From NCBI GenBank assembly GCA_964106915.2, contig OZ066915.1: a DNA stretch of 64,000 bases; one strand, written 5' to 3'. The notes below the pieces were generated by a model. It was not told where the DNA came from, searched no databases, and worked only from the letters and a program-made list of their open reading frames with translations. Shown here piece by piece: positions 1 through 64,000 of this stretch. A program made the position numbers and the translations under genes. Within the stretch, counting starts at the first letter, position 1, and the number at the start of each line of letters is the position of its first letter. This DNA comes from Podarcis gaigeae (lineage: Eukaryota).

Positions 1-2451
1 CCATTTCTATCATTTGGGGTGGGTGGGGGGAGGCATTTTTTTTTAAAAAAGATTTTATTCTGTAGACCAGGGGGGGAAATTGCATTTTTCACTTCTCCTT
101 TAGCAGTTAAATGACAAGAAGCTGTGATATGACATGTCTTTGAAGTTCACTGAACAAATTATTGACTTTCTGCCTAACTTTCTGCACATAGTGGCTTGTA
201 AAGGTGAAATGAGAGATAAACTAGTCCAGGCTGGCCAGGCTTTATGGATAGAGCACTGAAGAAATCATGGACTATCTACTATTGTTAAAGCTTGCACATG
301 ACAAAATAACTGCAAAACAAGCACTCAGTGTGACATCACAGGGAGTCTTTTAATTAAGTACGGCAGTGCTGATCACAGAGGTAAGGCATTGTGTTTATTT
401 ACAGTGTGGTTTTTTAATATATATATATATATAGTTGACAGCATCCCTTTAAATAAGGATAAAAAGCCCTGTACCGCATGGCAGTGTAGCACCTAAAACT
501 AGTCTGTATTCAAGTGCTATTAAAAAGCCTCAATGGAATGACTTCTAACTTTTTGCATATTAAAATTAAGTAAAAGAAAACAAGCATGTGAAGGATTGTT
601 CTATCCTACCAGTGCACTGTGTGAACATTTGTACAATAGAAAATTCATGCTTTAAATAGTGACCTTATAAAAAAAAAAACATTTTTTTATACAACATGCA
701 GCAATATTAAAACCAGTTGTTCGTTCTTCCCCTACTTGACCTCAGAAGTTTAGTCACCCTAGTGAGGCTGGAGTTCTACACATATTGAGGTCTGCAGAGA
801 CAGCTCTCCTGGTCCAGGCTGTTCTTCAGCCAAGAAGACACACGAGGGCACGTGGTCCTTTTTGTACTGTCTTGATTTCCAACAACTCCTTCCAGTAACA
901 CAATATTAAATACACTCATTTGGTAAATAATTTTGTAATTAGCTTTGGTTTGCAATACTTCTACACAGTTTCAGGAAATGGCCAGATCCGTCCAAAGCAG
1001 CCACAAACTGTTTCTTACACATGCCCTTCCATACTGTGCGACCTTTCTGAATTGCAGTGCACAGAGGTTTACAGAAGAAATAAAAACACTGATGAATTGG
1101 CCAGTACTGCAAAGTACCCAGCTAGCCAAGAAGAACAAGCTCCTCCTCTTTGGATGTGGATTCATAGCTGTTCTCTGGAAGACCTTGCATGGGATTTTCA
1201 CTCTGCTCCCTGCACTACAGGTGAGGTTGGGCAGGAAATCCAGAAAAAAGCAATGGCTAAGGTACGAAGATATTGTGGACTTGAGCATTCTGTGCAGTTA
1301 GTTCTGTGTCACAATACTGTAAATGGGAGCTTCTTTTCACAAGCCTTAGGCAATTAAAAGGTTGAATATGATGTCAATGAGGCTGCTGCTTGTGGAAGTG
1401 TAGATCACAGACAGGTGTGTTGAAGGTGCAGCACCATGTGAAGGAGGCAGTAGAGGTTTATTTTTTAAGGCGATTCTTCTCACTGGTATTGTGTGCATTG
1501 CAAGGTATCTGTTTTGTTCAGTTGACTGCTATTGTCTTGCTGTTCTGAGGCGCCATTCTGCTGTAGTAGAATGTGCTTTGTGATGCTGCACGCTTCCATG
1601 CTAGGTGTTTTTGGCTGAATGCTTCACGCTTTCTGTGGGACATCAGCATGATGTCATCGAATTATTATCCTGTTTTTCCTTCTGTCTCTTCATACCATTT
1701 TTAAAAGAGAACAACAGTATGATCCCCATAGCTGTAGATCACCATAGTACTATTCTATCCTTTTTGTGTGGATTTTATGTACACTCTGGGCAGGTGAACC
1801 TGTTGCTAGTCATATACTTCAGCACACCATCCCTATTAGTTTTTCCATTTGCACAATTTTGTAAGTATGGCTTTTCAAAGCATCTTTTTATTTGTGCTAG
1901 AACACTTTTGCCTATTTATTAGAATTGAAATAATCACACAATTGTACTTACATGAAAAACAATTTAACTCAAATTTTAAGAATTGAAATTGCTTTTAAAA
2001 TTGTTGTTTTCTTACCATTATCTTAATTTAAAAAGTGCTGTCTTTTTTAAGAAGCCATAAAAGTAAACCATATAATAGAACTTTAAAAAAGTGGTTTGTT
2101 GTAAATTAAAGAATTAATTTGGCTTGTTCAGAATGGTCCCTTTCCCACTTCCATGCCTATGTCATGTCTAGTGGTGCAGATTACACATAAAACAAGTACT
2201 ATATCCTCAACTCTTGAGTGTGGAAAGTTTTTCTGTATGGAAAAGACTTTATGGAGAGTAATGATTGTGCACAACTAAGAGTTGCCAATTTGGAAGTACC
2301 TATATAAGTACCTGCCCTCCCCTTTCAACATATGTCTCACCACCTGCTTAAGTTGTATTAATTTATAGCACCGGTATAGTTCAAGCAAAGTTTCACTCAA
2401 GGGCCATAAACATCATAGCAGACAATTGTTTTAAAGGCTTATTCACCTGCT

Positions 2452-2700
2452 TACTGTATTTTTTGCTCTATAAGACTCACTTTTTCCCTCCAAAAAAAGT
2501 AAGGGGAAATGTGTTTGCGTCTTATGGAGCGAATGCAGGCTGCGCAGCTATCCCAGAAGCCATAACAGCAAGAGGGATCGCTACTTTCGCTGCGCATTGA
2601 TCCTTCTTGTTGTTCTGGCTTCTGAGATTCAGAATATTTTTTTTTTCTTGTTTTCCTCCTCCAAAAACTAGGTGCGTCTTATGGTCTGGTGCATCTTATT
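2452..2700. mobile_element. Tc1/mariner (Tc2-like) non-autonomous element fragment
   Basis: TACTGTATTTTTTGCTCTATAAGAC terminus and repeated GCGTCTTATGG subterminal motifs; right end eroded. Confidence 0.55.
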
Positions 2701-3152
2701 GAAGCATGATGCACCTTTGACAGCAGCTGACATTTTCAGATTTGGTTGCAACAAGAAGCAGAAGTGATTTTGTTTTTTAAAAATAAATTAATAAATCCTG
2801 ACATATAGGGACCGGTTTAGTTAAAATACACTTTCCATCACTGTAGATACAGTAGTGTAATTTGTTTTAAACTACCACCTAGCTTTGAGCCAAGTAGGAT
2901 ACATTTAAAGTGCCGTTGGGACTTTTGCTTCTACATTTCTTTTGTCAGTCTCATAACTAGACTCAAGATTTAGCCCCCAGTCAACTATCTGCTTCCTAGG
3001 CCCAACCACTCAGCATTTGGTCTATAGGCAAAAGTAAAACTGAGGGGAATGTAAAGGCTTTTGAACTTGCTAGAATGAAAGATAAGAAGGTATGTGCAAG
3101 AAGACAAACGGTAAGCTCACTGGGCATTAAGGAAATTATTAATGATCATTTA

Positions 3153-3372
3153 CAGTCATACCTTGGGTTGAATGCGCTTCGGGTTGAGCGTGTTCAAGTT
3201 GCGCTCCGCGGCAACCCGGAAGTAACGGAGCGTGTTACCTCCAAGTTTCGCCGATTGCACATGCACAGACGCTCAAAATGACATGCGCAGACGTGCCGGC
3301 GCTAGTTACGTTTGTTTCTAGATGCAAGCGGGGCTCCGGAACAGATCCCGTTCATATCTAGAGGTACCACTG
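3153..3372. mobile_element. Tc1/mariner-type MITE
   Basis: TA|CAGTCATACCT...AGGTACCACTG|TA: TIRs and TA target-site duplication; CpG-rich interior. Confidence 0.75.
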
Positions 3373-5229
3373 TATAGGTAAATTATAACATTCAATTGTT
3401 ACTGTGGACATTCAGCGGTGTAGTGAGGATCTGTTGCTCAAGTGGATCTGAGTATAGTTTGGAATTGTGGCTGAGGGCTGGGCCCTCACTTTGTGGTATA
3501 AAGGGAGAACTATGGTTAAAACGAATAAAGGGTAGATATCTCACAACATAGTGCTTTGCTCATTACCCAGACTTTGCTTTTTATATGTAGTTGTGGAGTC
3601 ATCACCTGGGTGAAGCCTACCCACATGTGAACAAAGGAACCCTACCAGGCTGGCAGCATTTGCATCTTCTTTTAATGAGGCAACATATTTGAGTGATACA
3701 TTGCAATATTCTTGTCTGCCCTCAGGAAAGCGATGGTTAGGAACATAATGAGTATCTGGTGCTTGGTATGAAGCCTTTGGGCTGGGAAATGGTTGCTGTG
3801 TAGCTGGGCCTGCTGTAGTCCTGCCTTGTACCAGCTAGCCTGACCTTGCCCTAGATGAAAACCTGGCAGCCTCCTTTTTGGGGTCTGCCCTGTGCAGTAA
3901 CAGGTGTGAGCATTCTAGCAGCAGCTTGATGGTCATGTATGATACTGCATACAGATCTGTTGCGACATGTAGAGAAAACCCAGACTGTGTTCTGTACCAT
4001 CACTGACGGACTTAGATCTGGCAATATCTTAATTTAAAGACCGACAAAGGCCATAGGTTTAGGCTTCAAGGGGTAAGTTGCCCAGTTTCTTCCACCGTGG
4101 TAGACTTAGTCGTAGATTTGCAACCTTCACTTGTTATGCTGATTAAACTTTGTCACTTTTTCAGATCGGCTCTGGGCAACATATTATTCAATATTATCAA
4201 TTTATTCAAGACTGCCTGTTTATTAAACTGAATAAATTATTTGGTATATGAGGAGGAATGTGAGTCCTTCAAAGTGTTTTTGGAATTTGAAACAGAATTT
4301 AAATTGGTAATCCTTTCCATTTTTATAAGTTACGATTACTTTATTGCTTGTTGTAAATTTATTCATGACGATCTGATACACTCATGGATAATATTTATAT
4401 CATATATAAGAATATGGTTGGTTTTAGTAGTGTGTTGAAATGCTATAGATTTATCTATATCAAATTATAGATATGTTTATATTTTTAATTTAATTAAGAA
4501 ATGAGCAAAGTACTTATGAAGGGAGGAATGTACCCTGAAACAGAAAATTGATAGAAGTCGCCCTAGACTTCTAGTCAATTAAAAATCCTTCATTTATGTA
4601 CTTGCTTTTTATATTACTCTGCGTTCTTTTCAAGCTGAGTGCCCACCACATAAACAAGTCAGATTGCTTTACTTCTATTTCAAGTGCCTTTAAAATTGGT
4701 AAGACAGGGCAGAGAGAGAAGTGTTTAGTGAAAGGATGGCTTGGAGGTTACTGGTCTGACAATGGCTTCTTCGTGAGCTGACTTTTTTTGAAGTCTTCAT
4801 GTATAGAATCAGGAGGAAAGGCAGTGGCTGCCATGCAGAGTGTTGCAAGCTGTAAGTCAACCAAATTTTTCCCCACAGTAGGTAATAAGAGACAATATAG
4901 CAGAACCTGATCTGGATGATAGATATGTTAGGGATGAAATGGATGTGCATACCAAACATAATTCTGCTGCAGAGTGAGTCTTTCTTGGAAGCTACTAAAG
5001 TTAGCTGTGCTTGCTGAGGAGGAGACTCCTGCGCCAGAGATTTGCTTTGTGGTGTGTGGGAGATTATCTGGCAATTTCATTTGTAATAGGGGAGGGGAAT
5101 ATCCTGGGAAAACTGACTCCAGTTTCTTCTTCCTGGCTGTCACCAGAGCTCTCTGATAAAGTATCTGAGTCTCTTTAATGGAAATCTGTTTGTGTTTAGC
5201 TGCATCCCCACACATAAGGCTTATTCTGT

Positions 5230-5798
5230 TCACCACTGTTGTAAATGCAGGTCCATGGTACTGTTCAAGTTGAGATCACTAACATCTAAGAAATCAATGT
5301 TGAAGATGCTGGGCCCAGTGGTGGTGAGGGAACCGAAACCGTTGGCTGAGCTAGGCGGAGTGAGGTCCAGCCATTCCATTGTTTCCCAAGGAGACTCTGT
5401 GAAGCTCATGTGCAAACCAGTTCCTTCTCCAGAAGAGGGAGACAGCTGGGTCTCCATGGGTGACAGGGGAGTGGGCAGGATCTCGTGGGGTGTCAGCAGT
5501 TCATCGGCAGCTTTGTTGGAAAATCCTTCCATCACCCCTTCAAAGTGTGGTTCTTCACCCACTTTCAGTAGGGTGACTTCACTCGACCGCCCCAGAGGGC
5601 TGTGGGAATTTAACAAGATTTCCAGATGACTGTCGTTGCTGCTAGGGCAGTGTTCAAAGGACAGCTGACCTGAGGGGCCTTGCTCAAATGAAGCAGATGT
5701 CTTCAGTAGCGAGGAAGTGCCGGAGGTTCCCGAAGACACTGTTATCTGAGGCACCTTCTGAAGGCAAGGGCGGTCCTCTTTGGCATTTGCAGGCATTT
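5230..5798 (-). CDS. MYOCD: MYOCD last coding exon (transactivation domain ...FTESPWETMEWLDLTPP...DLHLQQW*)
   Basis: tgtttgcaaacag|AAATGCCT...; TGA at 5230-5232; lies inside ORF 5230-5904. Confidence 0.97.
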
Positions 5799-8700
5799 CT
5801 GTTTGCAAACAAAAAAGGCTCATCAAGAGCAGATCTACAACTTTACTATGCCGTGCACCCCAAGCCACCCTACAACTTGAAATGTTATAAAACATCTTGC
5901 ACATCAGTGATTACTGCCTGTCAAGACGGCAGACTCCTTTGTCTACAGTATGAGATACCCAATGGAGCACATCGTAATTCGCTGTTGCTGTCAGAGAAGT
6001 GTGTCCTACTTTTTTTTTGGTTGGATATAGCTTTATGTGATGCTATGCTAGAGTAACTTGGCATACCAGGAATCTACTTTGTGGTTCTGTGAGCCTGTAA
6101 GGTGTACCTAGGAATGCCTGGGTGAGAAGAACAGAAAGATCGCAGAAGAGCCAACAGCAGATTGTGGTCAAGGAACACAGTAGGTGCTCCATCCAAGGAA
6201 CGCAGGAAGGAAATCAGTAGAAGAAATTATCACTAAATATGTGTGTTGGCAAGGACTTGTTAAAGAGGGAAAAAGATGAGCGGATGAGTATGGGACGTCC
6301 TACAGCAACTAGAATCTTAGTACTTCACCAAACCATTATTAGGCATTACAAGTATAAAACATCGATATATAAAATTTAAAATATATACAAATAAAAAGAC
6401 ATGTAAACTATATAAAAATGGGATTTCTTTCATTGGGATTTCTTCCCACTAAATAGTGCCATTCGAGATACTGTTGACCAAAACTCAGCCACCCTTGCAG
6501 TTACTTCCAGGTTAATGTCAGACAGATAGATTCCTGTATGCTTATATCAGATTCTGATTGTTAAGACCACACAATCTATTTTAGTGCAAGGGTGGCTAAA
6601 CTGTGGCCCTCCAGATTTTGGGCTTCATCTCCCATCATCGCTGACTGGGGTTGATGTGAGTTGGGGTCCAGTGACAGTCTGAGGGCCACATCTGGTTGCT
6701 TAAAATAAGCCCATCAAGAAAATGCACTTTGGGAGTGGCACTTTCTTTCATAGGCTATGACCATGGTTACATTTAGCAGTAGGCATTGGGCTCAAATTAT
6801 GGCTTACTATGACTAGGGGGTAAGGACGCAGGTGGCGCTGTGGGTTAAACCACAGAGCCTAGGGCTTGCCAATCAGAAGGGCTGCAGTTCGAATCACCTT
6901 GACAGGGTGAGCTCCCGTTGCTTGGTCCCTGCTCCTGCCAACCTAGCAGTTCGAAAGCACGCCAAAGTGCAAGTAAATAAATAGGTACCGCTCCAGCTGG
7001 AAGGTAAACGGCGTTTCCGTGCGCTGCTCTGGTTCGCCAGAAGCGGCTTAGTCATGCTGGCCACATGCCCCGGAAGCTGTACGCCGGCTCCCTCAGCCAA
7101 TAAAGCGAGATGAGCGCTGCAACCCCAGAGTTGGCCAGGACTGGACCGAATGGTCAGGGGTTCCTTTACCTTTACCTTATGACTAGGGGAAATTCTCTGA
7201 AATTGCCATTTTGGGTACCACCCTTCAGGCAATGAAAAGCATTGGGGCTAGGGGTTAGTGCAGACACAGCGATCACAGTGCACCCTCTTTGGGCAGCCAG
7301 AGACTTCGCTCATACTTGCTTTGACCAGAACCAACAGTCTTGCCTTAGGGATATCGCCTACCTCCAGTTTCAATAAGCACATCCAACAGTTCATCCATTT
7401 GCTGGCTTCGGGTCATCTGCTGCAGCAAGAAAAAAGCAAGGGATGTTAGGAAGTTGGTACTGGAGCCACACACTACTATACTAGAAAAATCAGCTTTGAT
7501 GGATATTGAGAGATGCTTTCAAAAGAAAGCTGAAGCCTCAGACATATAAGGATGATAGAATCTCCTTGACAGGCATGTTAAATAAACAATGATTCCTTAG
7601 TAACTAGTTGAAACAGGGCTCCTACAATACTTGAGCAGTTTTTTGTGCGTATAGTAGGCTGTTATGTATTACAATTAATACCGTTATAGTTCATAAAAGC
7701 CTCAGAGAAGCAAGATCAATAGCCCTCCCAAAGTGGAATGAAAACTCCCTCCTTCACTCAGATGTTCAACCTGTAACTAATGTTACTTAGAATAAAATCC
7801 CACCACATTCATTGGTACTTACTTCCTAGTAAGTATGCTTACGTTGGCTCCTGTTAACCCACACAAACTTTGTGTGACCCACTGCAGTTACCTCTTTAGG
7901 GGCCATCCTGCAGTGCTCTTGTGTGTACTTTTTTGAACCAAGTGTTCAGCTGTAGCTTGCAAACTTAGTTCATTCAGAGATCATTCTGTTTCTTCTAAAA
8001 ATTCAGATGGTCCTTCCAACAGAAGTCACCTGAATCACTTCAGCTGCTTATTCAATGTCTGAACAAATAAGAGGTTGAATGAATTTGCATTTGCTTTTAA
8101 TCCAATTGACTGTATATAACTCTTTCTACAACAATAAATTCAGTTTTCAAGGCTGTCAGTAGTCATCTGCTTTCACTCATTGGTCACACAACACTCTCAA
8201 ATCTGCAATTGGCTTTGATGTACATAACAATCAAAGCAAGCTATCTGCAGCCAAGCATAGCCTACCAAGCACCAGACTGTTACCTGTTTCACAGCATCAG
8301 CGTAGGGTGGTGGCTGCTTTCCATCTGGGAGGGCAGCATTTGACTTGCAAAAGCCAGGAGACAGAATGGAATACTTCTGACTACCTTGTGCTGGCACCTG
8401 TGTGGAACCAAAATCAATCACAGGGATCAAGCCAAACTTGGGCCAAGACTGCTATTCAGCAGTTGCCTCCATAAATTTACCTCTTGCACATGGGAACAAA
8501 TCAACAGTCAATGAGGTGATCTCATTGCAAATCCAGTGAAGCATGAGAAAAAGTCAAGGCTCCGGAAGCCCATCTCCCTTGCTGTAATAACAGTTTTGCC
8601 ATTGATAATGGCACTTACAAAGTTCTGCAAAGGAATTTTGAAATAATATTGAATTCCCCCACCCACTAGCAGAAAACTGCAGTAAAGGCTGCCTGTTTAG

Positions 8701-11700
8701 GGCAGGGGTGAGCCAACTTTTTCAGCAGGGGGCCAGTCCACTGTCCCTCAGACCTTGTGGGGGGCTGGACTATATTTTTTTTGGTGGGGGGAATGAATGA
8801 ATTTCTATGCCCCACAAATAACCCAGAGGTACATTTTAAATAAAAGCACATATTCTACTCATGTAAAAACACACTGTTTCCTGGACCATCCGCGGGCCAG
8901 ATTTAGAAAGCGATTGGGCCGGATGCGGCCCCCAGGCCGTAGTTTGCCTACCCATGGCTTAGGTGATATACTTTCTTTTGAATGGGCAGGAGAGAGTTAC
9001 AGGGACACCAAGGGTGGTAATTAAGCTGTATATGTGGAAGAGTGGGTAGTGTCCAGTTTCTTAATGACTTCTGAAAAAGTTGAATCTACTCTGCTTATGT
9101 GTATGCCACCATCCTTGAAATGCCGTTCTGCAACTTGAATGCAAACCAACAGATGTATATTTTAATCACTGGAAGACGGGCAATTAAACTCCTCCTTTCC
9201 TGTTTGGTATTTCATCAACTGAGAAGCAATAATAGCTACAGTAGGTAAACTGGGCCTGGACACATGGAACACAGCCTGCCAGTTTTGAAACATTGCACTG
9301 CCCCCCCAGTCTGATTCTGGGCACAGTTCAAAGTGCCTTTGAAGCTCTGAGCAGTTTGGAATCTGGATAGAATGGGAGCTGCTTTAACACCCTCCCCTAA
9401 CTCTGCACCCCCCAATAATAATAATAATAACAAGTAGCTTTCTTACTGGAGCTGTGCGAAGATGGCTGCTGGGCTGTGGAGAGCTGCTGCGTCCTTCTCC
9501 CTGAGTGCTGGGGGACACAGAGAGGAGGTAATGGCTGTTTGGTGAGGGTGGAAGGCTGATGTGTTGCGGACTCTTTGCTGCCTCTAGTGGAGAATGCTGG
9601 GGAGAGCACTGTGGGCTTAGGAATGTGGAGGACAGTATGCCGCTCTGTCCTGATGGTTCCATGCAATGGCTATTTACAAGATGGGGCAGCTGAGGTGTCC
9701 CACAGTTTCTCAGTGTGTCCGAGTTGCTAGCCTGGCCTTTCAAGGGAGCTTGCTTAGAGGCAAAGGGGCAACTGGACGCTGGGTTTTCTTGCTTGATCGG
9801 AAAGCCGAAGAAGTGTGGAGAGGGCTGCTTCTCGTCCAAGCCGTGGCTCCTTTTGCGCTTCTGCAGCTGCATCCTCAGCTCTTCCACTTGCCTCTGCTCT
9901 TGCTGCAGTTTCCAGGTCAGCTCATTGATGACCTTCTGCTTTTCCACCAGCATCTTGTCTTTCTCTGTGTCAACCCTTTCCACATCGAGCTGGATGCCAG
10001 CGCCGTTCATGCTTCCCATCAGGCTTTCTTCACACCCGCCTTGCACAGGGGAAGGGTGCAGGACAAAATGGGGGGAAGACATTGGTCCTTCGTTGAAACT
10101 GTCTGGCAAGGAGCCATTCACCGATAGGTCTGAGGAAGCTGGGGAGATGGGGGGAGTAGAGCTGGTGCTGCCAAAGTGGTAAAAGCCATTGGACAGCAGG
10201 CTCGCCGAAGACTGCGACTGGTAGCTGGAGAGAGAGTTGGTTGGTGTCACTGGGAAGGTGACGGTGGTTATCTCATTGAAGCTGGGCACAGAACCCCCGC
10301 TGCACTCCTGGAAGGGCCGCAGGCGTTCCATCAAGGCCGTTTTCGTACCTGATACAGGGAGGCCCCTTATTCGGAGCTGCTGCCTCAGCTCCGACACCTG
10401 GAATGAAAGCCGTTTAGTCAGTGGCAAGGTCGCTTTTCAGTTCAACTTTGTGGCAAAGTAGCAACCTGCTTACAGTGGACCCTGACCCAAATCTAAACCA
10501 GAGATTATTTGCACGGACAAAGAGTTGGGCTGGGTAAAGTTTGGGCTCCAAAATGGCTGCTATTAATTGGACTGGATACGTCAGTTTGTCCCTGTGCTGC
10601 TTAGCACAACATTACTTGGACATCTCTAATGATTTCTATTGCCTTAGGTGCTATGCTGTCCAAATTAAAATTATGCAAGTTGTAATAAGCCTGGAGTGGG
10701 ACTGAACGTCTGCACCCAGGGCTTATTTTTCAGCCGGAATTCAGTTTCAGCACCTCTCAGGTGAGCTCCGTTGCCATTCTAAGAGAACAAGGGAGACATT
10801 CATTGTGAGTTCTGGCACCTCTTTTTCTAGAAAAATAGCACTGCCTACACCTAATGAATTTGTGGCTGGTTTTAACCTGGGCTGCCCTTCTTGCATTTTA
10901 GATATAGACAGAGCAGTGCTTCTTGAGAAACTTGGGGGAAACAGAAGGCATGCTTTCCAGTCAACCATCATTACTCCTGAGGATACTCTTCTGTCCCTGC
11001 TTAGGAGCTGCAGCCGTTTGGGCACAGGCAAGTCCTCCAGGTGAAGACTAGGCAGAACATCAGAGCTTGTTGAACTTCCCATTACTTTGCTTCCTGTGGA
11101 TGGCCTATATTTTCAGCAACAGCTGCCTGAGGTTGTGCCTCTGGCACGTGCCTGTGTGTATATAAGTGTTCGCTTAGGGAACTTGGTTTCAATTGATTTC
11201 TTAACGTATGTTATTTTTAATGCTTGAGGGTTTTTCTTGTTCCAGGGTTGCCTTTGTGTTAATTTTGTTTTAATTTAGTGTGTTAGTAAAATAATGGTTT
11301 GCATTCTTAAACAACGAATATTATTGAAATAGAACTGGCTCTGCCATCTGTTTTTAAACAAGCTACGATGTCCGATTTTATTAGTTCTAAGTCAGCTTTG
11401 GCAAATAATAATTTGGTCTCTTCTCTACAGTCCACTGACCCTAGTTGGTCTGTTGATCTTATGGTGGTGTTTGACTGCTTCAATTTATGTGATATTTGAA
11501 TTTTGATTAATTTGGGATATTGACCGAAGTGCATGTGTTAACCATGTGTTTGCTGGAGGAACACACTGCCTCCACATGCAGTTTCATATACCACACAGAA
11601 GGTTTTATACTTTTCATCAACTTTTGCATTCAGTACTCACTTTTAAATCATCCAGGTTGGATGGGAGAGGACCTGGCTTGAGAGACGAAATGCAGGATTG

Positions 11701-14700
11701 CCCTGAAAAGCTTCCCTTCCCAGGGGAAAGAGGGCTGTTGGCAACTGTCGATGGGGAAGAGTTTGAGGTTTTGGCCATTTGCTCATTGGGTTGCCTGTAA
11801 AAAATAAAAGTGCAGAACATTTTTCCCCTTTTGTTTTCTTCTGCTTTTTAAATATCAGTATTCTTACTTACTTCACCAAACCTTTATTAGGCATGACAAG
11901 TACTGGCCATCATAAAACATCCATATATAAAAATAAAAGCCATGTAAAATATATAATTACAAGAATTATCATTGGGATTTCTTCCTGCTAAACAGTGCCA
12001 GTCACCACTCTAAGAGATACTATTGAGAAAATCTCAGCCAAATCTGATATTTTCATTGTGCCATGATGTTAGACTTCCCAAAAAAGGAGATAGCACGTGT
12101 TTACATAGCTGGTTATACAATGGACAGTAGAAAAGGATATGTTCTACAGTGTCTGGCACGTTCAAATAACATCTGCAGTGTCTATCATTTCTGGGGATGT
12201 TTAAATATCTGCCTTTGACAAGAGCTGAGGGGGAAATGTTCAGCTGGGCTCACATAAAGGCCCTGCGTTGGGCTAGAATTATTAATTTTGAGATTTAAGT
12301 GACCCTGTTATCTGGTGTATTTAAACCATAGAACTTGGGGGAGCAAATTTTATTTACAACTGATTCGATGAATGTCCCTTAATCTAGTTTGAATATTGCA
12401 ATAAATATATTGCTCACTTGAATTATACCAGGATTCCAAGTCAATACCAATAGATCTAATTTTGCTATGTAAGAGCTGGAACGATCTGGATGTATAAGAG
12501 TTCTTAAGCAAGTCAGAGAGCAGACTCAAAGGTTGGCAGCAAAAATGGCAACGCAGCCAGTATTTTATAGTGCTAGCCTTCATCCAATATTCCATCATGT
12601 GTACACCTAGTTCTACATACATCGTCTCATACTTGATTGAACTTAGGAGCCCCAGGATACATCTCAAGAAACTTGAGTGTATCTTATCTAAATCACTATT
12701 ATATGCTTCTATCCATATTGGGACCCCAAAAAGTAGCTGGGATGACACTTTAGCTTGAAAAATCTGAATAGCAGCTGGTATAATTTGGTCACCTTTCTGA
12801 AAATAAAAGCGAGCTATTGCTGAGGAGTTACACTTTGCCTGTTTTATAGCACTTGTGCAATGGGTTGACCAACCTGAGTTGCTCTGCAATAAAATTTACT
12901 GCATCACCACTGTTGTCCTGAAGGGTACAATCCTGCTGAAGTTTGGAAGAGTTGACCACGCTTAAAAGGGAGAGGCTTTCTCTCTTAAGCACACACTTTA
13001 ATTTCCTATTTAAATTAACAGAGCTTAAAAGTGACTAATGGGCTGGAATGTGCCCCAAATTGATTGTGGCAAGAAATCAAACCTGGGTAAGGTGGAAAGG
13101 TCACTCTAGGAAACCTTTCCGTTACCAACTCACTTCAGCTGCATGGAATGGGGCCCCGGATAGTTGAAGTGCTGCTGGTGCCGGTGCTGCTGCTGCTGGC
13201 TGAGGATCTGGAGCTGCAGGAAGAGCTGCTGCTGCTGCAGGAGCCTTGCATAGGCCGAGTCCATGGGAGGAGGGGACTTTTCCGCCTTCTGGTCTGGGGG
13301 AATGTACTGGTGGTACTTAAGCTTCTTCACTTTTGGCTTCATCTCCTTGGGCTTTTTGTGGCGATTCTTGCTATCGCTCGATGGTTTTGACTAAATGGGG
13401 CACAAATAAAAATTTCAATAAGATTATCTGCAACATGGAGTAACTGAAGTTAGTTAGAAAGTTTAGCGAGCTCCCGTGCCCAGGGCCTGCCAGCCTGCAA
13501 GTCAGTGGAGATAGTATCAAGACTGTGGGGGGTCATAATAGATGTCCCTTCTCACTAGGGTTGTCGAAGGAATCCACTGAAAACAGAATATCAAGCAAAT
13601 TTCATTTAATCTGCCCATTTTATCCCCACTGGCAGAGACACTCGCTGTGGAAACTATTTACCTTAATTATCTACAACAAACTTAAAAAAAACCACACCAC
13701 ATGAACATGTTATGTGTAAATAGATATGTAAATTGCTTTTCTATATATATTATTTACATCATCATGTATACAGGTGCCTCTTTACTGTCTTTGTTTCTAA
13801 GGCCCTAAGGCCACCTATATGCACTAATATGTTGCAATCCCAACAATGTCTACTCAGAAGTAAATCTCACTGACTTCCAAGTACGGTTACAATTTCAGAC
13901 TTAATCTGTATCCTCTTGTGTATTTTAAAGCCAGTGGAATGCATTGCTCCTTATTCTTTTCACATGGAAAACCACACTTCCTGGGGTTACCTTGACTTAC
14001 AACTAAACTGTTCCTCCCTGATGCAAAAGAGTGAAAAAAGCAAGATAGGATTATCATGTAGCGTAGCTGGTTAGAGCATGGTGCTGATAATGCCAAGGTC
14101 ACTGCATATTCCTGCATTGTAGGGGGTTGGACTAGATGATCCTCAGGGTCCCTTCCAACTCTGATTCTATGACAAGTTTATATTGAACTGTGAAATCAAG
14201 GTAGCGAGAAGTAGAAGACTAGTTTTTTTGCTGCAAAATACTAACATGGTCCCCCCCCCCCCGAAAACACAAGGAATGTAACTCATTTGTAAGTTATCTG
14301 TTGATGGCTGAGATATATGTGTCTAATGTGTGCTACATAAAAAAAAAATGTTAGAAATTACAAGTATTTCCACATCAGCAGGCAATGAAACAGCACACAA
14401 ACTTTTGCAAAATAAACCAATTGCATAGGAATGGAAAACATCAGAAGAAAGTGCAAATGAATATTGCAATTGAGACGTGTTTGTACATCCCTTCTTCCCA
14501 TCTGACCTTCTGTAGTTGAGTACAAGGAACAAAATATACAGGCACCACATCATTTGTAAAGGGCATGTTTATATATTTATTAGCCACACATTCCTTTTAA
14601 AACAGTCTGAAGCAGCAGTCTGGTCCTTACCCAGATGACACTTCCAAGAATTTTTAAATGATATGTATCTAATAATATACTAATGCATGTTTTACAATCG

Positions 14701-17700
14701 TCACAGTACTGGTGTATTTTGTACTTGGATACTCTGACCCAAATATAAAATCTCAACATGTAACGCAGCCTTAAGATAGGCCTGCTGCTCCCAACATCAT
14801 GGGACAGTCCTCAGGTCACCTCCCCGGTGACCATTTTTAAACATTAGGTATGTTCGGAATTACAACTCCCGTTATCCATAGCTAGCATGACCAGTGCTCA
14901 AGGGTGATTGGAGCTGTAGTCTGTAACATGGGCAGGACACCATGTTGCCCATCGTTGCTTTACGGCTTTTAAATATTTCTTTCATTTTTAACTTGGGCAG
15001 CATCCAGCTACTCCCCTTTCCCCCAGAATGCCTCTGCGTCCACCTCCATAGGAAAGGAGTAAAGAAGGAAAGCTATAGGGCAGTGCTTTGCCTTCCAACT
15101 TTTCTCTAAATATCACAAGAAAAGGGATGGAGGGCCCTCTTGTTGCCCTAGAGGGACAAGGGAGTATTTTGTCTGTTTTGAAGGGCAGAGTTTCCCTAGA
15201 TGTTTTGGGAAGAGATACGTGCATAAGTGGTTTGTCTGTTACTTAGTGGTTTACATGGAATATTAAATATACATTAAAATTATCCATAAAAGTTCAGCAA
15301 CTTTAAAAAAAAATCAAAATATAAATGGAAATTAGTAGTTTAAAATATACCAGTGTTTGGTTTGGAGTATGCATGGATATTATTTCTGTTGTCTGGGGCA
15401 ATATTTCTGAGTATTGCCATTTTCCCTCTCTGAAATGGGTATTTTGTAGTGCCCATGACAGCTTCATAGAATCCCACAATTCCTGAGACAGATGAATGAG
15501 CCATCTAACATAAGGTCCTGTTGGCGCTATTGTTGGAAACAGCTTGGCTTCAACAGATCATCAAAGTCTCAGCTTGCTCCTTTTGCAGGTACTTTCACCC
15601 CAGAATTCTAATGGACCCAGTTTTGTGACACAAGGAGGTACTGTCTGGGTAGTTCCTAGCGACTCCCATCTCCAAGCAAAGCCAACACTGTAACTCACCT
15701 CCCCAAACATTTAAACCAGTCCCCCCCCCCTTACTGCAGATGAGTGCTAGCTGTTGTCTAGCCAATAAGCCATGTTAACAATTTTTCTTCCTACGTAGTG
15801 GGAGGTTAGGCTCATACCTTTGCAGATGTGGTAACAGTGCCAGGAGGTGTTTGTTGCCCATTCTGTTGTTTAGGACTTTCTGGCTGGCCATTCCTCAGAG
15901 ATGTCATATCAGCCGTATCATTTTCAGAGCCAACGGAATGATCCTGGAATCAAAATAAATACATGGAAATTAATAAACATCAATATGCACATTTTCAAGA
16001 AGCCTATCCACATGCAGGCAGCTTACAGACTATTACAGAAATGGTCCATGCTAGTCTTGATCAGCACCAGTGATCTTGACCTTGTTTGGAGCCTTAACTA
16101 GGACTGGACTACATGTTAGCACTTTTTTCAACTGGCATCTCCATGATCTGTATTTAGAGCAGCGTAAGATGGAAGTTTCCTTGTCAGCATCAGATGCTCC
16201 TGGAAACTATGTGCACCAGCCTTCAACAACCTAGTGACCACCTGATGTTACTGGACTACAACTCACAACATCCAATGGGGATTGTAGTTCAAAGCAAGCT
16301 TTAGTGTATTAGGCTGGGCAAGGCTGCTCTATGCAATCAAGAGGATCTACGGTAGATGTTAAAGCAATAGCATGGATTGCCGACAGAAGGCAGTCTTCCA
16401 TAGGGATAAGGTTCCATATAAAATGGGCTTGACACTGAAGGAGGTAAAAGAAATGGATGACAAGCTGTGAGAGCAGTGAACTACACTCCTAAAATCACTT
16501 GATCTTAAAACGGCTAGCTAGCTAAATCCAATCCACCAACTGATAAATGCAAAATTCTTCTGTAACGGACATTCTATAAATAAATGTGTTTTTTTAAAAA
16601 AAAAATCAACAAAAACTACCTTGGAGGCCCCCAATTTCTCAGTCTCCATCATAATCAATCAGCATATTTTGCTGGTGACTCGGGACTCCCTGCCATGGCA
16701 TTTCTACACAGCTGAGACCAATCGCATTTATCAGGCTAGTGTTATTAGGGAAACCAAATGGACGAATCGTTGGGCTCTGTGCCATAAGTGCTTGGAAAAT
16801 GGAGGTGCCCCATGCCAAGTACACTGTGTAACAAAACTGCCGGAATGGAGGAGGGCACTCCAAGCCAAGAATATGTCGTGTTCAGGTTAACAGTGGCTCA
16901 GGATCCTTTGCAGGACACCCCCATGTTTTATGTAACCACCAGAGGCTGACCTTACAGCTGGCTTCCTCCATAGGCTGCAGTGCCCTCAGAGAGATCTTGG
17001 CATGCATTGCATCTTTTTACCCACAACGAGTTCTTATTCCAGCCCCGAGGAGAGGAATATGCTTCCTCTGGCATCAGACATTTTTTCCTAATAGAAGCTC
17101 TTGTACTCATTGTCCAGTACTGGATGCTGACTGGGGGTGAAGACAAACGTAAAAAGTTTATAGCAGAGGGACTGATTTGGAAGCACACTCACTGTGCTGA
17201 ATCCAAGCGCATGTTTTCTGACCTGGATTGAGCTTGTGGGAGGTGGGTGTGGCTTGGTTCTGCAAATTTAATCCAAAGTATCAGGACGTCTCATCTGTCC
17301 AAAAGTAAGAAATACCGTTTTACCTGAGTTGCCCCTGACATTGTGGATAACGTTGCTTCTGAAATTTTGATTCCGGCTGCTGATTCTGTGGATCCCTGGG
17401 AATCCTCGCTTCTGATCTGCTCTGGGGACAGCCCATCATTGCTACTATCTTCTTCAAAAGCAAAAGCATCTGAGGATTTAGAGAAGTTTCCTTGGTTACC
17501 TGTGGCAAGAAGGAAGAAAAAGACTCAGTGATAGGTGATTCTGAATGGCAGTAAGTTTTTAACAAGTGTACATGTGGCAAAGCAGACAAGTGATCTTAAC
17601 ACACTACAGTATTCACAGATGTACGCTTTCTTGTTCCTGTCAGGTAGGTAAAGCTGTGATTTATTTGTGCTCAAAGGCAAGTACCAAAGCAGCAAATTCA

Positions 17701-20700
17701 GTATGGTTGACAAACATTCAACTGAGAACTATTATAGAAAACCACTAATGAAGCAGTGGTTCGATAACATGTAAATGGTGTGCTAATAAAATCTGAATTC
17801 AGCAATTGGTTCCACTGGCTCTGTTGAAGGTCCAGCTCCACCAGGTCTTTCTCCATCATCCTGGGAGCAGTCATCCCACCTGAGTGCATCAGACGGAGAG
17901 ATGGGAAGCATGATTATTGAGAGGGACTAGCTCCTTGACTCCTCTCCCTGAACTGTTTCCACACCAGCTGGCCCTTGTGAACATTTTGTAAGTTTAAGAA
18001 CTGCTGCTTCAGCTTGCTTTCCCCCTCCTCACTCCATCCTTTCCTCCTTTTGAGTTCTGCATTTTAGATCAGAAGCCTGAGGGTTCCCATGTTTCTTAAT
18101 TGCTCTATAAGCTGCTCTGGAATCATTTTCAGCTGCAGAACGGGATTACAAATGCTTTAAATAAATAAATAATTCTCAAACATTGGTTACTGGAACTATC
18201 TGATTTCCCATGAGGTTCTGATTCTCCGTGGAACACACATTTTCAGGATTGCTACTATTTTACTGGGTTTTGCTTTTTAAAAAATGAGGATCTTCTTTCT
18301 TTTCAACTGTTTTTGAAGATGTTCATAATTTTGTTTGAGGCACTATATTATATGTGCCACAGCTTGTACCCATCAGTCTTCAGACCCTCCCCCCTGCAAG
18401 ATAGCAGATCTTTAATAAATCCAGAACCTTCAAGGATAGCATCATTAGAAGGCTCTTGTTTTTATCCCAAAATTTCACAACTCTGCAGAATGCAATCGTC
18501 ATCCCATTTCAAATTGCATCGTCTCTGTATTAGTTCAGATTATTCGTTTAAAAATGCAAATTTGTTTTTAGATGCACATTTCAAAGTGGATGTGGCCAAA
18601 GTGTAAAAGTGGGCAAGGTCATTCTATTTTAAAAAAATATAGGGCACATTTTAAGAGTCTTGGAGGTTGGGGTTACAAAAAAACCCTTTTGACATTCTGG
18701 AGTCACAGCTGGGAATTTGTGGGAGTGGGGAAATAGGAGCAGTCAATTTTTAAAAAAGACAATTGGGGTGTGGGTGTGGGTGTGTGTCTTGGAAGCCCAC
18801 AAAAAAAATAATTGGGGGGTCAAATGCTGCTTGTGCACCATGGTGAGAATACTCCAAGAAACTCATCAAGAATGTGCCCCCAAACAATTCACCAAATCAA
18901 TAGCTTGCATGGTTTTTTTCATCCTACAACCTCCTTTGAGAAATGCTGCAAAGATGCGACCCATTGTGCTTCTACGCGAATCAATGTGGCTTATGCCAGA
19001 TGATGCTTCTCTGCCATTCAGCATACTCAGTGGGTTCTGGAAAGTGTTCCTGTGCAATATCCCGCAAACTAGCAGGCAAAAGCGCTTGACCCTTGGCTTT
19101 TGCTGATAAGTAAAGTGCTGGGAAAGACAGGCTCTATCACAAAAGCCCCTGCAAGGCTGGAAGACAGAGAGTAGGCAGTGGAAGGAAGGAAGATTCCTGC
19201 TACACGCTGTAATCTTTCCAGGGACATGTCTGGCTTTGATCAAGTTTCTTCCTACTCTGCTAGTGAAGAGGGATTTGAAGAGGGCAGGAATGAAGGAACC
19301 ATTCTAGGGTGCTAGAATCCTACTAGCTCTTCAACATGGATCTGTACTCTCTTATGGGAATTATTCCAAAGGCATTCCCATGGAGAAAACATCAAGAACC
19401 CTACATCACATTGCAAGGGACCCTCTCCACAGCGAGTCTTTTGTATAGCCTACTGTGCATGGATGTTGCTATAGCACCAGAGGTGCCTTTCCTGGTATTA
19501 CCTTTGATGGCTTCTTTCACAGCTGAGTCAACAGGAATGATATTCTTCTCCACCAGCTCCAGAGGACCTGGCCTAAGAGCAATTTTCTCATTTAGATTGT
19601 CTGCAAGACGGGCTCTTTTCAGTTTCATCTGAGTAGCCTGGACAGACCCTTCTGTGGCTGAATCTGTAAAGCCAAATGGTAAAAATATAAATTATTCCAC
19701 AAAATAACCAGCCTGTGCCACAGCTCCTTTCCTTTTATCACTTCTAAGAAACACAGGATAAATTCTATGTCAGTGCTTTCCCAGTAATTAGAACCTGAGT
19801 GTAGCTGTAACACAAAGCATTTCTCTTGAACCATAAAACAACTGTGGCTTGCCAATCAGATCGGCAGTTTGAATCCCCACAATGGGGCGAGCTCCTGTTG
19901 CTCTGTCCCAGCTCCTGCCAACCTAGCAGTTAGAAAGCACGCCAGTGCAAGTAGATAAATAGGTACCGCTCCATTGGGAAGGTAAACAGCGTTTCTGTGT
20001 GCTGCTCTGGTTTCGGTGTTCTGTTGCGCCAGAAGCGGCTTAGTCATGCTGGCCACATGACCCAGAAAAAACTGTCTGCAGACGAACGCCGGCTCCCTTG
20101 GCCTGTAAAGCGAGATGAGCGCCGCAACCCCACAGTCGCCTGCAACTGGACTTAACTGTCAGGGGTCCTTTACCTTTACCTTTAACCACAACTAGCCACA
20201 GAGTGCAATGATGACAGGTGTGCTTGTAGATAAGCTTTTCTCACTGCTGATATGATATGCAGTCAATTTTAACAATGCTCAAGATACACGGAAAGTATTA
20301 TCTGTACATAGTTCCCTGTAGCCAAACAAAATAATTCCAAGGTTCAACCCAGTGCACCACACCCTTTATGTGTGTCTGCATACCAGCATGGCTGAGCCAC
20401 AGTTTGCTGGGGAGTGGGTAGCACACAAGCAAACAATCCTTCAAATGCCATGCTGGGCATGGAATCCTATGCAGGAGAGTCATTTCTGCAAGCCCAGTAA
20501 AAACTTGGTTTCAAAAGCTAAATGAGAATTGCAAGAAGCAGTATCTAAAAGAGGGAATAACTTGCTTCATGAGATGTGCATTTCCCCCCAGTTGTATAGT
20601 GTGTGCCATACATGCTGGAGCAACAATTGCCCCAGCCAGGCTCAAATAAAACCCACCCCAGATTTGTTTATAGAATAACATCATGCAAACATCATCATAA

Positions 20701-23700
20701 ATCAGTTCGATGATTATTCTTGTCCCCACCCTGAAGGAACCCAAGGTGGCAAACTAGCAAAGATTACAAACATTTTAGAAAAGTTTTAAAACCTAAAATA
20801 ATTCATAAGCATTCCATAAGCAGGAGACTGCTACCAAGAAGGCCTAGATTAGGGCAATAAAAGGTGCTTTTATACCTTTCCTGAAGAGGGATCAAAAGAC
20901 ACTGAGGCTTACTCAGAACATGGCAGAAGTGTCTTCTGCTGTTGGCTTGCCACAACTACAAGAAGTGCAAAACATCTAAGGCAGTCTCCCACAACCTGGT
21001 GCCCTCTAGAGGATTTGGACTACAATTCCCATCAGCCCCAGACCACATCGTCAATGGTCAGGGATGATGGGAGTTGTCCAAAACCCTTGCGGAAGTCTAG
21101 ACTATCTATTAACATAGAACAGTTCATTTGCAATTCGGTGGTGTATTTCTGTACTTCCAAACATGTAAAAAGAAAGCTCAAGGTCATGATCCCCATAAAA
21201 TCATCAATAAAATACACTGCTAACAACAAAATTACACCAAATTAGTAAATCAGAAATATACACTACTAAACTGGATCACCCTTGAGTAAACAAATGTTTT
21301 TTAAGTAGGTACCGGAAATAGCAACACTATAGGTGCCTGCCTTACCAGGAGCTCATTCCAAAGGGCATGTGATGTAATACTGAAAGCCCTGGGTTTTTGC
21401 AGACATAAGATGAACGTCAGGAGTAAGCAGCACCTTTAAGAGTGTCACCCCCAGGGATTGAAGTGACTGGGTAGGGATATACAAGATTAGGTGGTCCCAA
21501 AGATAATCTGGTTATTAAGCACTTTGTATGCTAATAGCAAGATCTTAAACTTATTCATTCAATCTTACCCTGTAAAATGTGCATATCAACCAGTTCTGAG
21601 CGCTCAGGTCTGTTTCGGGTCTTGTGCTTTAAATAATCTTCAGTCTACAGAACATAAGAACAGAGATCATTACCTCACTAGCTTGATTTAAAGTGCATTA
21701 GGCAATGCTTCTTTAAAAGGATTCAGTCAGACTTGGTCTAACTGACGTTCATTTTAGTTAACATTTGTTCTTCTCTGGTAGGACCCACACCAAAAGATTC
21801 AAGTTACAGGAAAAGAGATTTCAGCTCAACATCGGGAATAATTTTCTGATGGCAAGAGCTGTTTGACAGTGGAACCGTCTAAGCAGAAGCCATCTGCTTG
21901 CTTTAGTTGAGATTGCAGGGGTTGGACTAGATCAGGGGTCTGCAACCTTTAAGACAAAAAGAGCCACTTGGACCCATTTCCGAAGAAAAAAAACTGGGAG
22001 CCGCAAAACTCGTCATTATAAAAATAACTTTTTTGTCACTTTTTATTATTTCTTTGTTTGACCCCTCAGAATTACTCCTCCTCATAGAAATAAACGTTAA
22101 ATTAACAAGTTACCTTTTTGTGTGTGTGTGTTCTTCACTTCCCTTCAAAACAGTGACCAGCATACATGCCCCCTTTCAATGCAGTGACCAGCGTACATGC
22201 CCCTTACAGTGTAGCGGGCGGGCGGGAAGGTGACGTTGGGACGGTGCGTGACTAACGCACGCAACCGCCCCCATGCGACGTCACAGCCAGTACAGCGCCG
22301 CCACAGTGGGGAGTGTCAGGGCGCACAATGCGCCTCCTCCCCTCGCTAGTATCCGCCCTGGAGCCGCGGCAAAGGTGTAAAAGAGCCACATGCGGCTCCG
22401 GAGCCACGGGTTGCAGACTCCTGGACTAGATGACCCTCAGGGTCCCTTCCAATTCTATAATTATCCCACAACTTTTTGTCTGGATACTGAATGTCTGTAG
22501 GCTAGGACTTGGATCTTTGAAGAGCTCCATTTGTGCAAACCCGAACTTTTGGCAGGTTTCCCAGAATGCAAGTAACTTATAATTGGCACAAAGGAATCAT
22601 AATACTACACCAACTTTTAATATGCACTATATTCAGCACAATTTCAGTTTAGCTTACGGCACAGATCTTAAACAAGTGTAAAACTCAGCCCTAAGTACCC
22701 AGCTGTATCAAAGTAAATTTATTTACTTCACTAGAACTCATCTAACAGCAGCTCTGTTGTGTTTTAGCTAATAGGTATTTAAAATCCACCGCAATTAAAT
22801 TGGTGTAGTTTCATGTTATGTGTGAACAAAGATTTTCAAGTAGGCTTCCCATCAGTCCCTCTCAACCAAACTAGCTGTGAAGTATTCCAATGTTGCTTCC
22901 CCCTGCCAGCCCCCAGGCCCCTCCCCAGCTGAATAAAGGCTTAGAATATATTTTTGGTTCTACTTCTCCCTAAACGAATGTAGTTTAGGGCTGTTGACTC
23001 ATATAATCCTTTTTTCTTCCAGGCAATCGGCCAGTAGAAGCCTTTGAAGGGAGACTGTGAGATATTAACCTATGCCTGAACATTGAGATATAGGGTACTT
23101 CTAAGATACTTCAGACTTCTTGAAGTGTTAAGCACATTTATTTTTCACAGGGGGCTATACATCCTTCCTTACGTTGATCTTGAATTTTTGCAGGACACTC
23201 ATATACAATAATGTAACATAGGCATCTTCTAAATGCCTATACATAAATTTCATCAAGAGTTTTGAAAGTAAGTTAATATATATGTACACAGAATTGTAGA
23301 ACTATAAAAGGATTCACTTGTTTGGCTTCCTGACCTAAATTTCCTCTACATATTAACTCCTATGCCATAAACAGAGGAAATAAAGGATAAGGTGCACCAC
23401 AAATTCCCATTAAATGGGACAAATTAACAGACGGCAACTACTACTACTAATAAAAATTCCGAGCAAATTAAGTCATAGTTTCTAGGACATTACAAAGTTA
23501 TCATATACTATTGTCCATCTAGCCCAGCATTGTCTATTGTAACTAGCAGCATATCTCCATATCTCTTTACCAATCTTGCTGCTGGTGTCATTGGACCCGG
23601 GTCGTCATCCGTGCAAAATACCAGCTTTATGAATGAGCTATAGGCCTCTCTCTATATGGACTGTATTCTTTATATAAGAGAACTGCTATCAGTCTTGGAA

Positions 23701-24186
23701 AAGGCTTCTCTAAGCAGACAGTTCCCCAATTTCCCCCTTTGGCAAACTGCAAAAAACACAAATTTTGAAGGATGGCCTTGTTTAAGTTTGCGTATTATTT
23801 CTGAAATTGCAAATTAGGTAGCTTCGCCTTTAAATGTAAACAGAATCAAATTTCTGCCCCTGCCCCCCCCCCCCCGGTACACCTCTAGTAAGAGCCTTGG
23901 CTGGAGACTTGCAGCAGGGAAAGCTTGAGAATATCTTGTACTTTCTCTAAATAAGACCAGATCACCAGCTCTTCCACTAGTGGGGTAGGTGGGGGGGGGG
24001 ACTGCCTCTTAATCTTATCTTTCTCATTAGCTTTAATTAACAGTGCCTAAACTCTGCTTGATAACTGGTGCCAGCAAGAGACAAGAGTACAGGTTAAGAA
24101 CAGCCCAAAAGCACTGTGCAGTGTCACAAGAAGAGAAGGGCAATATGGTGTACTGCAGACATCAGGCACAAGGTTTCCTACTGGGG

Positions 24187-24226
<40 letters not shown>

Positions 24227-27200
24227 CACAAAGGCACTTTCTCATGGGACATGTGCCAATTAAGTTTAGAGCCCTGTAAAGGTGTGCTAAAGGTATAGTA
24301 TCTGCAGAAATGAATCCAGTGATTTTCCAATTCCACTCACATTCCTGCACATGGCCACAACCTTCTCAGCAGCTAGTTAACCTGCATGATGCCATCTCCA
24401 GCCACCCCCTCTGATGCCTACCCAGGGTTACCTTGGCTCTCTCCAAGCTCTTCTTTTGCTCATGGAAGGGAGAGGGGGTTTTCAGTGCTGCAATCAGAAA
24501 CAGACAAAAGCACAATGAGCACAGCAAGCAACAAGTACATTTTCAGCATTGTGCCATTGTAACAAAGTTCAACAAAATTAGCCACACAAATCAGCCAGCC
24601 CCTTTATTGCATCAAATTAAAATGAATGAGGAATAACCACAGACATTCCCAGGCCAGGCTGTGGCAGTGGAAACGAGGCAGAGAGGAGCAAAGACACAGA
24701 TGGTAACTAAAGCAGGGGGAGAGCTGAGAGTTGTTTGGAGACAGCCATCTTTTTTAAGGCATCTTAGAGGGAGGTGAGTGGCCTGGCGGTAAAGTGCAGC
24801 TTGTCCAGTATCCAAACACATTGGGTGAGAAGCTCAAGAAACAGAGCCTTGCACGTTAATCCTAGACGCATTTGGGGAGCTTGGTTTTAGTGGAGTTGAC
24901 TTCCAGCTAAAGTGATCAGTCGGGGAGGAAGGATCTAGTTATGGAGAGGACCACCAGTGATATTAATGTCCAGAGGAGACCCGCTAATAAAATTGAGAGT
25001 CTGAGTCTCATTGTATCACATGGGTGTCAGCAACACATACAAAATCAGCAAGGAGGATAAATTGCTCCATTCTGTCACACATTCTTTTCAAAATGAGCTC
25101 TCCTTCCTTCATCCATTGGCAAAATCTCCTTCTCGATATAAGAGAGTGAGCAGAATGCTCCATTAAATTCTGATACTCTCCACCAGTGCCTGCTCTGTGT
25201 TCTGAACCACATATGTTTGGAGGACATATTTGTTTCTTCAGATTGCAGTTCCATCGAGATTAAAAAAAAGAGGGTCGCCTCCTCCACCATATCTTAACGC
25301 CCTCCAGTGATAAACATGCTGTTAGGATTGAATCACAACTCTGTATTTGTCCTACAGGAATAAATGGCAGCAAGGAAAAGGTAGGGGCAAAACCTGCTCC
25401 TTGAACTCCACTCCCCAACTGGCAGTCCAGCTTTTTCCTATCTGCATAGTCTCATCATGGAGCCTTTTTTCCCTCTCCCTACCATCAGTGTTGGCTAGTT
25501 CTCACTGACTAGGAAATTTGTACTTCGTTGTACTCTTATCACCAAGGGGGAGGCTGTCCCAATGTGTTCACAGGCTTCGTGAAGATGACTTGGCACACAG
25601 TTCCCAGCTCATTTGGGTCTCACTCTCTGAACCATTTCTGGGTCTTGCTATTTCTTCTGTGTCATGGGTTAAGGGCATGAGAGGAAAGCATCGCTCTTCC
25701 CAAAGCTGCGCAAAAGCTCTTTATCTCATGGCTGAATTGTAGCCTAGTTATTTATACAGTGAATGTTGTCCAGAATCCAAAAATAAAGATTGCAGACACA
25801 ATTCTCATCTCCATTTTAATAAGTGTCAAATTATTGTTTGTTTGTTTCCTTTGCACAAAATGTGACTGGGAGCACAGTCAAACTGTGGGACAGGAAAATC
25901 AAAGGCCAAGAGAATTATATATTGTGTGATTTTTATTTATTTAAAAACCCTCTTTTTTTCAGTAAAATAAAATAAACAAAACAACCCAAACTGCTTTTAA
26001 CAAATGGCTTCTCTAGTCTCCACATGCCAGTTGTTACCTCCCATCACCAAACGGATTTATTGTCAGAGTTATGAGTCATTTTGCATTGACGCAATTGGAT
26101 GAGCTAATTTATTATTTGCCTCCTGTAGTTAACTAGATCCTAAAGCACGATAGATATTTTGTTTTATTGAAGACTCAAACCCTGCACAACTAAAAGGCCA
26201 AACAAAAAGAAGAAGAAAATCTTAAAGTGAGTGAGTAAATAAAAAAGTGTCACAGAGCACCAAAGGCAAAGTTAGAGGAGACACCTCAGTGGTAAAAGAC
26301 GGTTGTAAAACAGATTCTGGTAAACTTCATAGGGTGAAAACCATCCTACTTTCAGATATTGCAAGAGCAATCTGAGAAGCTGGTGCACCAGTGCAGAGGC
26401 TTGGTTCACAGCTAGTGGGATGGTGGGAAGAGCTTTGAGAGAGCATCCGATAAAAGTAATCTGCAAAGCAGAAAACCAGTGTTGTTCTTCTGCACAGTTC
26501 AATTAATGCACATTACAGAACGCTAAAGTTATGTAGGATCCATGACAAAGGATGGACGCAAAACAAAGGGACCTTTGCCAAGAGGATTGATGTGAATTCT
26601 GCAGACAAACCAACAGCATATGGTTGTCTGAGAAAAAATCTATGTCAATATGGGGTTGAATGTGTTGGTTCTTCCATGAGGGAAGTTGTGGCAGTAGTGG
26701 AATTTTAGAAGTTAAAGTCTGGAGTGAGAGTACAATGATGAAAGGAGAATTACACACATAGGATTGTATCCAAAGTAGCATTGAGTAATATTTTCTGACA
26801 GAACAAGGATTTCCACTTGCACAGCTGGACTTACCTCCTCTCCCCTCTTGTGTGCTTCCTAAATCTGTTTTAGGGGCTCTCCAAACTCTCCAGCAGAGTA
26901 GATTTGGGGAGTGAGTTGGACACAAAGGAGGAAAAAGTCCCAATGTGCAAGCGGAAATCCTTGTGCTGATGGACCACGTTAGTTGGATACTGCCCCACAA
27001 CACAGACCTGTCCTGAGCCTTCAGTTATCACAATTTTTAAGAGCATGTGCATTGAATAATGAGTATTGCAATTAAACATAATTAACTTTCTCATTGTGCC
27101 TGCCAGGAAAGGCTACTGCTTTTGGCCATAGGGGTGGGAAGTGTTTTGTTTTCACAGAGAAAAGAAATCAGGAAATTGCTATAATTTTAGAAGACAAATA

Positions 27201-30200
27201 ACAGATTTGAAATCTTATAGTTTATAGCCATTTTGATTTTAAAAGCATGACATGAAGTTTGAATGCTCTGGTTTGAGAGGAAGGGTCCCAGTGAGAGTGC
27301 CACCATGGTGTTAAGAGAGGCTTGTCAGCTGTGTGACTTGCTTGCCGATGATAAATAGTGGCAAACCAATAATGAGTAAAACCTGTGTCTATGACCCAAT
27401 CATATGAATCTTTGTTCATATGAGTTTGGGTACATTAATTTATTGATTAAACTAGCATACATTTGCATATGAGATAAAAACGGTTCTAAAGAAAAACATA
27501 CTTTGTTTTAAAATTATGCCCACAAGTGGCACAGTAGGCCTCATCTTTGAAGAGCTGTCCCCTGTTCTATCACACACAGAAGGACATGACGCTGCTTGAC
27601 ATCTTTAAGTACTTATGTTAAAAACTGATAATGTAGATATACCAATTTGGGGGCAGCTTGTCAGCTGATCAAATTAAACCTATTAACCTAACCAATTAAC
27701 TGACTAAATCCTGAACCCCTACTAACACCACTAACTAACTGACTGCATTTACACACCACAGTAAATGCTTTTGCCATAAACACAGGTAATGGTTTAAACA
27801 TAAACACACAGGGGCTTCCTGTTTTGATCATTCCCTAGCAGGAAGAACAAAACATAATCCCTAGTGTTACATCTGAATTGGAGATAGCAGTTTATTTCAC
27901 TCCAAACAAAGTTTGTTCTTGACTTACCAATCAAACTTAGTTTGAGTGAAACAAATCACAATCCTTGGCTCAGATATTATTAGGGATGTAAGAAAACATC
28001 ATTTTCTGTTCTGACCTCTATTTGTTGCATGCAGCACTGTTTATGTTCCACTGCGCTATGTCTTCCAAAAAACCCCCACTTTATCTGTATTTCCATCAAC
28101 TGTGTCAAATTATGTACCTTATATAATTTACATGCAAATTATGTTGCCGTGATGTTATTCCCCCCTATTCATTTCAACGCAAAGGAAACACAATGCAAGT
28201 AGGGGTGGGGAAAAGTAATAATTTACGTATCATCTGTGGACTGAAAGCAGCAGCAACAACAGGTGAATTTCCATTTTGGACATGGGATGAATAAGTGAAC
28301 ATTGGCAATTTCCACTCCTGTTTCCATTTTTCTTGGAATTCTGCAGCATCCCCAGATGTAATGTTAAGCCAGGGATTGTGCTCATGCTTGCAATAGGGGA
28401 GAAGCAAAGCAGGTGTGATCTCCACATTCACAACAAACCATTAACTGTAGTTTATATTAATTGTGAACTGGGCAATGAGGCTTCTATATAGGCTTATGAG
28501 CCTTGTCAATGTGAGAAAAGGCATCAAAGGAGAAGGCAAAACAAAAACCCACCCTTAAATTAGGAGGGCTGGAAGACCTAATACTATGGACATGTGCAGA
28601 AAACATGTGATTTATTTGCTATATTTATATATGCTGCTCCTCATTTTTTGTGAGGTTCTCAGTGGTCTCCTATCCAATTCCACACTCACTTAGTATCAAT
28701 CAAAACAAAAAAAAAATTCCTTCCAGTAGCACCTTAAAGACCAACTAAGTTAGTTCTTGGTATGAGCTTTCGTGTGCATGCACACTTCTTCAGATCGAAA
28801 GCTCATACCAAGAACTAACTTAGTTGGTCTTTAAGGTGCTACTGGAAGGAAAAAATTTATTGTTTTGACTATGGCAGACCAACACGGCTACCTATCTGTA
28901 ACAGTATCAATCAAGTTACATCATGTATTCCCAAGGGATTTGCTGGGCAGTGACTGCAAACGGGATGTAGTTGGGTGTAATTCTCTAACTACCTACCACT
29001 GATGTGAATGCCCAGGAACAAAAGTAATCAATGGGATCTCTTCCTACAACATAGGAAGCATGATTATATTAAGGGCAATTACCTTGCCCTTTCTAAGTTT
29101 TGCATAAACCGATTAGGAAGGCAGTCGAGAAATGGGCAAAGATGTGCACTTTTTGTCAAACTCACCAGACAGGTATGAGATGCATGTACTTAGCATGGGT
29201 CCTTGGGCGGTTTTTATATCCTTCAAAATGCATCTAGGGAAATGTCATATCTGAAATAGCCCTAAGCACATACTAGTTGAAGCCCATGGTCAAGCATTGT
29301 GTCCTAGAAAGAAAGATGTTTGGGACTGTGGAAGAGGGGGAGATGAAATAAGGTGAAAAGTCTGGAGTCATGGTGGTAACCCATTTGCCTCGGACGCCTA
29401 AACAAATGCTGCTATTCTTGCCTCCATACCCCTTACCACTTTCTTTCTCCCTCTCTTTGAGGAGTAAAATGCCTTTTAGGGGGTAAACTAGCAGCCTTTA
29501 TGGGGTGTCAGAACATCCCCTGACAGTTGGCAAACACCAATGACACCTCATTTTTGCAGAACATGACAGTTAATTCTGATAGTGGGATAGGATTAAACCT
29601 GCCAAGAACTTTGGGCAATGTATTAAATAAACAAGTCTATGTGGATCCACTCTGTCACACATAACATGCTGTACCTGCACTACATACACTGAAATGCCTC
29701 ATGAAAATGCCAAACTGCTGCATGCACCATTCGTATGGAAGCGACAGACATTCCACGCCAACAATGTAGAATGTTTTGCAGGAGGTGGCTTAAGAGGAAA
29801 GCAATAGCAGAGGCCAACTACAACATGCGGCACCCAAAGGCTTAGGCAGTCACTGTGTGTGGCTCAGAATCAGTGTGATCCAGCAGAGAGAGAGAGAGAG
29901 GGTGGGTGCTTGGGGTGGGAGACCTGGATTCAGATCCTAGTTTGACCATGGACTCACTGGGTGGCCTTGGGCAAGGTGTTATCTCTCTCAGTCTCAGTTT
30001 CCCCATCTGCAAAAAATTGGAATAACAATGACCTGCCTCATAGGATTTTGCAAGGTGCCCTACATCCTAAATGAGTTATGAAAATGATACAGTATAGTCT
30101 ACTTCAGGAATAATCAAGCCCAAACTCCCTTTCCTGTGAGGCTCATTAGAATCCTAGATTTTGGGATGCATGTGTAAGTAATCTTCTAGTCCCGAGTTTA

Positions 30201-32605
30201 ACAGTAATTGCAGTAACAAGCTGAGTATGTGATGGCAAAAATTCCATGCAATCTGTAGTGCCGGACCAGTTGCTCAACTCAATCTCCTGCTTATGATTGT
30301 ACCAGAAATAAATATTTTTTGCAGCAGTACAGACTTCTCAGGGTGGGCACTATGTAAGAAGTTATCTCTCTGCCACAAATATTTCCTTCCTGCATAAGAG
30401 TTGCAGAGGTACATAGCACCAGATCTGTGTGTGCTAAAGTGGTGTACGTGTACAAGCCTGCTTTGCCCTTCTTAGAATCAGAAACAGTCCCTAATGATGC
30501 AAAATTGTATTATATTTATTTGGTGGTGGATAGTGTGACCCTCAGCTGAGGCTGCATGGGCCTGCTAGTGCATAAAAGATAAAAGTGAGAAAGCAAAGTA
30601 CTCACGTGGCATGATTCCCTGGTTGGCGAGCTGCTCTCGGCTTCTTCGCTGCTGCAGCCGCAACTGTAAAACTGGGAGAGAGTGCATCTTTCAGAAAGGG
30701 ACCTCGAACTTCTGCCACAAATAACTCCAAACTTTTCATTTGCTGAGATACCTTCCGCTCTGCTGCTAAAGAGGGAAGGTTCAGATCTCTATCACATGCC
30801 AAAAAAAGGAGTCATCCTTGTTACAACAGCAGTGTAGATCTGACCTATTACTGGAATGCAGCTTTCTTATTATCTTACTAAAACTAAGCCAATTAACCTG
30901 GAGTTTGGTCAAATGACCATTTCCCTTTCTCCATCCTCTCCACACACACAAGTTAACAACTTCATAATGCAGCAGACGCAGTTGCTAATGTTACTACATT
31001 ACCAAAAAGATGAAAATTTATCAAGCTATTCTAACTGTGCTGCTTATTAAGATTTTCGAGTAAATGCTTCTCTGCTACACATGTTATTTAGGGTTGAAAG
31101 AAGAGGAGCCTTTTGCAATAGTTTCTATTCTAGAGTTCACAGGAAACAACTCAGAGTTACAAAAAAAATTGCTGCAGATCTGGAAAACATGGTCCACACG
31201 GATATGTGCTGCTCCGTTAGCTTAAAGAAGGAAAGGGAGTTAAAGAAAATGAATTATCTATGATCACATTTACATGAAAAGGTAGACAGGATTTGTTTTC
31301 TATGCAATAGATATGCTTGCTCTGCCAGGTGCAGCCAGGAGATGATCCACTGGACTGAAATTCTAGCTTAAACAAATTCTTAAAAATTTAGTTTGAAATG
31401 AAAAGCAAACCAGCACACCATCTTGTGTAGGGATGAAATCGATCCTCTTGAGATTTGGCCCATTTTAATGAAAGTGATGAGTGGATGTGGCTCAAAATGA
31501 AAAACTGTCTAGGAAACTATGGCCTAATGTACATAACAGGTCTGCCTGCAGCTATAAATAATCCAACTTAATCTTGACACCTCTGACATATATGAAGTCC
31601 AGCCTGCTCCCCCTGTTACTGCTTCAGAATGCCCTTCCTTCTTTGCACCTCATTGCAGGATGGAGAGCCACTTGTGTTTGGCAGATCATTAGCTTGCCCT
31701 GGAGAACAAACACTTGCCTTGTGTCTCTAGAACTGACATATCTATCAGGGGTGCAAATAAAAACAACAACCAATGTCTGCAAATTTCAAATCAAACCTAA
31801 CAGTATTCTGAACATTTGATTAAAAGAAAATGTGATGAGGGAAGATGGAAACTAAAGAAATTTTTGTCTGCTTTGTAGATATATGAGGCATTTAGCAGGT
31901 GAGGGTCAATTTATTAATCACAGTCACTATAGGAGACCAATCCAAATTGCTCCACATATTGTACATGTAGACTTACTATTCTAAAGCTGCAACCTTAGTC
32001 ATAATTCCTAGAGAATATTTCATTATGGTGGAACTTGGAGTAAACATGCATAGGATTGCACGGCAACAGGATGGTTTTCACCATGTTGTTACCAAATTTT
32101 AGATCGGGAGCTTCCAGAGTGGTTGTTTATTTAGCATGCATATGTGTGCACAAAACATATGTGGCAGTTATATGACATCACCTGCTTACTTGGCATTCAT
32201 TCACGTGCAGGTAACCCAATACCCCCAGTGAGTGTTATGCAACACTTCCCAGTGCAATTTCCCACCACTTTTCTTATCACTTTCTCCTTATCAGACTTTT
32301 AGTGGTTATAAAACTAACAGCATAATTGCACTAGAAAGTGTGGAATAATAACCACTTTTTCTGCATATTAACATCCCATCTGGAAATGCCCTTCATCTCT
32401 ATAAAACTGAACTTTTAATCAGCAACAACCCGTCCCCCCCAAAAAAAACCCAAAACCCATCTCAACTTAAGCAAAGAGCTACTGCACATTATGGCTAACC
32501 ACATAATTTCCACACAGTGAGCTTAATATATAAACAAACCCTTAACTTAATATATAAATCTGCCCTTTTAAATTTCCATTGAAATATATATATAAAGAAT
32601 GGAAT

Positions 32606-32649
<44 letters not shown>

Positions 32650-35600
32650 AAAATACATATTATCTCAATAGGATATACAAAACATTTTGTGTGTGTGAGA
32701 GAGAGAGAGGGAGAGAGTATTTCATTTCTCTTCTACGTAAAATGTATTTTAAAAGAAATCTACAATAGTGTCAGATTTTCATAACCATTCAAATGCATCT
32801 GATGCTTCATTTGTGTTGGCAATGTCCTCATCTTTGCTGGAATTAAGTCCTGTACCAGTGACTTATCAGATAATTTAAAAGACACCATTCAGCCCTTTAA
32901 CAAATTAGCTAATGGATCAAAGATTTAACCTTTTGGATATGTTTGAGGGTCTCAGCCTTTAAATCAGCAGTACTGGGTTGTGAAGAACACGAAGCTTGTC
33001 TTTTTCATCAGAACAAGCTCTGAGGAACTGGGTGGGGAAACCCTCCAATTTCCACAAACAATCTCTAAGAAATGAGCACTGGAGACAAATGGCTTCCTTG
33101 GGGCACCAGCACCCTCTTGAAAAGCTCTCATGATTTGTTTATGCTTGCACAGACTTAGCACTATAGAGGGATTAAAGCATCTGTTTGCATGCTGCTTTAA
33201 TCAGGGCTAGTCAAGGAACTTGCACACTTAAGAGATGTCACTTCGGCAGGAGAACATGGGAGGAAAGAGATAGAGAGGCGGGAGAGGCAGCTCCCAAAGG
33301 TCTGGGCTTTTTGGAAAGCATGGCCTGTTTCATGTGGTCTCAGGAACCAGATGCAAAGCTTTGACGCCACTAAAACTTAACTGCAAATGCATCAAAATAC
33401 TCCCCGTTCGCTGCAAAGCCCAGTATCCACAGTCTGGAAGGCAGGCTTGGATGAATGGCTGCCACCACATAATCCAATTACATCCTTTAATTTCAGTGGT
33501 TAAGAATGTCAGATCTGCACCTTAAACACATTTCCCTGGAAATAATAGGCCCCAGGAATTTCAACGGAATTTGCTTCCCAAGAAGACACACCAGAGTATT
33601 GGAATCCCAGGTGTTTAAAATGCCTGAAATGCAAAGTTGTAAAGCATGGGTAGGCAAACTAAGGCCCAGGGGCCGGATCCGGCCCAGTCGCCTTCTAAAT
33701 CCAGCCTGTGGACGGTCCAGGAATCAGCATGTTTTTACATGAGCAGAATGTGTCCTTTTATCTAAAATGCATCTCTGGGTTATTTGTGGGGCACAGGAAT
33801 TCATTCATTCCTGCCCCCCAAAAATATAGTCTGACCCTCCACAAGGTCTGAGGGACAAAAAAGTTTGCTGACCCCTGTTGTAAAGCATTTCTTTTTACGG
33901 ATGAGTTGCTCCAATGTTAGGGTTGCCATATGTCCTTTTTTCCAGGACACACCTTATTTTTCATGGGTAGAGTCATCCTAGCGATCCATAGTTAAAAGTA
34001 GAAGTCTGCAAATGTGTCCTCTTCCTTTGCTCTTCAAAATATGGCAACCCTACAGGTACTACTGATTTTATTTTTTAAAAATAAAGCTGATATTTAATGG
34101 CTAATTTCATGATTGGGATTTTGCTTGCAGTGTTTGTGTTCTAAAGAACAACAAAAGTCACAAAAAAGAGGAAAAACCAAGAGAGAAAGTGGAGTGGCAA
34201 AAAGAGAGAAAGGGGGATCCATTTTTGGCTTTCACCCTGCCCAGTGCTGACTCCAGCCCCACCCACTGCTGGTATGCAGCCCACATTCCCGAGGGAATGT
34301 GGCCCACAATAAAAAGATACAGAAGTTACCCAACTGAAGAAGAATGGACAAATAGGGATAAATAGCAATCACTGGAAGACATTGAACTGATTTCTTTCAT
34401 CTGCTCTCAACTAGCAGGTGTGCTATCAACCAACAGAACTAGTAACAGAACTAGCAAGTACTTCGATACAATGAAAATTAACACCAAAAACATTTAAGCA
34501 CTAGTCCAGAATAAAGCCTTTTCCATATTGTATGTATTTGGTAAAGAGGTAAGTGCAATGATATGATAGACGATGGATTGTTTTTTAAATAAAGTGCATA
34601 TAGGGATGCTTCGTAGAAACTTACTGTGGATAACACTTCAGCAATAAGATGGAATCCTTGTTTATATCCACAAATGACCCACTGGCAATTACTACTGAAT
34701 GGACATGTTGTGAAGATGCCCACTGGAAAATGCTTTATAGATCTGGCTTCTTTTTCCTGATGGGTTTTTAAAACAAGGCCTGTGCTTATTTCACAAACAT
34801 AAACTGGCTGTTACAGAAATAGTAGGCAGGACATGCAATCATTGTTTCATTGCTTCTAGTATGAAAAAAATACAGGCTACACTGGCATCACTAAGCTATC
34901 AACTCATAATCTCTTCATAGAAGTTAGCCTGACCCCACAGATCTGTTGGCTAAGGCAACTTGCCAGTGTGTTTCGGTAGGGAGTAAAATGTATGGGTCAC
35001 TCACATTTGAAGTTTGCTCCTAAGCAACAAAGCTGCAGTACAGCTGGTCAAGCCCAGCTGACATTTAATCCACAGCTATTTGGAGTTCACTAACAAGGCA
35101 CAAATTAACTCTTTTTGCTCAGTTAATTTCATCCCTCAGAGATCTTGTGGTGCTCCTAGGTCACAGAAGTGCAACTAATTTGGACACTCCACCTCATAAT
35201 TAAGGATGAACCTAGATAAGATGCTTGTGTATATTGTTAATCTAATATGAACAAACCCAGGATCTCTAATAGCCATTACAGTAATGTATATATTTGACGC
35301 ATGAAAGTTTCTGCTTTGAGGCAAGAGGCTGGGTTTTAAAATCATCTACCGCCTTGCAGACCAATAATTATTTGATATAAGCTCCAGAGGTACACAAAAC
35401 AAACAGGCCAAAAAAATTTCACCTTGTCCGTTCACTCAAAATTATGTATTCTTCTATTATTAGATCAGCAGTTGAAAGAGAGAATGAATTATCAATACTT
35501 CAAGAGGTTATTTCTTAATTGGTCAGAAGGTGGAGGTAAGTGTGTTCTTGTGGGGTGAGCAATAGAAATCTTTAAGAATCTGTATGTAAATCCTGAACAG

Positions 35601-38600
35601 TATTCCAGTTGCCTTCTTTACAGTATGTGTATTTCATTCCTCCCTGTAATGTATGCAACATCTCACCACCACCAAGAAATAGCTGCACCTCCTCTTAGAT
35701 TACAGTTTTGGCAATGTAGGGATGGCTGCTACTTTTCTACATTATCTACAATACCCTCTGCACCTTATAAATCGGTTGTCTTTCTCCTTGAGCATCTGAA
35801 ACAACCCTGACATAATCATGGACAAGATAAGTGGGATAAAAAAGAAAATCAGACAAGTCTTAGCCTACCTTGAGGACCTCAATGTACTTTGAGGAGTGGG
35901 CAGAATGTACTGGGGGTGGGGGGAATCTACTGTAAGAATTCCAGTAAAAAAATATAATTATTGAAATTCAGAGTGTAAAATAAAACCACCAACTCTGATT
36001 TTTAGAACCCCAAAAGTGATAATTGAAAGAACAGCATTTACTCTTAACTTCACATGTTGCTCATTCTTTTCATCAGATGTCTCTAACCTTCAAATACTGT
36101 ATTTAATTGATTATTCCTCTCCGTAACATTAGAGGGATCTTTACTCCAACTACAATGTCTTACTGCTAAAAGATCCCCTACCAGGTTCGTAATTTTAAAA
36201 CAAAAACTCTACATTAACCCTAGGCGTTTAAGAAGACACTTGCTGTAACATTTAACCCAAATCTGAATTGCTAGACTATGAAATCAGCACCTCCAGTTCT
36301 TACGTCTCTCCCCACTGCCTCATAGATACTCAGGCTAAAGAAGATGGAGTACAGATGTACCGGTACTTTTTAATAATTTACACATCTGTTGCACTTGAAG
36401 ATGAGCATGGGAGAGCAACTCTATCATACAGGTAGACACCTGGGATTTTGCAATTTAAGGGTCACTCAAACCAGGCAGAAGCAGTAAATATGGACTCTTG
36501 TGCTGCTTTGAGCAGAGCAGCTCTCCATACGAAAACAAATTGCACCTTGTATCTGGACTCCGAGTCTGCATTGTGCAAAATGGGATTCATAGCATAAGAC
36601 ACCAGTAACACCCAGACTCATTTCATTTCAACATTTCACTATCTTGATGCTCTTGAGCCATCAACACTAAGTTATTGATACACCAGTGGCCCAACTCACC
36701 CACTTTTCCCATTATGGCTCCACTGGAAGTCAGAGATCTCTGTTATCTACAAACCATCAAGTATCACTTCCAACAAACAATCATTTTTCAGTAGAACTTT
36801 TAAGATTCTCCAGCTATTTTATGCTAGACCCTGGAGCCCCATCTCTGAAGTTACCCAGTAAGGCTGAGGCAGTAGGCCTGGGAAGTGATATTTCCTTATG
36901 CAGCCAATCAGACTGTGGCAACTTACCCAACCTGTCCCCTCACTGATGGCCAAGCAAGTGAGAGATGACCTCTAAAGGAGTTTAATGACTTCCATTTACA
37001 GCACTCCAATAACATATGGATTTGTATTTTTTGGAGACACAATGCCATGGATAGTGTTTCCTGGGAAGAGTTAAACACTTAGCAAGAGAATTCTTGGGCC
37101 AACCTCTCGTGCTTTGTCCTATTTGATTTAAGGCAATTCCATTGATATTTGGAAGGCAGGCAAAAAGAATCATTGTTTCTGTGGAATTTGTCAGGATGAC
37201 CTCAGGTTTGTGTATTTATCTTTGGTAAAATAGACAAAATAAACATACACACAAATCCTAGTCTCTTAACTCAGAAGGAAGTGGGAGGGGAGAACATGCC
37301 TGCAACATCGCTGAAGATTTTTGACATATTAGATTTATACTCCACTCAGAGCAGTGGCTTGTTTTACCATAAGTTTCACTTGAAGGCGCAAGTTTTCAAT
37401 GTAAACAAGTCTTATCTCTCCCCCCCCTTGGCAGAACACTATGCAAAAGAGCAGGCTGGATGACCATCTAGTGGGAATGATTAGGAATAGAGTTGGACTA
37501 GTTTACCTTTGAGAACCCTTCCAACTCTGTAAAGCACATTTCCTCCCAAAGGTAACTATAGTTAAGAGTGCTGGGAATTTCTGTTAGGCGTAAACAACAG
37601 TTCCCAGGATTCTATTTTTTGGAGGGTGGAGGTGCTTTAAATGTATGGTATGTATGCAACCTGTGATTATATGAAAAACTATGGTGCTGTGGGTTAAACC
37701 ACAGAGCCTTGGGCTTGCTGATCAGAAGGTCGGCGGTTTGAATCCCCGCAACGGGGATTCCCGTTGCTCGGTCCCTGCTCCTGCCAACCTAGCAGTTCGA
37801 AAGCACCTCAAAGTGCAAGTAGATAAATAGGTACCGCTCTGGCGGGAAGGTAAATGGCGTTTCCGTGCGCTGCTCTGGTTTCCCAGAAGTGGCTTAGTCG
37901 TGCTGGCCACATGACCCAGAAGCTGTACGCCGGCTCCCTCGGCCAAAAAGCGAGATGAGCGCCGCAACCCCAGAGTCGGCCACGACTGGACCTAATGGTC
38001 AGGGGTCCCTTTACCTTTACCTTATACTTTGTTTTATTTACTTGCTGTTAGAACAACACACTTTTTCAGTCATAGGCTTGCAAAACAGCTTGCAACATTC
38101 ATTAAAACTATACAGCCATCATTTTGAAAGCACAAGAGCAAACCTTGGCTGCAACATCTGGTTAGCAAGGAGAGAGCGTAACCAAGGGCCCGAAATCGGG
38201 TTACATGCTAAGCCAAACCGTGGCTTATTTCAGTGTGTTATGGGAGTAAAAAAAAAAATATTGGTGAGGAGAAAAGTGCAAGTGAGCTCCTTTACAAGTG
38301 CCTATGTGTTTCTGTGATCCTAGTAAGCTATAGTTCGGCTCACTGTGATGTGTGAACGAGGCTAGATAAAGCCTTATGCTTGGCAGGGGACAACCTTACC
38401 CCAGAAGATGGTGGCAACTGAAGCAGCATTTTTTTTCACTTTAGCCTAATTCCAGGGACAGGTAAATATGGGGGGAAACATTCCCTTAAAAATGTCAGGA
38501 CCGTGTAGGTTTCTAAATGTCACAGTCAACACTTTGAATTTGGCCAGGAAACATGTAGGTAACATGCAGAGCTCACCTAGAATTAGTGGCATGGCAGCTC

Positions 38601-41352
38601 TGTGATCAGCCCCAGACTAGGTGAGCTGCTACATTTTAAAGCAACAGAAGTCCTAAGGCAGACGCCTACATAGCGCAATACAGTAGTTTGAGCTGAAAGG
38701 TTACCAAAGCTTACAAGAAAATGGTTACGTCCTTGGATGAAGATCATGGTAATATTCGCAGGTCTCCAAACTATAATTCAAAGGAGGTCCTCAGTACGTG
38801 CTCTAAATAGGTCACCGGAGGTAGGATTGCAATGTACACGCCTGAACTGATGAAAGAACCATGGCTAATGGCTTATTTCAGTCTGTATACATTCATTGCT
38901 GATATTCTCATGTAGGACGTTTATGTATCATTTATATTGGCAGTAGAAATAGTCCATGATAGTAAGTCTATGATACTGTATCATACATTTTATGTACGGT
39001 AACTGTACATACAGAAACCATAATTTTTGTCACCTACAATGGTTAACGCTAGCGACAACTTCCCACCTGTACCTCAAACAAAGGCTGCTCTCCTACGTAC
39101 ACTTTTTGGGAAGTAATCCCCATCAAACACAGTGGTAGGAAATTCATATACTGACTATATTTGTTATACAAAGTACTATACGCAACAAGCATTCTGCTTA
39201 TGTAGTGCTACAATTCCATTTTGGAAAATTTGGGATGAAGTACAAATCGACATGAAGAACCTGTGCTCTATTTCCATGCTGCAGCTAAGGTCTATCCTCT
39301 AAACATCAAGGTTAGTGTTTGATCACCATGTGTATCATGCAAGAGACACCAGAGCAAAGATGCTCTTATGTTTAAACCCTTTATCTAAATTAACACTTTT
39401 CAGTTTATCGCACTCAATATGCAAGTGACCCTCAGACACATCTGCCCTGTAACTTGGGAGTCTATGGGAATATCCTTGGGATTCTAACCGTTTCCTGCTG
39501 CTGCTGTGGCTCCATTTTTAGTGCTATAGTAATATTCTAAAATGCTAACTGTAAGGATCAATGTGGACAGGTTTCTACTTACAAGAAAACGTTTTTTCAT
39601 AAAAGTAGCACCAAAATAAGATGGGTAACAGTCACAACAGCACCCTGTATGTCTTCACCCCAAGACAAAGAGGTGGTAATTAAAATGTGGGAAAGAGATT
39701 GGAAGAGTGCCCCTACAAAGCGACTCTGTTAGAAACTCTAAAAGAAACAAAATTTATGGGACTAAAAGAGTCATAAAGTTTACTTTTAGCCTAGAATCAT
39801 TTGAAAAATATGCAATCCTACCATCAACTCTGTAATCTCTCAACCCCCAACACCCCGTCTTTAAAAATAACACCGAAATGAGTCTTAAAAACAATACTGG
39901 CTCACTGTAAAAGAATGCAATGGCCCGGAGAACCATCCCCCTTGTGTCCTCCTCGCTTCAGGAAGGTGGCAGTATTGCTTTGGGATTACTGGGTTAGAGA
40001 GCAAGCCCTCTTCTTTCCAGTGAATGGCACTGTACCATTACCATAATACACCAATGGATTCTGAGGAATGACTTATTCTCATGAAATGTGATTACAGTGA
40101 TAGAGAAACCACAGCAAAGTACTGGACCCAAACTGTGTAGAACCCCAGCCAGCCAGAGTCTCTTCATTTGTACATACAACTCTGGAGTTTTCAACTAGCT
40201 GCCAATTTTATATTTTCTAAGCAAACACTGCAAATGACCACCCAGCTGCCTCAAACGTCTTCATAAAACCCTAGTGGATTAGCAACAGTACGATAAGTTT
40301 CTGATCTTCTCGTTATCTCTGGTGTACTAGAGATCAAAAACCGCCACCCTTCCCCAAGCTGAGTGGGTGACATTCTGGAATGGGTGAAACATACAGGAGA
40401 ACGTGTACACTGGATGCACACAGCAACAACTCGGATGACAGGAAAAGAGTGCTATTTAAAATAATAATTGGTATAGCCAAACCCAATAAGAATAACGTAT
40501 AAACACAAGCATGCACACAAGAACACACACTATACAATGCTGAATTTATCTAAAGTTGCTGTGACCCTAAGCTTGCAATAGGACTGATTTCTATGTGACT
40601 GTCTCCTGCCTTTATTCACCATTACTCACCTTTATTCACGTTGGATGTCCTCAAAGAAGATGCCCCTAATGGGGCTTCAACACACTCTGGAGATCTGGTA
40701 CATGTTTTTTTGTTGCAAAGCTTTAGAAAATGGCAATCAGTCGTTTGGCTCTAGCTATATTTCTCTGGTGATGTCATTTTAAATACTTTGCATGTTCCAT
40801 TTGTTTTTTGTACTTCTAAAAAAAAAATCGATGCCTTTCTGCAAATTCATGTTTGTCCAATTAGTCACAGAACCCTAAGGCTGGCTGCCTGGATGCTGGA
40901 GTAAAGCATCAAGGCTAGGATATACAGGACAGCATCTGACTTGTATGGATGGGAGGAGATCTACTGCTTGTCATAACAGCCCTTATGGATTTTTGGTCCA
41001 GTTCTCATTCAAATATGTGGAGAACTCAGAATTGTAGAGCGTTTGGGTTTGTTTGTTTTTTAGTAAGCTACGCCACAGACATAAATTGTAAGTAGGGAAA
41101 GAGCAGAAAGAGAGGGAGCAGACAGAAAGGAAAACGCATTTCTTCATTTGCAGAGTAGCCTCTGTGAGAGCGAGCCCATGACAGCTTTACGACTCCCTGG
41201 TTATTTTACTTGCATGCTGCTTAATAAGAAACAGCCTCCAGCTGAGGCTTGTAGTAGAGAAAAGTTTTAGGAGAAATTCTTGCCGAGTTAGCCCTACCTG
41301 ATCTGAATTTGCTCCGAATCAGCATAGAATGCTCAGACCCCAGAAGTGTCAT
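5230..41352 (-). CDS. MYOCD: Myocardin, full spliced CDS, 13 coding exons, 939 aa: join(complement 41298-41352, 30606-30671, 24432-24487, 21569-21644, 19502-19663, 17324-17499, 15818-15943, 13134-13390, 11641-11794, 9447-10397, 8284-8397, 7362-7419, 5230-5798)
   Basis: Exons assembled by hand. All introns are GT-AG and phases join without stops (55+66+56+76+162+176+126+257+154+951+114+58+569 = 2820 nt). The N-terminus MTLLGSEHSMLIRSKFRS and C-terminus DLHLQQW are diagnostic of myocardin rather than MRTF-A/B. RPEL x3, basic, Q-rich, SAP, coiled-coil and activation domains are all present. Confidence 0.97.
6335..6570 (-). mobile_element. 3' end of the same LINE family as 11883-12895
   Basis: Shares CATTGGGATTTCTTCC..CTAAA.AGTGCCA..AGATACT.TTGA..AAA..CTCAGCCA with 11970-12040. 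Confidence 0.7.
6820..7177 (+). mobile_element. Sauria SINE, full length
   Basis: Head GGACGCAGGTGGCGCTGTGGGTTAAACC and (ACCTTT)n tail; 12-bp TSD TATGACTAGGGG at 6808-6819 and 7178-7189. Confidence 0.9.
7362..7419 (-). CDS. MYOCD: MYOCD penultimate exon (QMTRSQQMDELLDVLIETG)
   Basis: ttttttcttgctgcag|CAGATG...GGAG|gtaggc; 58 nt; conserved MDELLDVLI motif. Confidence 0.95.
8284..8397 (-). CDS. MYOCD: MYOCD exon (VPAQGSQKYSILSP...QPPPYADAVKQ; PPxY motif)
   Basis: ttggttccacacag|GTGCCA...AAACAG|gtaaca; 114 nt. Confidence 0.9.
8703..8956. mobile_element. hAT-type MITE
   Basis: CAGGGGT...TACCCATG termini; degenerate 8-bp TSD (GTTTAGGG/GCTTAGGT); inverted homolog at 33645-33877. Confidence 0.8.
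9414..9430. repeat. (AAT)n microsatellite just downstream of the exon 10 donor
   Basis: Direct inspection. Confidence 0.85.
9447..10397 (-). CDS. MYOCD: MYOCD exon 10 (SAP domain [26 protein letters not shown]; coiled coil DKMLVEKQKVINELTWKLQQEQRQVEELRMQL)
   Basis: ctttcattccag|GTGTCG...GCTCCA|gtaaga; 951 nt; lies inside ORF 9384-10427. Confidence 0.96.
10717..10843. mobile_element. Short hAT-type MITE
   Basis: CAGGGCTTATTTTT...AAAAATAGCACTG TIRs; 6/8 TSD match (TCTGCACC/CCTACACC). Confidence 0.65.
11641..11794 (-). CDS. MYOCD: MYOCD exon 9 (...KPGPLPSNLDDLK; start of SAP domain)
   Basis: ttttttacag|GCAACCC...TTAAAA|gtgagt; 154 nt. Confidence 0.95.
11883..12895 (-). mobile_element. Non-LTR retrotransposon 3' part (post-RT region, CCHC knuckle, 3' UTR); RTEX/L2-group-like, clade uncertain
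   Basis: ORF 12350-12889 (IFQAKVSSQLLFGVPIW...FLRCILGL...YVELG) and the downstream peptide GRYLNIPRNDRHCRC...DTVEHILFYC; AT-rich tail ending AATAAA. Confidence 0.8.
13134..13390 (-). CDS. MYOCD: MYOCD exon 8 (SRF-binding basic region and Q-rich domain)
   Basis: gccccatttag|TCAAAACC...CTGAA|gtgagt; encodes KPKVKKLKYHQYIPPDQK and LLQQQQLFLQLQIL; 257 nt. Confidence 0.97.
14058..14172 (+). mobile_element. tRNA-derived SINE with CR1-like tail (Squam3-like), internally deleted
   Basis: tRNA-like head GTAGCTGGTTAGAGCATGGTGCTGATAATGCCAAGGT joined to the tail GGGTTGGACTAGATGATCCTCAGGGTCCCTTCCAACTCT..ATTCTATGA. Confidence 0.7.
15818..15943 (-). CDS. MYOCD: MYOCD exon 7 (DHSVGSENDTADMTSLRNGQPESPKQQNGQQTPPGTVTTSAK)
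   Basis: ttttgattccag|GATCAT...GCAAAG|gtatga; 126 nt, open frame, GSEND motif as in mammalian exon 7. Confidence 0.9.
17324..17499 (-). CDS. MYOCD: MYOCD exon 6 (GNQGNFSKSSDAFAFEEDSSNDGLSPEQ...GATQ)
   Basis: ttcttccttcttgccacag|GTAACC...ACTCAG|gtaaaa; 176 nt; conserved FAFEEDS motif. Confidence 0.95.
19502..19663 (-). CDS. MYOCD: MYOCD exon 5 (DSATEGSVQATQMKLKRARLADNLNEKIALRPGPLELVEKNIIPVDSAVKEAIK; RPEL3)
   Basis: ggctttacag|ATTCAG...ATCAAAG|gtaata; 162 nt; overlaps ORF 19401-19628. Confidence 0.96.
19846..20183 (+). mobile_element. Sauria SINE, 5'-truncated, longer-body subfamily
   Basis: Shared core GCTCCTGCCAACCTAGCAGTT..AAAGCAC and CTTTACCTTTACCTTT tail. Confidence 0.88.
20985..21080. 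mobile_element. Short old hAT-like MITE (GGACTACAA.TCCCATCA family); similar copies near 6585-6690, 14850-14950, 16230-16330, 48830-48930 and 50440-50540
   Basis: Inverted GGACTACAATTCCCATCA / TGATGGGAGTTGTCC core. Confidence 0.5.
21569..21644 (-). CDS. MYOCD: MYOCD exon 4 (TEDYLKHKTRNRPERSELVDMHILQ; RPEL2, internal Met80)
   Basis: ttcttatgttctgtag|ACTGAAG...TTACAGG|gtaaga; 76 nt. Confidence 0.94.
21790..22462 (+). mobile_element. CR1 LINE 3' fragment, split by the hAT MITE
   Basis: GATTCAAGTTACAGGAAAAGAGATTTCAGCTCAACATC..AAGAGCTGTT..CAGTGGAAC, and the tail GGGTTGGACTAGAT|GACCCTCAGGGTCCCTTCCAATTCTA reconstituted across the insertion. Confidence 0.8.
21933..22423. mobile_element. hAT-type MITE nested in a CR1 3' end
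   Basis: CAGGGGTCTGCAACC...GGTTGCAGACTCCTG TIRs; perfect 8-bp TSD GACTAGAT at 21925-21932 and 22424-22431. Confidence 0.9.
24188..24219. repeat. (AC)n microsatellite
   Basis: ~16 AC units. Confidence 0.95.
24432..24487 (-). CDS. MYOCD: MYOCD exon 3 (PLKTPSPFHEQKKSLERAK)
   Basis: tttctgattgcag|CACTGAAA...GCCAAG|gtaacc; 56 nt. Confidence 0.95.
26760..26996. mobile_element. Old palindromic MITE
   Basis: GTATCCAA...TTGGATAC termini with internal inverted segments (AAATCTG / TAGATTT). Confidence 0.45.
28704..28902. mobile_element. Penelope-like element pLTR insertion with inverted partial duplication
   Basis: AGTAGCACCTTAAAGACCAACTAAG..GGTATGAGCTTTCGTGTGCATGCACACTTCTTCAGAT motif; 56-bp perfect inverted arms; flanking direct repeat AGTATCAATCAA at 28692-28703 and 28903-28914. 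Confidence 0.8.
28760..28795 (-). ncRNA. Minimal hammerhead ribozyme motif (Penelope type), stem I truncated
   Basis: Minus strand reads AU-CUGAAGA-A-GUGUG(CAUG)CACAC-GAAA-GCUC-AUAC: both catalytic boxes, a 5-bp stem II, palindromic AGCU stem III and a UC cleavage site. Confidence 0.7.
29870..30060 (+). mobile_element. MIR/CORE-like SINE
   Basis: GAGACCTGGATTCAGATCC..CTGGGTGGCCTTGGGCAAG..CTCAGTTTCCCCATCTGCAAAA CORE motif. Confidence 0.65.
30606..30671 (-). CDS. MYOCD: MYOCD exon 2 (VLQLRLQQRRSREQLANQGIMP; RPEL1)
   Basis: ctctctcccag|TTTTACAG...ATGCCAC|gtgagt; 66 nt. Confidence 0.95.
32609..32644. repeat. (AT)n microsatellite
   Basis: ~18 AT units. Confidence 0.95.
33645..33877. mobile_element. 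hAT-type MITE
   Basis: CATGGGTAGGCAAACT...AGTTTGCTGACCCCTG; perfect 8-bp TSD TTGTAAAG. Confidence 0.88.
33918..34052. mobile_element. hAT (Tip100-like) MITE
   Basis: 13-bp perfect TIR TAGGGTTGCCATA/TATGGCAACCCTA. Confidence 0.75.
37683..38023 (+). mobile_element. Sauria SINE
   Basis: Near-identical to 6820-7177; TTACCTTTACCTT tail. Confidence 0.9.
38500..38760 (-). mobile_element. Degraded L2-like LINE fragment
   Basis: CAACACTTTGAATTTGGCCAGGAAAC..TACAGTAGTT..GGTTACCAAAGC. Confidence 0.45.
41298..41352 (-). CDS. MYOCD: MYOCD coding exon 1 (MTLLGSEHSMLIRSKFRS; cardiac-isoform MEF2-binding peptide)
   Basis: Minus strand reads caccATGACACTTCTGGGGTCTGAGCAT...AGATCAG|gtaggg; good Kozak context; 55 nt. 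Confidence 0.95.
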
Positions 41353-41830
41353 GGTGATGCCTTGTGATAATTCCCAGTGCCAGAAAGCCCCTCAACGCTC
41401 AAACCATTAACTGGCTCCAAGAAGAGAAGCTGATCATGACCAATGAATCACAATTCATCTAGCCCTCCCTTGGAGTCTAGGTGATTGCAGAAAGCAGCAG
41501 AAGTGTAACTCAGGAAAGGTTTGGTCCCATCCAGCACTGACCCTCCGCGAAAGCCTACTGTATGCCCTTGCTCTGTGTTGGGCTAATTAACTTTTAGCTA
41601 GCAGACCCCTCCTTTCTATCCCACCCTCCCCTCCTTTCTCAGAGTTTACTATCAGCAACATCACCGGGTGTCCTGACTGATGTCATAGTCTAGCGGGGAG
41701 CCGACTATCCCTAAAGGGTCTTTAGGAAAGACAGAAGTTTGATATCTGATCCGCTATTACTACCAACAGGAACTTGGCCAATCAAGAGCTTCCCTCCCTC
41801 TGACTGCAGGGGTTCGGAGCAGCTCTGAAA
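41353..41830 (-). promoter_or_regulatory. MYOCD 5' UTR and proximal promoter (TSS not mappable)
   Basis: Immediately upstream of the ATG and free of recognisable repeats. CCAAT at 41778-41782 overlaps a TTGGCCAA palindrome; TGACATCA (CRE/MEIS-like) at ~41678-41685; no clear TATA box. Confidence 0.6.
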
Positions 41831-43869
41831 TATCAACAGACTCCTGCTTAACTCTTTCCAGCATACAGAGCCTGTTGCTACCAGGAATTCAAGAGGAAGG
41901 GCTCGGCTGCATGGTTCCTGCAGTGGATTTTAATAGCTCACATCCCAAGGATGGGATTTCTTGACTTCAGCGGAGGTTTTTGGATGGCATAGTGGCTGTG
42001 TGTTAGACTAGTTTTTGCTTTAAAGTGAATCTAGTGATACAGGCATCACCTATTAATAAACCCATTGATACGTCACACAAACACAAACTAATCATCGAAA
42101 ACTCACAAAACTCAGACATCCTATGTGGACACAACTTTGCTGCACAACCTTAGCAGTACAAACAAGAAGAACAGAGGTCCTTGTAAGCGCATAAAGTATG
42201 TAACTGACAAAGTTCTCACCATGCATTATATCCCAAGCACCGTCACCTATATTCTGCTGACAAATCTCCATCAAAGTTCCCAAGCTCAAATAACTGTCCT
42301 TTTAAAAAATACCTTCAAAACAATATTCCACATCACTCAGGGGCTGATTTAAAAACAGCACAAGCATCATTTTAGTTAATTATTCTTATTCATGCTTTTC
42401 AGTAAAGTCTATTCAGATATTTGAGCCCTTTTCAGGTGTAATTAATGCACATGGTGGGATGTGTATCATCATAATATTTGTAATGTCTAAAAATGGTCCT
42501 GATTATATACTATTGTGCTCAGATAACTCTCTCTGCATGGTTAGGAACCCTGGAAAAGCAGCCTTGTTGAACACACAGTGAGAGGTCTTTGCATTTGCAG
42601 TTTTTAACAACAACAACAACAAAGTTAGTGTACACCCTGTCTTTCCACACTAAGATGCCCAAAGAAACTGTACAGATGAGAATATGTTCAGATCTTACAC
42701 CGGATGCACACGGATTTGGGGTGGGGACTTTCACCACAGAGTTGCCCCTCGGATTCAATTTCATTTAATACACTATAAAACATTTGAAAAGGGCTCTGGC
42801 TGTGAGCCATCAAGTGTGGAATAATCAAGAGATTTATGAATAAATGACATATACACATGTATTGACTCAAAGGGTGACAGTTTGGCTTAGCAGTTCATGT
42901 ATCTCTAAGGTTTAAATATGGATTCACAGAACTCAAAAGAGACCACAAAGCCACATATTCCTTTGCAATGAGGCTTTTCTCTGTTCACACATTATAATTT
43001 AAGACTTCCTCCAGTAATGAATTGTCTGACTTGGATTTTCCCCTGGTGATGTCAATTAACATTTACCTTAAGTATCAGACTCTTCAGAACAAAAGTTCTT
43101 TTCTCAGTAGCTGCTTGATCTCATTAAAATGAGATTGAAGAAAGACAAAGTATCATATGTAAAGAAAAGAAGAAAATAAAAATATAGGATAGTGGATAAC
43201 AGTATAGCAAGTGTCATTTCGGATAGTCATTATTTTTTATTTAAAACTTACATTCTGCTTTAAAGGGGGGATCCAAGGTAGTTCAGAAATAAACTTAAAA
43301 CAAAGCTATTAATACAAAACTAGTTTAAAAGTACAATCAAAACCATTACAAAGCCATGTCTGCCCCCCCCCAAAGTCCTCATAAGGAGTAACATCTTGAT
43401 CAAGGGGGTAAAACCATACAGTGACTCTTTATTAGTATTAAGTGTTTAAAGACAGACAGACAAACAAACAAACAAACAAACCCAGCATTTTGATTTGAGC
43501 TATCCATGACTCAACAGACTGATCCCATTTTAAGCTAAAATTGTTGGGTCAAAACATATTTGGTTTATTTCACCAACTATTGGCATAGTTAAAGTATTAA
43601 TGTATTAGGACATTAACAAAAATACTTAAATGTTGAGTACAATAAATCTGTCTATGAAAGTAGCTGGACACCAGGCACTAGAATTTAACAAGAAACACTC
43701 TCTTTTATGTTTCATGTACTCAGAAAGACTTTCACCAGGCTTTATAAGGAGTTTGTTGTTGTTTTAACACATTTCTGTTTTAAAAACTTTTTAAGCTGGT
43801 TTCTCTGACTCCCCATAATTTATTACCTCACAATATACATCTTGGGCTGAATTCTTGCAGAAGTGCTCA

Positions 43870-44012
43870 GAAGAAGAATAAGAGGAAGAGTTTGGATTTG
43901 ATATCCCACTTTATCACTACCCGAAGGAGTCTCAAAGTGGCTAACATTCTCCTTTCCCTTCCTCCCCCACAACAAACACTCTGTAAGGTGAGTGAGGCTG
44001 AAAAACTTCAGC
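43870..44012 (-). mobile_element. 3' part of an L2-tailed lizard SINE
   Basis: GAAGAGTTTGGATTTGATATCCCACTTTATCACTACCCGAAGGAGTCTCAAAG..CCCCACAACAAACACTCTGT.AGGTGAGTG.GGCTGA. Confidence 0.6.
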
Positions 44013-44199
44013 TCTGTTTCTAACAGATAGTGGTATTCCATAATGTTTCAGAAGGCAGTGTGCCGCAGGCCCTTTATGCAGAAGGACTTCTACACCAACC
44101 CTCCACAATGGATTCAAGCACAGTGCCAAGAAGCACACTTGCAGCAATGACACATGCAGTGGCTGGTATAGTAACCGCTTCTCGCAAATGAATTTTGTA

Positions 44200-44412
44200 C
44201 AGTGGTACCTCAGGTTACAGACGCTTCAGGTTACTCCGCTAACCGAGAAATAGTACCTCGGGTTAAGAACTTTGCTTCAGGATGAGAACAGAAATTGCAC
44301 CGTGGTGGCGCGGCAGGCCCCATTAGCTAAAGTGGTACCTCAAGTTAAGAACAGTTTCTGGTTAAGAATGGATCTCCAGAACGAATTAAGTTCTTAACCC
44401 GAGGTACTACTG
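44200..44412. mobile_element. Tc1/mariner-type MITE (CAGTGGTACCTC TIR family), inverted relative to the 47065 and 59497 copies
   Basis: TA|CAGTGGTACCTC...GAGGTACTACTG|TA. Confidence 0.85.
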
Positions 44413-44695
44413 TATTCCTCTACGAAGATGCCCACAATTACTACAGGCAGTCAACTGAATAAGCTTGCTTCATTCATTCATTCATGTAAGACTGAGCCAA
44501 AATGGCACCACTAATTTCAGTACTCCATCAACAAGTTTCTCATAATTCTTAAGCAGCAATGGGTTCAAGGCTACCAATTCCCTGTCTTTGATTTTCAGAG
44601 GCAAGCATCTGAGTTTATGTAGCCAAAACAGCATTATCCACACACTAGTCATTTGTCAGCAGACTCGGAGAATTCCCAAAATCTGCAGTGATATG

Positions 44696-44712
44696 AAGGA
44701 AGGAAGGAAGGA

Positions 44713-44744
<32 letters not shown>
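44696..44744. repeat. (GGAA)n(GA)n compound microsatellite
   Basis: Direct inspection. Confidence 0.9.
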
Positions 44745-44747
<3 letters not shown>

Positions 44748-46794
44748 GAGCAGTGTGTTGGGAAACCTGGAGGGTAGTGGTGCAAAATAGCTGAATGAGG
44801 ACTGAGCATGCAAAGTGGCCAATAATGCTTACTAACCATTATGGAGGGATGGAAAACCTTGTGTTGTGGAGCACAGCACAGCTGAAATATGTTCCATGCA
44901 ACAACATTTTGTGAGATCGAACTCAGAGTCCTGCACTTTATGACTGATTGAAAATGATCCTGTCTTAAGGCAGCAACAGTGTCCTTCTTATGCTACCTTA
45001 AGAAGTGTGGAAGGCAAACTGCAGCTATGTCTGCTATTCCTGTGCTGCTTTGCTAAAAGATTTAGGCCTGCACATGCGCAGTGGCCTCAGTATCAGGAGA
45101 TGGGGCAGTGGAAAAGCCTGGCAATACTGGGAGAAGTTTCAAGTCTATGGGTGCTGCTCCTATGATCTGGATCCTCTAATGCTACTAGATCCTGTGTAAT
45201 AGCTATACGATGCTGCATCACTTTCACTGCTAAGGTAATGTCAGACCTGGCCCTCGGATGAAATGATTTGTATTTATTCCAACTCTTAAGAGTCTAAGAA
45301 AATTAGGAATTCCAGAACAAGATCACTCCCTCCATTGGTAGCCTATGGAATGTTTTGCAATTGACAGCACTACCAGAAAATGCTTTCTCCACTTTCCTAA
45401 AGTCACTGCTAAGCTGTCTGATGTGTTCATCATAATATTTACTTCTTAGTAAATAGGCTAAAAATCTTCACTTCTGATTCAGAACTGAAAGATTAGAGAA
45501 TGAAAAGAGCAAGATGACATGGCTGTTTAAAAAGTCCATGCAAAATGTTTTCTGCCTAGCGTAAATATTTAATTGTAAAAAAGAGAGAAAATATGGCAAT
45601 CTGTTGTGTTTATTGAGGGAGGGATGCAAAATGTGCACTGAGTGCAGGGTGGGGCTGGCTGGCTTTGCTACTATAGATTCCATCCCTCTTGAAGATCACT
45701 GTGTGTTCTCTCTAATCTCCAGGCCAATGTAACGCTGGTGGGCTCATCTGAAATGTCCTCATGAGAACTCCCTGGAACACACACTGATGATACAAGAGAA
45801 GCTAGCAGGCAGGCAGGAGGATAGTTCAAATGCCGGCCTGAGTGTGCCTCCTTTCTCTAGTGCCCTCTGTGTAGCAGTGGTTATACAACTCTTGCAATAA
45901 TTACTTCCATGGTGGGCGTTGGTGGAGAAGGTCTGGGATTCCGCCTATGGTGCTGGATTTTGGGGCACCAGAATTGACACACTGAAGCATGCTGTCATCC
46001 TGACACTACTGCATTTTCCTACCCTGATCTTAAGCATACCTGCACTTCCTGAGTGTCACACAGCAGACAAAGGGGAGGTCTATAACAACAGCACGAGTGT
46101 TATGTGTAGATCCGTCAGTAGTCTCAGTCAAGAGCATCCCCATATTCAGAAGCCTTATTGTATATAAATGACAGTCCTAGATTTATGTAAACTGAGACAC
46201 ACACCTCTTCTGTATAAGTTACTGTCAAGTATGAAAGTGTTAAACTGAGCAGAGCAGCAGAGAATTACTGTGGCAAATTTGCTTCCTTATCTCAATCATA
46301 TTCAGAGCAATCCTGTAAAGGTCAGTTACCATTACCCCCATTTTACAAACAAGAAATACAGCCTGAGACACAATGCCTTGCCCACAAACGTCCAGCAAGT
46401 CCACAGCTCAGGTAACATTTAAAATGAAGGATACCCAACATTTTATTGACTGGACAGCAGTGAGTCTAAACACACAACACAAACAATGATCTTCGGTTGC
46501 TTAAAAGCATTGTGCAATCAAGTAATGAAGTAGTCTGTGAAACAGGCACAGCAACCCAAGAGAATGTAAGCTAACTATTTTCAAGGCAGCAAAATCTCAT
46601 TAATGACTATGAAACGTATCTGGGAAAAAAAGAAGATGGGTTGATGAATTGATCAAATCTAATTCCCATATGGGGTGGTCATTTTGCTGCTGAAATGCTG
46701 AACTGGCAAAAATAGACATGGGGATACACTCAATCTATTAAAAAACAAACCACACACAACCTGGTGAATGTTATGACTCAGTTTACAAGCCAGC

Positions 46795-46990
46795 AAAGTG
46801 TGTAGGTGATAGAATGTTTGACTCAGATAAGGGAGACCTGGTTTCAAATCTTCACTGAGGTATGAAGCTTACTAGGCAGTCAAGGGCCAGTCACTGTCTC
46901 TCAACCTAACCTACCAGACAGGGTTATTGTGAGGATAAAAATGATAACACAGTATGTGTCATGCTGAGCTCCTTGGAGAACCAGCAGGAG
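46795..46990 (+). mobile_element. CORE/L2-tailed squamate SINE
   Basis: GGGAGACCTGGTTTCAAATC..CAGTCACTGTCTCTCAACCTAACCTACC..CAGGGTTATTGTGAGGATAAAA. Confidence 0.6.
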
Positions 46991-47064
46991 TAAAATATCC
47001 AGCTTCAGTTTGGTCCACAGTATTATGCATTGTGCAAGAGCAAAGCAACCTCCCAATCAAAATA

Positions 47065-47290
47065 CAGTGGTACCTTGGGTTAAGAACTTAATTCGTTCTG
47101 GAGGTCTGTTCTTAACCTGAAACTGTTCTTAACCTGAAGCACCACTTTAGCTAATGGGGCCTCCTGCTGCTGCCGCACCGCCGGAGCACGATTTCTGTTC
47201 TCATCCTGAAGCAAAGTTCTGAACCTGAGGTGCTATTTCTGGGTTAGCAGAGTCTGTAACCTGAAGCGTATGTAACCCAAGGTACCACTG
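47065..47290. mobile_element. Tc1/mariner-type MITE (same family)
   Basis: TA|CAGTGGTACCTTGGGTTA...TAACCCAAGGTACCACTG|TA; 18-bp perfect TIR. Confidence 0.88.
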
Positions 47291-47309
47291 TAGTTAAACA
47301 AAGATGTGC

Positions 47310-47510
47310 AGCTGCTTCAGAACAGGTGTTATGTGTGTTCTTGCAGTCATTACCTGGCTGCTGCATTCTGTACCGTTGAGGCTTCTAAAGTGTTTTCAAC
47401 AGCAGTCCTACATAGGATGCACTGCAATAGTTTGATGTGGAGGTTACCAAAACGTGGAGCAAAGAGGCCAAGTCATCTCTATGCAAAAGGGTCCACAGCT
47501 GGTTAAACCT
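47310..47510 (-). mobile_element. Degraded L2-like LINE fragment
   Basis: CCTGGCTGCTGCATTCTGTACC..GCACTGCAATAGT..GGAGGTTACCAAA, homologous to 53300-53700. Confidence 0.55.
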
Positions 47511-50500
47511 CCTCATATGTACTGTACTTTATATGTGGTAGAAGCATGGGAAGGGTGCTGGGGGAGCAATACGCCTAACAGAAAGAGAGAAGTGGTTGCT
47601 ACAGAGATGGTCAGCCAAAACAAGCCACAGTGAGCAGCTAGATGGTTCTGCATGTGGATACGCAACTGAAAGGCAGGCCCAGAGTAAATGAAACCTAAAC
47701 GTGGGGCATGTCTACACCACAGACTTAAACTGGTTTATAGTCATTCCTTTCCCCCAGGGAACCCTGGGAAGTGTAGCTATGAATCATTATCTTAAGAAAA
47801 TTCTCAGACCAACTATAAGAACTAAGCTTTATTTTGGGGGTGGAGGTAGCTACCCTAATAGTGAAACAGGTGTAAAACTTATATATGTTTATGGTGAGCT
47901 CACAAATCCCTCTCATATCCCATGTCTGCCTTCTGGAAGTAATGCTTGAGTGGTATTCAGTGTTTCAGTTTGTGTTTATACCAGACCCAAACACTAAACT
48001 GTCTTCTTTTATTAACTTGTAATATAGTTTCAGACAATTTTGAAGGATAAATGACAGGCATTACCAGAATGACCCAAAGGACGACCCATGCCATTGTATA
48101 TTAGGGAAATGGACAAAGGTCTTGATATACGTTGGTTGGCTAAATGGAAGGAGGCACTATATTTTCTTGGAAAGCCTTCTGGTCTTTATTAAAATGAGAC
48201 CACGGTCAATCTCACAAAGCTCATGGACCAGGCTCTGGGCCAAGGAAAAGTTCCTTCTGCAAATATTTATTTTATCATATCAATGACAAACTCCTTGGTA
48301 TAAACATTTTTATTTAATCATAATTTACCAATTATTTTAAATCAATTGTTTGCTTGGTTTCTAAACACTAATCAAGAGGACCACATTAAAATTTGCTCAG
48401 GCAGATAAGATGCATTATCTCACTGCGGCTTTGTGGTCATAATAGTCTGGCATGTTTCCTGAAGAAGGGGGCATAGATTAAGGATCTCACACCCTCTGGG
48501 ATTCAATGCCCAAATCTAGCCGGCAAATGATTTCTCTCACTGCTAGCCAAAGTGGGAGATACATGTTTTCGTGAGTATTGAGACGGTAATCAACAGGAGC
48601 TTTCTGGGGATATATACAGTATCGTGACCTTTTATTGTCCAGTTTTCTTGATACAATTTTGTCCCACATCATAATTTTCTCTTCTTCCCTAGAACAAACA
48701 CTAAAGCTGACTTTTCCACTACTATGTTTCTGTTTGGACAAAAGAAGCTTTTTCAAGGATATTTAGGTCAAAATGCTGCTCTGATTACCAACCCTTGAGC
48801 CCTTAAAACCAAGGCTAACAAACATAATGGCCTCCTGATGTTGGTGAACCACAATTTCTATCAGCCTCAGCCAGCATGGCCAATGGTCAGGGATGGTGGG
48901 AGTTGCCATCCAACATCACCATGATGGCTGCCCTTGCCATAAACAGTTTGTCATAAATATACAGAGTAGAACTGTTACCTAATTGAATAACATTTAATCA
49001 TAGAATTTTCAGATGATAAATTCTATGATGCCGTGTTGAAAAAGCTTCTCTGCTTCACTTCAATGAAAGTGTTTTTTCTTTGTTTTTTGAGTGTTTTGCT
49101 TCTCTTATAATAGCTTTAAATCTTGGGACATTCAACACTCCTTCCAATCTGTCCACTAGACAGAGTATATTTATTCTTATAGCTGTAGGAATCCTGTGCT
49201 TCTGTTACAATGCTGAAATGCATTTGATGGCTGTGCAGAATGAAACAAAACCTCTAAGAGGAGACCCCCTTCTGTTTTTTTCACACAGGAGCAAAGTACA
49301 GTGGGCAAGGGAAAGAGTCCTCAATTTGCCCATCAAAATTCAAGCACCACTCAAAATTAATATCGGAAGGCTCGGTTAAGGCAAATTCTGCATGCAAGAG
49401 CAACGGATGATGGAAGCAGAATTATCAGGCAAATTGACACACTGATTGCAAAGCTAATCTGTATGCATCTTTCCCATGCTCCCCATGGACAAATGCTGAA
49501 GTCACTAGTTCCCTGGGATATCACGGATCTCCATAAAAGTCAAGTTGAAAACATGGTTTATAACCTTGCAGCTTTGCTTGCTCAAAAAGCATCTCAGCCT
49601 CCTGTTCCTCTCAGAATCTTTGCTCCTCACTTCAATGGAGATTGCCCAATAAATTAGGTCTCTGGGGGAATTCTTTTCCCACACCCATATCTGCTTCTCA
49701 TCTACTGCACAGATTTTTGATGTTTATTGTTTAAAAGATAAGGCTTCCAAGGCTCTCGTTTTCCCAGCAGAGTACATGGTGGCTGCTTGTCCAGCGTCCC
49801 TCCCACACTTTCTCTATCCCAATTTACAGAGCAAAGTTGGTGAACCGCTTGCTCTTTCAGCAGTAAAATGGGATCAAGTATCTAGCATTCCCATCAAAAT
49901 TAGAAAGGTTACCAGCATTGATCTTTGCACCAAACACCCTTCCTACTGCCAAGAGATTCCGGGCACCATTTCTAGCGATAGCAAGAAACTACGGCTACTG
50001 TCAACACCAGAAACCTGAGATAACCCAGGGGAAGTCATTCACCACATTCTTGACCATTCAGGTTTGAAATCAACGGGAGCTTTACTTGGGTTTATCTTTC
50101 TGTCCTGACTCTGCATTTAGAGAAGGAAAAATTATTCCAGGCTAAGCTTCTACAGACACTTTCAACTTTGTTCTTTCTTCGTTAGGAGCTCTTACCTCTA
50201 TGCACACACAATGTAACCATGTGGAGGCAGGTATGAAGGCAAACAGGAAGTCAAAATCCCATACTTCTGTTAAGTTTCAACTGTTGAAAATGCTAATGTT
50301 CAATGGCTCAAATGCAACATTCTCCAAAAGATTCAGCTTCCACAGTTGGCAAATCCATTTCAAGATTTAGTTTGAATACTGCTTCTGTTAGCTAGAATGT
50401 ACTCTGCAGCAAGTATATGTCCCTATATCCCCGTAAGGCAGGGATGACCAATACCATGCTTTCCAGACAACTTCCCTAACCATTGGTCCAACATGCTGCC

Positions 50501-53299
50501 TTGTAGTCCACAATATCTGGAGGGCACCATGTTGGCTTGGCCCTTTCCAGCACAATTTTCATGTCATGTTGGGTTGTATCTCCAATGGTGTCTCTTGAAC
50601 TGACAGTGCAAGGTGCTTGATGAAACCTCTTAGAATAAGAGCTTGAGTTAAGTTTTACCATGCCTGAGTTGTTGGTGACTACTCAGTTCTCCAGAACAGA
50701 TTAGGGAGTGTGCAAGGACTACATGTGGAGCAGAAATTGCCAAAATGCAAGCGTTCCATCAACATGAGGGACAACTGGATACGACCCATTGAATGTGGGG
50801 AAGGTTGGGCAGCATGAGCATCCATGTCTTTTTTCCCCCTGACCTCAGCACATTCAGCTTAACATGGGCATAGATTCTACATTTGTAACCATGGTATGCA
50901 TGTATGTAACAAGGTATGTATGTTACAATTTATGTAACAACAAAGTTCCCAGTTACCCAGATAATCCAATAGGTGTTATATATTTATGACATTTATATCC
51001 CACCTTTCCTCCAAAGAGGTGAAGGTGGCATTAATGAGGCTGTTTTGTTTTAAATCTAATTTTTAAAAGGTAAGGCTTCTAATCACGTATTCTTGTATGA
51101 GACTTTTATACTGTGTAATATTCCCTGCACATATCGCTTCCCCCTAGTTTTCTTAGGAGTGCATTCCCATGCCTTGAATATGCTCATGGCCTGGATCCAA
51201 AGAAGTGTAGGGTGATTGGGATTTGTGTTTGTTCAACTGCAGCTCACCACATTGTGTGGCAAATTGCTTCTGAAACTGAAGGGAGTTTCAAAACCAGCTT
51301 GTGGGACAGCAGGAAGGGTCAAAGAAATAGAGGTGAACATACCTAGGCAGCAGGCACATATAACTCCTTGGATCACACCTATGTGCCTAGTTGTACATAG
51401 CAAGGAATTTCCACCACCCCCATACAAATTTAATAGAGACCTGCGGGTATAGGGCGGTATATAAATTCAATAAACAAACAAACAAATCCATCCATCTTTC
51501 CTCCCCATCACCATCTGGCTGGCCATTGCTAGAAACACAATACTAGAGAAGACAGCCCTTGGACTAATCCAGCAAGGGAGTTAATTGTATTACATAAAGG
51601 AACTATTCAATTTGTACTACCTGCTAAGCTCTTTTGCCAACAAGTGAATTCCAAAACTTTGATGACATCATGAAAACTTAGATGACATCACACTTTCAAG
51701 CTTTCATACAGCAAACCACTAGCAAGAGGGTAATTCTTAACAAGGCCTCTTGGGGGGACTTTCACAGCAAGAGAAGCCGATACAGTAAACAAGAGGAGTG
51801 CTTGTGGAACTGAGAAATTTTGTGCAACTTAAGTGACCATACATTTTACTTATATGATGACTATTCAAAGAATTAGCCTTTGGAATCAACCTGTGTTTCA
51901 ATAATCTGTTGTACCATATCTGAACAGCTAAATAATTTTAGTTAGCTCCAATAGAAAATTTGACAGTGAATACTAATGATTTTCAAAGTTGTAGAATGTG
52001 CTGAATAGGTGATTCCTGAAGGCAACTTTTTTGTTTTGTTCCACAACTGAGGAAGTAGATAACAGAAAATATTAAATAAAAACAAAAACAAAGAACATTT
52101 TGGGTGGAGTGAGTTTTGAGAGGGAGGAGAGAGAGAGGACTGGAGAAACTATTGGATGGCTTTCCATGCAGTGCATGTAATTTCATTATTCTAAACTATA
52201 GAGTTATTTGAAAGCTTCCTGCAAGTCTCTTAACAAAACTATATCCTATTGTAGACTTTGTTTCTTTGAAAACAACAACCGTGAAGTGTCTCTCCCACCC
52301 CACCCCCCGCATGAAGACATACAGAGGTAGAAAAGAGAGGAAATGTTTAGTTTTTGGAAGTGGTCCATTGGGCACAATTCTGTCGGTGAATCGTCAAGAA
52401 CCTGGCTTAGAGCTGAAGCCAGAGTAGAAAGCCAAACAAGACTACAGAAGATTAGGTTCACAGGAGGGGCAGTAGCCAGAGGCTGGCATAGAAAGCAGCA
52501 TGGAAAATGCTATGCCAGTGCATGCGCGTGCGCACACACACACACATTGAAAACTATCCCCCACCCCAACAGCAAAGAAGGCTGTGTACATACTATTGTT
52601 TATTCTGCAACCAGTGCATTTCTTTGATCTGAATTGGGGAAAAGAACAACCCAGAAGCATTTTAAGCCAGTAATGTATACAGAGTCTTAGAGAAACATTG
52701 ATGGCTACTGCTTTTTCCTTGCCCAGTAGTGTGTCAAGCCATGGAGCATCAAAGCAATTGTTGTACAATGGAGGAAAATAGGGGGGAGGCAGGGGCAAGC
52801 CCTTTTGTTTTTTAAATCAGGGTAAATAGCAGCTTGGGGTAGATTTTTGACAGGACAATAGCATGATGAGAGAAAGGGGTTTCTAAAACCGTCCCCTGTT
52901 GCTGTTCCAATCTGGGGCAGACTTCCACTCCTTTGCTTTCTGCTGTAAAAGTTTAAAAAACCCCAGATAGATTTACACATTAGCCACCAAGTCAATGTAC
53001 TGTACTTGTGTGAGATATCAGCATGTGTGCACTGGTAGGAGGCATGAATACTTAAATAATGGTTGGTGATAGTGCATATCCTTGTTCATTTGCAGTATTT
53101 ACATGCCACTTTTCAGGGCATATACATAAAAATAAATAAACAAATACTAAACTAACATCAGCAGCAGTAAAAGCTGTATATAGTCACAGTACTCTTAATA
53201 AAAAGAAGATTAAGATTAAAAAGTTTCAAAGTCTGTTTAAAAACTAATAAAAATGAAGGAGTAAAACACCTAATTAAAATGCAGTCATATGTGAACTCT

Positions 53300-53700
53300 T
53301 TGAGAGGATGTCCTACAGACAGGGAACCACCACCAAAAAGGTCCTGTCACTGGTGTCTGCCAATATGATGAGCACTGATGGCGGACTCTCAAGCAGGACT
53401 CTGGAGCTGATCTTAAAGACTAGGCAAGTTCATACGGCTACAGGCAATCCTTCAAATAGTCTGGTCACTAACTATTTATAGCTTTAGATGTCAATACCAA
53501 CACCTTAAATTGGACCTGGAGATGAAATCGTAGCCATCACAACTGGCATACTACAGAGGTTGTGTATTACAAGTGCTTAGCCCCAACAAGCATCCAAGCA
53601 GCTGCATTCTGAACAAGCTGACATTTTCCATGCACACAGAGTACATTATCCAGTCTAGATGTTACCAGGACATGTGCAACCATGGAAGATCTGCTCTCTT
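53300..53700 (-). mobile_element. Degraded L2-like LINE fragment
   Basis: CAACACCTTAAATTGGACCTGGA..GCAGCTGCATTCTGAACAAGCTG..CAGTCTAGATGTTACCAGG motifs typical of antisense L2 ORF2. Confidence 0.6.
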
Positions 53701-55419
53701 TAAATCAAGGTAGAGTCCCACCATGGAAACTAGGTGAAGACAGTGCTGACCACTGGCTGATGTCAAGAGCAATCAGTATTTTAATGCTGGTTCTCAATGT
53801 GTTTTATTGAATTTCAGCTATTGTTTTTAACTAGTTTCCTTTAACTACTTTGTTTTTAAAATGCAAGTTGCCTTGAATCCCAGATTGGAAGAAAGATGGG
53901 ATATAAATACATAATAATAATATATTAATATAATATTAATAGAAATGTGATTAGAGACAATTAATCTTTCAGCTACTCACACACACAGTGGCGGTGTCCG
54001 CAAATGTCATGAAGGCAGAATAGTGCCTTATTTTCTCAATCCCGGAAATGGCTAAATTTTTCTGGATCACTAAAAGGGATGATGATCCTATCCATGTTCA
54101 TTCACAATTAAGTCCTGTTTTATCCATAAGTGTGTTTAGTATTTCAACCTTAAATACACTTAATTAATTCCCTCTCCACAGGGAACCCTGGAAACTGTAG
54201 TTCTGTAAGAACTCTAACAAAGATTTCTCAGCACGCTCCTCAAACTACAATTCCCAGGTGGCCTTGACATTTAAACTGGTCTAATACTACTACATCTTTA
54301 GTTCAGATAGGCCCCAGGAGCATACGAAAGAAGTAGAGAAGCAGTGATCATGTGGGGGAGGAATAATCTTTTTCACCCTCTTCCTGTCCGTTTTTTAAAG
54401 AGGCAATCAGGGTTGTTGTTGTTGTTGTCTGTTTTTGTTGTACCTCATTAATCTATGTACTTAGGGCAAGATAAACATAATTGGGGATGTAACCCAGGTC
54501 AGTGTAAGAACCATGGAAAGCTTCTGCCAGTCAGAGTCATCAGCGCTGACTGAAAAAAAACGCAGCTTCAGATTCCATTGTACACATTTTTTAAATGCAG
54601 AGGTTCTTTTTATACAGGAGGAAAATGTCATGTATGAAGCAATCATTAGAAAAACAAGCTATACAAAAGAGTGTCTCTAGTCCAAAAGCCTGAGTTATGG
54701 TCTTTGAGTTACATAACTGAAAGTTATTCCTTCACTGCACTCTGTAAATTACTCAGTAGTGTCACTTAATTACATTTAATTATGAGAATTACATTTTAGC
54801 GCCTGTTTTGCAACTAAATGAGAAACAAATGCCGGGTATTAAATGCAAGACAGCCTTACAGAAGCCCAGAGACCAGGATTGTTATAAGGATGTCTTTTTA
54901 AAGATCCCTTCTGGAATGTTTTTTTGAACTTTTTGAAATGGCAAAAGAGTTTTTTTAAACATTGCAAGTCTCTCGGGAAACTCAAGTCTAAACTTAGTAA
55001 AAGGATTTTAATTTTAAACCATTCCTTAAAATAGCTGACGTAAAATTTGGTGGGAATTCTTTTAAAAGCCTAGATCGGCTGAACTGGAAGTGACATTTGG
55101 AAACTTAAAAAAGAAAAGAAAGATACATGACACTTGTTTCATTGTTGGTTTAGCATGAACTCATTAAGGACTGAATGACATCCCCCATCCACCCACTGGT
55201 CCAACACTCATTCCAGTCCCTCACCCACCCCATTCATAGCTTTCCCAAAAAGACAGGATAACAGAAGTGTGTGTCTATTTAAGATGCTTTCAAAAGGCTA
55301 CTTCCTGTAGTGATAGGAGCAGTTTTGAGAGACAAGGGCTACACATAACACTGAATTGCCTAAATCTCTTTCTTTCCCTCCCTCCCTCCCTCCCTTCCTT
55401 CCATAATGTAGTTGTGAAG

Positions 55420-56620
55420 GAGCAGTCCACCTTGAAAGACAACATGGGCAGCAATCCACAGCAGGGCAGGGGGCAAGTTTTTCCTATACTGAGAAAGCCC
55501 GCTTACTGTTTCTGTGGAGGTGGCTGTTGTGGCCCATTGCAGCTGCAGGCAAGTCTGGGTGGTGGTGGAGCTGCCTGTTCCTGTGTGGCCAACATACGAG
55601 GAAATTCCTCTTGTGGCTATGTGGGTTGACGGGCTTGTCCGCAATGTTGAATTCAAGTCGACCTACTGCGGGCGAGCTGGAAGGGACAGGACTCACATGG
55701 CGAACCTGAGTGGAGCCTACCCTGAGTGACTTTAATTGGGTCTGCCTCTGTTTAATTTATGTGCAGTCTGTCTGAATGTTCAGATGGGAACTAACTGGCC
55801 ATAGAACTCCCCAAAATGGCATCCTGAAGAAAATGGCCAGTTCGCTACCTGTGCTCTTAAGCGGGCCGGCCCTGCGCTCCACAGTGTGGTCGGCCCAGAA
55901 CACCACCCACCCAGCCCACCCTCTAATCTTGCTTTTACATTTGCAGTCTAACTTTTCCTTTCCAGGTCTGTGGGGATTGCTATGGTTTTATAATGGCTGC
56001 TGTTTTCTGAGCCGGGAAGGAATTTTCCCTGCATACCAGGTTTTGCCTTCCCCATAGCAATAGTCACAACTTTGGCGGTTTAGGCCTTGGGCAGAATCCT
56101 TTAGTCCTACATCTGATGAAGGGGTGACTCACCCGCTTCTTACAGCGGTGATAACAGGGTATCCTATCAGTCTTGAAGGAAGTCTCTATCCATAAAGTCA
56201 GGTGTGTGTGGCGGAGGGCCACAGAGCTTCCCTCAGCGCCTGGGGAGGGGACAATCTGTGTAAACCTGTGTTTTGCGATGGCCCCATTTCCCCTCCATCT
56301 GACCCTGTCATGCCTCAGACCCCCAACAGGGGGCTGAGAGGGATACATGCCCAATGCCTATGCCAAGGTTTGCCTACTCCTGAAGTCAATAAAGCTGTGG
56401 CCATTTTTAATCCCAAAATGTTGTTGTGTCCCTTCATTTCACCCCTAGTAGCTTGGCTCCCGCGGAAGTGGGTACTGCATCTGGGTCTGTCAATAGGCAG
56501 ACTGGTTATTTTAGGGTACACACCCAGTGCCTACACCAAAACCTACTAAAATCTGCAATCAATAAAGTTGTGGCCATTTCAGTCCCAATATATCGTCTTG
56601 TCTTTATTGCATCTCTCATA
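55420..56620 (+). mobile_element. DIRS/Ngaro-like (tyrosine-recombinase retrotransposon) non-autonomous remnant; boundaries approximate
   Basis: GC-richer block with two diverged repeats ending TCAATAAAG(C/T)TGTGGCCATTT (56386 and 56559) and a GGGAAGGAATTTTCCC..CAGGTTTTGCCTTCC motif; no intact ORF. Confidence 0.5.
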
Positions 56621-58199
56621 TCCAACCCACAGCTGTCTTAAGCCCACTGTACCTGGGCTCACAAAAAGCACCTTGTGCATGTGTGCCATTCTCAATGGGA
56701 AATGGGAAATCCTTGCCCTCTTTTTTTGTAAAAAAGCTTGGAGATCTTCACCAGCATCTCTGGTCTACATGCACACCAAATCCTTCCAAACTTTTGCACA
56801 TTTCCTAAACCAGCTTTTCCTCTTGGCTGTCTGTGGGAGCACAGTATCTCCTTAGGAAATGTAATGATGCATGAAAACTACCCTTCAGCTACACGCCAAT
56901 ACTTTGTGGGGTAACCCTTAAAGAGTAATCGTAGCTACATATTCTGCTCCTTTTAGCTGGAACGGCACTTACCAAAGCACACTGAAGAGGATGAGGGATT
57001 TATAGAAACTGAATGGAGAACAATGCTGTAGAGTCACAGAAGGAAAAGCATCTTGAACAGAAGAAAATCAAAGCGTTGCTCCTCAAACATTTAGAACATT
57101 TCAGGAGCACAAAGAAGATTCCGATTAGGCCTGGGTCACATTTTGCTAGGTGCTGGAATGGGAGGATTATACAGCTCAGTTTTTGGCAGAATGTGATGAG
57201 AGCTAGCTTTAATTTGAAATGGCCTAGTAAGTAATTCGGGGAACAGGACAAAACCACTGGTGAGCAATTAACAGTGCTAATGGCCTGACACCAACTAGCA
57301 TAGGCAGGAAAGGTTTATCAACACAGGAACAAGATAGAAAAGGTGTCCTGCAACCAAAAATTGAGCATATGAGAGAAGAATGGGGAACAATGGGACAAGA
57401 AGGAGAAGCAGAAGCTATTCTGTGCTAAGGAAACGGAAAGGGAAATCTAGGACGGCTTAAGTTGGAATGTGAACCAGCAGGTGAAGAAGAACCTGCCCAG
57501 CATATGAGAGGAAATGATTTTGTAGATTGCAAGGTGGAGGTCTGGCATGGACTCAGACTTGGGGGAAGGGAGAGCTGCTGGGGGGATTTCCCTATTTAGT
57601 CCCCAGCTCAATCCCCCACCCCTCGTCCTCATCCCAGTAGCTTGTTTAGTCAATGCTGTTTGTCACTCCATATGATAAGGCCACCTTCCCACACCTCAAA
57701 TTCCCCTCCCCCCTCCCCCCTTCACCAGAACTGGGAGATAAGCGAGGGAGGCCTCATTTCATTTGCCATAAAGCTGAAAGGGTTTAAGGAGAGGCCTGTT
57801 TAGGAAGCTGCCACTGATAGCTCCGTGACAGGTGTCAGCTTCACATGGAGCTGCCAGCAGATGCTAACATGAAGATTAGCTCCTGCCAAGAGGCACATAG
57901 GCAGTATGAGTGTGTATGTGTGATGTACATACACACACTGACCAGGAAACATTCTGAGAAACCCCCTGACACTGCTGATCCCATCATCTCTTGTTATCCT
58001 GGCCCTTCCCTTCTTTTATTTGCAGTTTCCCCTAATGTCAATTTTTAGATTTTAAGCTTCTTGGGACAGAGATCTGCATCTTAATGTTAACTTTTGCTTT
58101 GGTTTGGTTTGGAAAATGCCACTTGTGACATTGCACATTGCATGGGAAAATGTGCAGGTGAATGAATGCCTCATGCTGTTGATCACATTATTAGGTCCA

Positions 58200-58428
58200 G
58201 GATGTGAGGGCGATCTGGCTGCGATATCTGTCACCCCATTGATCGCCAGGGTTGATTCGGCTGATCTGGCTGGCTAGGAGGGTGTCCCTTTCCTCCTTCA
58301 CCTCTCCATGTGCATCCCTCCTGAAGCTGTGCACTTGGAGGAAGAGGAAGACCATCCCAGATAGGAGGAGTGTACCGTTCTTTTGTCAAGGGTATATGAT
58401 AGCTGTGCTCCCTTGCTAGAACCTCCAG
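58200..58428 (+). pseudogene. RN7SK: 7SK snRNA retrocopy (5' ~230 nt, 3'-truncated)
   Basis: Starts GGATGTGAGGGCGATCTGGCTGCGATATCTGTCACCCCATTGATCGCCAGGGTTGATTCGGCTGATCTGGCTGGCTAGG, the vertebrate 7SK 5' stem, and continues to GCTAGAACCTCC. Flanked by the direct repeat ACATTATTAGGTCCA(G) at 58185-58199 and 58429-58443. Many CpG>TpG changes; no terminal oligo-U. Confidence 0.93.
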
Positions 58429-58519
58429 ACATTATTAGGTCCAGTAACAGTGCAGTCAGAATACACATGGGGATAGAGTTGCTATCTGGGCCCCCCACAT
58501 GGGTTGCTTCCTACATCCA

Positions 58520-59025
58520 TATTTCTGTAATGTGGCCTGTTGTTGCTGGTGAGTAGCTGTTTCAGGTTAGAAGGAGTTATCTATAAGCAAGTACAGGTCT
58601 ACTACTCAAGGCCTGTGAAAGGGGACAGTCACGGGATGGATTGTAGTTAGTAGATGATACATTTGAATGGTTTCAGCTGGCAGTGAGTGGTGTTCTTATC
58701 ATGTTCTGTTCTAGGCATGCCCTGTAGATTGTTGGTGCTACCAATCCAGCCTTATGGATCTTTTTTCTTTGTTCATTGGACTGTTGTTGCAGTTTGAAGA
58801 ATGCCTGATGGAAATGCTTAAGTTGTGACTCTCTATCCAATGAGTCTGAACAGATGCATCTGTATCACAGGGCTTGGCTGTAGACAATGGTTTTGTGACG
58901 TAAGCTGGAATCATGTGAGTATGTGCAGTAGTCAGTTTCCTGTAAAAGGTGGTTCTTATATGTCCATTATGTAGTGGCATAGGGATGTCCAACAAATCAA
59001 TCTCTTGTGTGAATTGGACGAGTAC
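58520..59025 (-). mobile_element. Penelope-like retroelement RT C-terminal remnant
   Basis: ORF 58738-59067 contains TQEIDLLD..LHNGHIRTTFYRKLT (degenerate FLD..LYRKPT). A shifted frame gives TKPLS/IVYSQAL-like text followed by a RRICS-like motif. Confidence 0.75.
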
Positions 59026-59496
59026 ACAGTACAGGTACCCCTGGGAAAGTAACCTGAAAAAGTTCAAGAAGGGTGGGTTCAGGGGCCAGGGAATTATGAT
59101 GAATGAAAGAAAAGAAAAAATCTCACAGCTTCAGGTTTATGTTCTGCTCAATTGGCACCAAAAGTCAGCAAGAAGAAGCACAAAACTGATTTGAAAGTGG
59201 ATGGGCATGTAATGCAGAAGCAGAAGGCTTGAAAGGTCCTGCATTTTCCAAGCCACCACAATGAGCACATGCAGCAAGGAGTATCAAACACATAAGAACA
59301 AGAACAACACTTTACTTTAACATCCCTACCTCAAAGTACTGTGACTCAACAGCCCTGATCAAGTCATCCCTTCTAATTAGAAGCTAGTCCTGTGAGTCAC
59401 AAACAAGCTCACCCTCCCCTCCAACCCTTTTATTTTCTTTATGTTGTAAGTTTGGGGAGAAATGCTTAATTTTCTGCAGATACACTGTTTGCAGTA

Positions 59497-59737
59497 CAGT
59501 GGTACCTCGGGTTAAGTACTTAATTCGTTCTGGAGGTCCGTTCTTAACCTGAAACTGTTATTAACCTGAAGACCACTTTAGCTAATGGGGCCTCCCGCTG
59601 CTGCCGCACCGCCGGAACACAATTTCTGTTCTGATCCTGAAGCAAAGTTCTTAACCTGAGGTAATATTTCTGGGTTAGCAGAGTCTGTAACCTGAAGTGT
59701 ATATAACCTGAAGCGTATGTAACCCGAGGTACCACTG
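59497..59737. mobile_element. Tc1/mariner-type MITE (same family)
   Basis: TA|CAGTGGTACCTCGGGTTA...TAACCCGAGGTACCACTG|TA; interior highly similar to the 47065 copy. Confidence 0.88.
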
Positions 59738-62651
59738 TAGTTTGCTTCAGCTTGGACAAGCCTTGAATCTATCAGAAGTGGACCACTTCAGTTCAGGATC
59801 CATCCAAATTTGATAAACATTCTTAGTTTCTGGAGCTACTTTTGTAACCTGTACGAAAATCTTATATCCAATACTGAAAAACCAAATGCCAAATTAAGGT
59901 AAAAGCTCTACATATTCTGTTCCTAAACTGTAGTGTACAAAGCACCAATTTATAAGTTACAAGTTGCAATGGAAACCATTCATTATTAAGAATTTACAAA
60001 AAGTGACTTGCAAATCAAATAAATTACTCAGTACCTGCCTTCCACACAGTAGTGATGTTTCAAATAATTTCGGGAGACAAGTATTCAGACATACAAGAAC
60101 CATTCTGTTATTGATAATAGCTAATTTTGAAACTTTTGTTTCTGATCCTCTGGATGCCAATCCTCACCCCCCCAAAACCAGGAGTGATGAAAAGCAGAGT
60201 TCTCTGTAATGGGAGTCCTGAAAATGCCTTCTGTGTTGAGGCAACACAGCTTGCAGTATTTATCCTTCATTGCGCTTTATCTATAGGTAAAGTTACATGA
60301 GGGCTTTTGTTAAGATTCCCTCTTTTGCACCATCAAGAGCTCAGGAATTATCATATCAGGATGCAATGTATTAGTCATATCCACATGAAAGCTACTTTAA
60401 AAAAATCAGTGTGCTAGGACTTATAAAAATCTTCCAAAGAAAACAAATTTCAATAATTCCAAGTGGGACGTTGAATGGCTTACCAAGGAGCATCATGCAG
60501 AGATTTCCTGGGGGGGGGGGAGTTTTAAAAATGTTAACATCTACTACACTAGAGCAGTCAGATAATTAAAGGGGGCGGCAGTGCTTGAGGAACATAAACA
60601 GCAAATGAAGCTGCATTGGTCCCTAAGAAACATTCCAAAATCCATTGTAATACTTTTATTAGAACCAATCAAAATGCCACAAAATAGTCCCCTTTCAAGT
60701 TTGTAAAAACAGGGCATCTAGCTGCCCATAGGATAAGCAACAGGCCTTAAAATGAGCAGCTTTCCCCCCGAGTCTTCTTCAACAATGGTACTAGCTGTAA
60801 TTCAGCCCATTTAATTGCCCCAAGCTTCTTAGAAAAGAGCAAATGGGCTTTACCTAGTGAAAAACAATTGAGTCAAAAGTCTGAGCTCTCTGCCAATTCA
60901 CCACACGCAGCATCCATGTCAGCAGATTTACCCCAGACCTGTCAGAAACCACACTGCTCTAAAGTGCCCCCACCTCCATGGCTGCTGGGTTTCTAAGGCT
61001 AAGTGGGTTTGTACATGACAAGGGAATTGTATCGATACAATCTTCCAAAGTGCTAAATTTCTGACATGTCTAAGTGTGTGATGTGGGTTTTGTTTCAAAT
61101 CAAATCTCCTGGACTATCAGATATTAAATATGCCTGCTCGCAGGTGAAGGCAGGTACAGAGATCTATTTGCTGACTCTATGGCTCCTGCAGTAATCACAG
61201 GACCACATATATCTACTAACCATTAAGCCTTTGAATTCTTTGGATTGACAGCAGCAAGAACAGCTAAAACATGACCCCACTGCCTTTTTTGGAAAACAGT
61301 CAAGTTTCCTAGACCAACATTGCTGCCCATAATGCCTCCTGCGATAAACAACACGACAATTTTGTCTAAGGTGCTAAATGGCTAGAAGAGACGGTAAAAC
61401 CAGGATCTGCATTTCAAGTATGCCCACTAAACCCTTCTGCAGGAATTCATAGTCTTCCCTGTATCTGCATACTTCAGTTTCTCAGTGTGGAAATCCCTCC
61501 TCCTCAATGGATGTGAGAATTCTGCATATATGCAAAGTAGGTCCACATTACTTCTCTCTTATTGGAAGAAGGCAAAGCTATGGAATGAATACACTACACT
61601 TAGTCCAATCAAATCGGTTTGAAACTCCTTCAGCATTCCAGTGGCCTTTTGCTTGGCACTAGTGCTTGTTGGGTAGAGCAAGGTACTTGCAGTGTCAAAT
61701 GCTGACTTTATTAAACACTCAACAGGATGTTCTATATCCCCATGCAACCAGACTCCTTTTTGTACCGCTGAAGGTTGGCACTCCAGCAGGGCACCCACAC
61801 TACACAGCCAATCTAAACTTTCCTGTCCTTTCTGGAGATATTTATAGATGGGAATTTTGACAAGAATGAGTTTCTGTTTTTGAATGAATACTTTTGCTTA
61901 TTACAATTTCTGTTTTTAGCTTGTGGGGTGTTCAAAAGGTGGATGTAACTGACAAAACTGCAATATGTATGTGCTTTCCAAACCATCAAACGAACAAATA
62001 TATTGAGGGGGGAGGAAAAGGGGGAAGTAATTGAAAAGGAAGACTCAGGCCACAGAAAAACAGCAATGAAGAAAATTAGCTGCTCCACCACATCATTGCC
62101 ACTTCCCAGATTGTCTGCCAGCCCAAGCAGAAAGGATGCATGAGTTTAAGAACATTGGGAACACCACACGATCCTGTATAGTCCTGTTTTGCAATGTAAA
62201 ATAAAGGAGATTTCCCGCCCCCATAAGCAAAAACATTATGTTCACAGCAAAAACTAAAGCTAATAACATTTTTAATACCATGTGGTATATGCTGACTGCC
62301 ATTGTGCTCATTGCTGTTATTTAATGTGAAACACTGTAGACAATACAAAGAATTGCCTTCAACCATTCCATTTCTGGAATGCCATAAGAGTTCCAGGTTC
62401 ATGGTATTTCTGACACACAGGAAATTATGCTTTTGAAGGGCAGGGCAGCTAGGTCAATGCACTGTATGTGTGTGATTAAACTGTGTTCTTTTAGTAAAAT
62501 AGAGATTCCCTTTCATATAGTTCGACTCCCATTTCTTATTATTTAAGATCTTCAGCCTAAATGTTATTGCTGCCTATTGGGTGACAGAGAAAAAGCAGCC
62601 CAAATTATGTAAAGAGGCAGCTGCAGCCCAAGATAGGAAAAGAGGTGGCAA

Positions 62652-62760
62652 CATCTAGCTACTTTAAATGAATTCAAATCACCAGGGCCTGATGAGATGC
62701 ACCCAAGGGTAATAAAGACACTTGTAGATGTAATATCAAAGCCTTTGTCTATAATCTTTG
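62652..62760 (+). mobile_element. CR1 LINE ORF2 fragment
   Basis: Translates [35 protein letters not shown] (CR1 KSxGPD motif). Confidence 0.85.
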
Positions 62761-64000
62761 GTTAGAAGCAAAAAAAGAGAGCTACTTAAAAATATTTTAA
62801 TTGCCAACACTGCTATTTTGTAGATCAAACTGAGCCAAGCTGAACAAAGTGGCTTCCATATTCAGGTGCCAACTGAAAGAATATGAAGTAGCATTCTGAG
62901 TAATTGAGAGAGATTATCAAGGGAGAAATATGGTGTTTAGAGTCAAATGGGTCATATAGGCAGTAAGTACAGGCAGTGGAGCTGGGTGGATGCATGCAAC
63001 CCACAGCAAAGCTGTAAATCCTTCATGAATTGTACTTCTGCTTTGCCTGTGCTGTTGACAATGTCAGTGACACTTTCTAATTTTTTTTATCAGAGTTTGT
63101 AACTGTCCATATCTGCTCAGAAACCATGCAAAATCATTGGCTCAAGCTTTCAGCTGAGCTAGTCAGAAATCCCCTGTGCACTTCATACTTTGTCAAAATA
63201 TTGATATTTTCATTGCTGCATACCATAATATGCAAACTATCTCCATAGCCTGAATTTTTGTCCAGCCTCTATGAAAGCAGAAAATGTAGGGGTTTTTTTT
63301 ATTAACTCCTCTCCCTTCAAAAATTATAACCAAATTTTATTATGAAAATGGGGATGAACCTATAATATTTTGAAAATATTGGAATCTATCATGTTGGGGA
63401 GGGGAAATTTTCCAGTTAATTAAATTTATGTCCTATTTCTTTCCAAATAATTTTTAATGCGAAGCCAGTTCTATTCATCATTGTACGTTTGTGATGGCTA
63501 AAACAGAAATTCACTTTTCTAAACTCAACACAGTTTGAAAATATAGCAAGCCAAAGAGTAGGGTTTGAAAGCCCAATATTGCACCAGCTAGGGGAGAAGT
63601 TAAACATCTCAGTTTGTCTTGCCATTGCCAGAGCCCTGTGGGTATATATGTAATCCTACCTTTTACCTTAGAATTTAAGCTGGTTCCAGAGAAAAATACT
63701 AAACCTTATTTAAGTGATGTGCTCCCGAAGAGTATTTTACTGATGAAGAAAAATGCTGCAACCAAATCCATGTGAGACTTTTTCATGAAATTTCATGGCC
63801 AGGTCTTCTCTGCACATTGTATTTATTTATTTTTGTCCTACTGTCATCTCTGGTCAGAAAAGAAGACATTATACAGATTGTTAAAACATCACAAAATCTG
63901 ATCACCCAACACAGAAGGGTAAACATGCAACACAGACAACAAAACATTCTCGTCTTTTAAATAACTATTATCTGACTCAAACCTAAATTCATGCTCTCCT

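Follow-up and report, generated by a model that had tools for sequence, protein, structure and literature searches.

The contrast between a constitutive myocardin and actin-regulated MRTFs derives from mouse proteins. In PMC2583105, which cites Guettler 2008, the RPEL1-RPEL2 unit is reported to set actin-regulated localisation. According to the same paper, loss of P126 weakens actin binding 16-fold, E130 of MRTF-A makes no actin contact (the E130A change leaves binding unchanged), and changes at I122 and P126 are blamed for the weak actin binding of mouse myocardin (PMC2583105). Published values for the MRTF-A RPEL1 and RPEL2 peptides against LatB-actin are 1.0 and 1.9 uM. The B3 import signal sits within RPEL2 (PMC2964165), and nuclear accumulation depends also on import-factor affinity (PMC3362810). 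Mouse myocardin acquires actin-regulated phosphorylation when the MRTF-A RPEL domain is swapped into it (PMC4963197), so the remainder of the protein is open to regulation. AlphaFold gives an RPEL1-actin geometry even for mammalian myocardin (PMC9900090), so such a model would not separate strong from weak binders. For non-mammalian myocardin, the literature we searched, whose coverage leaves out several key RPEL papers, yielded no binding or localisation data and no report on RPEL sequence or actin regulation.

We analysed a window of 64,000 nucleotides from Podarcis gaigeae. It contains a 13-exon MYOCD model on the minus strand, and no other gene was recognised within it. The joined open reading frame encodes 939 amino acids with one terminal stop, and 12/12 introns are GT-AG. 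The protein is 99% identical to its counterparts in Podarcis lilfordi (931/939) and P. muralis (932/939) and 68% identical to human MYOCD (639/939), identities which exclude chance; identity to three MRTFs is 37-44%. In a tree based on sequence outside the RPEL domain, supplied by exons 6-13, a branch with support 91 separates the MYOCD rows from all others, and the window protein is sister to Podarcis (support 100); this was a quick IQ-TREE run with SH-aLRT support only, in which amphioxus, a poorly filled row, sits on a long branch. These identities and the tree uphold the assignment of the gene to myocardin made in the original prediction, whose quoted peptides were all found at their places on the minus strand.

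All exons are given on the minus strand. Coding exon 1 (41298..41352) holds the cardiac start and the MEF2-binding N-terminus, matches P. lilfordi residues 1-18 at 100% and is followed by a GT donor. RPEL1 and Met39 lie in exon 2 (30606..30671). In the joined exon model, spacer 1 occupies exon 3 (24432..24487), with Thr-Pro at the MRTF-A S98 ERK site, and exon 5 (19502..19663) encodes spacer 2, the B2 basic element and RPEL3. Exon 4 (21569..21644), 100% identical to P. lilfordi residues 60-84, carries RPEL2, the B3 basic element KHK and, as had been predicted, Met80 (at 21584); its inclusion, like exon usage in general, is taken from database gene models. Among the 20 sequencing runs listed as containing exon 10, none is recorded as RNA. 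Exons 6-13 (5230..17499, stop at 5232-5230) encode the B1 basic/Q-rich region, SAP, the leucine zipper and the transactivation domain. The MEF2-binding N-terminal exon, the SAP domain and the MYOCD C-terminus are thus all present, the Pfam SAP domain being assigned in the 99%-identical database protein P0003.

The expected MRTF-like RPEL1-spacer 1-RPEL2 unit was recovered in the window. In MRTF-A numbering, the eight listed RPEL1 contacts (L74, L78, R81, R82, R84, L87, I92 and M93) are all kept, and RPEL2 retains 7/8 actin contacts, the helix-1 contact Ile122 being replaced by Thr. At the two positions faulted in mouse myocardin, P126 is kept and Ile122 is changed. The RPEL domain also contains the bipartite B3/B2 import signal (KHK at 119-121 and KLKRARLAD). 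Pfam RPEL scores are 79.1 bits for MRTF-A, 63.8 for pigeon, 53.7 for Podarcis and 43.3 for human. The change of Ile122 to Thr had gone unmentioned in the original prediction. The human myocardin sequence quoted there agrees with MYCD_HUMAN (P0287), and the MRTF-A motif given is partly right: RPERSEL occurs in guinea-pig and snake MRTF-A, but mouse MRTF-A (PDB 2YJE) reads RPERAEL. The "perfect RPxxxEL" core, put forward as a telling sign, turned out to be a poor marker, since E130 is not a contact, the Pro (P126) is still present in 13/48 placentals, and this lizard lacks Ile122 despite its intact core. The Glu was rejected as a marker: it does not contact actin, E130A is neutral, and position 130 is Asp in birds.

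The alignment across vertebrates that had been proposed as a check was run, scoring the eight RPEL2 residues which contact actin in MRTF-A. Three homologue searches returned no marsupial or shark MYOCD, and the comparison set is without both. All eight contacts are found in 47/48 birds, in 9/9 fish plus coelacanth, in 16/16 MRTFs and in the single amphioxus sequence (1/1), against 0/48 placentals, 1/23 frogs and 0/19 squamates. The series runs from bird (8/8) through lizard (7/8) and echidna (6/8) to placentals (mostly 5-6/8); echidna MYOCD already shows R84Q and the loss of Y117. The basic residues of B3 survive in placentals, which lose L131, I136, L137, I122 and P126. Lacertids carry I122T, and R128 is His in most other squamates. 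Within-clade identity, which is not a formal selection test and compares clades of different ages, is higher in RPEL2 than in the rest of the protein for birds (0.986 vs 0.913), turtles (0.976 vs 0.944) and fish (0.90 vs 0.785), and lower for placentals (0.70 vs 0.86) and squamates (0.835 vs 0.885). The MRTF-like RPEL state also occurs in turtle, bird, fish, coelacanth and amphibian MYOCD and in amphioxus. Judged from these alignments, the MRTF-like unit is the ancestral state, which birds, fish, coelacanth and amphioxus show better than lizards; a lizard-specific novelty was rejected on the same ground. RPEL2 decay maps to placentals, to frogs and partly to squamates: it is separate in frogs and appears as a partial relaxation in squamates, and is not one mammalian event. 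The original idea of an actin-sensitive reptile unit later changed in mammals holds for the mammalian decay (0/48 placentals), but the unit is not reptile-specific and its decay was not a single event.

Between exons 2 and 3 we located a candidate 49-nt cassette exon bounded by AG and GT (29958..30006, minus strand). Its peptide matches isoforms of Varanus, Anolis and Tiliqua and one unnamed protein; for 8 squamate species the database has isoform models that include the cassette, and it was seen only in squamate models. Its first three nucleotides are an ATG that is in frame with exon 3. For the reading frame entered from exon 1 the cassette causes a shift, and its inclusion gives a frameshifted 65-codon ORF with a stop at 24462-24460 in exon 3. 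Like exon 2a, the smooth-muscle cassette of mammals, it lies between exons 2 and 3 and would truncate the cardiac ORF, and it is likely to be the counterpart of mammalian exon 2a. The intron 3' of the cassette (29757..29956, minus strand) contains 9 CAC motifs, candidate RBPMS sites, a count matched in 2.5% of 719 background windows; but there are 12 in the 200 nt that follow exon 2, and CAC enrichment was rejected as firm evidence that the cassette is exon 2a. Initiation at the cassette's own ATG would drop only RPEL1 and keep RPEL2. The suggestion that a Met80-initiated isoform acts as a splice switch thus stands in part: Met80-start MYOCD models do exist in the database, but the in-frame ATG of the cassette would remove RPEL1 only. 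Non-placental MYOCD models carry an additional MRTF-type first exon outside the window, and tblastn of three relatives' leaders gave no match within it (best E 0.077). The exon-1 isoform is without an equivalent of NES1/S33, the MRTF-A N-terminal export signal; the alternative leader of relatives is homologous to the NES1 region, degenerate, and without the S33-Pro motif. N-terminal splicing likely tunes the actin response.

On balance we lean towards the reading that this is an ordinary lacertid MYOCD with the ancestral unit, whose full-length product would have a higher affinity for G-actin than mouse myocardin has and, until actin polymerises, would be excluded in part from the nucleus. As in MRTF-A, G-actin would dock on RPEL1 and RPEL2 and hide the B3/B2 import signal. 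Polymerisation driven by Rho would free this signal, and SRF/MEF2 targets would then be switched on. The lacertid response is probably weaker than that of MRTF or of bird or fish myocardin, likely because Ile122 is Thr. More generally, non-mammalian myocardin is likely to be actin-responsive and always-nuclear behaviour a mammalian change, because placentals lost contacts that fish, birds and turtles keep and of which this lizard keeps most. The mammalian loss was probably stepwise, R84Q and Y117 loss coming first (already in echidna), followed by spacer-1 decay and I122 loss, general in placentals, and by the loss of P126 in many lineages but not all.

We consider it rather unlikely that non-mammalian myocardin binds G-actin yet stays nuclear, its activity or phosphorylation being dampened there by actin, or that shuttling is confined to the isoform with the MRTF-type first exon. 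MRTF-A does require several export signals beyond the RPEL domain, NES1 being N-terminal to the RPELs (PMC4963197), and this region is missing from the window exon-1 isoform and degenerate in the MYOCD alternative leader; moreover, MRTF is repressed by nuclear G-actin independently of localisation (PMC3941051). Against this account, the RPEL1-RPEL2 unit is reported to determine regulated nuclear accumulation.

It is still less probable that something else preserves the sequence (the B3 import signal, ARP5 binding or slow evolution) and that lacertid myocardin already binds actin weakly, as the mammalian protein does. The position of B3 inside RPEL2 (PMC2964165), the binding of ARP5 to the myocardin N-terminus, the Thr at Ile122 and the drift of RPEL2 in squamates and frogs would fit it. 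However, birds and fish keep P126 and the hydrophobic contacts outside B3 (L131, I136, L137, I122), the very contacts that placentals lose while retaining B3, and ARP5 binding is independent of the helix leucines. Finally, a misassigned MRTF locus, or RPEL exons copied from MRTF by gene conversion in lizards, is suggested by RPEL likeness alone and is extremely improbable: the tree without RPELs puts the window inside MYOCD, the MEF2-binding exon 1 is present, and the same RPEL state recurs in fish, coelacanth, amphibian, turtle and bird MYOCD and in amphioxus. Misassignment was rejected as largely refuted.

Returning to the actin-regulated reading, we tentatively extend it to the ancestral jawed vertebrate, in which myocardin may have been an actin-regulated, mechanosensitive shuttling coactivator. 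It may still be one in birds, turtles and fish and, to a lesser degree, in lizards. The constitutively nuclear form would then be derived in mammals and separately approached in frogs, with placental loss of the MRTF-type first exon and squamate gain of a cassette whose start makes an isoform without RPEL1 only. Should the constitutive rule apply to mammals only, work on how heart and smooth muscle develop in chick, zebrafish and reptiles would have to be reinterpreted, since the myocardin of these animals could tie the expression of contractile genes to actin and mechanical load. The graded contact series also provides ready natural variants with which to trace how a coactivator regulated by signals turned constitutive.

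The window gene resembles mammalian myocardin (human MYCD_HUMAN) in its exon-1 MEF2-binding start, Met80, RPEL3, B1/Q, SAP and C-terminus, and in having, between exons 2 and 3, a cassette that disrupts the frame. It differs by keeping R84, E110, R111, Y117, P126, R128 and L131, which placentals mostly lack, and the cassette has 49 nt and its own in-frame ATG, whereas rat exon 2a has 44 nt and an in-frame stop. With MRTF-A and MRTF-B (MKL1/MKL2; PDB 2YJE, 2YJF) it shares the RPEL1 contacts, 7/8 of those of RPEL2, B3/B2 and the proline-directed site at S98; it is nevertheless a paralogue, with Thr for Ile122, an exon-1 isoform without NES1/S33 and a MEF2-binding exon. Bird, turtle, crocodilian, fish and coelacanth MYOCD have the same MRTF-like unit, better preserved than in the window, from which they are set apart by the lacertid I122T and by a cassette peptide found in squamate models only.

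The MYOCD gene, modelled on P0003, the myocardin of Podarcis lilfordi, which matches exon 5 at 100% identity, runs from 41352 to 5230 on the minus strand, with 13 exons, 12/12 GT-AG introns and an ORF of 939 aa. The originally predicted peptides are present on this strand at 30648, 24449, 21611 and 19574, exactly where they had been placed. The window protein is identical to its P. lilfordi and P. muralis counterparts at 931/939 and 932/939 positions, to human MYOCD at 639/939 and to three MRTFs at 344-411/939. In a 30-protein tree from which everything up to RPEL3 was left out (a quick method with SH-aLRT only, amphioxus being a long branch), it is sister to Podarcis MYOCD within sauropsid MYOCD, and MRTF-A and MRTF-B fall apart from MYOCD. 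From these identities and this tree position we identify the gene as lacertid MYOCD, which confirms its initial assignment to myocardin; the RPEL feature is real and the gene itself ordinary. The window also holds an inverted repeat (28700-28868; arms of 73 nt, 93% complementary, 23 nt apart), presumably resembling the ends of reptile Penelope-like elements, and, in intron 8, an open frame of 181 codons (12895-12353, minus strand), which by eye looks like a retroelement remnant and has no match in Pfam.

Actin contacts were taken from mouse MRTF-A. The accessible part of Mouilleron 2008 (PMC2583105) gives the RPEL2 contacts as L118, I122, K121, R125, P126, R128, L131, I136 and L137, and Kd values of 1.0, 1.9 and 28.9 uM for RPEL1, 2 and 3; P126A causes a 16-fold loss of binding, E130A has no effect, and the weak binding of mouse myocardin is put down to I122G and P126S. 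With numbering carried over via the 2YJE alignment, eight positions were scored (K121 omitted, Lys allowed at 128) in one hand-picked protein per species, duplicate isoforms and fragments being removed. All eight are present in 16/16 MRTFs (11 of them unnamed and assigned by us from sequence), 1/1 amphioxus, 9/9 fish plus coelacanth and 47/48 birds, but in only one of three crocodilians, 1/23 frogs, and none of 12 turtles (seven kept in 10; Gln at 128), 19 squamates plus tuatara (13 have seven), three caecilian and salamander proteins, the single echidna (six kept) and 48 placentals (four kept in 4, five in 24, six in 18, seven in 2). The window protein has seven, with Thr at 122. The expected degeneration in mammals is thus found, but frogs and partly squamates show it too. 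Among the 48 placentals P126 is retained in 13 and I122 in none. Among squamate isoforms that contain exon 2, 14/14 keep R84 of RPEL1, as do birds, turtles, crocodilians and fish, whereas echidna and 48/48 placentals have Gln there; the weight of this difference is uncertain, since the crystal contact of R84 is described as main-chain (PMC2583105, in part). All three of E110, R111 and Y/F117, picked after viewing the alignment and having no documented actin contact, are retained by 48/48 birds and 9/9 fish, whereas 44/48 placentals retain none.

Armadillo, carnivores, some bats and mouse lemur (P0266, P0270, P0271, P0284, P0365) still have the Arg-Pro of RPEL2, and their residue 122 is Val or Ala, so among mammals mouse and human may show the most advanced degeneration. 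Frog RPEL2 decayed separately: L131 is Pro in 10/23 frogs (amphibian MYOCD P0407-P0433, P0436, P0450, P0452), and behind the RP core a deletion has removed 3 residues in Xenopus and Hymenochirus.

Constraint was measured as mean within-group identity of RPEL2 versus the region after RPEL3, with no formal selection test: 0.986/0.913 in birds (n=41), 0.976/0.944 in turtles (n=10), 0.90/0.785 in fish plus coelacanth (n=8), 0.835/0.885 in squamates (n=14), 0.71/0.825 in frogs (n=7) and 0.70/0.86 in placentals (n=46). This is the pattern expected if purifying selection acts on RPEL2 in birds, turtles and fish and is relaxed in placentals, frogs and partly squamates. Pfam RPEL scores (MRTF-A 79.1, pigeon 63.8, Podarcis 53.7, human 43.3 bits) follow the order of RPEL2 conservation. 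Contact distribution, constraint and Pfam scores together indicate that the MRTF-like RPEL state is ancestral, the lizard being a slightly eroded case. Actin sensitivity of vertebrate myocardin would then likely be ancestral and lost in mammals. Of the proposal that reptile myocardin is actin-sensitive and mammals changed, the mammalian loss of RPEL sequence stands, but the state is not reptile-specific, being shared with birds and fish; the interest lies in vertebrate myocardin as a whole, beyond this lizard gene. In the passages found, the literature treats myocardin as constitutively nuclear throughout, with data from mammalian proteins; the accessible part of a sponge MRTF paper (PMC9287330) does not discuss this. 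Nothing on the RPELs of non-mammalian myocardin was found in the literature searched, outside which lie the key RPEL papers (Guettler 2008, Hayashi and Morita 2013, Mouilleron 2012); as all sequences are moreover public, specialists may already know the pattern.

Available excerpts report that in MRTF-A RPEL-bound G-actin and importin compete for the B3/B2 signal (PMC2964165), that the RPEL1-RPEL2 unit determines regulated accumulation (PMC2583105, citing Guettler 2008), and that mouse myocardin with a swapped-in MRTF-A RPEL domain gains actin-regulated phosphorylation (PMC4963197). Besides B3 and B2, the window protein has the contact residues of RPEL1, seven of those of RPEL2 and a Thr-Pro where MRTF-A has its S98 ERK site, and should for these reasons bind actin better than mouse myocardin; that it has no meaningful actin binding seems improbable. 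Shuttling is less sure, because MRTF-A relies on several export signals, among them the N-terminal NES1 (PMC4963197, in part), of which the exon-1 isoform, opening at the cardiac start, is devoid, and because import-factor affinities vary among family members (PMC3362810, in part). We consider actin binding without shuttling rather unlikely; on balance we lean slightly towards actin-regulated localisation. At the S98 position (exon 3, 24487-24432, minus strand), Thr-Pro in the window is Asn-Pro in Podarcis and Zootoca, so this candidate phospho-switch varies within lacertids.

A leader with a Pro-rich ERKN-like end opens MYOCD models of gar, eels, turtles, birds, squamates and echidna (proteins P0400, P0049, P0007, P0461, P0476, P0497, P0050, P0098, P0541, plus turtle and bird isoforms), and its sequence identifies it as homologous to the MRTF leader with NES1 and ERK dock. 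It was found in 0/115 new proteins from a mammal-directed search sampling cluster representatives only, and no such first exon was found within the window.

About 600 nt after exon 2 lies an AG/GT-bounded cassette exon of 49 nt (30006-29958, minus strand). Isoforms modelled in the databases include it for P. muralis, P. raffonei, Zootoca, two Anolis, Varanus, Tiliqua and Pogona; it was not seen among 10 Hemicordylus isoforms listed or the listed bird and turtle isoforms. When it is spliced in, reading from exon 1 changes frame and ends after 65 codons at a stop in exon 3. Since the cassette opens with an ATG that is in frame with exon 3, the product predicted from this ATG would retain spacer 1, RPEL2 and RPEL3; ribosomes would reach it only by leaky scanning past Met1 and Met39, and restart at Met80 may therefore still dominate. 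The proposed splice switch to Met80 therefore holds in part: Met80-start models also exist in databases, but the cassette's own ATG would keep RPEL2. Exon 2 is skipped in frame in models of Zootoca, Salvator and many amphibians. Skink models (P0486, P0489, P0491, P0494 and, in Tiliqua, P0007) carry the exon-1 frame through the cassette and add another short exon that restores the frame, so that RPEL1 and spacer 1 are separated by an insertion of about 36 residues. We take the cassette to resemble the core of MIR/CORE-type SINEs; if so it would be an exonised repeat, and mammalian exon 2a may perhaps share that origin. The 200 nt downstream of the cassette contain 9 CAC motifs, a count reached in 2.5% of 719 background windows and a weak sign, since exon 2's own flank holds 12; rat exon 2a is activated by RBPMS via downstream CAC clusters (PMC6613909, in part). 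The cassette differs from exon 2a in length (49 nt versus 44 nt in rat) and in how it breaks the exon-1 ORF: it shifts the frame, whereas the mammalian exon, according to the accessible parts of PMC9900090 and PMC3941051, brings in a stop, and translation starts at the second ATG, which lies in exon 4 and 79 residues into the protein.
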